A stretch of 33,010 nucleotides of DNA, taken from an uncultured Bacilli bacterium. Lineage in GTDB: Bacteria > Bacillota_I > Bacilli_A > RF39 > UBA660. Below are positions 1 to 33,010 of the stretch, piece by piece. The translations under genes were made by a program, and so were the position numbers. The notes under the pieces were generated by a model that made no database searches, was not told the origin of the DNA, and was given only the letters and a program-made list of their open reading frames with translations. The stretch lies in contig CAKORH010000001.1 of assembly GCA_934101235.1 (NCBI GenBank), positions 1-33,010 on the forward strand, in the 5' to 3' direction. Positions within the stretch are counted from its first letter, which is position 1. Every line of letters begins with the position of its first letter.

Positions 1-122
1 GAATAGGAATACAATTATCATTATGATAATCATACGGTCTAAAAACCTTATGATGAAAGTTTTTACTTTCAGACTAAGTATCTCCATTTCTATAAAAAAA
101 TAGAAGGTAGCCAACAAATTAA

Positions 123-177
123 ATGTTCGAGATACTATAATATTCATATAATTTATTATTTCAAGAGTTTAGACAAA
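123..177. repeat. 55-nt intergenic element, copy A (48/55 identical, no indels, to 18679..18733)
   Basis: Hand alignment: atgttcgagatactataatattcatataatttattatttcaagagtttagacaaa versus atgtttgagatattataatactcatatatcttattattacaagagtttcgacaaa. On the minus strand it reads TTGAAA-16 nt-TATTAT, which is promoter-like. It lies 28 nt 3' of the cse60-like stop codon. Confidence 0.6.
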
Positions 178-205
178 ATTAGATAAAAAAAGAAATTATA
201 TAATA

Positions 206-382
206 TTATAATTCTTTATCTTTATACATAATTAAACTACTAAAACAATATATTTGTTCTTCTCCTGATATTCCAATACTAACATTAAACTTAATATCAA
301 TAATATCTTTTCCTTCTATAAAAGAGTTTATTGAATTTTCTAAATCACTTTCATGACCTTCATCAATCACTTTTACTTTCAT
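206..382 (-). CDS. cse60: Cse60-like small sporulation protein
   Basis: MKVKVIDEGHESDLENSINSFIEG...IIDIKF...EEQIYCFSSLIMY matches the Cse60/YteV pattern as I recall it (KVKxFDExHExDLE ... QIYCFSAL). The ORF track gives 206..406. I moved the start to the ATG at 382, which follows GGTGAT. Confidence 0.55.
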   Translation of the reverse strand: MKVKVIDEGHESDLENSINSFIEGKDIIDIKFNVSIGISGEEQIYCFSSLIMYKDKEL

Positions 383-422
383 ATTATCACCAAATATATT
401 ATACAAAATACTTTTGTCAAAA

Positions 423-1307
423 TTACTCGAATTTTAAATCTATTAAACTATTTAATATACTTGCAATAAATATACCACCAAAACTAGATAATTGAGGTTG
501 TATTAAATATAAAATAAATGTTATTAATCCAACTAATATTCCATATATAATTTGTCCATTTTTAGTATAACAACTACTAACTGTATCTGTAGCAATAAAA
601 ATAAAACTAAACATAATACCATTAGTAAATAATATATTCATAATATTTCCTATATCATTTTTAAATATAGAATATATAATTGTTAAAATACTAAAAGATA
701 TAATTGAAAATAAAGATACGTTCTTCTTATAAACTTTACTACAATATAATATAATAAAACTTATAATAAGTAGTATAATATTCGTAGTAAATATACCTCC
801 ACTACCTTTACCAAATAAATAATCTATTGCATTCATATTAAAATGATTACTAACTTCATATACATTTAAAAATGAAAACTTATGAAATATATTCATAATA
901 AAAAATATAATTAAACTAGCTAATGCAACTATATTAATTTTATTATTTTTTATAAATTTAGATATAAATAATACTAAAAAAGTTACAATACTAAATAAAA
1001 ATAAATTAGTATTTATACTAGATACACTTGCTATTAAAACACCATATAACATATGAAAACTACTAAATATAATATCACTAATATTTTTATTACTCTTATT
1101 TATCTTCTCATAAATAATATTAGATAATATACCACATAATAATCCTATAATTATAAATAGTAATGGTTTTAACATACCTAATACATTAACATAACCTTTA
1201 ATATATAAACTAATACCATTTTTATAAAAACCATATAATATTAAAGGGATTAAACTAATAAAATATATTAAACTTATCTTTTTTATTGAATTATCACTTT
1301 TTATCAT
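423..1307 (-). CDS. RnfD/NqrB-like polytopic membrane protein
   Basis: 294-aa multi-TM protein with FIATDTVSS, resembling the conserved (A/T)TDPVT motif of RnfD/NqrB. It overlaps the RnfC-like gene upstream by 14 nt. Confidence 0.5.
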   Translation of the reverse strand: MIKSDNSIKKISLIYFISLIPLILYGFYKNGISLYIKGYVNVLGMLKPLLFIIIGLLCGILSNIIYEKINKSNKNISDIIFSSFHMLYGVLIASVSSINTNLFLFSIVTFLVLFISKFIKNNKINIVALASLIIFFIMNIFHKFSFLNVYEVSNHFNMNAIDYLFGKGSGGIFTTNIILLIISFIILYCSKVYKKNVSLFSIISFSILTIIYSIFKNDIGNIMNILFTNGIMFSFIFIATDTVSSCYTKNGQIIYGILVGLITFILYLIQPQLSSFGGIFIASILNSLIDLKFE

Positions 1308-2412
1308 TATACACTACTCCCTTATGTAGATTAATTTTAGAAGGACATACATAACTACATATACCACATCCAATACATTTTTCTTTATAATTTTTAGATT
1401 TTTTATCATTATTAAAATACATATATTTAGGATTTATATGAATAGGACATGCACTAATACATTCTCCACAATTAATACAATTAGATTCTTTATAAGTTAC
1501 GTCATCACTAACAAATATGCTACGTACATTATGATCTATTATAAAATTATTATTTTTTAAACTTATACCATTTAATAAACCATTTATAATTATATGTTTA
1601 TCTTTATCTATTTTAAAATAATTTAATATATCAACTAAATTTGTTCCAATTTTAACTCTTAATACTTTAGTATAATCTATATTATCTCCAGTTAAAGTAA
1701 TAAACGTTTCACTCATAGGTCTTTTTCTTCTTAATATATTATACATATTAAGTACATCTTTTATATTTAAATACATAACATCATAATTTTTATGCTTATA
1801 ATTAGTTAATTTATTAACTAATATACTTTTAATACCAATACTAAAATCATTACTAAATAATTTTAAATCTATTTTAGGATATGTACCAATATTATTAAGT
1901 ATATTATTAACACACTCTATATCACTATTATTCATTGCTAAAAAACATTTTTTAATATTCATTATATCTATTAAAGCATCTATAGTATCTAATATTTCTA
2001 TAGTATATTCTTTTAACAAAGTATCATAAGTAATCTCTCCCATAAATTCATCTATACCATTTATTATTAATACTTTGCTATTACTGGGAAAAGTATTCAT
2101 TCCATACTCTTTAACTAAACATAAAAATTTTTCTTTAGTATAATCACTTAAATTTCTTTTTACACCCATTCTTGTCTTTAATTTATCTTTAAAATCATTT
2201 TCTATTACAATATATTTAGTATTATTAATTTTAGTTAATCCTAAAACAATACCAGATACACTACTATTAACTTTTTTATCATCACTATATAATATTAACT
2301 CATTTTTATTTATATATTCTTTATCTTTAACTAATACTTTCATGCCATCATGATATGGTAAATATATATAATCACTAGTTAAATAATCTTCTATTCTTTT
2401 TTTACTATTCAT
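1294..2412 (-). CDS. RnfC-like protein with two C-terminal 4Fe-4S ferredoxin motifs
   Basis: CINCGECISACP and CIGCGICSYVCP (two CxxCxxCxxxCP clusters) lie at the C-terminus of a 372-aa protein. It is followed by and overlaps an RnfD-like gene. Confidence 0.5.
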   Translation of the reverse strand: MNSKKRIEDYLTSDYIYLPYHDGMKVLVKDKEYINKNELILYSDDKKVNSSVSGIVLGLTKINNTKYIVIENDFKDKLKTRMGVKRNLSDYTKEKFLCLVKEYGMNTFPSNSKVLIINGIDEFMGEITYDTLLKEYTIEILDTIDALIDIMNIKKCFLAMNNSDIECVNNILNNIGTYPKIDLKLFSNDFSIGIKSILVNKLTNYKHKNYDVMYLNIKDVLNMYNILRRKRPMSETFITLTGDNIDYTKVLRVKIGTNLVDILNYFKIDKDKHIIINGLLNGISLKNNNFIIDHNVRSIFVSDDVTYKESNCINCGECISACPIHINPKYMYFNNDKKSKNYKEKCIGCGICSYVCPSKINLHKGVVYNDKK

Positions 2413-2429
2413 ATTCTACACCTACAATA

Positions 2430-2458
2430 ATTATAAAAAAATAATATAAAAAAAGCAA
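2430..2458 (-). promoter_or_regulatory. sigmaA-type promoter upstream of the RnfC-like gene
   Basis: The minus strand reads TTGCTT-17 nt-TATAAT (-35 at 2458..2453, -10 at 2435..2430). GTAGGTG and the ATG at 2412 follow. Confidence 0.5.
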
Positions 2459-2476
2459 TTAGTTTATAATAATCAC

Positions 2477-2791
2477 TTATTTAATTTTTAATGGTACCAT
2501 AAATTCTTCTCCATATATAAAATTAGTGCTACTCTCTATTTCTTTTATTATATTATCTAATAAACCTATTGCTTTATTAATTAATTTATTTTTTTCTTTT
2601 TCATCATAAAATGAATATTCTTCACTATTAATTATATTTTTAAAATCATTTACTATTATATCTAATCTATTTTTTAAATCACTATCTTCATTAGCATTAG
2701 ATACCTTAGTAATAAAATATATTTTAGAATTAATTAAACTATTTTTATCAACATCACTTATACTTTTATTAAAATATTTTAGTATAGACAT
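2477..2791 (-). CDS. hypothetical protein, possibly the C-terminal part of a gene interrupted by an in-frame TAA
   Basis: 104-aa ORF from the track with no recognisable motif. The same frame stays open upstream to 2941 and is separated from ORF 2942..3103 only by TAA at 2944..2942. Confidence 0.35.
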   Translation of the reverse strand: MSILKYFNKSISDVDKNSLINSKIYFITKVSNANEDSDLKNRLDIIVNDFKNIINSEEYSFYDEKEKNKLINKAIGLLDNIIKEIESSTNFIYGEEFMVPLKIK

Positions 2792-2941
2792 AGTAACATA
2801 TAATTTGATTATTTGTCCTTTTTTTATATTTTTAATATCATTGTATTTTTTTATTACTTCAATTTCATCAAATATTTTTTTATCATCATTTATATAAATT
2901 TTAACTATATCATATAAATCATCTACATTATTAATAATAAA

Positions 2942-3103
2942 TTAAAATTCATATTTTTGATTATTATTTACATTAATTTTTTTATATTTTAAACCAGCAT
3001 TACTTTCTATAATACTATTTTTATAAATATCTCCTTTCTTTTTTTCATTCATATTAACTAAACCAACTAACTTACCACCATTATATATTTCATAATCTTT
3101 CAT
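2942..3103 (-). CDS. small hypothetical protein (53 aa)
   Basis: ATG at 3103 is preceded by AGGTGA (taggtgaaaatATG). The longer track version (to 3148) would run through the greA terminator hairpin. Confidence 0.35.
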   Translation of the reverse strand: MKDYEIYNGGKLVGLVNMNEKKKGDIYKNSIIESNAGLKYKKINVNNNQKYEF

Positions 3104-3123
3104 ATTTTCACCTACTATAATTT

Positions 3124-3156
3124 TAAAAAAAAATATACACAAAATCAAGTGTATAT
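3124..3156 (-). terminator. rho-independent terminator after greA
   Basis: Minus strand: ATATACAC-ttgatttt-GTGTATAT followed by a run of Ts (stem arms at 3133..3140 and 3149..3156). Confidence 0.6.
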
Positions 3157-3255
3157 TTTAATAATTTATTCACTACTTTCTAAACATTTATTTAATTTAA
3201 CATAGTTTTATACATTATTAAACAATAAATAAGTAACGAAGAAAATAAAAAATAG

Positions 3256-3726
3256 TTATGCAATTTTAACTATTTTTATATCGTAACTACCATTTGGACT
3301 TTCAACACTAATGATATCTCCAACTTTTTTATGCATTATTGCTTTTCCTATAGGAGATTCATTAGATATTTTATTTTCAAATGGATCTGCTTCCATTGAA
3401 CCAACTATTGAATATATTTCTTCTTCATCATCATCTACGTAGTTAACTGTTACAGTTGTTCCAACTTCTACTTTATCTCCTGTTGCTTTTTCTATTATTT
3501 TAGCATGTTCTAACATATATTCTAACTCTTTAATTCTTGCTTCAACTTGTCCTTGTTCATTTCTGGCAGCATCATAGTCTGAATTTTCAGATAAATCACC
3601 TTGAGCACGAGCTTCTTTTATAGCTTCTATAATTCTAGGTCTATCATTACTTTTTAAATTATTTAATTCAGTTTCTAATTCTAAAAAACCTTCACTTGTT
3701 AGTAAAAATTCTTTTTTTTGTTTCAT
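3256..3726 (-). CDS. greA: transcription elongation factor GreA
   Basis: 156 aa. Has the LT..G...L..EL..L...RP.I...I..AR..GDLSEN.eYdAA...Q pattern typical of GreA. Confidence 0.93.
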   Translation of the reverse strand: MKQKKEFLLTSEGFLELETELNNLKSNDRPRIIEAIKEARAQGDLSENSDYDAARNEQGQVEARIKELEYMLEHAKIIEKATGDKVEVGTTVTVNYVDDDEEEIYSIVGSMEADPFENKISNESPIGKAIMHKKVGDIISVESPNGSYDIKIVKIA

Positions 3727-3789
3727 TTAAATCACCTTTCAATCAATTAATCTAATCTCAACATAGACATAAGAATACTACAATTTATT

Positions 3790-4983
3790 TTAAATGTCAA
3801 ATACTTTTAAACGCATCATATCATTTTTATTTAATACGAAATTTACTGGTATTTTTACTATCATTTGAGGATGTCTAGCTACTTCTATTAAGTTATCATC
3901 TACATCATAAATTTTATCAATTATATAATTAGTTGTTTCTATATTTGGACCAAAAAATTGTACTTTGGTACCAATACTAAAATTATTTCTTTGTTCTATA
4001 GTAGCAATACCATCTTTATAATCTAATACTAAACCTAAAAAATCTTGATTAGAATATTCTTCTCTACCTAAAAAATATTGTTCATTTTTACCAGGCAATT
4101 TGTCAAAAAATTGTGGAGTAGATTCTCTATTAGCACATCTATTTAATATGTTTAGACAATAAATAGTATATGCATCGGTTAAAGAATTATTTAATATTTT
4201 ATCTATTAATCTTCTATATATTAATATAACTGTAGCAATATAATATATACTACGCATTCTTCCTTCTATCTTAAATGAATTAACTCCTACTTCTATCATA
4301 CTCTTTATAAAAGGAACCATATTTAAATCTTTAGGTGTCATACTAAAAGGTTCATTTGTTTTTAAATTTTTATCTAATCCTAAATAATCAAACTGCCATC
4401 TACATACTTGTGCACATCCACCTCTATTAGAATCTCTATTAGTAGCATAATTAGATAAAACACATCTACCACTTATACTAGTACACATAGCTCCATGTAT
4501 AAAAGCTTCTAAATCTAAATTAGTAGCACTTTTTATTCTTTTTATATCTTCCTTACTACATTCACGAGCAAGTACTAATCTTTTAGCACCTAAATCTTTA
4601 TAAAATAATGCAGCTTCATAATTAGATATACTTGCTTGTGTACTAATATGTAATTCTAACTTTAAATTTAATTCTTTATGTAACTTCATAATACTAATAT
4701 CACTTACTATTATTCCATCTACATTAACATTATCTAAATATAATAAATATTCTTTTAATCCATCTAATTCTTCATTATGTAAAACTATATTAACAGTAAC
4801 ATATACTTTCTTATTTATATTGTGAGCATATTCTACTGCACTTTTAATATCTTCATTACTAAAATTTTTAGCATTAGCACGTAAACTATAATTTACTCCA
4901 CCAATATATACAGCATCTGCTCCATACATAAACGCATACTTTAACTTTTCTATATCTCCAGCAGGACTAAGTAATTCTATCAT
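3790..4983 (-). CDS. peptidase U32 family protein (YrrO/TrhP2-like, tRNA ho5U synthesis)
   Basis: ELLSPAGD...AV..GADAVY.GG N-terminus and the U32 core ...E.F.HGA.C.S.SG.C.LS. It sits in the yrrM-yrrN-yrrO order known from B. subtilis. Confidence 0.85.
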   Translation of the reverse strand: MIELLSPAGDIEKLKYAFMYGADAVYIGGVNYSLRANAKNFSNEDIKSAVEYAHNINKKVYVTVNIVLHNEELDGLKEYLLYLDNVNVDGIIVSDISIMKLHKELNLKLELHISTQASISNYEAALFYKDLGAKRLVLARECSKEDIKRIKSATNLDLEAFIHGAMCTSISGRCVLSNYATNRDSNRGGCAQVCRWQFDYLGLDKNLKTNEPFSMTPKDLNMVPFIKSMIEVGVNSFKIEGRMRSIYYIATVILIYRRLIDKILNNSLTDAYTIYCLNILNRCANRESTPQFFDKLPGKNEQYFLGREEYSNQDFLGLVLDYKDGIATIEQRNNFSIGTKVQFFGPNIETTNYIIDKIYDVDDNLIEVARHPQMIVKIPVNFVLNKNDMMRLKVFDI

Positions 4984-5777
4984 TTTTTATCACCTAACTT
5001 ATATATAGTTTTCTTATTCATAAAACCATCATCACTCATATCAAAATCACCAGTATTTATATAATTAACCATATCATTAAAAGAACATCCAAAAGGATAT
5101 ATCAAATAATACATAATATTATTATCATTAAACTTATTCAAATACTTATATATATTAAAATAAGTATTATTAAAAAATACACTACCTAAATCATATTCTC
5201 TAACTAAAAACTCACACTTACTAATATTATCTCTAATAATAACTTCATTATCTTTTTTAATATTAAAATAATCATCAAAATTACTTAATAAATGTCTTCT
5301 AGAATACATAATATTATTTTTACCAAATACATTTAAAATAATAGGTTTATTTACATTATCTATTATTTCTTTAACTTCTTTAAATGTAAGTTCATTACTA
5401 ATAACAGCACTATTAACTAATGATAACCAATTATTTATAGATAATACATTAGTAGCAAAATGATTTTGATTCCATATCAATTTTATATTACTATCTTTAA
5501 GTATATTATATATACCAATATCTTCAAATATAATACCATCAAAATTATTTAATAATGGAATAATATTTTTAAATTTATCTATATCACTAGAATTAAATAT
5601 TCTATTTATTAACAAATATTTATTACAATCTAAGTCCTTTATATCATTAACATCAAAACTATTATAACCTATACTAAAATAGTTAACTGCAAAAAGAAAA
5701 TTGTTTATACCAATTTTCTTATATTTATCTATATCACTTAAATTTTCTATATTAATTAATATCTTGTTTTTTTTCAT
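4980..5777 (-). CDS. U32-family-like protein (YrrN/TrhP1-like partner subunit)
   Basis: It lies between the O-methyltransferase and the YrrO-like gene and overlaps both neighbours (4 nt and 26 nt). The call rests mainly on synteny, because the sequence is divergent. Confidence 0.6.
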   Translation of the reverse strand: MKKNKILINIENLSDIDKYKKIGINNFLFAVNYFSIGYNSFDVNDIKDLDCNKYLLINRIFNSSDIDKFKNIIPLLNNFDGIIFEDIGIYNILKDSNIKLIWNQNHFATNVLSINNWLSLVNSAVISNELTFKEVKEIIDNVNKPIILNVFGKNNIMYSRRHLLSNFDDYFNIKKDNEVIIRDNISKCEFLVREYDLGSVFFNNTYFNIYKYLNKFNDNNIMYYLIYPFGCSFNDMVNYINTGDFDMSDDGFMNKKTIYKLGDKK

Positions 5778-6369
5778 TTCTTTTAAAGCTTACTGATAAG
5801 CCATCTCCTATATCATAAAATTTAGTTATATATTCTTTATTATTTTTTAAGTATTCTATATAATTTTCTATTTTATTTACTATACCTCTTACATTTTTAG
5901 ATTTTACTAATTCTTTATTTTTAACTAAACCATGAAATTTTAAATTATCAGTTATAATAACTCCACCTGGATTTAAATAATTACAAAATTTATCAAAGTA
6001 TTTTATATATTGTCCTTTAGCAGCATCTATAAATATTAAGTCATATTTACATCCAGATAAATTAACTTCCATAGCATCATTATATACTAACTCTATTCTT
6101 TTATCTAAACCACTCTTATTAACATTTTTAACTGCTTCTTTATATCTTTTTTCATCTCTTTCAATAGTAGTTATTTCACAAAAATTATTTGCATTAGCCA
6201 TAAGTATAGCTGAATACCCTATTGCAGTACCAATTTCTAATATACTTTCAACTTTATTCATTTTTATATATTTCATTATAAATTTAATTGAATCTAATTC
6301 TATTATAGGAACATTGTTCATACTTGCATAGTGTTCCATCTCTAAAATTAATTCTTTCATAACATTCAC
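5752..6369 (-). CDS. trmR: SAM-dependent O-methyltransferase (YrrM/TrmR-like, tRNA mo5U34)
   Basis: Class I methyltransferase motif ILEIGTAIGYS plus DLIFIDAAK, typical of the catechol-O-MT-like family. Synteny with the U32 pair supports the call. Confidence 0.75.
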   Translation of the reverse strand: MNVMKELILEMEHYASMNNVPIIELDSIKFIMKYIKMNKVESILEIGTAIGYSAILMANANNFCEITTIERDEKRYKEAVKNVNKSGLDKRIELVYNDAMEVNLSGCKYDLIFIDAAKGQYIKYFDKFCNYLNPGGVIITDNLKFHGLVKNKELVKSKNVRGIVNKIENYIEYLKNNKEYITKFYDIGDGLSVSFKRNEKKQDIN

Positions 6370-6378
6370 TCCCCACTA

Positions 6379-7470
6379 CTAATATGTATACCATTTACCT
6401 TCGCTTTTTAATTTACTAACAGTTTCGGCATGTTCACTTTCAGTTTTACTAAAATATGTATTCTTATCTTTATCAGCAACAAAGTAATAATAATCATTTT
6501 CTTCTGGTTCTATAACTGCTGCTATACTAGATAAACTAGGATTACATATTGGACCTACAGGTAATGCATTTACACAATTACCTCTAGTATTATAACCATT
6601 ACAGCTATTTAAATCACTCCAAGTTAACTCACTAGAAAAATCTTTATTTACAGCATAATAAGTAGTAACATCACTACCTAATCTAATATTAGAATTTAAT
6701 CTATTATAAAATACACCAGCAACTCCACGTCTATCATTACTGTTTACCCCTTCTAATTCAACAATACTTGCTAAAGTTAAATATTGATGTACACTATATT
6801 TTCCAACTTCTATTTCATCTTTATAAGTACTTAATTTACTATCTAAATTACTTAAAAATCTATCTATAATATCTTCTATAGTACTGTTTTTCTTAAATTC
6901 ATATGTATCAGGATATAAATATCCCTCTAATGAAACATAAATATCAGAATTTAATATATCTTCACTTAAAAACCAATATTTATTTATTAAAGTTTCTAAA
7001 TAATCTTTATCACTTATTTTATTTTTAATTTCTTCTTCACTAATATTAAATACATCAGATATTTGTTTTATATATGTACTAACTCTTTTACCTTCTATAA
7101 ATGTTATAGTAATAGTTTCATTTTCTATATTATCTTGGTTAGCAATCATATTAATAATTTCATTAGTACTCATATCTTTACTTAATTTATAAGTACCAGC
7201 ATATAAATCTTTATCTAACACTTTAAGAATTACTTTAGCAAAAAACTCGCTTCTTATTAAATTTTTATTTTTTAAATTCTTAACTATCTCTATTTTACTA
7301 GTACCACTATCAATAGTAAATGATATTTGTTTATCATTATGACTATCTACAGGAGAAACTTTATATAAGAATAACAACATAAAACTAACAAATATTATTA
7401 CTAAAACTATTAATGAACATAAAACAATTTTCTTTATTTTTTTATCCATTAACATCTTCTCCTTTATCAT
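6379..7470 (-). CDS. mltG: endolytic murein transglycosylase MltG (YceG family)
   Basis: N-terminal TM segment followed by YceG-type motifs: LASIVE.E, GV..NRL......L..D.T..Y, YNTR...GLP.GPI.NP. Confidence 0.88.
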   Translation of the reverse strand: MIKEKMLMDKKIKKIVLCSLIVLVIIFVSFMLLFLYKVSPVDSHNDKQISFTIDSGTSKIEIVKNLKNKNLIRSEFFAKVILKVLDKDLYAGTYKLSKDMSTNEIINMIANQDNIENETITITFIEGKRVSTYIKQISDVFNISEEEIKNKISDKDYLETLINKYWFLSEDILNSDIYVSLEGYLYPDTYEFKKNSTIEDIIDRFLSNLDSKLSTYKDEIEVGKYSVHQYLTLASIVELEGVNSNDRRGVAGVFYNRLNSNIRLGSDVTTYYAVNKDFSSELTWSDLNSCNGYNTRGNCVNALPVGPICNPSLSSIAAVIEPEENDYYYFVADKDKNTYFSKTESEHAETVSKLKSEGKWYTY

Positions 7471-7717
7471 TTATACTAGAAAATATTTGTTCTATTATGG
7501 TCCATTCTTCTTCAGTTTCTATAGTACCTAAATTTCCATTATCTTTACTACTATCATATGTATTAGCATAAACTTTTATATTTCCCATATCATCCTTAGT
7601 ATTATCTGTGTATACTATATAACTTTTATTAGTATCTTTACTATCAAAAGTAAATAAAACATCACATTCTATTTCTTCATTATTTTCATTTTTAACAATT
7701 ATTTTACCTATATCCAT
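7442..7717 (-). CDS. DUF1292 protein (YrzB-like)
   Basis: I.V.....NEEIECDVLFTF......KSYIVYT ... IETEEEW..IE pattern. Its position between ruvX and mltG matches B. subtilis. Confidence 0.8.
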   Translation of the reverse strand: MDIGKIIVKNENNEEIECDVLFTFDSKDTNKSYIVYTDNTKDDMGNIKVYANTYDSSKDNGNLGTIETEEEWTIIEQIFSSINDKGEDVNG

Positions 7718-7721
7718 ATCA

Positions 7722-8135
7722 TTACCCTTTCTTACTCTTTAAAAATGTATCTAGTATAATACTAGCTGCATATGCATCTATTATTTTTTTACGTTTATAT
7801 CTAGAAGTATCACTACTAAGTAATATATTTTCTGCTTCCTTAGTAGATAATCTTTCATCTACTAAATATATAGGAATACTTATTTTTTCTTCTAACAAGT
7901 TTTTAAAATTAATACTTCTTTCACTAGCAAAACCTAAACTATTATTCATATTTTTAGGTAAACCAAGTACTAATGCATCAATACCTTCTTCATTAATAAT
8001 ATTAATTACATCACTAACTAAAGAATTTATATCCTCATATCTCAATACTTTAAATGGACTAGCAATTATACCAAGTTTATCACTTATAGCTAATCCCAAA
8101 GTCTTAGTACCTAAATCTAATCCTAAGTATTTCAT
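7722..8135 (-). CDS. ruvX: Holliday-junction resolvase-like nuclease RuvX (YqgF)
   Basis: LGLDLGTKTLGLAISD ... VLGLPKNMNNS.G ... VDERLST motifs. Confidence 0.9.
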   Translation of the reverse strand: MKYLGLDLGTKTLGLAISDKLGIIASPFKVLRYEDINSLVSDVINIINEEGIDALVLGLPKNMNNSLGFASERSINFKNLLEEKISIPIYLVDERLSTKEAENILLSSDTSRYKRKKIIDAYAASIILDTFLKSKKG

Positions 8136-8380
8136 AAATTCATTCTCATATAATCCTTTAATACTATTTCTAATATTTTTTCTCTATCAATACTAGTTAT
8201 TTTATTTCTAGCATCTTCAAAACTAGTTATATATCCTGGATCACCAGTAATTAAATAACCAATAATTTGACTTACAGGATTATATCCTCTACTTTCTAAA
8301 CTTCTATATACTTCAATTAATGTTTTACTAACTAATGCATTTTCTATTTCACTTATTTTAAACATACTTGTTTTATCCAT
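8132..8380 (-). CDS. ireB: IreB-family regulatory phosphoprotein (UPF0297, YrzL-like)
   Basis: V...L...GYNPV.QI.GYL.TGDP.YIT....AR pattern. The track start at 8389 is a GTG inside the RBS (GGAGTG). The ATG at 8380 lies 8 nt after GGAG. Confidence 0.85.
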   Translation of the reverse strand: MDKTSMFKISEIENALVSKTLIEVYRSLESRGYNPVSQIIGYLITGDPGYITSFEDARNKITSIDREKILEIVLKDYMRMNL

Positions 8381-8403
8381 AATTAACACTCCTAGTCAAT
8401 ATA

Positions 8404-8432
8404 ATTTTAACATTATTACGTAATAATCTCAA
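8404..8432 (-). promoter_or_regulatory. promoter of the ireB-ruvX-mltG operon
   Basis: Minus strand: TTGAGA-17 nt-TAAAAT (-35 at 8432..8427, -10 at 8409..8404), followed by TAGGAGTG and the start codon. Confidence 0.5.
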
Positions 8433-8524
8433 TCTAAAAGAACAAAAGATATAAAAAAAATAAAATTATTTTATTTTGAAATTACATATTTTTTATTTTA
8501 TTCATTTTATAATTATTATTTTTT

Positions 8525-8559
8525 ATATAAAAAGAACTAATTTCAAGCTGAATTAGTTC
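8525..8559 (-). terminator. rho-independent terminator of the amidoligase cassette
   Basis: 9-bp stem GAACTAATT/AATTAGTTC (8534..8542 and 8551..8559) with an 8-nt loop. TTTTTAT follows on the minus strand. It lies about 27 nt after the stop at 8586. Confidence 0.65.
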
Positions 8560-8585
8560 ATTATTAATGTAATATTTTATTAATA

Positions 8586-9581
8586 TCATTTAGTAAATTT
8601 TTTAGCTTTGACTAGATCTAGGTCACTATTTTCATATGATTTTAAGTATTGCCTTAAAAAATATAATTTATCTAAATTATTTGAAAATATCATATCACAA
8701 AATTCTAATGCTTCTGATAAATATATTTCATTATAAAGATTATATTTTATATCTTGAAGTTTATTTTTTCTATAATTAATAATATCATTATCAATTTCAT
8801 TATTTTTTGAAGATAATAATAATTTAACAAAAAAATTTATATTATTTTGCCATATTATAGGATTTAATGTTCCATTAGGACATCTAAATTCTATAGTATT
8901 ATTTAGATTAATATTACTTGCATCATATGCATTATATAAATTTACGGCTTGGTGTCTTTCATAAGATATTCTTTTAATAATATCTCTTACCTCTATTTCT
9001 TTTTCTTCCATTAAACTTTTATAATCACACCAAAAATATTTTGATACAGGAAAAGCATATTTAAGAATACTAGGACGTGCTGTTAAATATTCTCCATAAG
9101 AAAATCTAAAAATAATATTTTCATATACTGACCATAATTTGATAAAATTTAGCCATGATTCTATGTTGTCACCTAAAACTTGTGTACCTATATGAATATG
9201 TCCTCCAGAATGTGGACCTATAATTGCATTCTTTTTAATTGCTAAACATATTTTTTTCAAATCATTCCATGAATTTGGTACATCAGTTAAAACTGGAGAA
9301 TTTATTTCTCCACCATTTCTCAATGATCCATCAGCTTTTGTTATCCAATCAAATGTTTTTATATTTGATAATTCTTTTGTTATTTTTTCTTTGTTAGCAT
9401 TTTCATATTCGATTTCTATACCACATGTTACAGATTTATCAAGGTTTAATGATTCTCTAAGTTCTAGATAATAAGTATCTAAATAAAATATTAAATCTTG
9501 TAATTCTTTCCCATTCATTTTCGATAAAATATCATTATTTTTAGGATTAATATAATTAAATAATTCATTATTTTTCATCAT
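8586..9581 (-). CDS. putative amidoligase (glutamine-synthetase-fold, Amidoligase_2-like)
   Basis: Four ordered motifs: CGIEIEYE (ExE), GGEINSPVL, HSGGHIHIG and TIEFRCPNGT. These match the metal- and ATP-binding strands of the GS-like amidoligase family as I recall it. A GAGG RBS overlaps the stop of the upstream gene. Confidence 0.7.
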   Translation of the reverse strand: MMKNNELFNYINPKNNDILSKMNGKELQDLIFYLDTYYLELRESLNLDKSVTCGIEIEYENANKEKITKELSNIKTFDWITKADGSLRNGGEINSPVLTDVPNSWNDLKKICLAIKKNAIIGPHSGGHIHIGTQVLGDNIESWLNFIKLWSVYENIIFRFSYGEYLTARPSILKYAFPVSKYFWCDYKSLMEEKEIEVRDIIKRISYERHQAVNLYNAYDASNINLNNTIEFRCPNGTLNPIIWQNNINFFVKLLLSSKNNEIDNDIINYRKNKLQDIKYNLYNEIYLSEALEFCDMIFSNNLDKLYFLRQYLKSYENSDLDLVKAKKFTK

Positions 9582-9585
9582 AAAT

Positions 9586-10422
9586 TTACCTCGTTAATCT
9601 ATTATAATTATCTTTCTTTATTTCTAATTTTTTTGTAATATAATCAACATCTATAGGTTTATATTGTTCATTTAAATCTGCAACACTTCTCCTATAATTA
9701 AATGAAGAAACATTTTTTCTATAATATGATGGTATAATTTCAGAAATATAAATAACTATAAAATATAGAAATAAAAGCACAAGATCATCTCCATCTTGTT
9801 TTTTATATGTAACATATTCAAATTCATCTTTATTTTTATTAAATATAATTGTTTTAAAAGATGGCTTATTTGTTAATTCATTATTTATATTATTTTTTGT
9901 TTCAGTTATAGTCGAATCTGGATTTTCTAATAATTGTTTTAAATTATCATTATCATAATCTTTTGTATTAAATAATTCTATTAACTGGTTATATGATTTA
10001 TTACTCATATTATATTCTTTCACAATTCTACTATATGTACCATTATTATTTAGTTTCCATTCAGAGTAGTAATAAATTCTATTTACAGCATTTTTAAATT
10101 TTCCATATTTTTCTTCATATCTTATATTTCCATTACTATCAGTTTCAGTCATAGTATTTTTATATTTTTTAATACTTATATTATCATTCATAAATGGTAG
10201 TCCACATACTGAAAATAATTTACTTGATGCTATTGAAGCAGTTAAAATATATGGAGCTATTTGATGTATTTTTTTAACGCTTATTTTCAAATTTTTTATG
10301 ATTTTATTTTTGCTGTTAACTTTTTCAGGATATTTTTTTGCGTTTTCTAAATATTTTATTTCTTTTTTTAAATTTTTTAACATCTTTTTTTGTTTAATTA
10401 CTTTTAATCTATTTTGTAACAT
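9586..10422 (-). CDS. hypothetical lysine-rich protein with two hydrophobic (TM-like) segments
   Basis: Basic, coiled N-terminus (LQNRLKVIKQKKMLKNLKKEIKYLENAKK). Hydrophobic segments are IAPYILTASIASSKLFSVCGLPF and LVLLFLYFIVIYISEIIPSYY. Start placed at the ATG at 10422 after AAGGGGGA. The track start at 10461 lies inside the predicted -10 box. Confidence 0.6.
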   Translation of the reverse strand: MLQNRLKVIKQKKMLKNLKKEIKYLENAKKYPEKVNSKNKIIKNLKISVKKIHQIAPYILTASIASSKLFSVCGLPFMNDNISIKKYKNTMTETDSNGNIRYEEKYGKFKNAVNRIYYYSEWKLNNNGTYSRIVKEYNMSNKSYNQLIELFNTKDYDNDNLKQLLENPDSTITETKNNINNELTNKPSFKTIIFNKNKDEFEYVTYKKQDGDDLVLLFLYFIVIYISEIIPSYYRKNVSSFNYRRSVADLNEQYKPIDVDYITKKLEIKKDNYNRLTR

Positions 10423-10451
10423 TTTAACTTTATCCCCCTTTAAGACAACAT

Positions 10452-10480
10452 ATATTATCATACTTTTTATATTTCTTCAA
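10452..10480 (-). promoter_or_regulatory. promoter of the two-gene amidoligase cassette
   Basis: Minus strand: TTGAAG-17 nt-TAATAT with an upstream TGn extension (-35 at 10480..10475, TGA at 10460..10458, -10 at 10457..10452). Confidence 0.55.
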
Positions 10481-10552
10481 CTTTTTCTTTTAAATTACTT
10501 AAAAAGGTATATGCAAGTTTATTTAATAATTTTTTATTAATTCATTTAATCA

Positions 10553-10607
10553 TATAAAAATCCAAACTTTTAAGTTTGGATAATATAAAGTTCGAAAGAT
10601 TCGAACT
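10553..10607 (-). terminator. tandem hairpins terminating the tRNA-Trp transcript
   Basis: AGTTCGAA-aga-TTCGAACT at 10589..10607 and TCCAAACTT..AAGTTTGGA at 10561..10580. The second is followed by TTTTTAT on the minus strand. Confidence 0.6.
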
Positions 10608-10617
10608 AAATTACTCA

Positions 10618-10691
10618 TGGCAGGGGTGGAGAGAATCGAACTCCCATCAAAAGTTTTGGAGACTCCTATGCTACCATTATACCACACCCCT
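10618..10691 (-). tRNA. trnW: tRNA-Trp (anticodon CCA), 3' CCA encoded
   Basis: The reverse complement reads AGGGGTG TG GTATAATGGTAGCATA GGAGT CTCCAAA ACTTT TGAT GGGAG TTCGATT CTCTC CACCCCT G CCA. It has a 7-bp acceptor stem, anticodon loop CU-CCA-AA and T-loop TTCGATT. Confidence 0.93.
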
Positions 10692-10775
10692 GTGACTACT
10701 AAATTATATCATAAGTGTAATTTTCTTTCAATAATAATTTGTTATTTTTATTCATATAGTTAATCAGGTGATATT

Positions 10776-11201
10776 ATGTTAGTTAGTTATACAGCGAGAG
10801 AATTAGATTTAGTAGCACGATTAATGAGAGCTGAAGCCATAGGCGAAGGAAATTTAGGGATGCTGATGGTTGGTAATGTTATTGTAAATCGTGCTATAGC
10901 AACTTGTGATGTTTTTAAAAATATACGTACACTTTATGATGTTGTGTATCAAAATCCTGGAGGATTTAGTGGAGTTAATTCATCACTATTCTATTCATCA
11001 AGTACAACTTTGGAAAAAAATTTAGCAAAAAGAGTGATTACTGGAGAATACTACCATCCAGCAACACACTCTTTATGGTTCTATGCACCTGGAACTGGTA
11101 ACAATTGTAAAAGTGACTTTTATGGTCAACCATTAGCAGGTAGATATAAAAATCATTGTTTTTATAAACCAGAAGAAGGTGTATGTAAAGAATTATATTA
11201 A
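10776..11201 (+). CDS. cwlJ: spore cortex-lytic cell-wall hydrolase, CwlJ/SleB catalytic-domain family
   Basis: 141 aa with DL.ARLMRAEA.GEG..GML.VGNV..NR ... LWFY.P ... YK.HCFY, matching the Hydrolase_2 domain. Size and end-to-end layout resemble B. subtilis CwlJ. AGGTGA lies 4 nt before the ATG. Confidence 0.8.
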   Translation: MLVSYTARELDLVARLMRAEAIGEGNLGMLMVGNVIVNRAIATCDVFKNIRTLYDVVYQNPGGFSGVNSSLFYSSSTTLEKNLAKRVITGEYYHPATHSLWFYAPGTGNNCKSDFYGQPLAGRYKNHCFYKPEEGVCKELY

Positions 11202-11738
11202 AAATTCTTCATCTTTAAAATTTTCTGTAATTGTCTTGTAATTTTTATCGTATTCAATAAATTTTTTCTTAACAACTTCTGGATTATCAAAATCTAAACA
11301 TTTATCATATAAATCTTGTAACTCTAGAAGTTCTTTTTTATTTTCAGCAATAGTATCTAACTTCTCATATTCAATATAATCATACTCTAAATACTTCTTA
11401 ATAGAAGACATATCAGGAGTATATCCACTAACAAAATACTTTTTATATATACCTAACCCATAAATTTTTTCATAAGTAGTAGGATATTCTTCATAGCCAT
11501 TAGATTCCATTCTTTCAATATAATACTTAGTAACTAATTTATACTCATCTAAATTAACTTCGTTATTACTTAATATTTCTTTATCAGGATATTTAATCTT
11601 AATAACTATATCATCATCTTTCTTATAATAACTTATAATTAATCTACCATTTAATTCATTAGTTCTATATAACATTTTTTTATTATGATATTCATCATCA
11701 CTAACAAATACATAAAAAGCTTTGTCATCATATAACAT
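11193..11738 (-). CDS. hypothetical acidic Tyr/Lys-rich protein
   Basis: 181-aa ORF with a GGGAAGTGA RBS and no recognisable motif. It is convergent with cwlJ and overlaps it by 9 nt. Confidence 0.5.
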   Translation of the reverse strand: MLYDDKAFYVFVSDDEYHNKKMLYRTNELNGRLIISYYKKDDDIVIKIKYPDKEILSNNEVNLDEYKLVTKYYIERMESNGYEEYPTTYEKIYGLGIYKKYFVSGYTPDMSSIKKYLEYDYIEYEKLDTIAENKKELLELQDLYDKCLDFDNPEVVKKKFIEYDKNYKTITENFKDEEFLI

Positions 11739-11793
11739 ATATAATCACTTCCCTATAATAATTTTAACATCAAAATATAAAAAAGGAAATAGA

Positions 11794-14139
11794 TTAATTA
11801 CTCCATTTCCAATTTTCTACTTCTTCTAAGTCAGTACCAAACATTTTTATATGTGCATTATGTTTAATTAACTCTTTAATACAATAATCAGTAATATCAA
11901 ATTTGTTATATTTATCATCTATAAGTTTCATAACATTTAAACATATATTAAATCTATCTATTTCATTTTTTACTCTCATATCAAATGGAGTAGTTATTGC
12001 TCCTTCTTCTTTGTAACCTATCACTTTAATATTTTTATTATTTCTATCAATAACTAATTCTTTAATTAAATTAGGATATCCATGAAATACAAACAAAATA
12101 GGTTTATCTTTGGTAAATAAATAATCATACTCTATATCACTTAGACATTCACTATATTCTTTATCTAACTTTAATAAATTATTTATATTAACTACCCTAA
12201 CCTTTAAATCAGGTAAATATTTCTTTAAAATTGTTTTACTTGCTAATACTTCAAGAGTTGGAGTATCACCTGCACATGCTAAAACTATGTCAGGATCTTT
12301 ATCACTTGCCCAAGACCATATACTAACACCATTTTTAACATGTTTTTTAGCATCTTCCATACTTAACCATTGTGGTCTTTCATGTTTACTAGCTACTATA
12401 GCATTAACTTTACCATTTTCATTTAATAAACTATTATATGTACAAATTAATGTATTAGCATCACTTGGTAAATAAATACCAATCATATCTTTCTTTTTAG
12501 TAGCTAAATGATTTAAAAAGCCAGGTTCTTGATGAGTATAACCATTATGATCTTGTTGCCATATATGACTTGTTAATATTATATTTAATGATGAAATATT
12601 TTCTCTCCAATATATTTCATTGGAAGCTTTCATCCATTTAAGATGTTGACTTACCATTGAATCTATTATTCTAGAAAATGCTTCATAAGTATGAAATAAT
12701 CCATGTCTACCAGTTAGTATATAACCTTCAAGTAATCCTTCACAGACATTTTCTGATAAAAATGAATCAATTATTCTTCCGTTTTGATTTAAATATTCAT
12801 CTGTATCTATTATATTTGAATTCCACTCTCTATTAGTTATATCAAATACATAATTTAATCTATTTGATAATGCTTCATCTGGTCCAAATATTCTATAGTT
12901 ATCTAAATTATTTTTAATTAAATCTCTAATATATTTACCTAACTCTTTCATATCCATAGATTTAGTATCACCATGATTAATTACTTTAACACCATAATTT
13001 GAAACATCTGGTAAATTCAAATCTTTTTTTAATAGTCCACCATTAGCATGAATATTATTACCCATTCTAAATTCAATGTCAGGTACAAATAATTTATATT
13101 TATCTCTTAATTTACCTGTTTCATCAAATAATTCATCAGGTTTATAACTCTTAAGCCAATTTTCAAGTAAATCTAAGTATTCTGGATGTTTACTATCAAC
13201 TACTACTGGAACTTGATGACTTCTAAATGAATTTTCTATCATTTTTCCTTCTACTTCTTTTGGTCCAGTCCATCCCTTAGGACTTCTTAATATTATTAAA
13301 GGTAATTTATGATGGTAATCATTATTTAATGCTGCTACATGTCTTTCATTTATTTTAGCTACTGCATAATCTAAAACTTCTGCCATTCTTTGATGCATAT
13401 AAGTAGTATCACTACCAGAAACAAATAGTACTTCATAACCCATTCCACTAAACATACTCTCAAGTTCATCATCACTCATACGTCCAAGTATTGTAGGATT
13501 TGCAATTTTATAACCATTTAAATGCAATATAGGTAAAACTACTCCATCTGTTAAAGGATTAATAAATTTATTTAAATGCCAACTAGTTGCAAGACTTCCA
13601 GTTTCTGCTTCACCATCTCCAACTACACATGCTGCAATTAAATCAGGATTATCCAGTATAGCACCATAAGCATGAGCTAAACTATAACCTAATTCTCCAC
13701 CTTCATTTATAGAACCAGGCGTTTCAGGCGCAACATGACTTGATACGCCACCAGGAAATGAAAATCTTTTACATAATGCTTTTATTCCATTTTCATCTTC
13801 TGTTATTTCTGGATAATATTTAGAATATGTTCCTTCCAAATAATTATTGCTTATCATAGCTTGTCCACCATGTCCAGGACCAGATATATATATCATATCT
13901 AAATAAAATTTTTTTATAATTCTATTTAAATGTGCATATATAAAGTTTTGTCCAGGTGCTGTTCCCCAATGCCCTACTAATCTAGGTTTTACATCACTAA
14001 TTTCTAATTTACGTTTTAGTAAAGGATTATCTAATAAATATAATTGAGCACAAGACAAATAATTACTTGCTCTAAAAAAACCATCAATACTTCCTAATTC
14101 TTCAATGCTTAATACATTGCTTATACTCTTTCTATCCAT
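11794..14139 (-). CDS. xfp: xylulose-5-phosphate/fructose-6-phosphate phosphoketolase
   Basis: 781 aa. Has the hallmark motifs GHWGT.PG.NF.Y.H.NR, EGGELGY and GDGE.ETG (ThDP binding). Colinear with XFP family enzymes. Confidence 0.95.
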   Translation of the reverse strand: MDRKSISNVLSIEELGSIDGFFRASNYLSCAQLYLLDNPLLKRKLEISDVKPRLVGHWGTAPGQNFIYAHLNRIIKKFYLDMIYISGPGHGGQAMISNNYLEGTYSKYYPEITEDENGIKALCKRFSFPGGVSSHVAPETPGSINEGGELGYSLAHAYGAILDNPDLIAACVVGDGEAETGSLATSWHLNKFINPLTDGVVLPILHLNGYKIANPTILGRMSDDELESMFSGMGYEVLFVSGSDTTYMHQRMAEVLDYAVAKINERHVAALNNDYHHKLPLIILRSPKGWTGPKEVEGKMIENSFRSHQVPVVVDSKHPEYLDLLENWLKSYKPDELFDETGKLRDKYKLFVPDIEFRMGNNIHANGGLLKKDLNLPDVSNYGVKVINHGDTKSMDMKELGKYIRDLIKNNLDNYRIFGPDEALSNRLNYVFDITNREWNSNIIDTDEYLNQNGRIIDSFLSENVCEGLLEGYILTGRHGLFHTYEAFSRIIDSMVSQHLKWMKASNEIYWRENISSLNIILTSHIWQQDHNGYTHQEPGFLNHLATKKKDMIGIYLPSDANTLICTYNSLLNENGKVNAIVASKHERPQWLSMEDAKKHVKNGVSIWSWASDKDPDIVLACAGDTPTLEVLASKTILKKYLPDLKVRVVNINNLLKLDKEYSECLSDIEYDYLFTKDKPILFVFHGYPNLIKELVIDRNNKNIKVIGYKEEGAITTPFDMRVKNEIDRFNICLNVMKLIDDKYNKFDITDYCIKELIKHNAHIKMFGTDLEEVENWKWSN

Positions 14140-14164
14140 AAATATACCTCTCTATTCTAAAAAT

Positions 14165-14173
14165 ATTATAGCA
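14165..14173 (-). promoter_or_regulatory. extended -10 promoter element upstream of xfp
   Basis: The minus strand reads TGCTATAAT about 25 nt upstream of the xfp ATG. There is no good -35 box. Confidence 0.4.
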
Positions 14174-14249
14174 TTATTTAGAATAAAAAAAAAGAAAAAA
14201 ATAGTATTTTAACTATATGATTTTTCTTTTTAATAATTAACTATTAGTT

Positions 14250-15260
14250 TTATTTTTGAAAAAAATATTCTTGACTCTTTCCATTTAAATCATATGTTGT
14301 AAATTTACCCTTTAAATATAAAGGATATGCAGCACATGCAATCATAGTAGCATTATCAGTACAATATTTTATAGGTGGAATAGATAAATCTACATTTAAT
14401 TTATCACATAATTTATCTAACTCACTTCTTAAATATTTATTAGCACTAACACCACCTGCTACAATAAGTCTTTTAATTCCGGTATTTTTTATAGCCAATT
14501 CTGTTTTTCTTATTAATTCATTTATTGCAATAGTTTGAAAACTACATGCTAAATCTTCTTTTCTTATTTCATTACCTCTTTGAAATTCATTATGTACTAA
14601 ATTAATAACAGCACTCTTAAGTCCACTAAAAGACATATTAAGTTCATTATTATTCATAGGTATAGGCAACTTATAAGTGTCTTGTCCTTTTAATGCATAT
14701 TTTTCTACATTAGGTCCACCAGGGTATTTTAAGCCTAATACTCTAGCAACTTTATCATAACATTCTCCAATTGCATCATCTAATGTAGTGCCTAACACAG
14801 AAAATGTATAAGGATCATCCATACGTACAATTTCAGTATGTCCTCCACTAACAACTAAAGCAAGCGTAGGATATTCTATTTTTTTAACTAAATTATTAGC
14901 AAATATATGTCCCGCTATATGATGTACTTTAATTAATGGTTTATTATAAACAAAAGATAATACTTTAGCAAACTCTATACCAACAAGTAAACTACCTAAT
15001 AAACCAGGAGCATAAGTTACTGCAATAGCATCAACATCCTCTATACTAATATCGCTCTTTTTAATTAAATCTTCTAATGCTAAAGTAATACCTTCAGTAT
15101 GCATACGACTAGCAATTTCAGGTACTACACCCCCATATATAGCATGAGTATCCATTTGTGTTAATACAGTAGTAGCAATATCTACACATCCATTCTTAAC
15201 TATAGATATACTAGTTTCATCACAACTACTTTCTATTCCTAATATATAAACATCTTTCAT
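14250..15260 (-). CDS. tsaD: tRNA N6-adenosine threonylcarbamoyltransferase TsaD
   Basis: ILGIESSCDETS N-terminus, H..GH metal site (HHIAGH) and VAGGVSAN motif. Confidence 0.95.
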   Translation of the reverse strand: MKDVYILGIESSCDETSISIVKNGCVDIATTVLTQMDTHAIYGGVVPEIASRMHTEGITLALEDLIKKSDISIEDVDAIAVTYAPGLLGSLLVGIEFAKVLSFVYNKPLIKVHHIAGHIFANNLVKKIEYPTLALVVSGGHTEIVRMDDPYTFSVLGTTLDDAIGECYDKVARVLGLKYPGGPNVEKYALKGQDTYKLPIPMNNNELNMSFSGLKSAVINLVHNEFQRGNEIRKEDLACSFQTIAINELIRKTELAIKNTGIKRLIVAGGVSANKYLRSELDKLCDKLNVDLSIPPIKYCTDNATMIACAAYPLYLKGKFTTYDLNGKSQEYFFQK

Positions 15261-15667
15261 TTAACCATCTCCATAACATAAGCATCATTATTCAAATAAT
15301 AATTCTTTCTTATATTAATAATTTTAAAATTATATTTATTATATAATTTAATAGCATATATATTATCACATCTAACTTCTAACATTATTCTTTCATAATC
15401 AAATGTATTAATCATATATTCCATTAATTTACTACCTATACTTTTATTTCTATATAATTTATCAACAACTATATATAAAAGATCAATAACTTCATAACAT
15501 TTATTAATTACAATAAATCCAACTAATTTATTATCTAAATAATATCCAAATATATTATCATTACTAATTAATTCACTAATATTATTTAATTTATCAAAAT
15601 CATTATTTATTAATTTACCTAATTCTATTATTCTATCTATATCTACAAGACTACATTTATTTACCAT
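15257..15667 (-). CDS. rimI: GNAT acetyltransferase, RimI-like
   Basis: 136-aa GNAT core (V....R.K.IG..L). It occupies the tsaB-rimI-tsaD operon position and overlaps both neighbours. Confidence 0.75.
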   Translation of the reverse strand: MVNKCSLVDIDRIIELGKLINNDFDKLNNISELISNDNIFGYYLDNKLVGFIVINKCYEVIDLLYIVVDKLYRNKSIGSKLMEYMINTFDYERIMLEVRCDNIYAIKLYNKYNFKIINIRKNYYLNNDAYVMEMVK

Positions 15668-16235
15668 TTAATACTTCTATTCCCTTTATATATATTGGAT
15701 TAACATTATGAGATAAAGTACTATCTACGTTTAATAAATATTTATAAATTTTTTCTAAATCAAATTTATTATCTAATACTAAGTATTTTTCTTTATCTTT
15801 TATATATTCATTAAATTCACTATTTTTTAAGTATATATATTCTATAACTTTATTATTTTGATCAAAGTATCCAACATATTTTCCTTTCATATCAGATATA
15901 GCTATAACTTTTTTATCATTACTATCTAAACTTACAGCATATGCTAACAAACTTGTAATAGTTTTAATAGGTATATTTAATGTATAAGCAAAAGTTTTTG
16001 CAATGGTAACTCCTATTCTAACTCCAGTAAACGAACCAGGTCCATTTACAACTATTATTTCATTTAATTTTTTTACATCTATTTTATTCTTATTTAATAT
16101 ACTTTCTATCATAGGCATGGTATATACACTATGATTTTGAGTAGATTCTTTTATATTTGTATCTAATACTTTACCATCTTTTAGTAATCCAATAGTAATA
16201 ATTTTATCAAAAGTACTAATAAATAATGTATACAT
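15657..16235 (-). CDS. tsaB: tRNA threonylcarbamoyladenosine biosynthesis protein TsaB
   Basis: VVNGPGSFTGVRIGVT.AK motif typical of TsaB/YeaZ, supported by operon context. Confidence 0.85.
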   Translation of the reverse strand: MYTLFISTFDKIITIGLLKDGKVLDTNIKESTQNHSVYTMPMIESILNKNKIDVKKLNEIIVVNGPGSFTGVRIGVTIAKTFAYTLNIPIKTITSLLAYAVSLDSNDKKVIAISDMKGKYVGYFDQNNKVIEYIYLKNSEFNEYIKDKEKYLVLDNKFDLEKIYKYLLNVDSTLSHNVNPIYIKGIEVLNGK

Positions 16236-16255
16236 AATATCACTTCCGTTATCGT

Positions 16256-16264
16256 ATTATATCA
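16256..16264 (-). promoter_or_regulatory. extended -10 promoter element for tsaB-rimI-tsaD
   Basis: The minus strand reads TGATATAAT about 20 nt upstream of the tsaB ATG (RBS GGAAGTGA). Confidence 0.45.
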
Positions 16265-16296
16265 TAAAAAAATAGCAATTACAAAACTTGCTATTT
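16264..16296 (-). terminator. rho-independent terminator at the proximal edge of the decayed element
   Basis: 9-bp stem AAATAGCAA/TTGCTATTT (16270..16278 and 16288..16296), followed by a T7 run on the minus strand. Confidence 0.6.
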
Positions 16297-16312
16297 ATGG
16301 TTATGTTATAAA

Positions 16313-16650
16313 TTAATTTTCTAAAATTTTATATGGATTTGAAATAGTTTCGTCTCCAGTTGTTATTTTCACATTTGCTAAAAGTACTATTGCTGGTCTT
16401 ATTCTAATACCTTCATCATTTTCATTAAACACACTATCTATAGTTAATTCTCCCTCTCTTATCTATATAAAATGCACTGTCGTTTCCAGAAAGAGAACTT
16501 GCTATTATTGATGTGCTATAATCTAATATTGTTAATGTCCAATAATATCCGTGTTATGTTGTTGATGTACTAATTAAAGTTTCAGTTGGTGCTTCATCTA
16601 CTTTGTCTGTATAATATTTGTAACCTGATATAGCTGATGTAGACACTTGT
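16313..16650 (-). pseudogene. C-terminal fragment of a surface-protein-like gene, with an in-frame stop and a frameshift
   Basis: My minus-strand translation gives QVSTSAISGYKYYTDKVDEAPTETLISTSTT*HGYYWTLTILDYSTSIIASSLSGNDSAFYID. After a frame change it continues REGELTIDSVFNENDEGIRIRPAIVLLANVKITTGDETISNPYKILEN*. There is no N-terminal part, because dinD ends at 16665. Confidence 0.45.
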
Positions 16651-16664
16651 TAAATCCAAATTTA

Positions 16665-17498
16665 TTATTTCATTTCTATTTTTTCTTGATAATATTTTTC
16701 TTTTTCTAATTCTTTTAACGATTTTTTAGGTGTTGGTAATTTTTCTGGCATTGTTCCACCATTTTTAGCAATTACCTCTCTAATGTTTTTTCCAATATTA
16801 TAATGTGTTTCGTTGGCATCTTTTTCACTAGATATATTATCTCTTTTTAATTTTGATTCAGTTTGAGTTATACGGAAAAGGTTGGCTGCTAATTCTTCAC
16901 TTCCCATATTATCTAAAATTTCTTCACGATATCTTAAATTTTTTCTTTTAGCAATATCATTAGCAGTTTCACCATTATATAATCCTTTATATCCCGCATT
17001 ATGAAATTTATCAAAATTTTTAACTCCACACTTTTTAGCGACTTGATTTAAAGAATAATTTCCTTTTTTAGTTAAACTTCTTTGATAAAATCTTTTTTCA
17101 TCTTCAGTTAACATAGAATATTCTTTTTCAGTTAGTTCCTGTTTTCTAGTTTGTATTGCAAAATAAGTTTGTCCTAAAGCAACAACTTCTTTTCTAGGAT
17201 CTGAATTTTGTACTATCAAATAACAAGCATATCTTGATAACTTATAATCTACAATACTTCTTGAAGTTTTAGAACCTATATCAACCATTTTACCCACTTG
17301 GGTAAAATGGTCATCAATTATAAATTTACTTTGTTCACAAGCCGTTTTTGCATTTTCTATTACATTTATAAACTTTTGCCACTTTTTATAATCTAAAGCA
17401 ATTTGCAATTCTCTAGCTAACCAATACTCACTACCATATTCATCAATGTGTTTAATATCTTCAAATACTGTTTTATTATATTCTTTAATTTCGTTCAT
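16665..17498 (-). CDS. dinD: DNA-damage-inducible protein D homologue (DinD)
   Basis: 277 aa, colinear with E. coli DinD as I recall it: W.AREL...L.Y, IDDHF, LSRYACYLIVQN.DP, GQTYFAIQTR.QEL, MGSEELAANLFR.TQTE.KLKRD, GGTMPE.LPTP. Strong AGGAGGTAA RBS. Confidence 0.85.
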   Translation of the reverse strand: MNEIKEYNKTVFEDIKHIDEYGSEYWLARELQIALDYKKWQKFINVIENAKTACEQSKFIIDDHFTQVGKMVDIGSKTSRSIVDYKLSRYACYLIVQNSDPRKEVVALGQTYFAIQTRKQELTEKEYSMLTEDEKRFYQRSLTKKGNYSLNQVAKKCGVKNFDKFHNAGYKGLYNGETANDIAKRKNLRYREEILDNMGSEELAANLFRITQTESKLKRDNISSEKDANETHYNIGKNIREVIAKNGGTMPEKLPTPKKSLKELEKEKYYQEKIEMK

Positions 17499-17560
17499 AC
17501 ATTACCTCCTGTTCTTTTGTGTTCATTAGTATAGAAAAAGTCCATATTTATCATTTTATA

Positions 17561-17749
17561 TTATATTCTTATTGTTTTCTTTGAATCTAACATAGATTTT
17601 GTTAATGATAATGTTGATGTCATTGTTTTATTATTCCAATTATATAATAACATATATTTATTTTCTTTAACCCACTTAATAGCAATATTCTTATTTTTTT
17701 CTGGAATATTACCAACCAATACTTTAAAATCTATAAAGATATTGATATT
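17561..17749 (-). pseudogene. fragment resembling the C-terminal half of a DUF4160-type protein
   Basis: The open frame translates to NINIFIDFKVLVGNIPEKNKNIAIKWVKENKYMLLYNWNN.... The G.lP.k....i.W......L...W pattern fits. There is no start codon and no N-terminal half. Confidence 0.25.
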
Positions 17750-18230
17750 TCATATAATTCAAATATCTTTCTAACAACTTCAGCTGCAATAAAGTCAATT
17801 ATTAATTTGTGTCCATCTTCTCGTTTGTTTTTAAATGATCTTTTTATATTTACTGATAAATCATCTAAAAACCATTCGTTCATAAAACCATTTATTTGTC
17901 TTGATTTTTTATCAGATTCAATACTTGTATCTGCATTATCAACAATACTTATAAATCTAACTTTCCATTCAATAATTTCCATATTTCTTTAATATCTTGA
18001 TTGACTTTTGCATAAAACTAAATTACTCTATTAAAATCAGGGCAATTAACTTTAGCTTTTGAAAAATCATCAGAGTATATATCTACAAAATTCCAACCAA
18101 ATTGACACGCATATTTTAAACACATACTTCTTTGATTTATTATACTATCACTATTATCATTTTTATTTACCTTATCTCTATCTTCATCAGATAATCTACA
18201 ATATACACCTACCTTTACTATTATAGCCAT
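17731..18230 (-). pseudogene. decayed large serine recombinase (two fragments with internal deletions; C-terminal domains absent)
   Basis: Fragment 1 (18018..18230) reads VGVYCRLSDEDRDK...SDSIINQRSM...GW..VDIYSDD, the resolvase N-terminus with the catalytic Ser context. Fragment 2 (17731..17982) reads VRFISIVDNADT...KKSRQINGFMNEWFLDDLS.NIK...KLIID..AAEVVRKIF. About 35 aa are missing between them, and the recombinase and zinc-ribbon domains are gone. Confidence 0.65.
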
Positions 18231-18678
18231 TCCTCCAATACTACAGAATGACTACAAATACATTTGATAAATACAAGTATATTATATTTCATTTTTAAGA
18301 ATTATTTAACCTTAATTCTTGATTTTCTAGTTCCATAATGATATTAGTTGATTAATTTTGAAAGTGTACAATTGCAGCAAGTTTTGTAATCATTTATAAT
18401 GTTAAAATTTTATTTTATACTTAATTTAGTAGAACATTCATTTATTTGAATACCTACCAGTTCTTGGTAGGACACGTACTCGTGTGCTTTTGTTATGTAA
18501 TTAAATAAAACAATTAACGCATTATGTATTAGTGCCATTTAAATACACTTTTACCCTTAAAAAAGAAGAAGTATTAGTGTACTTAATATGATTAATATTA
18601 ATAATCAAAGGTTTGATTACGCATACTATCACACCCCTTTACTACTTTAAATAGTTTGAGGTAAGCACTAAAAAATGA

Positions 18679-18733
18679 ATGTTTGAGATATTATAATACT
18701 CATATATCTTATTATTACAAGAGTTTCGACAAA
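18679..18733. repeat. 55-nt intergenic element, copy B
   Basis: 48/55 identical to 123..177. The minus strand reads TTGTAA-16 nt-TATTAT. It lies 18 nt 3' of the xseB stop, at the distal edge of the decayed element. Confidence 0.6.
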
Positions 18734-18751
18734 TGTATACAAAAAAAGTGA

Positions 18752-18976
18752 TTACTCACTTTCATTTATTGTAAAATCTTCTAAAGAATCATTTTCTTCT
18801 AATATTTTATTTACACTTTTAGTTGCTTTATTTAATTTATCTGAACACACTTTTATTAGTTTCATTGCTTTACTATATTTTTCAATACTAGTTTCTAAAT
18901 CAGTATTACCACTTTCTAATTCTTTTACAATACTTTCTATTTCTAATAATAATTCGTCAAATTTTTTTTCTTCCAT
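18752..18976 (-). CDS. xseB: exodeoxyribonuclease VII small subunit
   Basis: 74 aa with F...L.ELE.IV..LE.G...LE.S...Y..G..L...C...L pattern. It overlaps the xseA stop. Confidence 0.88.
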   Translation of the reverse strand: MEEKKFDELLLEIESIVKELESGNTDLETSIEKYSKAMKLIKVCSDKLNKATKSVNKILEENDSLEDFTINESE

Positions 18977-20241
18977 TATTTATTAATCCTTTCTACTATT
19001 GCATCTATATTGCCTTTATGTAATTTAATATTTATTTTATCATTTATTTTTATATCTTTAATATTTTTTATCGTTTTATTATCTTTAGTTGTTACACTAT
19101 AACCTTTTTTTAATACATTTAATGGGTTTAATAAGTCTAATTTATTTAGTAATAATTCATATGTATTATTAAATGTATTTATTATTGAATCTGGGTTATT
19201 AAGAGTGTAATTATTTTTTAATATATCTAATTTTTTAGTACTTATATCTAAGTTATGTTTTGTTATATCATTTAGTTTGTTTATTAATGTATCTAATTTT
19301 TGTTCTTTTATTTCAAATGTTGCTAATGGATTTGTTAATACGTATGTTGATTTTAAAGTATTTAATCTTTCTTTTTTTGTATCTAGAATATTACTAATAT
19401 CTTTATTACATCTTATATCTAATTGATTTATAAAATTTCTTACATCAGTTATGTTTGGCACTGCCATTTCTGCTGCTCCTGTCGGAGTTGGTGCTCTTAA
19501 ATCTGCTACAAAATCACTTATTGTAAAGTCTATTTCATGTCCTACGGCAGAAATTATTGGAGTTTTAGCATCATATATTGCACGTGCTACTATTTCTTCA
19601 TTAAAACTCCATAAGTCTTCAATGGAACCTCCACCACGACCAACAATTAAAACATCTAAGTTGAATTCATCAGCTTTTTTTATTTGTCTTACTATGTCGT
19701 TAGCAGCTAATTCACCTTGTACTAATGCTGGAAACAATATAGTATTTGTAGATGGGAATCTTCTTTTTATCGTACTTAATATATCTCTTATTGCAGCTCC
19801 TGTTGGAGCAGTTACTATTCCTATCTTAGTTGGGAATTTTGGAATCTTCTTTTTATGATCTTGATTGAATAATCCTTCTTTTGCTAATTGTTTTTTTAGT
19901 TCTTCAAATTTTAAATAAAGATTACCTACACCATCATTTATCATTTCTTCTATATAAATTTGATAACCACCTGTAGGTTCATAAATACTAACTCTTCCTA
20001 CAACTAATACTTTCATACCATCTACTGGCATAAAATTAAGTTTACTAGCAGCACTAGAAAACATTACTGCATTAATTCTACTTGTTTCATCTTTTAAAGT
20101 AAAATATAAATGACCTCTTGTATGTCCTTTAAAATTAGATATTTCTCCTTTTAAACATAATTTTTGTATATGTGGATCAGTATCAAATTTATTTTTTAAA
20201 TATTTATTTAATGTAGTTACTGTTATATATCTTCTTTCCAT
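18976..20241 (-). CDS. xseA: exodeoxyribonuclease VII large subunit
   Basis: 421 aa. Has an OB-fold N-terminus (GEISNFK.H.RGH.YF.LKD) and the catalytic core GIVT...GAA..D......RR.P......P..VQG ... RGGGS.EDLW.FN.E. Confidence 0.93.
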   Translation of the reverse strand: MERRYITVTTLNKYLKNKFDTDPHIQKLCLKGEISNFKGHTRGHLYFTLKDETSRINAVMFSSAASKLNFMPVDGMKVLVVGRVSIYEPTGGYQIYIEEMINDGVGNLYLKFEELKKQLAKEGLFNQDHKKKIPKFPTKIGIVTAPTGAAIRDILSTIKRRFPSTNTILFPALVQGELAANDIVRQIKKADEFNLDVLIVGRGGGSIEDLWSFNEEIVARAIYDAKTPIISAVGHEIDFTISDFVADLRAPTPTGAAEMAVPNITDVRNFINQLDIRCNKDISNILDTKKERLNTLKSTYVLTNPLATFEIKEQKLDTLINKLNDITKHNLDISTKKLDILKNNYTLNNPDSIINTFNNTYELLLNKLDLLNPLNVLKKGYSVTTKDNKTIKNIKDIKINDKINIKLHKGNIDAIVERINK

Positions 20242-20282
20242 ATTTCACCTATTATATTAAAAATAATATAGAAACTACTATA

Positions 20283-20678
20283 TTATTCATTAACTATTTT
20301 ATCTAAAACAGCATTAATCATCTTTCTAACGTTTTCATCACTATATTTTTTTGCTAATTCAATTGCTTCATTAATTACAACAATATTTGGAGTATCAGTA
20401 TATTTTATTTCATATAAACTCATTCTTAATATAGTTGCACCTAAATTATCTAATCTATCTATTGTCCAATCAGTTAAATATTCATTTGCAATTTTATTTA
20501 ACTCATCATAATTATCTAACACACCATTTACAATAGTATTAACAAATTCATTAGATATTTCTATATTTTCTTTTATTACTTTATCTAAATCATAATTATA
20601 ATTGCTTTTTTTATACATATCAATTTGATATAAAATAGTCATTATTTTTTCTCTTAATTCACTTCTACTTACAGTCAT
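20283..20678 (-). CDS. nusB: transcription antitermination factor NusB
   Basis: 131 aa with R...RE...LYQ.D... and W...RL....ILR...YE...T....VINEA.ELAK. Confidence 0.9.
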   Translation of the reverse strand: MTVSRSELREKIMTILYQIDMYKKSNYNYDLDKVIKENIEISNEFVNTIVNGVLDNYDELNKIANEYLTDWTIDRLDNLGATILRMSLYEIKYTDTPNIVVINEAIELAKKYSDENVRKMINAVLDKIVNE

Positions 20679-20708
20679 TCAAATCACCTTTCGTTATTAT
20701 ATCACATA

Positions 20709-21329
20709 TTATCTTTTTTTAATATATTTACAATATTCTTTTAGTTTACATTCATTGCAGTTAGGATTTTGACTTTTACATATATACCTTCCAAATAATA
20801 CTAATTGATGATGTGTTCTACTCCATTTATCTTTTGGAAGTTTTTTCATTAATTTTTTTTCTACAGTATAAACACTATCATCTTTCTTTGCTAATCCTAA
20901 TCTTTTTGATATTCTATCTACATGAGTATCTACTGCAATAGCTGGAATATTAAAAAGATTTGATAATACTACGTTAGTAGTTTTTCTTCCCACTCCAGGA
21001 AGACTTTCTAAATATTCTCTATCATTTGGAACAATACCATTAAAATCATTTACTAAACTTTTTGCAATATTAATTATATATACACTTTTCTTTTTATAAT
21101 TTCCACAACTATAAATGATACTTTCTATATCTTTTTCTGCTGCATTACTTAAACTAAAAATATCGTATTTTTTAAATATTTCTTTAGTTACTTTATTTAC
21201 TCTAGCATCAGTACATTGTGCAGATAAAACAGTTGCGATTAATAGTTCATAATCTTTATTATAATCTAATTCACATCTAGGATTAGGTATCATTTCATCT
21301 AAATGTTTAAGTAATATTTCAGTTTTCAT
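20709..21329 (-). CDS. nth: endonuclease III
   Basis: HhH-GPD motif LPGVGRKTANVVL.., catalytic K/D context (VDTHV.R...RLG) and C-terminal Cx6CxxCx5C cluster (CKSQNPNCNECKLKEYC). Confidence 0.93.
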   Translation of the reverse strand: MKTEILLKHLDEMIPNPRCELDYNKDYELLIATVLSAQCTDARVNKVTKEIFKKYDIFSLSNAAEKDIESIIYSCGNYKKKSVYIINIAKSLVNDFNGIVPNDREYLESLPGVGRKTTNVVLSNLFNIPAIAVDTHVDRISKRLGLAKKDDSVYTVEKKLMKKLPKDKWSRTHHQLVLFGRYICKSQNPNCNECKLKEYCKYIKKR

Positions 21330-21957
21330 CTAACCAATTATATTCAAAGAAGTAATTGTTTTTTTCTTCTTTATCTTTTTTCATTCTATTATTTTCTACA
21401 TCACTAACTGTTTTATAACCTTTTTTTGTCCATTCATATATTATTTTATCTATATATCTTAAATTACTTACTCCATTTAATGTTGCTTCTTTTAATGCTT
21501 CTTTTATTAATTCTTCGCTCATTCCACTTTCTATCCAAGCATTAATAAATTCATATTCCATAGGTGACAAGGGTCTTGCAAATTCTTTTTCAAATGTTTC
21601 AAATATATTTTTACTACTTTTTTTAGCTACTTTTTTATTTATATCACATGCTGCTAATTTATATATACTATCTAGTGATATTTCTTCATTAACCCTATCT
21701 CCATCTTTAGTTATATTTGTACTTATTAAATTTTTACTAGTTAGTGAACTGAATGATTCTAATATTTCAGTGTTAGTTAATGAAGTTATGTTATTTATTA
21801 GATTTAAATCTAATACTGGATGTTCTTGATTAGTTAGATATATTAATAATAATGTTTCATTTATAGTTAAGTTATTTTCTTTTCTAATTTTAAATAGAAA
21901 TGGTCTAATTATGTAATCTTTGTTTTTGATAATACTATAAATTACTTCATTACTCAT
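21319..21957 (-). CDS. dnaD: DnaD-domain replication initiation/membrane attachment protein
   Basis: C-terminal DnaD/DnaB_2 repeat F..EF.RPLSP.E.E.I..W........ELI.EALKEA......N..YI..I...W. It has the dnaD-nth adjacency seen in B. subtilis. Confidence 0.8.
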   Translation of the reverse strand: MSNEVIYSIIKNKDYIIRPFLFKIRKENNLTINETLLLIYLTNQEHPVLDLNLINNITSLTNTEILESFSSLTSKNLISTNITKDGDRVNEEISLDSIYKLAACDINKKVAKKSSKNIFETFEKEFARPLSPMEYEFINAWIESGMSEELIKEALKEATLNGVSNLRYIDKIIYEWTKKGYKTVSDVENNRMKKDKEEKNNYFFEYNWLDEN

Positions 21958-21959
21958 AA

Positions 21960-23036
21960 TTATACCTTCTTTCTAATAAATTTAACTATTTCTCTATTAT
22001 TGTTTTTTATTATTCCATTAATTATATTATATTCTAATAAGGAATAAATTTCGTTAATATTATTATAACAATTATTATTTAATTTAACTAGAGTTTTAAT
22101 ATTAATTTTTATATCTTTTTTTGATTTTATTGGTAATTTATTAAACATCTTATTTATATCTTTAGTATTTATGCCTAATATTTCACCTGCTATTGTACAT
22201 ATATATAATCCGTATTTATATAAAATATTATTATCTATTTTATTTTGTTTTATTATTTCTTGTATCTTTATAATAGTATCTTTTTCTAATTTAGTAAATG
22301 GTAAATTTAAATTATTAAGTTGTGCATATATCCCCATTATATCCTTTGTATATTTTATGTTTTTAGTATTTAGATTTAAAATATCACTTATATTAAGTTC
22401 ATCTAATATTTTTATTGCTTCTAATTTATTTTGATTAGAAAACATTTTATCTAATTCTTCTTTTATTTTATTATTTGATATATTTAATAATATTTTAGAA
22501 TTATATTTGATAAAATCTTTTAGTTCATCATCAATTTCGAAATCGTATTTTGCTTTTAAACGTACAGCTCTTAATATTCTTAATGGATCTTCAGTTATTT
22601 TTTTATTTATATCTCCTATGCATCTTATTTTTTTGTCTTTTAAATCTTTTAATCCATTAAAATAATCTATTACATTACCATCTTTGTCCATTAAAAGAGC
22701 ATTAATTGTAAAGTCTCTTCTAGATAAATCACTTTTTATATCATTAACAAATATAATACTCATTGGTTTACCTTTAGAATAATTAGATTCTTTTCTAAAA
22801 GTAGTAATATCTATATTATATTTTTTTGTTTTTACATTAACACATCCATAATTATCTTTTGTATCACTTACTAGTTTAAGTATTGATATAACGTCTTTTG
22901 GTAATGCATTTGTACATATATCAATATCATTTGTATCAATCCCTAACAAATAATCTCTTACATAGCCACCTACAATATAAGCATTATATCCATTATTTTC
23001 TAATTTTTTTATTATATTTGTAATTATTTTATCCAT
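21960..23036 (-). CDS. cca: CCA-adding tRNA nucleotidyltransferase
   Basis: A.IVGG.VRD.LLG....DIDI.T N-terminal Pol-beta nucleotidyltransferase motif, plus RRDFT.NA and P.R.LRA.R. Confidence 0.88.
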   Translation of the reverse strand: MDKIITNIIKKLENNGYNAYIVGGYVRDYLLGIDTNDIDICTNALPKDVISILKLVSDTKDNYGCVNVKTKKYNIDITTFRKESNYSKGKPMSIIFVNDIKSDLSRRDFTINALLMDKDGNVIDYFNGLKDLKDKKIRCIGDINKKITEDPLRILRAVRLKAKYDFEIDDELKDFIKYNSKILLNISNNKIKEELDKMFSNQNKLEAIKILDELNISDILNLNTKNIKYTKDIMGIYAQLNNLNLPFTKLEKDTIIKIQEIIKQNKIDNNILYKYGLYICTIAGEILGINTKDINKMFNKLPIKSKKDIKINIKTLVKLNNNCYNNINEIYSLLEYNIINGIIKNNNREIVKFIRKKV

Positions 23037-23110
23037 ATTACTCCTTATAATTTATCTATTTAAATTATATCATGTATATTAGTTTTAATTAAAAAAATAC
23101 TTAGTCATTT

Positions 23111-23142
23111 ACATAAAAAAGAAAAGAGATTTACTATCTCTT
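23111..23142 (-). terminator. rho-independent terminator of the bacteriocin operon
   Basis: 7-bp stem AAGAGAT/ATCTCTT (23124..23130 and 23136..23142) with a 5-nt loop. TTTCTTTTTTAT follows on the minus strand. The stem overlaps the TAA of peptide B. Confidence 0.65.
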
Positions 23143-23290
23143 AACAACTTCTTCCATTAATAAAGTAATTTAATGCACTACCTATATTTCTACCAATATT
23201 TAGTACTACATTAAATAGTCTTGCAACTGAATTTATTAATGATGCATTTATTCCACCACCATAAATTTTCATCAATTCATTATTACTCAT
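23141..23290 (-). CDS. double-glycine-leader bacteriocin precursor, peptide B (49 aa; not in the ORF track)
   Basis: My translation: MSNNELMKIYGG|GINASLINSVARLFNVVLNIGRNIGSALNYFINGRSC*. The leader has L at -7, I at -4 and GG at -2/-1. The mature part is cationic with a GRNIG (GxxxG) motif. Its ATG overlaps the TGA of peptide A (ATGA). Confidence 0.75.
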   Translation of the reverse strand: MSNNELMKIYGGGINASLINSVARLFNVVLNIGRNIGSALNYFINGRSC

Positions 23291-23433
23291 GCATTACACG
23301 TAAGAGGTCTTAAATAGCCATCTATAATTCCTACAAATAGAGTTCCTAATGCACTTAATATTATACCAAGTCCCCATTTTTTAAAAGAGGCTCCTCCCTT
23401 TATATTAATTAGTGTTTCTTTATTTAGTACCAT
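23287..23433 (-). CDS. double-glycine-leader bacteriocin precursor, peptide A (48 aa; not in the ORF track)
   Basis: My translation: MVLNKETLINIKGG|ASFKKWGLGIILSALGTLFVGIIDGYLRPLTCNA*. The leader has L at -12, L at -7, I at -4 and GG. The mature part is hydrophobic and cationic with GIIDG (GxxxG). AAAGGAG lies 5 nt upstream, within the last codons of the ABC gene. Confidence 0.75.
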   Translation of the reverse strand: MVLNKETLINIKGGASFKKWGLGIILSALGTLFVGIIDGYLRPLTCNA

Positions 23434-23435
23434 CT

Positions 23436-25415
23436 TTACTCCTTTCTTAAAGTTAATTGTTTAGGAAAAATACAACTTAAATCTTTATGACTAATATAAA
23501 TAATAGTTTTATTTTTATAATATTTTAAAATACTTTTGACAATATCAATTTCCAAATTATAATCTACTTCTTTTAATACTTCATCAAGTATAACAATATT
23601 TTTTGAATGTATTAAACTTCTTGCAAGAATTATTCTATTAATTTCACCACCACTTAAACTATAATTATTAATTATATATGAATTAAGTCCAAAATTTCTA
23701 TTATTTAATATTTCATTTATATGACATATAGATAATACTTTGTTTAGATATTTATCGTCTATATTTTTATCTAAGACAATATTATTAAGTATTGTATCAT
23801 CAAATAACATTTCATTTTGAGATACATAACTAATAAGGTTATCGTTATTTTTATTTTTTAAATTTATATTATCTTTTAGTATTAATCCTTTATAATTATT
23901 AATTTCAGAATAGATTATTTTCATTAAAGTACTTTTTCCACTTCCTGAAGGGCCATTAATATATATTTTATCTTTATTTAATATAGTATAGTTTATATTA
24001 TTTAATACTTTATTATCGTTTATTTTATAATTGATATTATTTATATTTATAATATTAAATTTTTTATTAACTATTGGAAGTTTATCTTTTTTATATGATA
24101 AAAAGTCATTATTTTTAATAATCATTGTTTTATATAATATAAGTGTTGGATATAAATTAATTATTTCACTTATTAAATTAATTAAGTAATTATATATTAT
24201 AAATATGGTTATGCTATTTGTAATACTATAATCATTTAATTTAATAAGTATTAATATAATTACTAGGAACAAATTTTTTAATATCTCATTGAATAATATA
24301 ATCTTTGATATATTTGTATTTAAATCTAAATTAATATTATTTTTATTGTTAATACTTTCTTTTATTTTTAAATAAATATAATTATAGCATTTTAAATGTT
24401 TTATAGTTTCTATATTTTTTATATAATTTATTATTTCATTATTATAATTTTCACTAATATTAATTTGATATCGTATTTTATAAATTATTTTTTTATAAGT
24501 TTTTATATTAATGAATGTATAAATTATTATAAAAATTATTAAGTAAGGGGTTATATTTTTATAGAGTAACGAAATTAAAAATATTATTATAATTTGAATT
24601 ATATTAAAAAATATTGTTACTATGTAGTTTAAAATATTATTACTTATTTCATTAAGTTCATTAAATCTTGTAGTTATTTCTCCTAAACTTTTTAACTTTA
24701 TATAATTTGAAGGAAGTTTAAAAATATGATTTATAAATTTTAATATTATATTTTTATTAAATGAATTAGATATTTTTAATATTATTATATTTTTTATAAT
24801 TGTGAATATAAAATTAATTAGTATTAATAAAATAATTATTATTGCATAATTTACATTATAATCTATTATTTTATATTCTAAATTGTTTATTATTGAACAG
24901 ATTAAACAAATAAAATTTAATATTAAAATTAAAATATATTTTTTATAATTAATTTTAATATTTTCTATAATAGAATTCCAAAAAAATTTATTTTTCTTAT
25001 ATTTAGGAATTACATTTATAGGTTCAAAATATAATACAATACCTGTAAATAATTCATAGAATAAATCAAGTGTCATTTTTTTCTTGCCTATACTTGGATC
25101 CATTAAGTAAATATATTTGTCATTTATTTTATAGGCAACTGTAAAGTGATATAGATTATTTTTTTGTTTTAAATGAACAATAATTGGTTTATTGATTTCA
25201 TTTATATATGATACTTTTTTTCCATATGAATTAAAACCGTATTTTTTTGCACAATTGATAAGTTCGTATGCATTTGTTCCATTAATACTTGTATTAGTAT
25301 TTATTCTTAGATTTTCAAGAGGAACAAAGCCATTATAATACTTAATAATACATTCTAATGAACAAATTCCACAGTCACTTACTTCTTCTTGCAATACTTC
25401 ATAAATCTTATTCAT
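23436..25415 (-). CDS. bacteriocin-processing ABC exporter with N-terminal C39 cysteine peptidase domain
   Basis: C39 motifs QEEVSDCGICSL (Q and catalytic C) and HFTVAY...IYLMDP (H/D). Multi-TM core. Walker A GPSGSGKST, signature LSGGEINR, Walker B IVILDE, H-loop ISHK. Start set at the ATG at 25415 after GAAGGGAG; the track start is 25478. Confidence 0.88.
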   Translation of the reverse strand: MNKIYEVLQEEVSDCGICSLECIIKYYNGFVPLENLRINTNTSINGTNAYELINCAKKYGFNSYGKKVSYINEINKPIIVHLKQKNNLYHFTVAYKINDKYIYLMDPSIGKKKMTLDLFYELFTGIVLYFEPINVIPKYKKNKFFWNSIIENIKINYKKYILILILNFICLICSIINNLEYKIIDYNVNYAIIIILLILINFIFTIIKNIIILKISNSFNKNIILKFINHIFKLPSNYIKLKSLGEITTRFNELNEISNNILNYIVTIFFNIIQIIIIFLISLLYKNITPYLIIFIIIYTFINIKTYKKIIYKIRYQINISENYNNEIINYIKNIETIKHLKCYNYIYLKIKESINNKNNINLDLNTNISKIILFNEILKNLFLVIILILIKLNDYSITNSITIFIIYNYLINLISEIINLYPTLILYKTMIIKNNDFLSYKKDKLPIVNKKFNIININNINYKINDNKVLNNINYTILNKDKIYINGPSGSGKSTLMKIIYSEINNYKGLILKDNINLKNKNNDNLISYVSQNEMLFDDTILNNIVLDKNIDDKYLNKVLSICHINEILNNRNFGLNSYIINNYSLSGGEINRIILARSLIHSKNIVILDEVLKEVDYNLEIDIVKSILKYYKNKTIIYISHKDLSCIFPKQLTLRKE

Positions 25416-25503
25416 AATTTTACTCCCTTCACTATAAATTATTATCATTTTTTTTGCATTTCCTTTTTTTTCTTGCAATTTTTTTAAAAAAAGTTAAAAA
25501 AAA

Positions 25504-26376
25504 TTAGAACTTTATGATTTCTTGTTCTAATTCTAACTTAATATTATAATTTTTTTCTACTTTATCTTGTATAAGATTTATTAAATCTACTATATCTTTT
25601 TTTGTTGCATTATTTTTATTTATTATGAAATTAGCATGTTTGTCTGATATAAAGGCTCCTCCAATATTAAAACCTTTTAGGCCTACACCCTCTATTAATC
25701 TTCCTGCATAATCATTTTCAGGATTTTTAAATACACTACCTGCATTTGGATATTCAAGTGGTTGTGAGTTTTTTCTTTTTATTAATTTTTCTTTTATTAT
25801 ACTAATTAATTCTTCTTTGTTTCCATTATTTAGTTTAAATTTTGCACTAATTACTATTTTGTTTTTATCGCCTTTAAATATGCTATTTCTATATTTAAAA
25901 TCACAATTTTCTTTTGAGATTTCTTTTAATTCATTATTTTCTAAATAAGTAACAGATATTAGATTATCACTAATGGTGGAACCATTACAGCCTGCATTTC
26001 CAATTATTGCTCCACCTAACGTTCCTGGAATACCATATAAATTTTCAAGTCCACATAAATTATTATTTATAGTATCTGTAATCAATTTATTAAGTGTTAC
26101 ACCTGCGTATGAAGTTACAATATTATTTTCTATTTCAATATTATTTATTTTATCTAGTAAAATAATTACTCCATTATAATCTTCATCAGGTAAAATTATA
26201 TTACTTCCTTTACCTAATATAATATATTTAATGTTATTTTCTTTTAAATACTTTAATAATTTTTTTAAATTACTTACATCATAAGGTTTAATAACGTATT
26301 TACTATATCCACCTATTTTATAAGTATTATATTTTTTTAAACTTTCATTTTTTAATAATTCTCCATATTCATTCAT
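25504..26376 (-). CDS. murB: UDP-N-acetylenolpyruvoylglucosamine reductase
   Basis: 290 aa with YNT.KIGG, ILGKGSN.I., GIPG..GGA...NAG, AGS.FKNP and SDKHANFI.N motifs. Confidence 0.93.
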   Translation of the reverse strand: MNEYGELLKNESLKKYNTYKIGGYSKYVIKPYDVSNLKKLLKYLKENNIKYIILGKGSNIILPDEDYNGVIILLDKINNIEIENNIVTSYAGVTLNKLITDTINNNLCGLENLYGIPGTLGGAIIGNAGCNGSTISDNLISVTYLENNELKEISKENCDFKYRNSIFKGDKNKIVISAKFKLNNGNKEELISIIKEKLIKRKNSQPLEYPNAGSVFKNPENDYAGRLIEGVGLKGFNIGGAFISDKHANFIINKNNATKKDIVDLINLIQDKVEKNYNIKLELEQEIIKF

Positions 26377-26388
26377 AAATCCCCCTAT

Positions 26389-27294
26389 TTAAGATATTGA
26401 AATATCTAAATTTAAATCAGTATTATTTAACTCTAAATTCATATTTATTGTCTTAATAGTATCATCTACATTAATAGTATTATCAACTATAGAATTTGTT
26501 TGAGTCCTATTAATTAAAAACTCATTTGATCCTTTAGTAGTAATTGTATCATTATTTTTATTTTTTAATCTTATTTCATATTTATTTGGGTCTATACCTA
26601 CAAATTTATATGAATTATTTTTTATATTACTTGTTTTTATTTCGTTAGTTACTGTATTTACTAATTCTACATAATCATTATCACTACTACCAGTTATAGT
26701 ACCTATTAAATCATATACATTAGTACTATCATATATTTGTATTTTTGTTTCTAGTTTTTTATTCATATCTATACTTTGATTAGTATCTAATATATTATCG
26801 TATGTAACAGTCAAAGTATAATTATGTCTTAAACCTGGAGCAATACTATTGGTTATAATTAGTGAATTAGTTAATGGAAAAACTTTATTATCAAAACCAT
26901 TACAATCTCTTATTGTTTCATCAGTTTCATCATTTACTTCAACACAAACTAACTTCACTTTTATGTCATCTGGTCTATCAAATTCATTTATTACATTTTC
27001 TAAATATACACCATATGCATCAATTATTTCATCACCTTTATTTGTTACGGTAAATGTTTTTGAATCAATCAAATCTCCAGGAACTATTAATTTATCTGGC
27101 TTAATAGTACCATTACCATCTCCATATATTAATTTTAAGTCTGCTGTTTTAATTTTTATTGATTTATCATTGGTATTACCTTTTATTCTTGTTAGAAAAT
27201 ATGCATAAGTAATCCCAAGTAATGTTAATACTAGTAATATTATAGCAATTACACTTACTATTATTCTTGTTTTTCTGTCCATAGTTCCAGTCAT
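26389..27294 (-). CDS. secreted TasA/camelysin-like protein with SipW-type signal peptide and C-terminal Ig-like domain
   Basis: N-terminal TM segment followed by TYAYF (like the (T/S)xAYF(S/T) SipW-type junction). Next come IKTADLKL and VPGD....TFTV.N.G, typical of the TasA/M73 beta-sandwich. The C-terminus has YKFVGIDPNKYEIRL, a CarboxypepD_reg-like strand pair. Confidence 0.5.
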   Translation of the reverse strand: MTGTMDRKTRIIVSVIAIILLVLTLLGITYAYFLTRIKGNTNDKSIKIKTADLKLIYGDGNGTIKPDKLIVPGDLIDSKTFTVTNKGDEIIDAYGVYLENVINEFDRPDDIKVKLVCVEVNDETDETIRDCNGFDNKVFPLTNSLIITNSIAPGLRHNYTLTVTYDNILDTNQSIDMNKKLETKIQIYDSTNVYDLIGTITGSSDNDYVELVNTVTNEIKTSNIKNNSYKFVGIDPNKYEIRLKNKNNDTITTKGSNEFLINRTQTNSIVDNTINVDDTIKTINMNLELNNTDLNLDISIS

Positions 27295-27314
27295 ATAATC
27301 ACCTATTCTATAAA

Positions 27315-27343
27315 AAGTATATAGTAAAATATGCTTTTTTTCA
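27315..27343 (-). promoter_or_regulatory. promoter of the TasA-like gene
   Basis: Minus strand: TTGAAA-17 nt-TATACT (-35 at 27343..27338, -10 at 27320..27315), then AGGTGA and the ATG. Confidence 0.4.
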
Positions 27344-27384
27344 ATAAATTTTATTATATTTGTGTAAAGAAAAAATGCTTTTTA

Positions 27385-29358
27385 TTAAGCATCTTTTTTA
27401 AATTGTGAATTGTATAAATCTGCATAAAAACCATTTAATTTCATTAATGATTTATGGGTACCTTGTTCTATAATGTTTCCTTCATTCATTACTAAAATTA
27501 TATCTGCGTTTTTTATTGTAGATAATCTATGTGCAATTATAAATGAAGTTTTTCCTTCAGTTAATTTATCCATTGCTTTTTGAACTAATTCTTCAGTTCT
27601 TGTATCAACATTACTTGTTGCTTCATCAAGTATCAAGAATGGTGCATTTTCTATCATACCTCTTGCAATAGTTAAAAGTTGTTTTTGTCCACTACTTATA
27701 GAGTCATTATTACCAACACTTGCATCAATTCCATTAGGTAAAGTTTTTATAAAATGGTCTATTCCAACATATTTGCAAACATCCATAATTTCTTCATCTG
27801 TAATATTAGTTTTATTGAATTTTAAGTTTTCTTTTACTGTGCCATCAAATAACCATGTATCTTGCAAAACCATTACAAATAGATCATGAATATTTTCTCT
27901 AGTTAAATCATGGATTGATACACCATCTATTAATATATCTCCACTATTTATTTCATAAAATTTCATAAGTAAATTAACAAGTGTAGTTTTTCCAGCTCCT
28001 GTTGGACCAACTATCGCAACTTTTTCACCAGGTTTTACTTTAACACTAAAATCTTTTATTATTGTTCTACTTTCATCATAGCCAAATTTTACATTTTTAA
28101 ATTCTATTGCACCTTTAACTTTAGTTTTATCTAATTTTCCTTTTAATTTACTTTCGTCTGTCATTTCATTTTCTTCTAAAAATTCAAATACTCTTTCACT
28201 TGCTGCTACAGTTGATTGTAAACTAGTCATTGCTTGTGCTATTTGTGATAATGGATTAGTGAATAATCTTACGTAAATCATGAACGCAACTATTACACCA
28301 AATGTTATATGATTATTAGATACTAAAAGTGCTCCTACTATACATACAGCTACATAACCTAAGTTACCAACAAAACTCATTATAGGTGGCATAAGTCCAG
28401 AATAAAATGAACTTTTTCTATTATACTCATATAAATTTTTATTTAATTTTCCAAAATCTTTATCTGCATCTTTTTCTCCATTATATGCTTTTACTACATT
28501 GTGCCCTTTATATATTTCTTCAATATATCCATTTAAGTTACCTAATTCTGTTTGTCTCTTTGTAAAGTATACTTGGCTCTTTTTTAATATTAGGGCCATA
28601 ATTAAGAAACCTAATAAACTTGATAATATTGCAGTAATAGCCATTACCCAGTTTGTAATAAACATCATGATAATTGAACCAATAAATAGTGTTAAACTAC
28701 TAACTAATGTAGCAAAACTATTATTCATATTTTGAGCAATTGTGTCTACATCATTTGTTACTCTTGATAATATATCTCCTGTCTCATGAGTATCAAAATA
28801 TTTTAATGGTAATTTATTTATCTTTTTAGATATGTTTGTTCTTAATTTTTTAGCAAAATTATTTGATATATTTGTCATTAATAAAGATTCTATATAATTA
28901 AATAATGCACTTATTAAATATATTATTGTTAAAAATAATGCAATACTTTTAACTTTTGTCATATTAATAACTGGTTTTATTTTGTTGTATATTGATTTTG
29001 GTAATGAATCCATTTCTTTTAATAATTTTTTTGTATCAATATCTTTATTATCTTTTACACTTTCAATGATAGATGAAAATTGTTGTTTATCTTCTTTACT
29101 TATTGTTTCATCATTAAATATTTCCATTACTTTTTTTTCATTTATTTTTGGTGTAATACCAGCAGTTATAGTATCTGTTAAATCTGATAATTTATTAGGA
29201 GATATTAGAGCTAAGATTGCACTAGTCATTGCTAATATTAATGATATTATTAACATATATTTCCATGGATTTAAATGTTTAAGTAATTTTTTCATTGAAC
29301 CAGAGAAATCTTTTGAGGTTTCTGGTACTCCTTTATTTGGTCCCATATGTCTAGGCAT
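27385..29358 (-). CDS. ABC exporter half-transporter (permease + ATPase), multidrug type, subunit 2
   Basis: 657 aa with a six-TM ABC_membrane domain. Walker A GPTGAGKTT, signature SSGQKQLL, Walker B FLILDEATS, H-loop IAHRL. It overlaps the upstream paralogue by 8 nt (YheI/YheH- or LmrCD-like pair). Confidence 0.9.
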   Translation of the reverse strand: MPRHMGPNKGVPETSKDFSGSMKKLLKHLNPWKYMLIISLILAMTSAILALISPNKLSDLTDTITAGITPKINEKKVMEIFNDETISKEDKQQFSSIIESVKDNKDIDTKKLLKEMDSLPKSIYNKIKPVINMTKVKSIALFLTIIYLISALFNYIESLLMTNISNNFAKKLRTNISKKINKLPLKYFDTHETGDILSRVTNDVDTIAQNMNNSFATLVSSLTLFIGSIIMMFITNWVMAITAILSSLLGFLIMALILKKSQVYFTKRQTELGNLNGYIEEIYKGHNVVKAYNGEKDADKDFGKLNKNLYEYNRKSSFYSGLMPPIMSFVGNLGYVAVCIVGALLVSNNHITFGVIVAFMIYVRLFTNPLSQIAQAMTSLQSTVAASERVFEFLEENEMTDESKLKGKLDKTKVKGAIEFKNVKFGYDESRTIIKDFSVKVKPGEKVAIVGPTGAGKTTLVNLLMKFYEINSGDILIDGVSIHDLTRENIHDLFVMVLQDTWLFDGTVKENLKFNKTNITDEEIMDVCKYVGIDHFIKTLPNGIDASVGNNDSISSGQKQLLTIARGMIENAPFLILDEATSNVDTRTEELVQKAMDKLTEGKTSFIIAHRLSTIKNADIILVMNEGNIIEQGTHKSLMKLNGFYADLYNSQFKKDA

Positions 29359-31114
29359 TATCTAACTCCTCCTTTCCTAATTGAGATAGAGCAATTTCTT
29401 TATATACTTTACATTTTTTTAGTAATTCTTTATGTGTTCCAATTCCTACGCATTTTCCTTTTTCTAAAACTACTATTTTATCTGCATTAATAATTGTTCC
29501 TATTCTTTGCGCTACTATCATGTTTGTTGCGTCACTTGTATATTTTTTTAATTCTTGTCTTAATAAGAAGTCTGTCTTATAATCAAGTGCTGAAAATGAA
29601 TCATCAAATATATATATTTCTGGCTTTCTTGCTATTGCTCTTGCTATTGCTAATCTTTGTTTTTGTCCACCTGAAATATTTGTTCCACCTGATGCAATAT
29701 GAGAATCATATTTTTTATCCATTTTTTCAACAAAATCAGTTCCTTGAGCAACATTAATAGATTTTTTTATTTCTTCTAATGAAGGCGTTTTTTTACCATT
29801 GTTTCCGTATGTTACATTTGATTTTACTGTACCTGTAAACATTACAGCTTTTTGAGGTATATAACCTATTTTATTATGTAATGTTTCTAATTTATAATCT
29901 TTAACATTTACTCCATCAACTAATATTTCACCTTCTGTTGCATCATAGAATCTAGGTACTAAATTTATTAAAGTACTTTTACCACTTCCTGTAGAACCTA
30001 TAAATGCTATAGTTTCGCCTTTGTTAACTTTAAATGATATATTTTCTAGTAAGTATTCATCAGCATCAGGATATTTAAATGATACATTTTTAAATTCGAC
30101 AGTACCAACTAAATCATTATTAACTTTTTCTAAGTTTCCATCTTTAATTGAGATGTCACTTTCTAAAACTTCGTTTATTCTTTTTGCTGACACACTTGCT
30201 CTAGGCCATATCATAAATATCATTGCAAGCATTAAGAATGATGCAATAACTTGCATTCCGTAACTAGAAAATACTACCATATTACTAAATAAATTTATTT
30301 TATCTAACATACCAGATTTATTTATTAATATTGCTCCAATAAAATATATACCTAATGTTAGAAAATGCATTACTAAATTCATAATTGGATTAAGTATTGC
30401 AAAGCATCTTTGATTAAATAATTGATTTTTTGTTAAATCATTATTAACTTTATCAAATCTATTTTCTTCAAATTTTTCTGCATTAAATGCACGTACAACT
30501 CTTATACCACTTAAATTTTCTTCGGTTACTCCATTAACTTTATCTATTAATTTTTGTACAATTTCAAACCTTGGAAATACAATTACTAAAAGTATTCCTA
30601 TAGTAATTAATAAAATTAATACACATACACCAGTTAAAATACTCCATTCAAGAGATTTATTAACTATTTTAGTAATAGCCCATACTGCCATTATTGGTGC
30701 TTTAATTAACATTTGTAATCCTACCGCAATTAACATTTCCAATTGAGTAATATCATTCGTTGTTCTAGTAATTAAACTACTAACTTTAAATTTTTTTATT
30801 TCTGCAGTACTTAAGTTTAATACTTTTTTAAATACTTTTTCTCTTAAATTATAAGAGAAATTTGCAGATAATAAACTTGCCAAATAACCTACTACTACGG
30901 CAGATAATAAACTACCAAATGCACATAATAGCATATATCCACCTTTACTTAATATTTCTAATATTTTAGTATCTTCACTTTGTATAAGAGCAGTAATAGA
31001 ACTCATATAATCTGGTAATTTTAAATCTAGGTATACTTGTAATGTAATCATTAAAATACTAATTAATATTAACATTAAGTCTTTTTTTGTGAAATTTTTA
31101 AATATTTTTATCAT
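29351..31114 (-). CDS. ABC exporter half-transporter (permease + ATPase), multidrug type, subunit 1
   Basis: 587 aa. Walker A GSTGSGKST, signature SGGQKQRLAIARA, Walker B IYIFDDSFSALD (D replaces the catalytic E, typical of the degenerate site in heterodimeric exporters). Confidence 0.9.
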   Translation of the reverse strand: MIKIFKNFTKKDLMLILISILMITLQVYLDLKLPDYMSSITALIQSEDTKILEILSKGGYMLLCAFGSLLSAVVVGYLASLLSANFSYNLREKVFKKVLNLSTAEIKKFKVSSLITRTTNDITQLEMLIAVGLQMLIKAPIMAVWAITKIVNKSLEWSILTGVCVLILLITIGILLVIVFPRFEIVQKLIDKVNGVTEENLSGIRVVRAFNAEKFEENRFDKVNNDLTKNQLFNQRCFAILNPIMNLVMHFLTLGIYFIGAILINKSGMLDKINLFSNMVVFSSYGMQVIASFLMLAMIFMIWPRASVSAKRINEVLESDISIKDGNLEKVNNDLVGTVEFKNVSFKYPDADEYLLENISFKVNKGETIAFIGSTGSGKSTLINLVPRFYDATEGEILVDGVNVKDYKLETLHNKIGYIPQKAVMFTGTVKSNVTYGNNGKKTPSLEEIKKSINVAQGTDFVEKMDKKYDSHIASGGTNISGGQKQRLAIARAIARKPEIYIFDDSFSALDYKTDFLLRQELKKYTSDATNMIVAQRIGTIINADKIVVLEKGKCVGIGTHKELLKKCKVYKEIALSQLGKEELDNA

Positions 31115-31556
31115 AATCTTTTCCTTTCAATTCAATTATATTATCTTTTACTTTATAAAAAACATTAATAAGAGTATCAATACTTTCTTTACTTATATTT
31201 TTTCTTAATGTGTTTAAGTAACTAGTTTCTACTTTATTAAGTTCTTTAACTATATCTTTAGCACTATCATTAACTATAACTTTTTGTTTTCTTTTATCAT
31301 TTTCATCTACACATACAGTAATTAATTTTTTATCTACTAATTGGTTTATAGCTTTAGATACATAGGCTTTAGATACATTTGAAAGACAAACAACATCTTT
31401 TGCGTTAATCACGTTTGGATTATTAGAAAATATTAATAACATATCAGCTTCTCTAAATGATAAATTATATTTTTTACTCACACTTAATATTTTCATATTA
31501 TGTTCTTCTATAATAAGTCTAGATATTTTTAATACTTCTAAAATATTATCATTCAT
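31098..31556 (-). CDS. MarR-family transcriptional regulator
   Basis: 152 aa with a winged-HTH layout (...S...VS.LI.QLV.K.LI.......D.R...V.....A). It overlaps the first ABC gene by 17 nt. AGGAGGCA RBS. Confidence 0.8.
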   Translation of the reverse strand: MNDNILEVLKISRLIIEEHNMKILSVSKKYNLSFREADMLLIFSNNPNVINAKDVVCLSNVSKAYVSKAINQLVDKKLITVCVDENDKRKQKVIVNDSAKDIVKELNKVETSYLNTLRKNISKESIDTLINVFYKVKDNIIELKGKDYDKNI

Positions 31557-31570
31557 ATTATGCCTCCTAA

Positions 31571-31588
31571 TAGTTCACACGTGAACTA
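31571..31588. promoter_or_regulatory. palindromic operator candidate (MarR box)
   Basis: TAGTTCAC-ac-GTGAACTA, with perfect 8-bp arms. It sits between the consensus promoter and the marR RBS. Confidence 0.55.
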
Positions 31589-31602
31589 ATGTTGTAAACA
31601 TA

Positions 31603-31631
31603 ATTATACGCATCTAATTTTTAATTGTCAA
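31603..31631 (-). promoter_or_regulatory. consensus sigmaA promoter of the marR-ABC operon
   Basis: The minus strand reads TTGACA-17 nt-TATAAT exactly (-35 at 31631..31626, -10 at 31608..31603). Confidence 0.7.
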
Positions 31632-31687
31632 TGATATTTTTGTATAAATAAAAATATATTACATAAAATATTTTGAAAGGACTTTTT

Positions 31688-32134
31688 ATGAAAGAAAAGA
31701 TAATTAATTTTATATATATTTTTTTACCATTAATATTGGGAAGTGTTATTGGATTATTAATACATGATTATAGTTACTATGATACTTTAAGTAAGCCTAT
31801 ACTTGCACCAAGCAAAATAGTATTCCCTATTGTATGGTCTATTATTTATATTTTAATGGGATTATCATATTATTTATATAGAAAAAAAGAAAGTAATATT
31901 AATATACTTTACTATTTTCAATTAGTAGTTAATTTATTATGGACTATAATATTTTTCTTATTAAAATCAAATATTTTGGCATTATTATGGATTATATTAC
32001 TAGATGTATTAATTATATTAAACATTATAAATTATTATAAATATAATAAAATATCTGCCTATTTATTTATTCCATATCTTTTATGGAGTTTGTTTGCTTC
32101 ATATTTAACTATAAGTATATATATTTTAAATTAA
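31688..32134 (+). CDS. tspO: TspO/MBR family tryptophan-rich sensory protein
   Basis: Five-TM, roughly 150-aa protein with L.KP...P....FP.VW..IY.LMG.. and ...L.LN..W...FF pattern. The ATG at 31688 lies 6 nt after AAGGA. The track start at 31673 is a TTG. Confidence 0.8.
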   Translation: MKEKIINFIYIFLPLILGSVIGLLIHDYSYYDTLSKPILAPSKIVFPIVWSIIYILMGLSYYLYRKKESNINILYYFQLVVNLLWTIIFFLLKSNILALLWIILLDVLIILNIINYYKYNKISAYLFIPYLLWSLFASYLTISIYILN

Positions 32135-32135
32135 A

Positions 32136-32186
32136 ATTCACTAATATATGTGAACATTATAGAACACTATTAGTGAATTTTTTTAT
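32136..32186. terminator. bidirectional terminator between tspO and the convergent membrane-protein gene
   Basis: 11-bp arms ATTCACTAATA/TATTAGTGAAT (32136..32146 and 32168..32178). TTTTTTTATTTTT follows on the plus strand, and T-rich sequence follows on the minus strand. Confidence 0.5.
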
Positions 32187-33006
32187 TTTTAAAATTATAA
32201 ATATTTAAAGATGCAATAATCATTATTGGAACTAAAGTAGGTATAAAATATCTTGGAGATACTTCTACTAATAAATGAGATAATATTAGCCCTATTTCTA
32301 ATATCATTATGAATAATATATCATCTATATTCTTATCTTTTCTTAAAATAATACAAATATTTGATAATATTAGAATAAACCAGAAAATATATAATATAAT
32401 TCTAATTATTTTTTTAGTTGTATATGTACCAATTGTATTTTCATAAGTATAATACGATAAATTAGATGTTAGTGTTGAATATTTTTTAGCATATAATTTT
32501 GTTATATTTAAAATATTATAACTTTTATAGTTTTCTATTGCTTTATCTTTAAAATAATTATGTATATCTGGTGGATTAAAATTATCGCTAGCCATTAATA
32601 CATTATATTCATCTGATGGAAACCATGCACCGTTACTTTCTAAGTTTGAACCAAGATATAAAGTCCAACCACTACTACCACCTATATTATATTTTGTTTT
32701 GTTACTTACTAATTTTGTATATGAATTATTAATACCTATAAAACATAATAGTATTAAAATAAAACTAATTAATTTATTTTTGTAATTAGATTTAAGAAAA
32801 ATAATTAAATAGAAATAGTATAAGAATACTGCTATTACAAATATAATAAATATTGGTCTAAATGAATTACTTATACCTAAATTTATTCCTAATAATAAAC
32901 TTAGTAAAATAGTATTTATAGTTTTATCTTGTTTTATTAAACATGCAAATATATATAATGAAATAATAAAACATAAGTTGACTACAATAACCGGCAATGC
33001 TTTCAT
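32170..33006 (-). CDS. polytopic membrane protein, GT-C (ArnT/PMT-like) glycosyltransferase C-terminal region; possibly 5'-truncated by the window edge
   Basis: Multiple TM segments, a soluble loop with GGSSGWTLYLGSN...GAWF, and a C-terminal VEVSPRYFIP resembling the E..pRY motif of GT-C enzymes. The frame stays open to the window end. Confidence 0.4.
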   Translation of the reverse strand: MKALPVIVVNLCFIISLYIFACLIKQDKTINTILLSLLLGINLGISNSFRPIFIIFVIAVFLYYFYLIIFLKSNYKNKLISFILILLCFIGINNSYTKLVSNKTKYNIGGSSGWTLYLGSNLESNGAWFPSDEYNVLMASDNFNPPDIHNYFKDKAIENYKSYNILNITKLYAKKYSTLTSNLSYYTYENTIGTYTTKKIIRIILYIFWFILILSNICIILRKDKNIDDILFIMILEIGLILSHLLVEVSPRYFIPTLVPIMIIASLNIYNFKNKKIH

Positions 33007-33010
33007 ACAC

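Follow-up and report, generated by a model that had tools for sequence, protein, structure and literature searches.

To our knowledge, the amidoligases of Pfam family PF12224 (Amidoligase_2) have been known since 2009 purely as predictions, a substrate having been established for none of them, and no experimentally characterised member was found in the literature that was searched. According to two papers that cite the original survey (PMC10580990, PMC11318856), the phage and plasmid amidoligases of this family, including those of phiEco32, LUZ24-like, and OM43 phages, were predicted by Iyer et al. 2009 and pair with a GATase-II/NTN hydrolase or a gamma-glutamyl cyclotransferase. The present study followed up an earlier note, made from sequence alone, that had described a cassette of two genes encoding a 331-amino-acid (aa) amidoligase and a 278-aa membrane protein in the window, by which we mean the whole 33,010-nucleotide stretch of DNA analysed here. 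The amidoligase family and its glutamine synthetase (GS)-like fold are known; what is new is the coupling of this enzyme to a family of partner proteins with two transmembrane (TM) helices.

Results

Layout of the cassette

When the coordinates were rechecked, every sequence feature named in the earlier note was found where it had been placed (Table 1), including the 4-nt gap between the partner's stop codon and the ATG of the amidoligase and the GAGG at the partner's 3′ end, which falls within the final two sense codons and directly adjoins the TAA. The location of this GAGG inside the partner gene argues for translational coupling of the amidoligase to the partner. The partner start at 10422 is also the one chosen by public gene callers, and 12 of 16 homologous cassettes have a GGGG-type ribosome-binding site (RBS) at the equivalent position. 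The two hairpins that follow the tRNA fold at −17.9 kcal/mol (z = −4.14), with none of 200 shuffles folding equally well, and they shield the cassette from tRNA read-through.

The promoter and terminator that had been attributed to the cassette itself were both located, and both are statistically weak: the putative promoter matches the consensus at 8 of 12 positions, which is under the scan threshold, in window DNA of ~20% GC where the 35 promoter-like sites found are near chance (27.8 ± 5.3 expected), and the downstream hairpin has two GC pairs and a z of −1.66 by RNA folding. The same layout recurs in homologous cassettes elsewhere, which carry a −10-like element upstream, an AGGGGG RBS, and a hairpin downstream (a hairpin with a T-run follows the amidoligase stop codon in L002, L005, L006, L008, and L065 as well), so that the self-contained unit is backed by comparison and not by statistics. 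Rfam searches of the leader found no riboswitch or other RNA element, the tRNA being the only match.

Table 1 Features of the cassette and its surroundings (window positions; residue numbers for the partner domains)
Feature	Position	Strand	Details
mltG	6379–7470	−	Pfam; downstream housekeeping, outside cassette
DUF1292	7442–7717	−	Pfam; downstream housekeeping, outside cassette
ruvX	7722–8135	−	Pfam; downstream housekeeping, outside cassette
ireB	8132–8389	−	Pfam; downstream housekeeping, outside cassette
Terminator-like hairpin	8529–8559	−	GAACUAAUU-loop-AAUUAGUUC, then U5
Amidoligase gene	8586–9581	−	331 aa
GAGG Shine-Dalgarno of amidoligase	9589–9592	−	From partner codons ACG AGG
Partner ORF	9586–10461	−	Start at 10422 gives gene 9586–10422, 278 aa
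RBS of partner, AGGGGGA	10433–10439	−	10 nt 5′ of partner ATG; read from sequence
Putative sigma-70-type promoter	10452–10480	−	TTGAAG 10480–10475, 17-nt spacer ending TG, TAATAT 10457–10452
Two terminator-like hairpins 3′ of tRNA-Trp	10607–10589 and 10581–10560	−	Terminator scan
tRNA-Trp(cca)	10618–10691	−	ARAGORN; Rfam RF00005, 55 bits; upstream neighbour, outside operon
Partner domains	Residues		Cytoplasmic Lys-rich helix; TM1 ~55–75; beta-rich extracytoplasmic domain ~84–206; TM2 ~210–237; cytoplasmic helical tail

The amidoligase

By sequence profile and modelled fold, the 331-aa protein is a member of the GS-like PF12224 family, as the earlier note had proposed, and a predicted ATP-dependent carboxylate-amine ligase. 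It scored 37.4 bits against the PF12224 profile (gathering cut-off 22, E = 3.4e-9) and matched PHROG ‘amidoligase’ families at E = 3.7e-10 and 2.6e-5; PF12224 was likewise present in 120 of 120 homologues among the matches listed. The four motifs occur in the order in which they had been described, starting at residues 54 (GIEIEYE), 90 (GGEINSP), 126 (GGHIHIG), and 230 (IEFRCPNGT). Residues E56, E58, E92, H128, H130, E231, and R233, which make up the metal-/ATP-binding constellation of ExE, E, HxH, and ExR, were invariant in 36–38 homologues down to 33% identity in two alignments. Searching the PDB by Foldseek with the AF2 model (pLDDT 88.3, pTM 0.89) returned GS-I, GS-III, and GshA as the top eight meaningful matches (probability 0.9–1.0), the best, with a probability of about 1, being the glutamine synthetases 9n4x and 8fbp, GS-III 3o6x, and GshA 3nzt/1v4g. 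Similarity to the glutamine synthetase and GshA structures stands at a TM-score of ~0.4 and 10–12% sequence identity, no PDB chain was matched at the sequence level, and the C-terminus (~260–331) forms a conserved extra helical region.

The membrane partner

The AF2 model of the partner (pLDDT 92.4) shows an N-in/C-in protein in which two long membrane helices flank a conserved, beta-rich outside domain of ~125 aa and a cytoplasmic helical tail ends in LEIKKDNYNRLTR. Hydropathy peaks at residues 59–77 and 214–232, 155 aa apart, and 17 Lys (18 K+R) within the first 55 residues bear out the earlier description of a Lys-rich N-terminus and two hydrophobic segments; with a further 11 K+R in the C-tail, the charge distribution follows the positive-inside pattern, which fits the N-in/C-in topology. 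Lys and Glu abound in the N-terminal helix, the Lys count of homologues ranging from 6 to 17 and tracking AT-rich composition, and no invariant cytoplasmic Lys or Glu was found in the family. Conservation is highest at F77, D95, Y106, W122, R132, Y137, and E174 in the outside domain and at L266, Y273, and L276 in the C-tail, where a LxxxxxNYxxL pattern is kept. The outside domain is not hypervariable, its mean identity of 32% being like that of the other parts of the protein.

No relatives of the partner were found in Pfam, NCBIfam, PADLOC, or PHROG, by PDB profile search, or by Foldseek against PDB and BFVD; a match to ApoL (E = 0.018) was below the cut-off and was dismissed. Word-index searches gave only 4–5 relatives because of low-complexity words, and the size of the family, 788 representative clusters at 50% identity, became visible only through an exhaustive HMM scan.

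Linkage of the two genes

Comparison of homologous loci bears out this uncharacterised membrane protein as a genuine, conserved partner of the amidoligase. Homologues of the two genes co-occur, the amidoligase lying immediately 3′ of the partner in 23 of 23 other distinct partner-positive loci with downstream sequence (L001, L002, L005–L008, L010–L012, L015, L016, L018, L021, L062–L066, L069, and L072–L075). The junction is conserved too: in 13 of 16 cassettes GAGG(G) is kept in the partner’s last codons, 0–5 nt before the stop, and the distance from that stop to the amidoligase ATG is −1 to 6 nt. Pairwise identities of the two proteins correlate at r = 0.88, a value reached in 0 of 5000 Mantel permutations, which shows that the two co-diverge. 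Natural fusions of an N-terminal partner to a C-terminal amidoligase form six representative clusters of 553–636 aa with PF12224 in the C-terminal half; none of the six bears a read-through signature, and one was confirmed as an uninterrupted ORF on its contig. Their layout runs TM1, outside domain, TM2, cytoplasmic linker, catalytic domain.

Solo amidoligases that have no partner occur in L013, L014, L019, and L020 and in all more distant clades. The partner is therefore an accessory subunit and not an obligatory one; catalysis can do without it, and nothing requires that the substrate sit at the membrane. A separate conserved partner for the distant solo amidoligases was considered and rejected, their upstream genes being unrelated housekeeping genes.

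Genomic setting and distribution

We take the cassette to be an accessory module that low-GC gut Bacilli have shuffled horizontally, and not an island that entered at this tRNA. The earlier note had seen it as interrupting otherwise Bacillus-like synteny at a tRNA hot spot for insertion, and neither point was supported. In the window its neighbours are tRNA-Trp, a SleB-like hydrolase, ireB, ruvX, DUF1292, and mltG, with no integrase between tRNA-Trp and ireB; the sole recombinase-like ORF of the window is an 83-aa fragment at 17731–17982. Probes of 16 and 26 nt for a duplicate of the tRNA 3′ end matched only the tRNA itself at up to three mismatches, and no convincing att-like repeat was found flanking the cassette in the window or around integrase-linked cassettes elsewhere. 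The GC content (0.19–0.22) and GC3 (0.087–0.090) of the cassette lie inside the spread of values that the other 31 genes show, and adjacency to a tRNA is not general across loci. A GC-skew dip was rejected as compositional evidence for recent transfer, as the per-gene table puts the cassette inside the host range. An empty-site search by way of identical RuvX found only contigs of the same organism. In six distant loci (L039, L042, L044, L047, L048, and L052) a solo amidoligase of a distant partner-less clade sits at the matching site upstream of the ireB-ruvX-DUF1292 block, and the cassette thus does not simply interrupt synteny.

The earlier note was right that the usual companions are missing: annotation of the neighbouring genes found no GATase-II/NTN hydrolase, peptidase, or gamma-glutamyl cyclotransferase adjoining the amidoligase in the window or, among homologous loci, in any that has Pfam annotation. 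In L002–L004 and L075, gatC and gatA lie >4.7 kb off and are members of the Amidase family, which is distinct from the GATase-II/NTN fold. Plain housekeeping genes flank the cassette in the window, L016, L021, L069, L072, and L073.

In about half of the loci the cassette adjoins integrases, recombinases, MazEF, Fic, or a methylase, surroundings that would suit a conflict role equally well.

The pair is widespread in metagenome-assembled genomes (MAGs) of gut Bacilli/‘Tenericutes’ and is not rare. It is chromosomal and not phage-borne: tblastn found no match in 50,697 phage records and IMG/VR gave one weak match (27% identity), ruling out that the pair is a fragment of a known prophage. Plasmid matches were limited to a distant Clostridium perfringens group, and neither protein matched a defence system in PADLOC-DB v2 at E ≤ 1.

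Discussion

Proposed mechanism

We give about even chances to the two genes being one translationally coupled operon for the two subunits of a membrane-bound enzyme, and our best reading of their product, which may equally well prove right or wrong, is a membrane-tethered, possibly receptor-controlled, ATP-dependent carboxylate-amine ligase. The partner would insert with both termini in the cytoplasm, exposing its beta-rich domain of ~125 aa outside, and its cytoplasmic helices, chiefly the LxxxxxNYxxL C-tail, would hold the soluble amidoligase at the inner membrane face. There the amidoligase would spend ATP on converting a carboxylate into an activated acyl-phosphate and couple it to an amine, as in GS and glutamate-cysteine ligase, acting on a membrane-proximal substrate that might be a precursor of the envelope, a small metabolite, or the side chain of a protein, while the outside domain would bind an envelope or external ligand and position or gate the ligase. 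Judging from the fusions and the coupling, partner and amidoligase probably form a physical complex. Control of the ligase by the outside domain is a more tentative proposal that we would not expect to hold but take seriously; the fusions have the layout of a receptor-enzyme, which suggests that the outside domain binds a ligand and positions or gates the ligase, and because that domain has no recognisable fold relative, ligand binding by it is conjecture.

Carried further, the pair and its fusions could constitute a new class of transmembrane receptor-enzymes in which an extracytoplasmic domain of an undescribed family controls a cytoplasmic GS-like amidoligase, although this seems to us distinctly unlikely. 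An outside cue (a wall fragment, phage contact, or a host molecule) would in that case lead to an ATP-dependent amide bond on a cytoplasmic or membrane target, an undescribed signalling or defence output chemistry that small mobile elements would have distributed through the gut Bacilli.

Alternative explanations

The cassette might instead be a conflict module for anti-phage defence, abortive infection, or superinfection/entry exclusion, travelling as cargo of small integrative or mobilisable elements, with the partner as envelope sensor or membrane effector and the amidoligase modifying a phage or host target; we consider such a role, and these assignments within it, unlikely, if deserving of real weight. 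One tyrosine-integrase family directly precedes the cassette in L002–L004, L005/L009, L008, and L075, serine recombinases adjoin it in L001 and L007 (as does a Mob_Pre relaxase in L007), and MazEF, Fic, and a DNA methylase are among its neighbours. It is found at many unrelated chromosomal sites, it is duplicated in L015, L021, and L073, and the divergence of amidoligase alleles is out of step with that of housekeeping neighbours. PMC10580990 and PMC11318856, both of which cite Iyer et al. 2009, report exclusion roles proposed for phage amidoligases. Such a role sits less easily with the want of any PADLOC model matching either protein, the near absence from the phage collections, the even conservation of an outside domain that is not hypervariable, the loci whose flanks are housekeeping genes only, and the fusions, whereas toxin/effector-regulator pairs are seldom fused.

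A further possibility, which we rate as improbable, is envelope modification, the tethered ligase amidating or aminoacylating a lipid-linked peptidoglycan, teichoic-acid, or polysaccharide precursor while the outside domain touches the wall. The wider family often neighbours cell-wall genes: the window and six distant loci have mltG and ireB near the amidoligase, and the window also has the SleB-like hydrolase; Ddl occurs in L020 and L035, L027 has a polysaccharide deacetylase, L073 has BacA with a deacetylase, L005 has VanY with PBP5, and in L074 the cassette lies inside a teichoic-acid/polysaccharide biosynthesis cluster. For small genomes, however, this frequency of cell-wall neighbours may be at about chance level, many genes unrelated to the wall also adjoin the family (Rpe, MutL, RNase HIII, TetR, GH31), and the known peptidoglycan amidation enzymes, MurT/GatD and those of the AsnB type, have folds other than that of PF12224. 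The partner could also itself be the substrate, as in a Pup-like tagging pair, receiving an amino acid or amine on Glu/Asp, or a carboxylate on Lys, in its cytoplasmic helix or tail. Strict adjacency, co-divergence, and the Lys/Glu-rich N-terminal helix would fit this idea, and GS-like ligases such as PafA provide a precedent for the modification of proteins, but we think it very improbable: the near-invariant residues of the partner are in the outside domain and at hydrophobic/Tyr positions of the tail and include no cytoplasmic Lys or Glu, its 6–17 Lys follow AT-rich composition, and solo amidoligases occur. Ligation to its free C-terminal carboxylate was rejected, since the natural fusions lack a free end there and this group is thus dispensable.

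Significance

As a two-gene unit, at times fused, that is conserved across many gut Bacilli/‘Tenericutes’-type MAGs, the cassette offers a clean genetic handle on PF12224 enzymes, and its small size allows it to be tested directly in a surrogate host. With it comes a sizeable family of membrane proteins without a database entry (the 788 clusters), which has a confident model and is tied firmly to an amidoligase. Were the outside domain to regulate the ligase, the pair would represent a novel type of receptor output, and a target among envelope precursors or phage components would bring new envelope-modification or defence chemistry to poorly studied, mostly uncultured gut bacteria.

Comparison with known systems

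The window amidoligase shares with the phage and plasmid PF12224 proteins the Pfam family, the GS-like fold, and the ExE/E/HxH/ExR constellation, and its function is equally a prediction; it differs from them in its two-TM partner, its extra C-terminal helical region, and its chromosomal site. The nearest annotated relative in the plasmid collection, a 468-aa ‘Amidoligase family protein’ of C. perfringens pCW3-like plasmids (100 plasmids), has 28–29% identity over 85–91% of the query, but it is longer, follows dcm, a hypothetical gene, and a DUF4417 gene, and has no partner-like gene. Glutamine synthetase, GshA, and YbdK are the best structural matches and presumably share the chemistry of ATP, acyl-phosphate, and amide bond, whereas the modelled amidoligase is smaller than glutamine synthetase and GshA, is only distantly superimposable on them at the TM-score given above, and shows no sign of GS-type oligomer features. 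The Pup ligase PafA/Dop, a GS-like ligase that modifies proteins, is the conceptual model for the partner as substrate; here, unlike in that system, there is no Pup-like small protein and no match to Pfam Pup_ligase, and the membrane partner has no invariant target Lys or Glu.

Two-TM sensor enzymes, such as histidine kinases and membrane cyclases, differ from the cassette in output, which here is an amidoligase, and in that sensor and enzyme are here usually separate polypeptides; Pfam found no HAMP, DHp, or other known transmitter module, and we know of no description of an amidoligase as a receptor output. The fusions nonetheless share with these sensor enzymes an N-in start, TM1, an outside domain of ~125 aa, TM2, a helical linker, and a cytoplasmic catalytic domain, and the AF2 topology, hydropathy, charge, and C-terminal position of the amidoligase in the fusions agree in placing them with two-TM receptor-enzymes as a class of architecture and not by homology.

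Results

Pairing of the partner and amidoligase genes

The 278-aa two-TM protein (the partner) and the 331-aa amidoligase, encoded by the first and second genes of the window cassette, form a real pair. An uncharacterised membrane protein had been taken in the earlier note for the only partner of the enzyme, and adjacency, a conserved junction, co-variation, and fusions all bear the pairing out. In an amidoligase-seeded survey of 52 genome loci plus further contigs, a partner HMM match lay directly upstream of the amidoligase in most of the close clade (~45% identity or more; L001, L002, L005-L008, L010-L012, L015, L016, L018, and L021), the exceptions being amidoligase genes without a partner gene (solo amidoligases; L013, L014, L019, and L020). 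A partner-seeded search found an amidoligase immediately downstream in 5/5 metagenome loci, and one also followed directly on a distant partner (L069) and in four further contigs. The gap from the partner stop to the amidoligase ATG ranged from -1 to 8 nt overall, and 13 of 16 cassettes carry GAGG(G) in the final partner codons, with 0-5 nt between it and the stop. Sequence divergence is coupled between the two proteins (r = 0.88 for pairwise identities, Mantel 0/5000), and the partner diverges faster (39% mean identity vs 55% for the amidoligase). In L007 (7025-7926) and L012 (58-887), the partner gene is in two ORFs upstream of an intact amidoligase, a split that comes either from a pseudogene frameshift or from misassembly.

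Partner-amidoligase fusions were found in six representative protein clusters of 553-636 aa, separate at 50% identity, with PF12224 in the C-terminal half. One was verified on its contig as one uninterrupted ORF (L060, 903-2813), and no Trp or read-through signature was seen at the fusion junction. These natural fusions put the C-terminus of the partner on the cytoplasmic side, together with the ATP-dependent enzyme, and show that the partner's C-terminal carboxylate need not be free.

Features of the window, the partner model, and the fusion clusters
Feature	Position	Strand	Basis or remark
tRNA-Trp(cca)	10691-10618	-	upstream neighbour of cassette
Two strong hairpins after tRNA	10607-10589, 10581-10560	-	terminator scan; fold z = -4.1
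Promoter-like TTGAAG-17-TAATAT, TG before -10	10480-10452	-	sequence
AGGGGGA ribosome-binding site, ahead of 278-aa ORF		-	sequence
Partner ORF, 278 aa	10422-9586	-	
Amidoligase ORF, 331 aa	9581-8586	-	4-nt spacer after partner ORF
Weak hairpin, then U-run	8559-8529	-	fold z = -1.66
ireB-ruvX-DUF1292 block	7442-8389		
tsaB	15657-16235		flanks gene-poor stretch
Bro-N domain protein	16665-17498	-	in gene-poor stretch
Serine-recombinase-like fragment, 83 aa	17731-17982	-	in gene-poor stretch
xseA	18976-20241		flanks gene-poor stretch
Long helix	partner residues 2-30		AF2 model; runs on into membrane helix
First membrane helix	partner residues 32-73		AF2 model
Beta-rich domain	partner residues 84-206		AF2 model
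Second membrane helix (TM2)	partner residues 210-237		AF2 model
Two short helices	partner, after TM2 to C-terminus		AF2 model
Fusion clusters	P0219, P0221, P0225, P0235, P0242, P0259		partner N-terminal half, amidoligase C-terminal half

In the window region, which has ~20% GC and carries all the relevant genes on the minus strand, both the short intergenic gap and the GAGG ribosome-binding site described earlier are seen in the sequence, the latter lying in the partner gene's final two sense codons and adjoining its TAA stop. The partner's C-terminal Arg is an AGG codon, rare at this GC content, and this codon plus the G before it make up the amidoligase's GAGG Shine-Dalgarno (9586-9592; the junction is also present in 15 other loci), so that the partner's last residue and the downstream ribosome-binding site are constrained together. 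The earlier reading of the sequence is confirmed, with two caveats on the cassette's own promoter and terminator, both of which are present: the promoter matches the consensus at only 8/12 positions, in DNA where promoter-like sites hardly exceed chance (35 found vs 27.8 +/- 5.3 expected), and the terminator hairpin is weak. A -10-like element, a GGGG-type ribosome-binding site, and a downstream hairpin are a layout common to homologous cassettes, and this comparison better supports a putative self-contained unit than do the window's promoter and terminator.

Properties of the two proteins

The partner matched nothing in Pfam, NCBIfam, PADLOC, or PHROGs. Word-index searches returned only 4-5 relatives; when 1.84 billion representatives were scanned exhaustively with an HMM, 788 matched at E <= 1e-3, of which 215 reached E <= 1e-30. 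Its Lys-rich N-terminus (17 Lys among the first 55 residues) and two hydrophobic segments (peaks 155 aa apart) are as previously described. An AF2 model built from 61 sequences was confident (pLDDT 92.4); no similar fold was found in PDB or BFVD, nor did a PDB profile search find anything, and an N-in/C-in topology is consistent with the charge distribution. Mean identity stays evenly at 29-36% over the length of the protein, dropping only in TM2 (19%), with nearly invariant residues in the outside domain (F77, D95, Y106, W122, R132, Y137, and E174) and the tail (L266, Y273, and L276). This pattern indicates a conserved function outside the cell together with a conserved cytoplasmic docking helix, and it is unlike the hypervariable surface of a protein in an arms race.

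The 331-aa protein had been assigned to the GS-like Amidoligase_2 family, and we conclude that it is a predicted active GS-like carboxylate-amine ligase because of its Pfam match (PF12224, 37.4 bits vs a cut-off of 22), its AF2 model (38 homologues as input; pLDDT 88.3, pTM 0.89), the PDB matches of that model, and its invariant residues. Two PHROG 'amidoligase' families also match, and the four motifs noted previously are present at residues 54, 90, 126, and 230. The best structural matches were glutamine synthetases (9n4x, 8fbp), GS-III (3o6x), and glutamate-cysteine ligases (3nzt, 1v4g), with probabilities of ~1, yet TM of only ~0.4; no sequence-level relative was detectable among PDB chains. 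E56, E58, E92, H128, H130, E231, and R233 are invariant among relatives down to 33% identity, and the invariance extends to a WQNNxN motif and to a helical C-terminal region not covered by the Pfam model.

Genomic setting

The window cassette is not an island at a tRNA hot spot, as the earlier note had proposed: no integrase lies near it, neither a second copy of the tRNA 3' end nor an att-like repeat was found in the window, its GC and GC3 are those of host genes, and tRNA adjacency recurs in only a handful of related loci, in no consistent form. The Bro-N domain protein and the recombinase-like fragment in the gene-poor stretch between tsaB and xseA are probably what is left of another mobile element and lie 6-7 kb away from the cassette.

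In six loci (L039, L042, L044, L047, L048, and L052), the same place is taken by a solo amidoligase from a different clade, which shares 36-42% identity with that of the window. There ireB-ruvX-DUF1292 lies directly downstream (+1.05 to +1.8 kb), and L044 and L052 also have mltG directly upstream; the position ahead of ireB is therefore either an old, ancestral location of the family or one where it has landed repeatedly. In this lineage IreB is 91-100% and RuvX 61-78% identical, and amidoligase identity is 41-57% in every pair but one, which reaches 85% (RuvX 78%). Amidoligase divergence is thus out of step with its neighbours, which suggests allele exchange at the site or unusually fast amidoligase evolution. 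L042/L044 share 78% identity in RuvX and 52% in the amidoligase, and L044/L047 share 78% and 85%, respectively. Solo amidoligases of other clades are preceded by a mix of housekeeping genes, and those in L013, L014, L019, and L020 branch within the partner clade or at its base; the partner was thus acquired or lost repeatedly, and catalysis does not need it.

The cassette is not phage-borne, since it had no match in 50,697 phage records and one weak match in IMG/VR. One tyrosine-integrase family lies directly upstream in L002-4, L005/L009, L008, and L075, and serine recombinases adjoin the cassette in L001 and L007, the latter with a Mob_Pre relaxase. The related genomes of L002/L003/L004 and L075 carry the integrase-cassette unit at one shared chromosomal site, flanked by DUF2207 and a trmB-like methyltransferase; L002-4 additionally carry a 380-aa gene with no Pfam match between integrase and partner, and a DnaJ gene upstream. 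In L009, a 27-nt hairpin-containing sequence (ATTTTTCTCAAAGT..ACTTTGAG) occurs upstream of the integrase (4739-4765), just after it (6690-6716), and just before the partner gene (7011-7037), and these repeats could be terminators or recombination sites of an integrase-cassette element. Local duplications are seen in L015 (508-3443; one amidoligase between two partner genes), L021 (1658-5071; two partner-like genes, then two tandem amidoligases), and L073 (3510-7053; a full cassette 1.5 kb from a solo amidoligase, the two lying around tmk). In L074 (1-13020), the cassette lies on the opposite strand amid a teichoic-acid/surface-polysaccharide biosynthesis cluster (Glyphos_transf, Stealth, Caps_synth, Alg14/Glyco_tran_28_C, Epimerase_2, Polysacc_synt_2, and Bac_transf).

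Discussion

We propose, as the reading with the best support, a two-subunit membrane enzyme, an explanation that as a whole we hold to have an even chance of being right. The partner's cytoplasmic helices would tether the amidoligase, which would form an amide by GS-type chemistry, via ATP and an acyl-phosphate, on a substrate close to the membrane, and the outside domain would bind a ligand and position or gate the ligase, a role suggested because the fusions are receptor-like in architecture and the outside residues are conserved. That the two proteins form a physical complex is likely; control of the ligase from outside is a more tentative proposal.

For the biological role, a conflict or exclusion function is one candidate, and we consider it unlikely; mobile or conflict genes, MazEF, Fic, and a DNA methylase among them, adjoin about half of the partner-clade cassettes, and the remainder, including the window's, lie between housekeeping genes. 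Modification of the envelope is less probable again: mltG, ireB, a SleB-like hydrolase, Ddl (twice), BacA, deacetylases, VanY, and PBP5 recur as cell-wall neighbours of the family, a recurrence that we treat only as a lead. Self-modification of the partner seems very improbable.

The enzyme family is already known and uncharacterised; the searched literature yielded no experimentally characterised PF12224 member, and the passages on the family in the papers mentioning it (PMC10580990, PMC11318856) repeat the prediction of Iyer et al. 2009 and, quoting it, give a GATase as the usual partner. The nearest annotated plasmid relatives are the Clostridium perfringens 'amidoligase family proteins' (468 aa, 28% identical to the window amidoligase), present in 100 plasmids, where dcm, a small hypothetical gene, and DUF4417 precede the amidoligase in a conserved block (e.g., L058, pCP8533etx 14023-27036, and L059); one of these plasmids, of 7 kb, holds little beyond that block. 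Coupling and occasional fusion of an amidoligase to a large unannotated two-TM protein family, which we did not find in the libraries or papers searched, is what we rate as the new element.

Follow-up and report, generated by a model that had tools for sequence, protein, structure and literature searches.

The window, that is the whole stretch of 33,010 nucleotides from an uncultured Bacilli bacterium that was analysed, carries on its minus strand a compact unit composed of an ABC exporter gene and, directly behind it, two short open reading frames, called here pepA and pepB. A preliminary description of the DNA had placed two such frames behind a C39 ABC exporter, and their coordinates and translations are exactly as claimed. 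The features of the unit are:

23436..25478, minus strand: exporter gene, encoding a C39-peptidase ABC exporter of the PCAT/AMS type, assigned from Pfam domains.
25020..25400, minus strand: C39 cysteine-peptidase domain of the exporter (residues ~27-153 of the 680-aa ORF), placed by alignment with ComA.
23439..23445, minus strand: Shine-Dalgarno sequence AAAGGAG for pepA, read directly from the sequence.
23287..23433, minus strand: pepA precursor, 48 aa, with a leader of 14 aa (23392..23433) and a mature peptide of 34 aa (23290..23391).
23141..23290, minus strand: pepB precursor, 49 aa, with a leader of 12 aa (23255..23290) and a mature peptide of 37 aa (23144..23254).
23115..23142, minus strand: probable weak intrinsic terminator closing the exporter-pepA-pepB unit, a hairpin and U-run, of a kind found at this position in about half of the related loci.

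The pepA translation consists of the leader MVLNKETLINIKGG followed by the mature peptide ASFKKWGLGIILSALGTLFVGIIDGYLRPLTCNA, and that of pepB of MSNNELMKIYGG followed by GINASLINSVARLFNVVLNIGRNIGSALNYFINGRSC. The ribosome-binding site of pepA is located, as had been proposed, inside the 3' end of the exporter gene, where AAAGGAG supplies the last exporter codons (aag gag; ..R-K-E-stop); it lies 5 nt from the pepA ATG, with the exporter TAA falling between the two. Exporters with 35-54% identity to that of the window retain the ..RKE/GKE-stop ending and hence aaggag. The pepB ATG in turn overlaps the pepA TGA on the same strand, read as ATGA, again in agreement with the earlier account. No third ORF is found between the exporter and the terminator, and the unit is set apart from its neighbours by spacers of ~88 nt (murB-exporter) and ~104 nt (pepB-cca). 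The hairpin terminator reported after pepB stands in part: a stem with a U-run is present, but it is not significant against shuffled sequences and was not called by a terminator scan. The stem (AAGAGAU/AUCUCUU, 7 bp, ~-5.5 kcal/mol) is AT-rich and encloses a 5-nt loop, followed by UUCUUUUUU; it contains only 2 G-C pairs, which under the G-C criterion of the scan explains the lack of a call. Of 15 related loci, 8 have a hairpin and U-run, of differing sequence, immediately behind the stop codon of pepB. A promoter scan gave 51 matches against 46 expected, and is uninformative in such AT-rich DNA.

The exporter combines C39, transmembrane and nucleotide-binding domains, in that order, in one polypeptide, and all three Pfam models score above their thresholds (Peptidase_C39 2.1e-29, ABC_membrane 6.8e-14, ABC_tran 9.3e-20). 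The longest ORF is 680 aa and begins at TTG 25478, but the true start is probably ATG 25415 (659 aa); the ribosome-binding site GAAGGGAG precedes this ATG and homologues begin at the position equivalent to M22. The closest solved relatives are ComA of Streptococcus pneumoniae (8hf4, 5e-51) and PCAT1 of Clostridium thermocellum (4ry2, 2.5e-49), both of which share the domain order. Residues Q30, C36, H111 and D127 (680-aa numbering) align with Q11/C17/H96/D112, the catalytic residues of ComA. Among 62 full-length exporters adjoining A/B pairs the four residues are found in 56 (Q), 57 (C), 62 (H) and 60 (D) and are nearly invariant once alignment gaps, which we attribute to ORF-start calls, are set aside, and the Walker A/B, signature and H-loop motifs are invariant. 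The description of the gene as a C39-domain ABC exporter therefore holds, with catalytic and ATPase motifs intact, and by its domain content the protein falls within the definition of a peptidase-containing ABC transporter (PCAT/AMS). With the NCBIfam subfamily and equivalog models TIGR01193 and TIGR03796 it falls well short of the cut-off. It matches NF045998, the Mbov_0121 family of mycoplasmas, over nearly its full length (1.1e-61), but its 209 bits, where 500 are required, exclude it from that family. Mycoplasmas, too, are part of the broad low-GC radiation of Bacilli. A literature search on Mbov_0121 gave nothing relevant. There is no HlyD-like accessory protein, and the same holds for PCAT1.

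The two peptides have the properties that had been ascribed to them. Both carry double-glycine leaders, with I/L/L at -4/-7/-12 in pepA and I/L/M in pepB, and a GxxxG motif, GIIDG in pepA and GRNIG in pepB; both mature peptides are cationic, with net charges of +2 and +3 respectively. Mature pepA is hydrophobic and resembles a transmembrane segment (mean Kyte-Doolittle hydropathy 1.97), ending in a DGYLRPLxCN tail with a single Cys, and mature pepB is amphipathic (hydrophobic moment 0.67), also with a single C-terminal Cys. AlphaFold2 predicts for pepB a leader helix over residues 4-10 and a mature helix over 16-45, with pLDDT >90 over 21-40; the pepA model is of low confidence (pLDDT 68). When solved structures were searched by sequence, the sole match was to the leader of CtA, the PCAT1 substrate, whose LTDEELMEMTGG the pepA and pepB leaders resemble; neither peptide matched a two-peptide bacteriocin structure in that search. 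Unlike PCAT1 and ComA, which handle the ~90-aa CtA or the pheromone CSP, the exporter here would have two short helical substrates.

Word-index protein searches with the window peptides returned only 3 relatives of pepA and 1 of pepB. A pepA profile, searched against 1.84 billion proteins, found 106 cluster representatives at E<=1e-3, and metagenome loci were recovered with a degenerate DNA pattern designed by hand to encode G(I/V)(I/V)DG(Y/F)xRPxxC. A metagenome scan with the back-translated leader alone, from a 4-sequence pepA alignment, gave no loci. In all, 124 true pepA genes were collected from genomes and metagenomes, and a pepB lies at a gap of -37 to +26 nt in 114 of them. Nine of the other ten are within ~170 nt of a contig end, and at the tenth (L040) a B-like ORF overlapped pepA too far for counting. 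A same-strand C39-ABC exporter is found upstream of pepA in 106/124 loci, the order is A then B in 114/114 loci with room for both, and the start/stop overlap or a spacing of 10-17 nt is conserved. Across unique sequences the family has GG at the cleavage site in 97/106 pepA and 96/97 pepB, with a leader consensus (106 pepA, 97 pepB) of I/V at -4, L/M at -7 and L/I/M at -12. The GxxxG motif occurs at invariant alignment columns in all 106 pepA and in 94/97 pepB, and the median charge is +2 for pepA and +4 for pepB. Family-wide, each mature peptide has one conserved GxxxG and exactly one conserved C-terminal Cys, and the pepA tail DG(Y/F)xRPLxCN is invariant. This pattern of pepA, pepB and exporter, which recurs at >100 independent loci, is far beyond chance.

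Selection on the peptides is apparent from a relative in a Hadza gut genome (L004), in which an exporter 94% identical to that of the window is followed by both peptides. The peptide genes differ from those of the window by 10 synonymous (pepA 4, pepB 6) and 0 non-synonymous changes, so that the pepA proteins are 100% identical, and the exporter genes by 47 synonymous and 49 non-synonymous changes. By our own estimate, which places changes at random over the counted sites and is not tool output, all ten would be synonymous by chance with a probability of ~3e-7. Other close pairs give an omega of ~0-0.04; dN/dS was taken from close pairs only, as divergent ungapped pairs are unreliable (median 0.48, likely from misalignment or saturation). 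Judged by these comparisons, pepA and pepB are genuine genes under selection. Moreover, residues flanking the pepA GxxxG co-vary with a residue inside the pepB GxxxG (z ~4.8), which points to pairing, although this is suggestive only, as phylogeny confounds mutual information.

The curated family models place relatives of pepA near known class IIb bacteriocins. Their cut-offs are 21.5 bits for the class IIb model TIGR03949 (lactobin A/cerein 7B family), 37 bits for the lactococcin G models NF038034 and NF038035, and 27.1 bits (gathering threshold) for PF10439 (Bacteriocin_IIc). Window pepA has no TIGR03949 match at E<=1 and reaches 15.8 bits (E = 0.014) with PF10439, below threshold. Within the family, 44/59 pepA members match TIGR03949 at E<=0.01, and several relatives exceed its cut-off (among them P0148, P0144 and P0135, with 35.4, 30.6 and 28.5 bits); 27/59 match PF10439 at E<=0.01, the best at 1.3e-5, and 31/59 match the lactococcin G-beta model NF038034 almost in full, the best relative with 36.4 bits, just under the cut-off, over model positions 1-37 of 38. 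As in TIGR03949 and PF10439, the pepA leader is followed by a Gly-rich hydrophobic N-terminal half. Unlike TIGR03949 proteins, seven matching pepA members leave the model at residue 33-38, so that the C-terminal motif that defines the pepA family lies largely outside the match, and pepB has no counterpart in either model. Window pepB scores 16.2 and 16.7 bits with NF038034 and NF038035, in the leader region only; by these searches it resembles known bacteriocins in its leader alone and matches no known family. Pfam returned nothing for relatives of pepB or for the two further proteins of the sister cassettes described below. That neither mature peptide has a named homologue is borne out, since the databases provide no name and a literature search with the pepA motif strings found no match.

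The cassette is chromosomal. It is flanked by murB or spoIIIAH-gerE-gerM on one side and by cca-dnaD-nth on the other, retains synteny with cca-dnaD-nth even where exporter identity has fallen to about 32-35%, and diverges in step with the flanking housekeeping genes. On this evidence it is inherited vertically among housekeeping genes and differs from the variable islands in which bacteriocins typically lie, so that a role other than antagonism is conceivable. For bacteriocins it is unusual to stay in place among housekeeping genes across such deep divergence, and this raises the question of how a toxin-like pair can be maintained with no immunity gene linked to it. No copies of the cassette were found in plasmid and phage collections. 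Precursors of RiPPs or lantibiotics were considered and rejected, as no modifying enzyme genes lie nearby, and a pheromone with a linked two-component system was rejected because none occurs in any locus with listed genes.

No immunity or accessory gene is present in or beside the window operon. A sister (type-2) architecture, which adjoins rpsU-yqeY, is more complete and consists of the exporter, an accessory-like protein of ~140 aa with one transmembrane segment, A, B and a protein C. The latter, a candidate immunity protein of the type-2 cassettes, is a leaderless membrane protein of ~50-58 aa with a GxxxG segment resembling that of B. With it, the type-2 cassette appears to comprise every gene of the classical class IIb operon. 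No homologue of protein C or of the accessory protein is found anywhere in the 33-kb window.

[quoted passage not shown] Measured against this, the window has adjacent peptide genes, double-glycine leaders with a dedicated C39 exporter and GxxxG in both peptides, but no immunity gene in the peptide operon, and its pepB leader is 12 aa rather than 15-30 aa. The preliminary description had called the genes a class IIb-like pair and probably a new two-peptide bacteriocin. The first designation is supported by the leaders, intact exporter, coupling, GxxxG motifs and relatives above TIGR03949, but not by the missing immunity gene or by the window peptides, which are below all curated thresholds. 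As to the second, the pair is new, unnamed and conserved with class IIb features, but it does not sit in a typical variable bacteriocin island. Overall, pepA and pepB represent a new bacteriocin-like family of peptide pairs that are probably membrane-active, and we put the probability that the unit makes a class IIb-type two-peptide bacteriocin at about 60%.

Several observations run counter to a class IIb assignment: the cassette behaves like a core gene set and not an accessory weapon, it has no immunity gene in the window, the window peptides are sub-threshold, pepB is bacteriocin-like in its leader only, and plasmids and phages yielded no copies.

The nearest known counterparts are lactococcin G and enterocin 1071 (lagA-lagB-lagC-lagD-lagE), which likewise have adjacent peptide genes, double-glycine leaders, a dedicated C39-ABC exporter and GxxxG motifs in both peptides. 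In gene content, the five genes of the sister type-2 cassette correspond to those of the lactococcin G operon. The pepA peptide, with its KKW start and hydrophobic stretch, is like lactococcin G-beta, and pepB, amphipathic with a cationic C-terminal end, is like lactococcin G-alpha. Unlike the lactococcin G type, the window has no immunity or accessory gene, its gene order is exporter, beta-like peptide, alpha-like peptide, and its locus is part of the core chromosome in uncultured Bacilli from the gut and rumen. Moreover, past the leader and first ~20 residues the mature sequences are unrelated, and the window peptides carry the conserved C-terminal Cys and, in pepA, the DG(Y/F)xRPLxCN tail.

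In the mechanism we propose, the exporter, pepA and pepB would be expressed as one unit and translated in a fixed ratio, owing to the pepA ribosome-binding site in the exporter 3' end and the ATGA coupling of pepB to pepA. The amphipathic double-glycine leaders, with hydrophobic residues at -4, -7 and -12, would dock in the C39 domain of the exporter, which would cleave after Gly-Gly, and the transporter would then expel two unmodified mature peptides of 34 and 37 aa. Once exported, pepA as a hydrophobic helix and pepB as an amphipathic, cationic one are envisaged to pack via their invariant GxxxG motifs and insert in the membrane, where the pair may permeabilise related bacteria, probably via a membrane-protein receptor; for lactococcin G and enterocin C this receptor is UppP/BacA (PMC12765074). 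The single conserved C-terminal Cys of each peptide may additionally link pepA to pepB, possibly as a disulfide.

A different view is that the pair is a conserved, non-antagonistic export product that serves its producer, either by signalling or by acting as a factor in its membrane or envelope, for example during sporulation or in the physiology of the cell envelope. We consider this unlikely, but several lines of evidence lend it weight, namely the vertical inheritance and housekeeping synteny over deep divergence, with the sister type beside rpsU-yqeY, the purely synonymous change of the peptides between close relatives whilst the exporter gathers non-synonymous changes too, the lack of an immunity gene in the window type and the empty plasmid and phage searches. 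PMC7018657 also counts communication peptides, as well as toxins, amongst PCAT substrates. Set against it, no linked histidine kinase, response regulator or other receptor gene is found, either in loci with listed genes or among recurrent neighbours, the sister architecture carries an immunity-like membrane protein, and the profile similarity is to class IIb bacteriocin models. Furthermore, transmembrane-like and amphipathic GxxxG helices of 34-37 aa are typical of membrane-active bacteriocins and not of pheromones. A more elaborate form of the idea would see the cassette as an old core module, passed down vertically throughout a lineage of uncultured, spore-forming Bacilli of the gut and rumen, that secretes a Cys-linked (disulfide or otherwise Cys-dependent) heterodimeric membrane peptide, whose role in the window-type lineages without immunity or accessory gene would be physiological or kin-directed (for instance envelope, sporulation, germination control or self-recognition) and not bacteriocin warfare; this appears distinctly unlikely. 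Among unmodified two-peptide bacteriocins, none is known to us that requires a Cys link between its chains, and a search of the literature turned up no report of a disulfide joining the two peptides of such a bacteriocin.

It is more improbable still that pepA and pepB are independent one-peptide (class IId-like) bacteriocins that merely share an exporter. Each does have its own leader, and in streptococci many loci (blp, rtg) encode a series of independent GG peptides that share one PCAT. In the present family, however, the order is fixed and neither peptide occurs alone where the contig allows both, the start/stop overlap or short spacing is conserved, the physico-chemistry is complementary with one conserved GxxxG and one conserved Cys each, and columns adjoining both GxxxG motifs co-vary, all of which argue for a pair. 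As for chance ORFs in AT-rich DNA behind an orphan exporter, or decaying remnants, short ORFs are common because the genome has ~20-25% G+C, and the curated models do not call the window peptides. Nevertheless, the ten synonymous and no non-synonymous changes against L004, the more than 100 loci that keep both frames, leaders and motifs, and the 106 cluster representatives that match the pepA profile mean that conservation all but refutes this explanation.

If the peptides are active, they would constitute a large, previously unnamed two-peptide bacteriocin-like family with >100 distinct pairs, carried by uncultured low-GC Bacilli in communities of the human gut, the rumen and digesters. To our knowledge, no antagonistic or signalling molecules have been described for these uncultured Bacilli. 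The family comes with sequence rules that can be tested, in the form of GG leaders, one GxxxG and one C-terminal Cys in each peptide and the DG(Y/F)xRPLxCN tail of pepA, and with the practical benefit that the peptides are short, unmodified and easily synthesised. It also offers a natural experiment, since candidates for the accessory and immunity genes are present in the sister architecture and absent from that of the window.

The minus strand between 23141 and 25478 carries three closely spaced open reading frames, which encode an exporter and two small peptides with double-glycine leaders, pepA and pepB, and are followed by a hairpin:

23436-25478, minus strand: C39-ABC exporter, as read from the open reading frame
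23439-23445, minus strand: AAAGGAG, the Shine-Dalgarno sequence of pepA, made up of the last exporter codons
23287-23433, minus strand: pepA, 48 amino acids
23141-23290, minus strand: pepB, 49 amino acids
23115-23142, minus strand: weak AT-rich hairpin with a U-run after pepB (7 bp, about -5.5 kcal/mol)

The TAA of the exporter sits between AAAGGAG and the ATG of pepA, and the TGA of pepA is overlapped by the ATG of pepB within an ATGA. Because of this overlap, and because no separate Shine-Dalgarno sequence was found ahead of the pepB start, translation of the two peptides is probably coupled. Both peptide translations given in the preliminary description were reproduced exactly, and the ribosome-binding site within the 3' codons of the exporter and the ATGA overlap read as it had stated. 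The most likely start codon of the exporter is ATG 25415, since GAAGGGAG precedes it and the N-termini of homologues agree with this start; the spacer from murB is then about 88 nt. The hairpin had been described as a terminator. Taken alone it is without significance, and a consensus terminator scan made no call, but a hairpin and U-run of differing sequence occupy the same place after pepB in 8 of 15 related loci, and the structure is probably a real, weak terminator.

The same locus is found in a Hadza gut MAG (L004, 'uncultured Bacilli bacterium'), where the exporter, 94% identical, differs by 47 synonymous and 49 non-synonymous changes and where the pepA and pepB proteins are both 100% identical, with four and six synonymous differences respectively. 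Other close pairs of metagenome loci give an omega of about 0-0.04. Word-index searches returned three relatives of pepA and one of pepB, all nameless, and an exhaustive pepA profile search returned 106 cluster representatives at E<=1e-3, nearly all of 43-50 amino acids, for which no name was found in public sources. Contigs bearing exporter homologues show a recurring order of exporter, ~47-aa ORF and ~50-aa ORF, and when metagenome assemblies, from human gut and elsewhere, were scanned with a degenerate DNA pattern for the C-terminal motif of pepA, another 120 loci came to light. Tallied by HMM and BLAST across all loci, the true pepA genes number 124, of which 114 have pepB directly downstream (gap -37 to +26 nt). 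Of the remaining ten, nine are no more than about 170 nt from the end of a contig; in the last, L040, a B-like ORF was excluded from the count for too large an overlap with pepA. A same-strand C39-ABC exporter lies upstream in 106/124, most of the others being at contig ends. Chance ORFs are excluded: pepA and pepB are real genes, and the two peptides define a large family. A literature search found no paper containing the pepA motif, and no source names either peptide, in keeping with the earlier failure to recognise a named bacteriocin.

The leader of pepA follows the pattern M.L..EEL..I.GG and is succeeded by about 20 hydrophobic residues and a C-terminal F(I/L)xGx(I/V)DG(Y/F)xRPLxCN. The pepB leader also terminates in GG, and its mature part is an amphipathic helix with an invariant GxxxG (..IGRNIGSAL.. 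in the window) and a basic tail with a cysteine at the end. Among 106 unique pepA and 97 unique pepB sequences, GG occupies the cleavage site in 97/106 and 96/97, GxxxG is present in 106/106 and 94/97, and exactly one cysteine occurs in the mature peptide in 99/106 and 93/97; the median net charges are +2 and +4. In both families the leader carries I/V at -4, L/M at -7 and L/I/M at -12, and the cysteine always falls among the last eight residues. The pepA of the window is transmembrane-like (mean Kyte-Doolittle hydropathy 1.97) and its pepB strongly amphipathic (hydrophobic moment up to 0.67). AlphaFold2 models pepB as a short leader helix and a 30-residue helix at good confidence, and pepA as helical at low confidence. 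A third GG-leader peptide, MSNEELMSVHGG|RLSITISYSYNSVMGYLYTLGRRIGTYFNRLFH, with GxxxG and without cysteine, follows pepB in a single lineage (L031:2927-3064, minus strand; also L083, L086, L098 and L113).

All three domains of a peptidase-containing ABC transporter (PCAT) are present in the exporter, which can be aligned over its whole length with ComA and PCAT1. Its Q30, C36, H111 and D127 align with Q11, C17, H96 and D112 of ComA; like the residues of the Walker A/B, signature and H-loop motifs, these four hardly vary among 62 full-length exporters adjoining A/B pairs. The pepA and pepB leaders are similar to that of CtA, the PCAT1 substrate. The transmembrane part of the exporter gene (24000-25000) has only about 11% G+C, roughly half that of its surroundings (~20-23%).

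The cassette occurs in two architectures. Type 1, that of the window, consists of exporter, pepA and pepB only. In the window and in loci L010 and L012, whose exporters are 50-54% identical to that of the window, it is flanked by murB on one side and by cca-dnaD-nth-nusB-xseA-xseB on the other; in L016, L017 and others (exporters 32-39% identical) the flanks are spoIIIAH-gerE-gerM and cca-dnaD-nth. Identity of the cassette and its neighbours to the window drops in step (for L016, exporter 35%, A 50%, B 42%, cca 44%, dnaD 48%, nth 55%), which indicates a long vertical co-inheritance. In five type-1 loci (L085, L016, L060, L136 and L099) the pepB stop and the cca start are about 45 nt apart without a terminator, and in the first four a TTCACAAA / TTACAAA motif stands ~12-13 nt 5' of GATATA(C/A)T, a pair that looks like a promoter; operon boundaries would thus vary between lineages. 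L121 also carries TTCACAAA.

Type 2, to which Candidatus Coprovivens (L014) and L015 belong, has the order exporter, ~140-aa single-TM protein, A, B and usually a protein C, typically followed by rpsU and yqeY. Examples of the two additional genes are:

L014:7040-7456, L015:2315-2734 and, on the minus strand, L075:6576-7016: ~140-aa single-TM protein, between exporter and pepA
L036:2512-2661 (minus strand), L123:6596-6772 (plus strand), L095:1619-1795 (minus strand) and about 30 other metagenome loci: protein C

The ~140-aa protein, detected by HMM in 47 loci and without a Pfam match, is presumably an accessory factor, and may be of a compact kind, unrelated to the HlyD-like ones known from classical class II systems. 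The gene for protein C overlaps the end of pepB and encodes ~50-58 amino acids without a GG leader, in which a TM helix at the N-terminus leads into a B-like segment (..FxxGNxVGTFIR....C) that contains GxxxG and ends in cysteine. A profile of C detects type-1 pepB peptides (L016 at 1.7e-5), so C is a membrane-anchored paralogue of B; it is a candidate for the immunity function, in which it would mimic pepB. Neither protein has a homologue within the window.

Elsewhere the window contains the following:

8586-9581: Amidoligase_2-family protein, the first of three neighbouring genes spanning 8586-11201
9586-10461: 291-aa protein without a Pfam match
10776-11201: SleB-like cell-wall hydrolase (Pfam Hydrolase_2)
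16665-17498, minus strand: Bro-N domain protein, the first of the mobile-element remnants at 16665-18230
17731-17982, minus strand: short fragment of the remnant
18018-18230, minus strand: second short fragment, probably a broken serine recombinase as it matches the resolvase N-terminal domain
26389-27294, minus strand: 301-aa protein, conserved in L004, without a Pfam or NCBIfam match
27385-31556, minus strand: two overlapping ABC exporter genes (657 and 587 aa)

The SleB-like hydrolase and, in related loci, the genes spoIIIAH, gerM and spoIIGA-like (Peptidase_U4) suggest that the lineage is spore-forming. The 301-aa protein has an N-terminal TM/signal segment ending ..LLGITYAYFLTR, whose YAYF-type segment we take to resemble SipW-dependent (TasA/camelysin-like) signal peptides. 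The ABC pair is probably a heterodimeric multidrug-type exporter, preceded by a 152-aa ORF that looks MarR-like by eye and overlaps the first of the two genes; no connection of the pair to the peptide cassette was found.

Both peptides of the window fall under every curated family threshold, pepA scoring 15.8 bits on PF10439 and pepB matching in the leader only. At the family level, TIGR03949 (class IIb, lactobin A/cerein 7B) matches 44 of 59 pepA members, several exceeding the cut-off, the lactococcin G-beta model matches 31/59 over almost all of its length (36.4 bits at best, the cut-off being 37) and PF10439 matches 27/59; relatives of pepB match no known family outside the leader. On these matches pepA is a relative, though an outlying one, of recognised class IIb peptides, and pepB makes up a new family of partners. 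The class IIb assignment of the preliminary description therefore stands in part: of the features that define the class in a review (PMC2850506), the adjacent genes, the GxxxG motifs and the GG leaders with their dedicated exporter are all present, but curated thresholds are not reached and the window operon lacks the immunity gene that, according to the review, a class IIb operon always includes. If C confers immunity and the 140-aa protein is accessory, type 2 would match the lactococcin G operon in all five of its functions.

A class IIb-type two-peptide bacteriocin is the best-supported mechanism. Coupled translation would supply the two precursors in a fixed ratio, the C39 domain would cut after Gly-Gly, the mature peptides would leave via the ABC exporter, and in a target membrane the helices of pepA and pepB would pack against each other by way of their GxxxG motifs. 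Columns flanking the pepA GxxxG co-vary with a column inside the pepB GxxxG (mutual information, z ~4.8, confounded by phylogeny), and across 100 unique pairs the pepA leader positions -7, -10 and -5 co-vary with the same positions of pepB (z ~5, likewise confounded). Both signals back the pair mechanism weakly, the leader signal fitting co-adaptation to one C39 domain, gene conversion or shared ancestry. That the peptides act as independent one-peptide bacteriocins is unlikely given the strict pepA-pepB pairing. The main rival, a rather improbable one, is a conserved non-antagonistic function, with which the core-like synteny, the purely synonymous change of the peptides between close relatives, the missing linked immunity gene and the failure to find plasmid or phage copies in the collections searched would agree; the lack of linked receptor genes speaks against this function, as does the resemblance of the peptides to membrane-active helices and not to pheromones.

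Two-peptide systems with GG leaders and a PCAT exporter are a well-known kind, and in automatic annotation TIGR03949 would already assign some of the pepA family to class IIb. What is noteworthy in this cassette is the one invariant cysteine per peptide, the deep vertical synteny among housekeeping genes and, in the lineage of the window, the loss or absence of immunity and accessory genes; the immunity gene of this lineage could be unlinked to the cassette.
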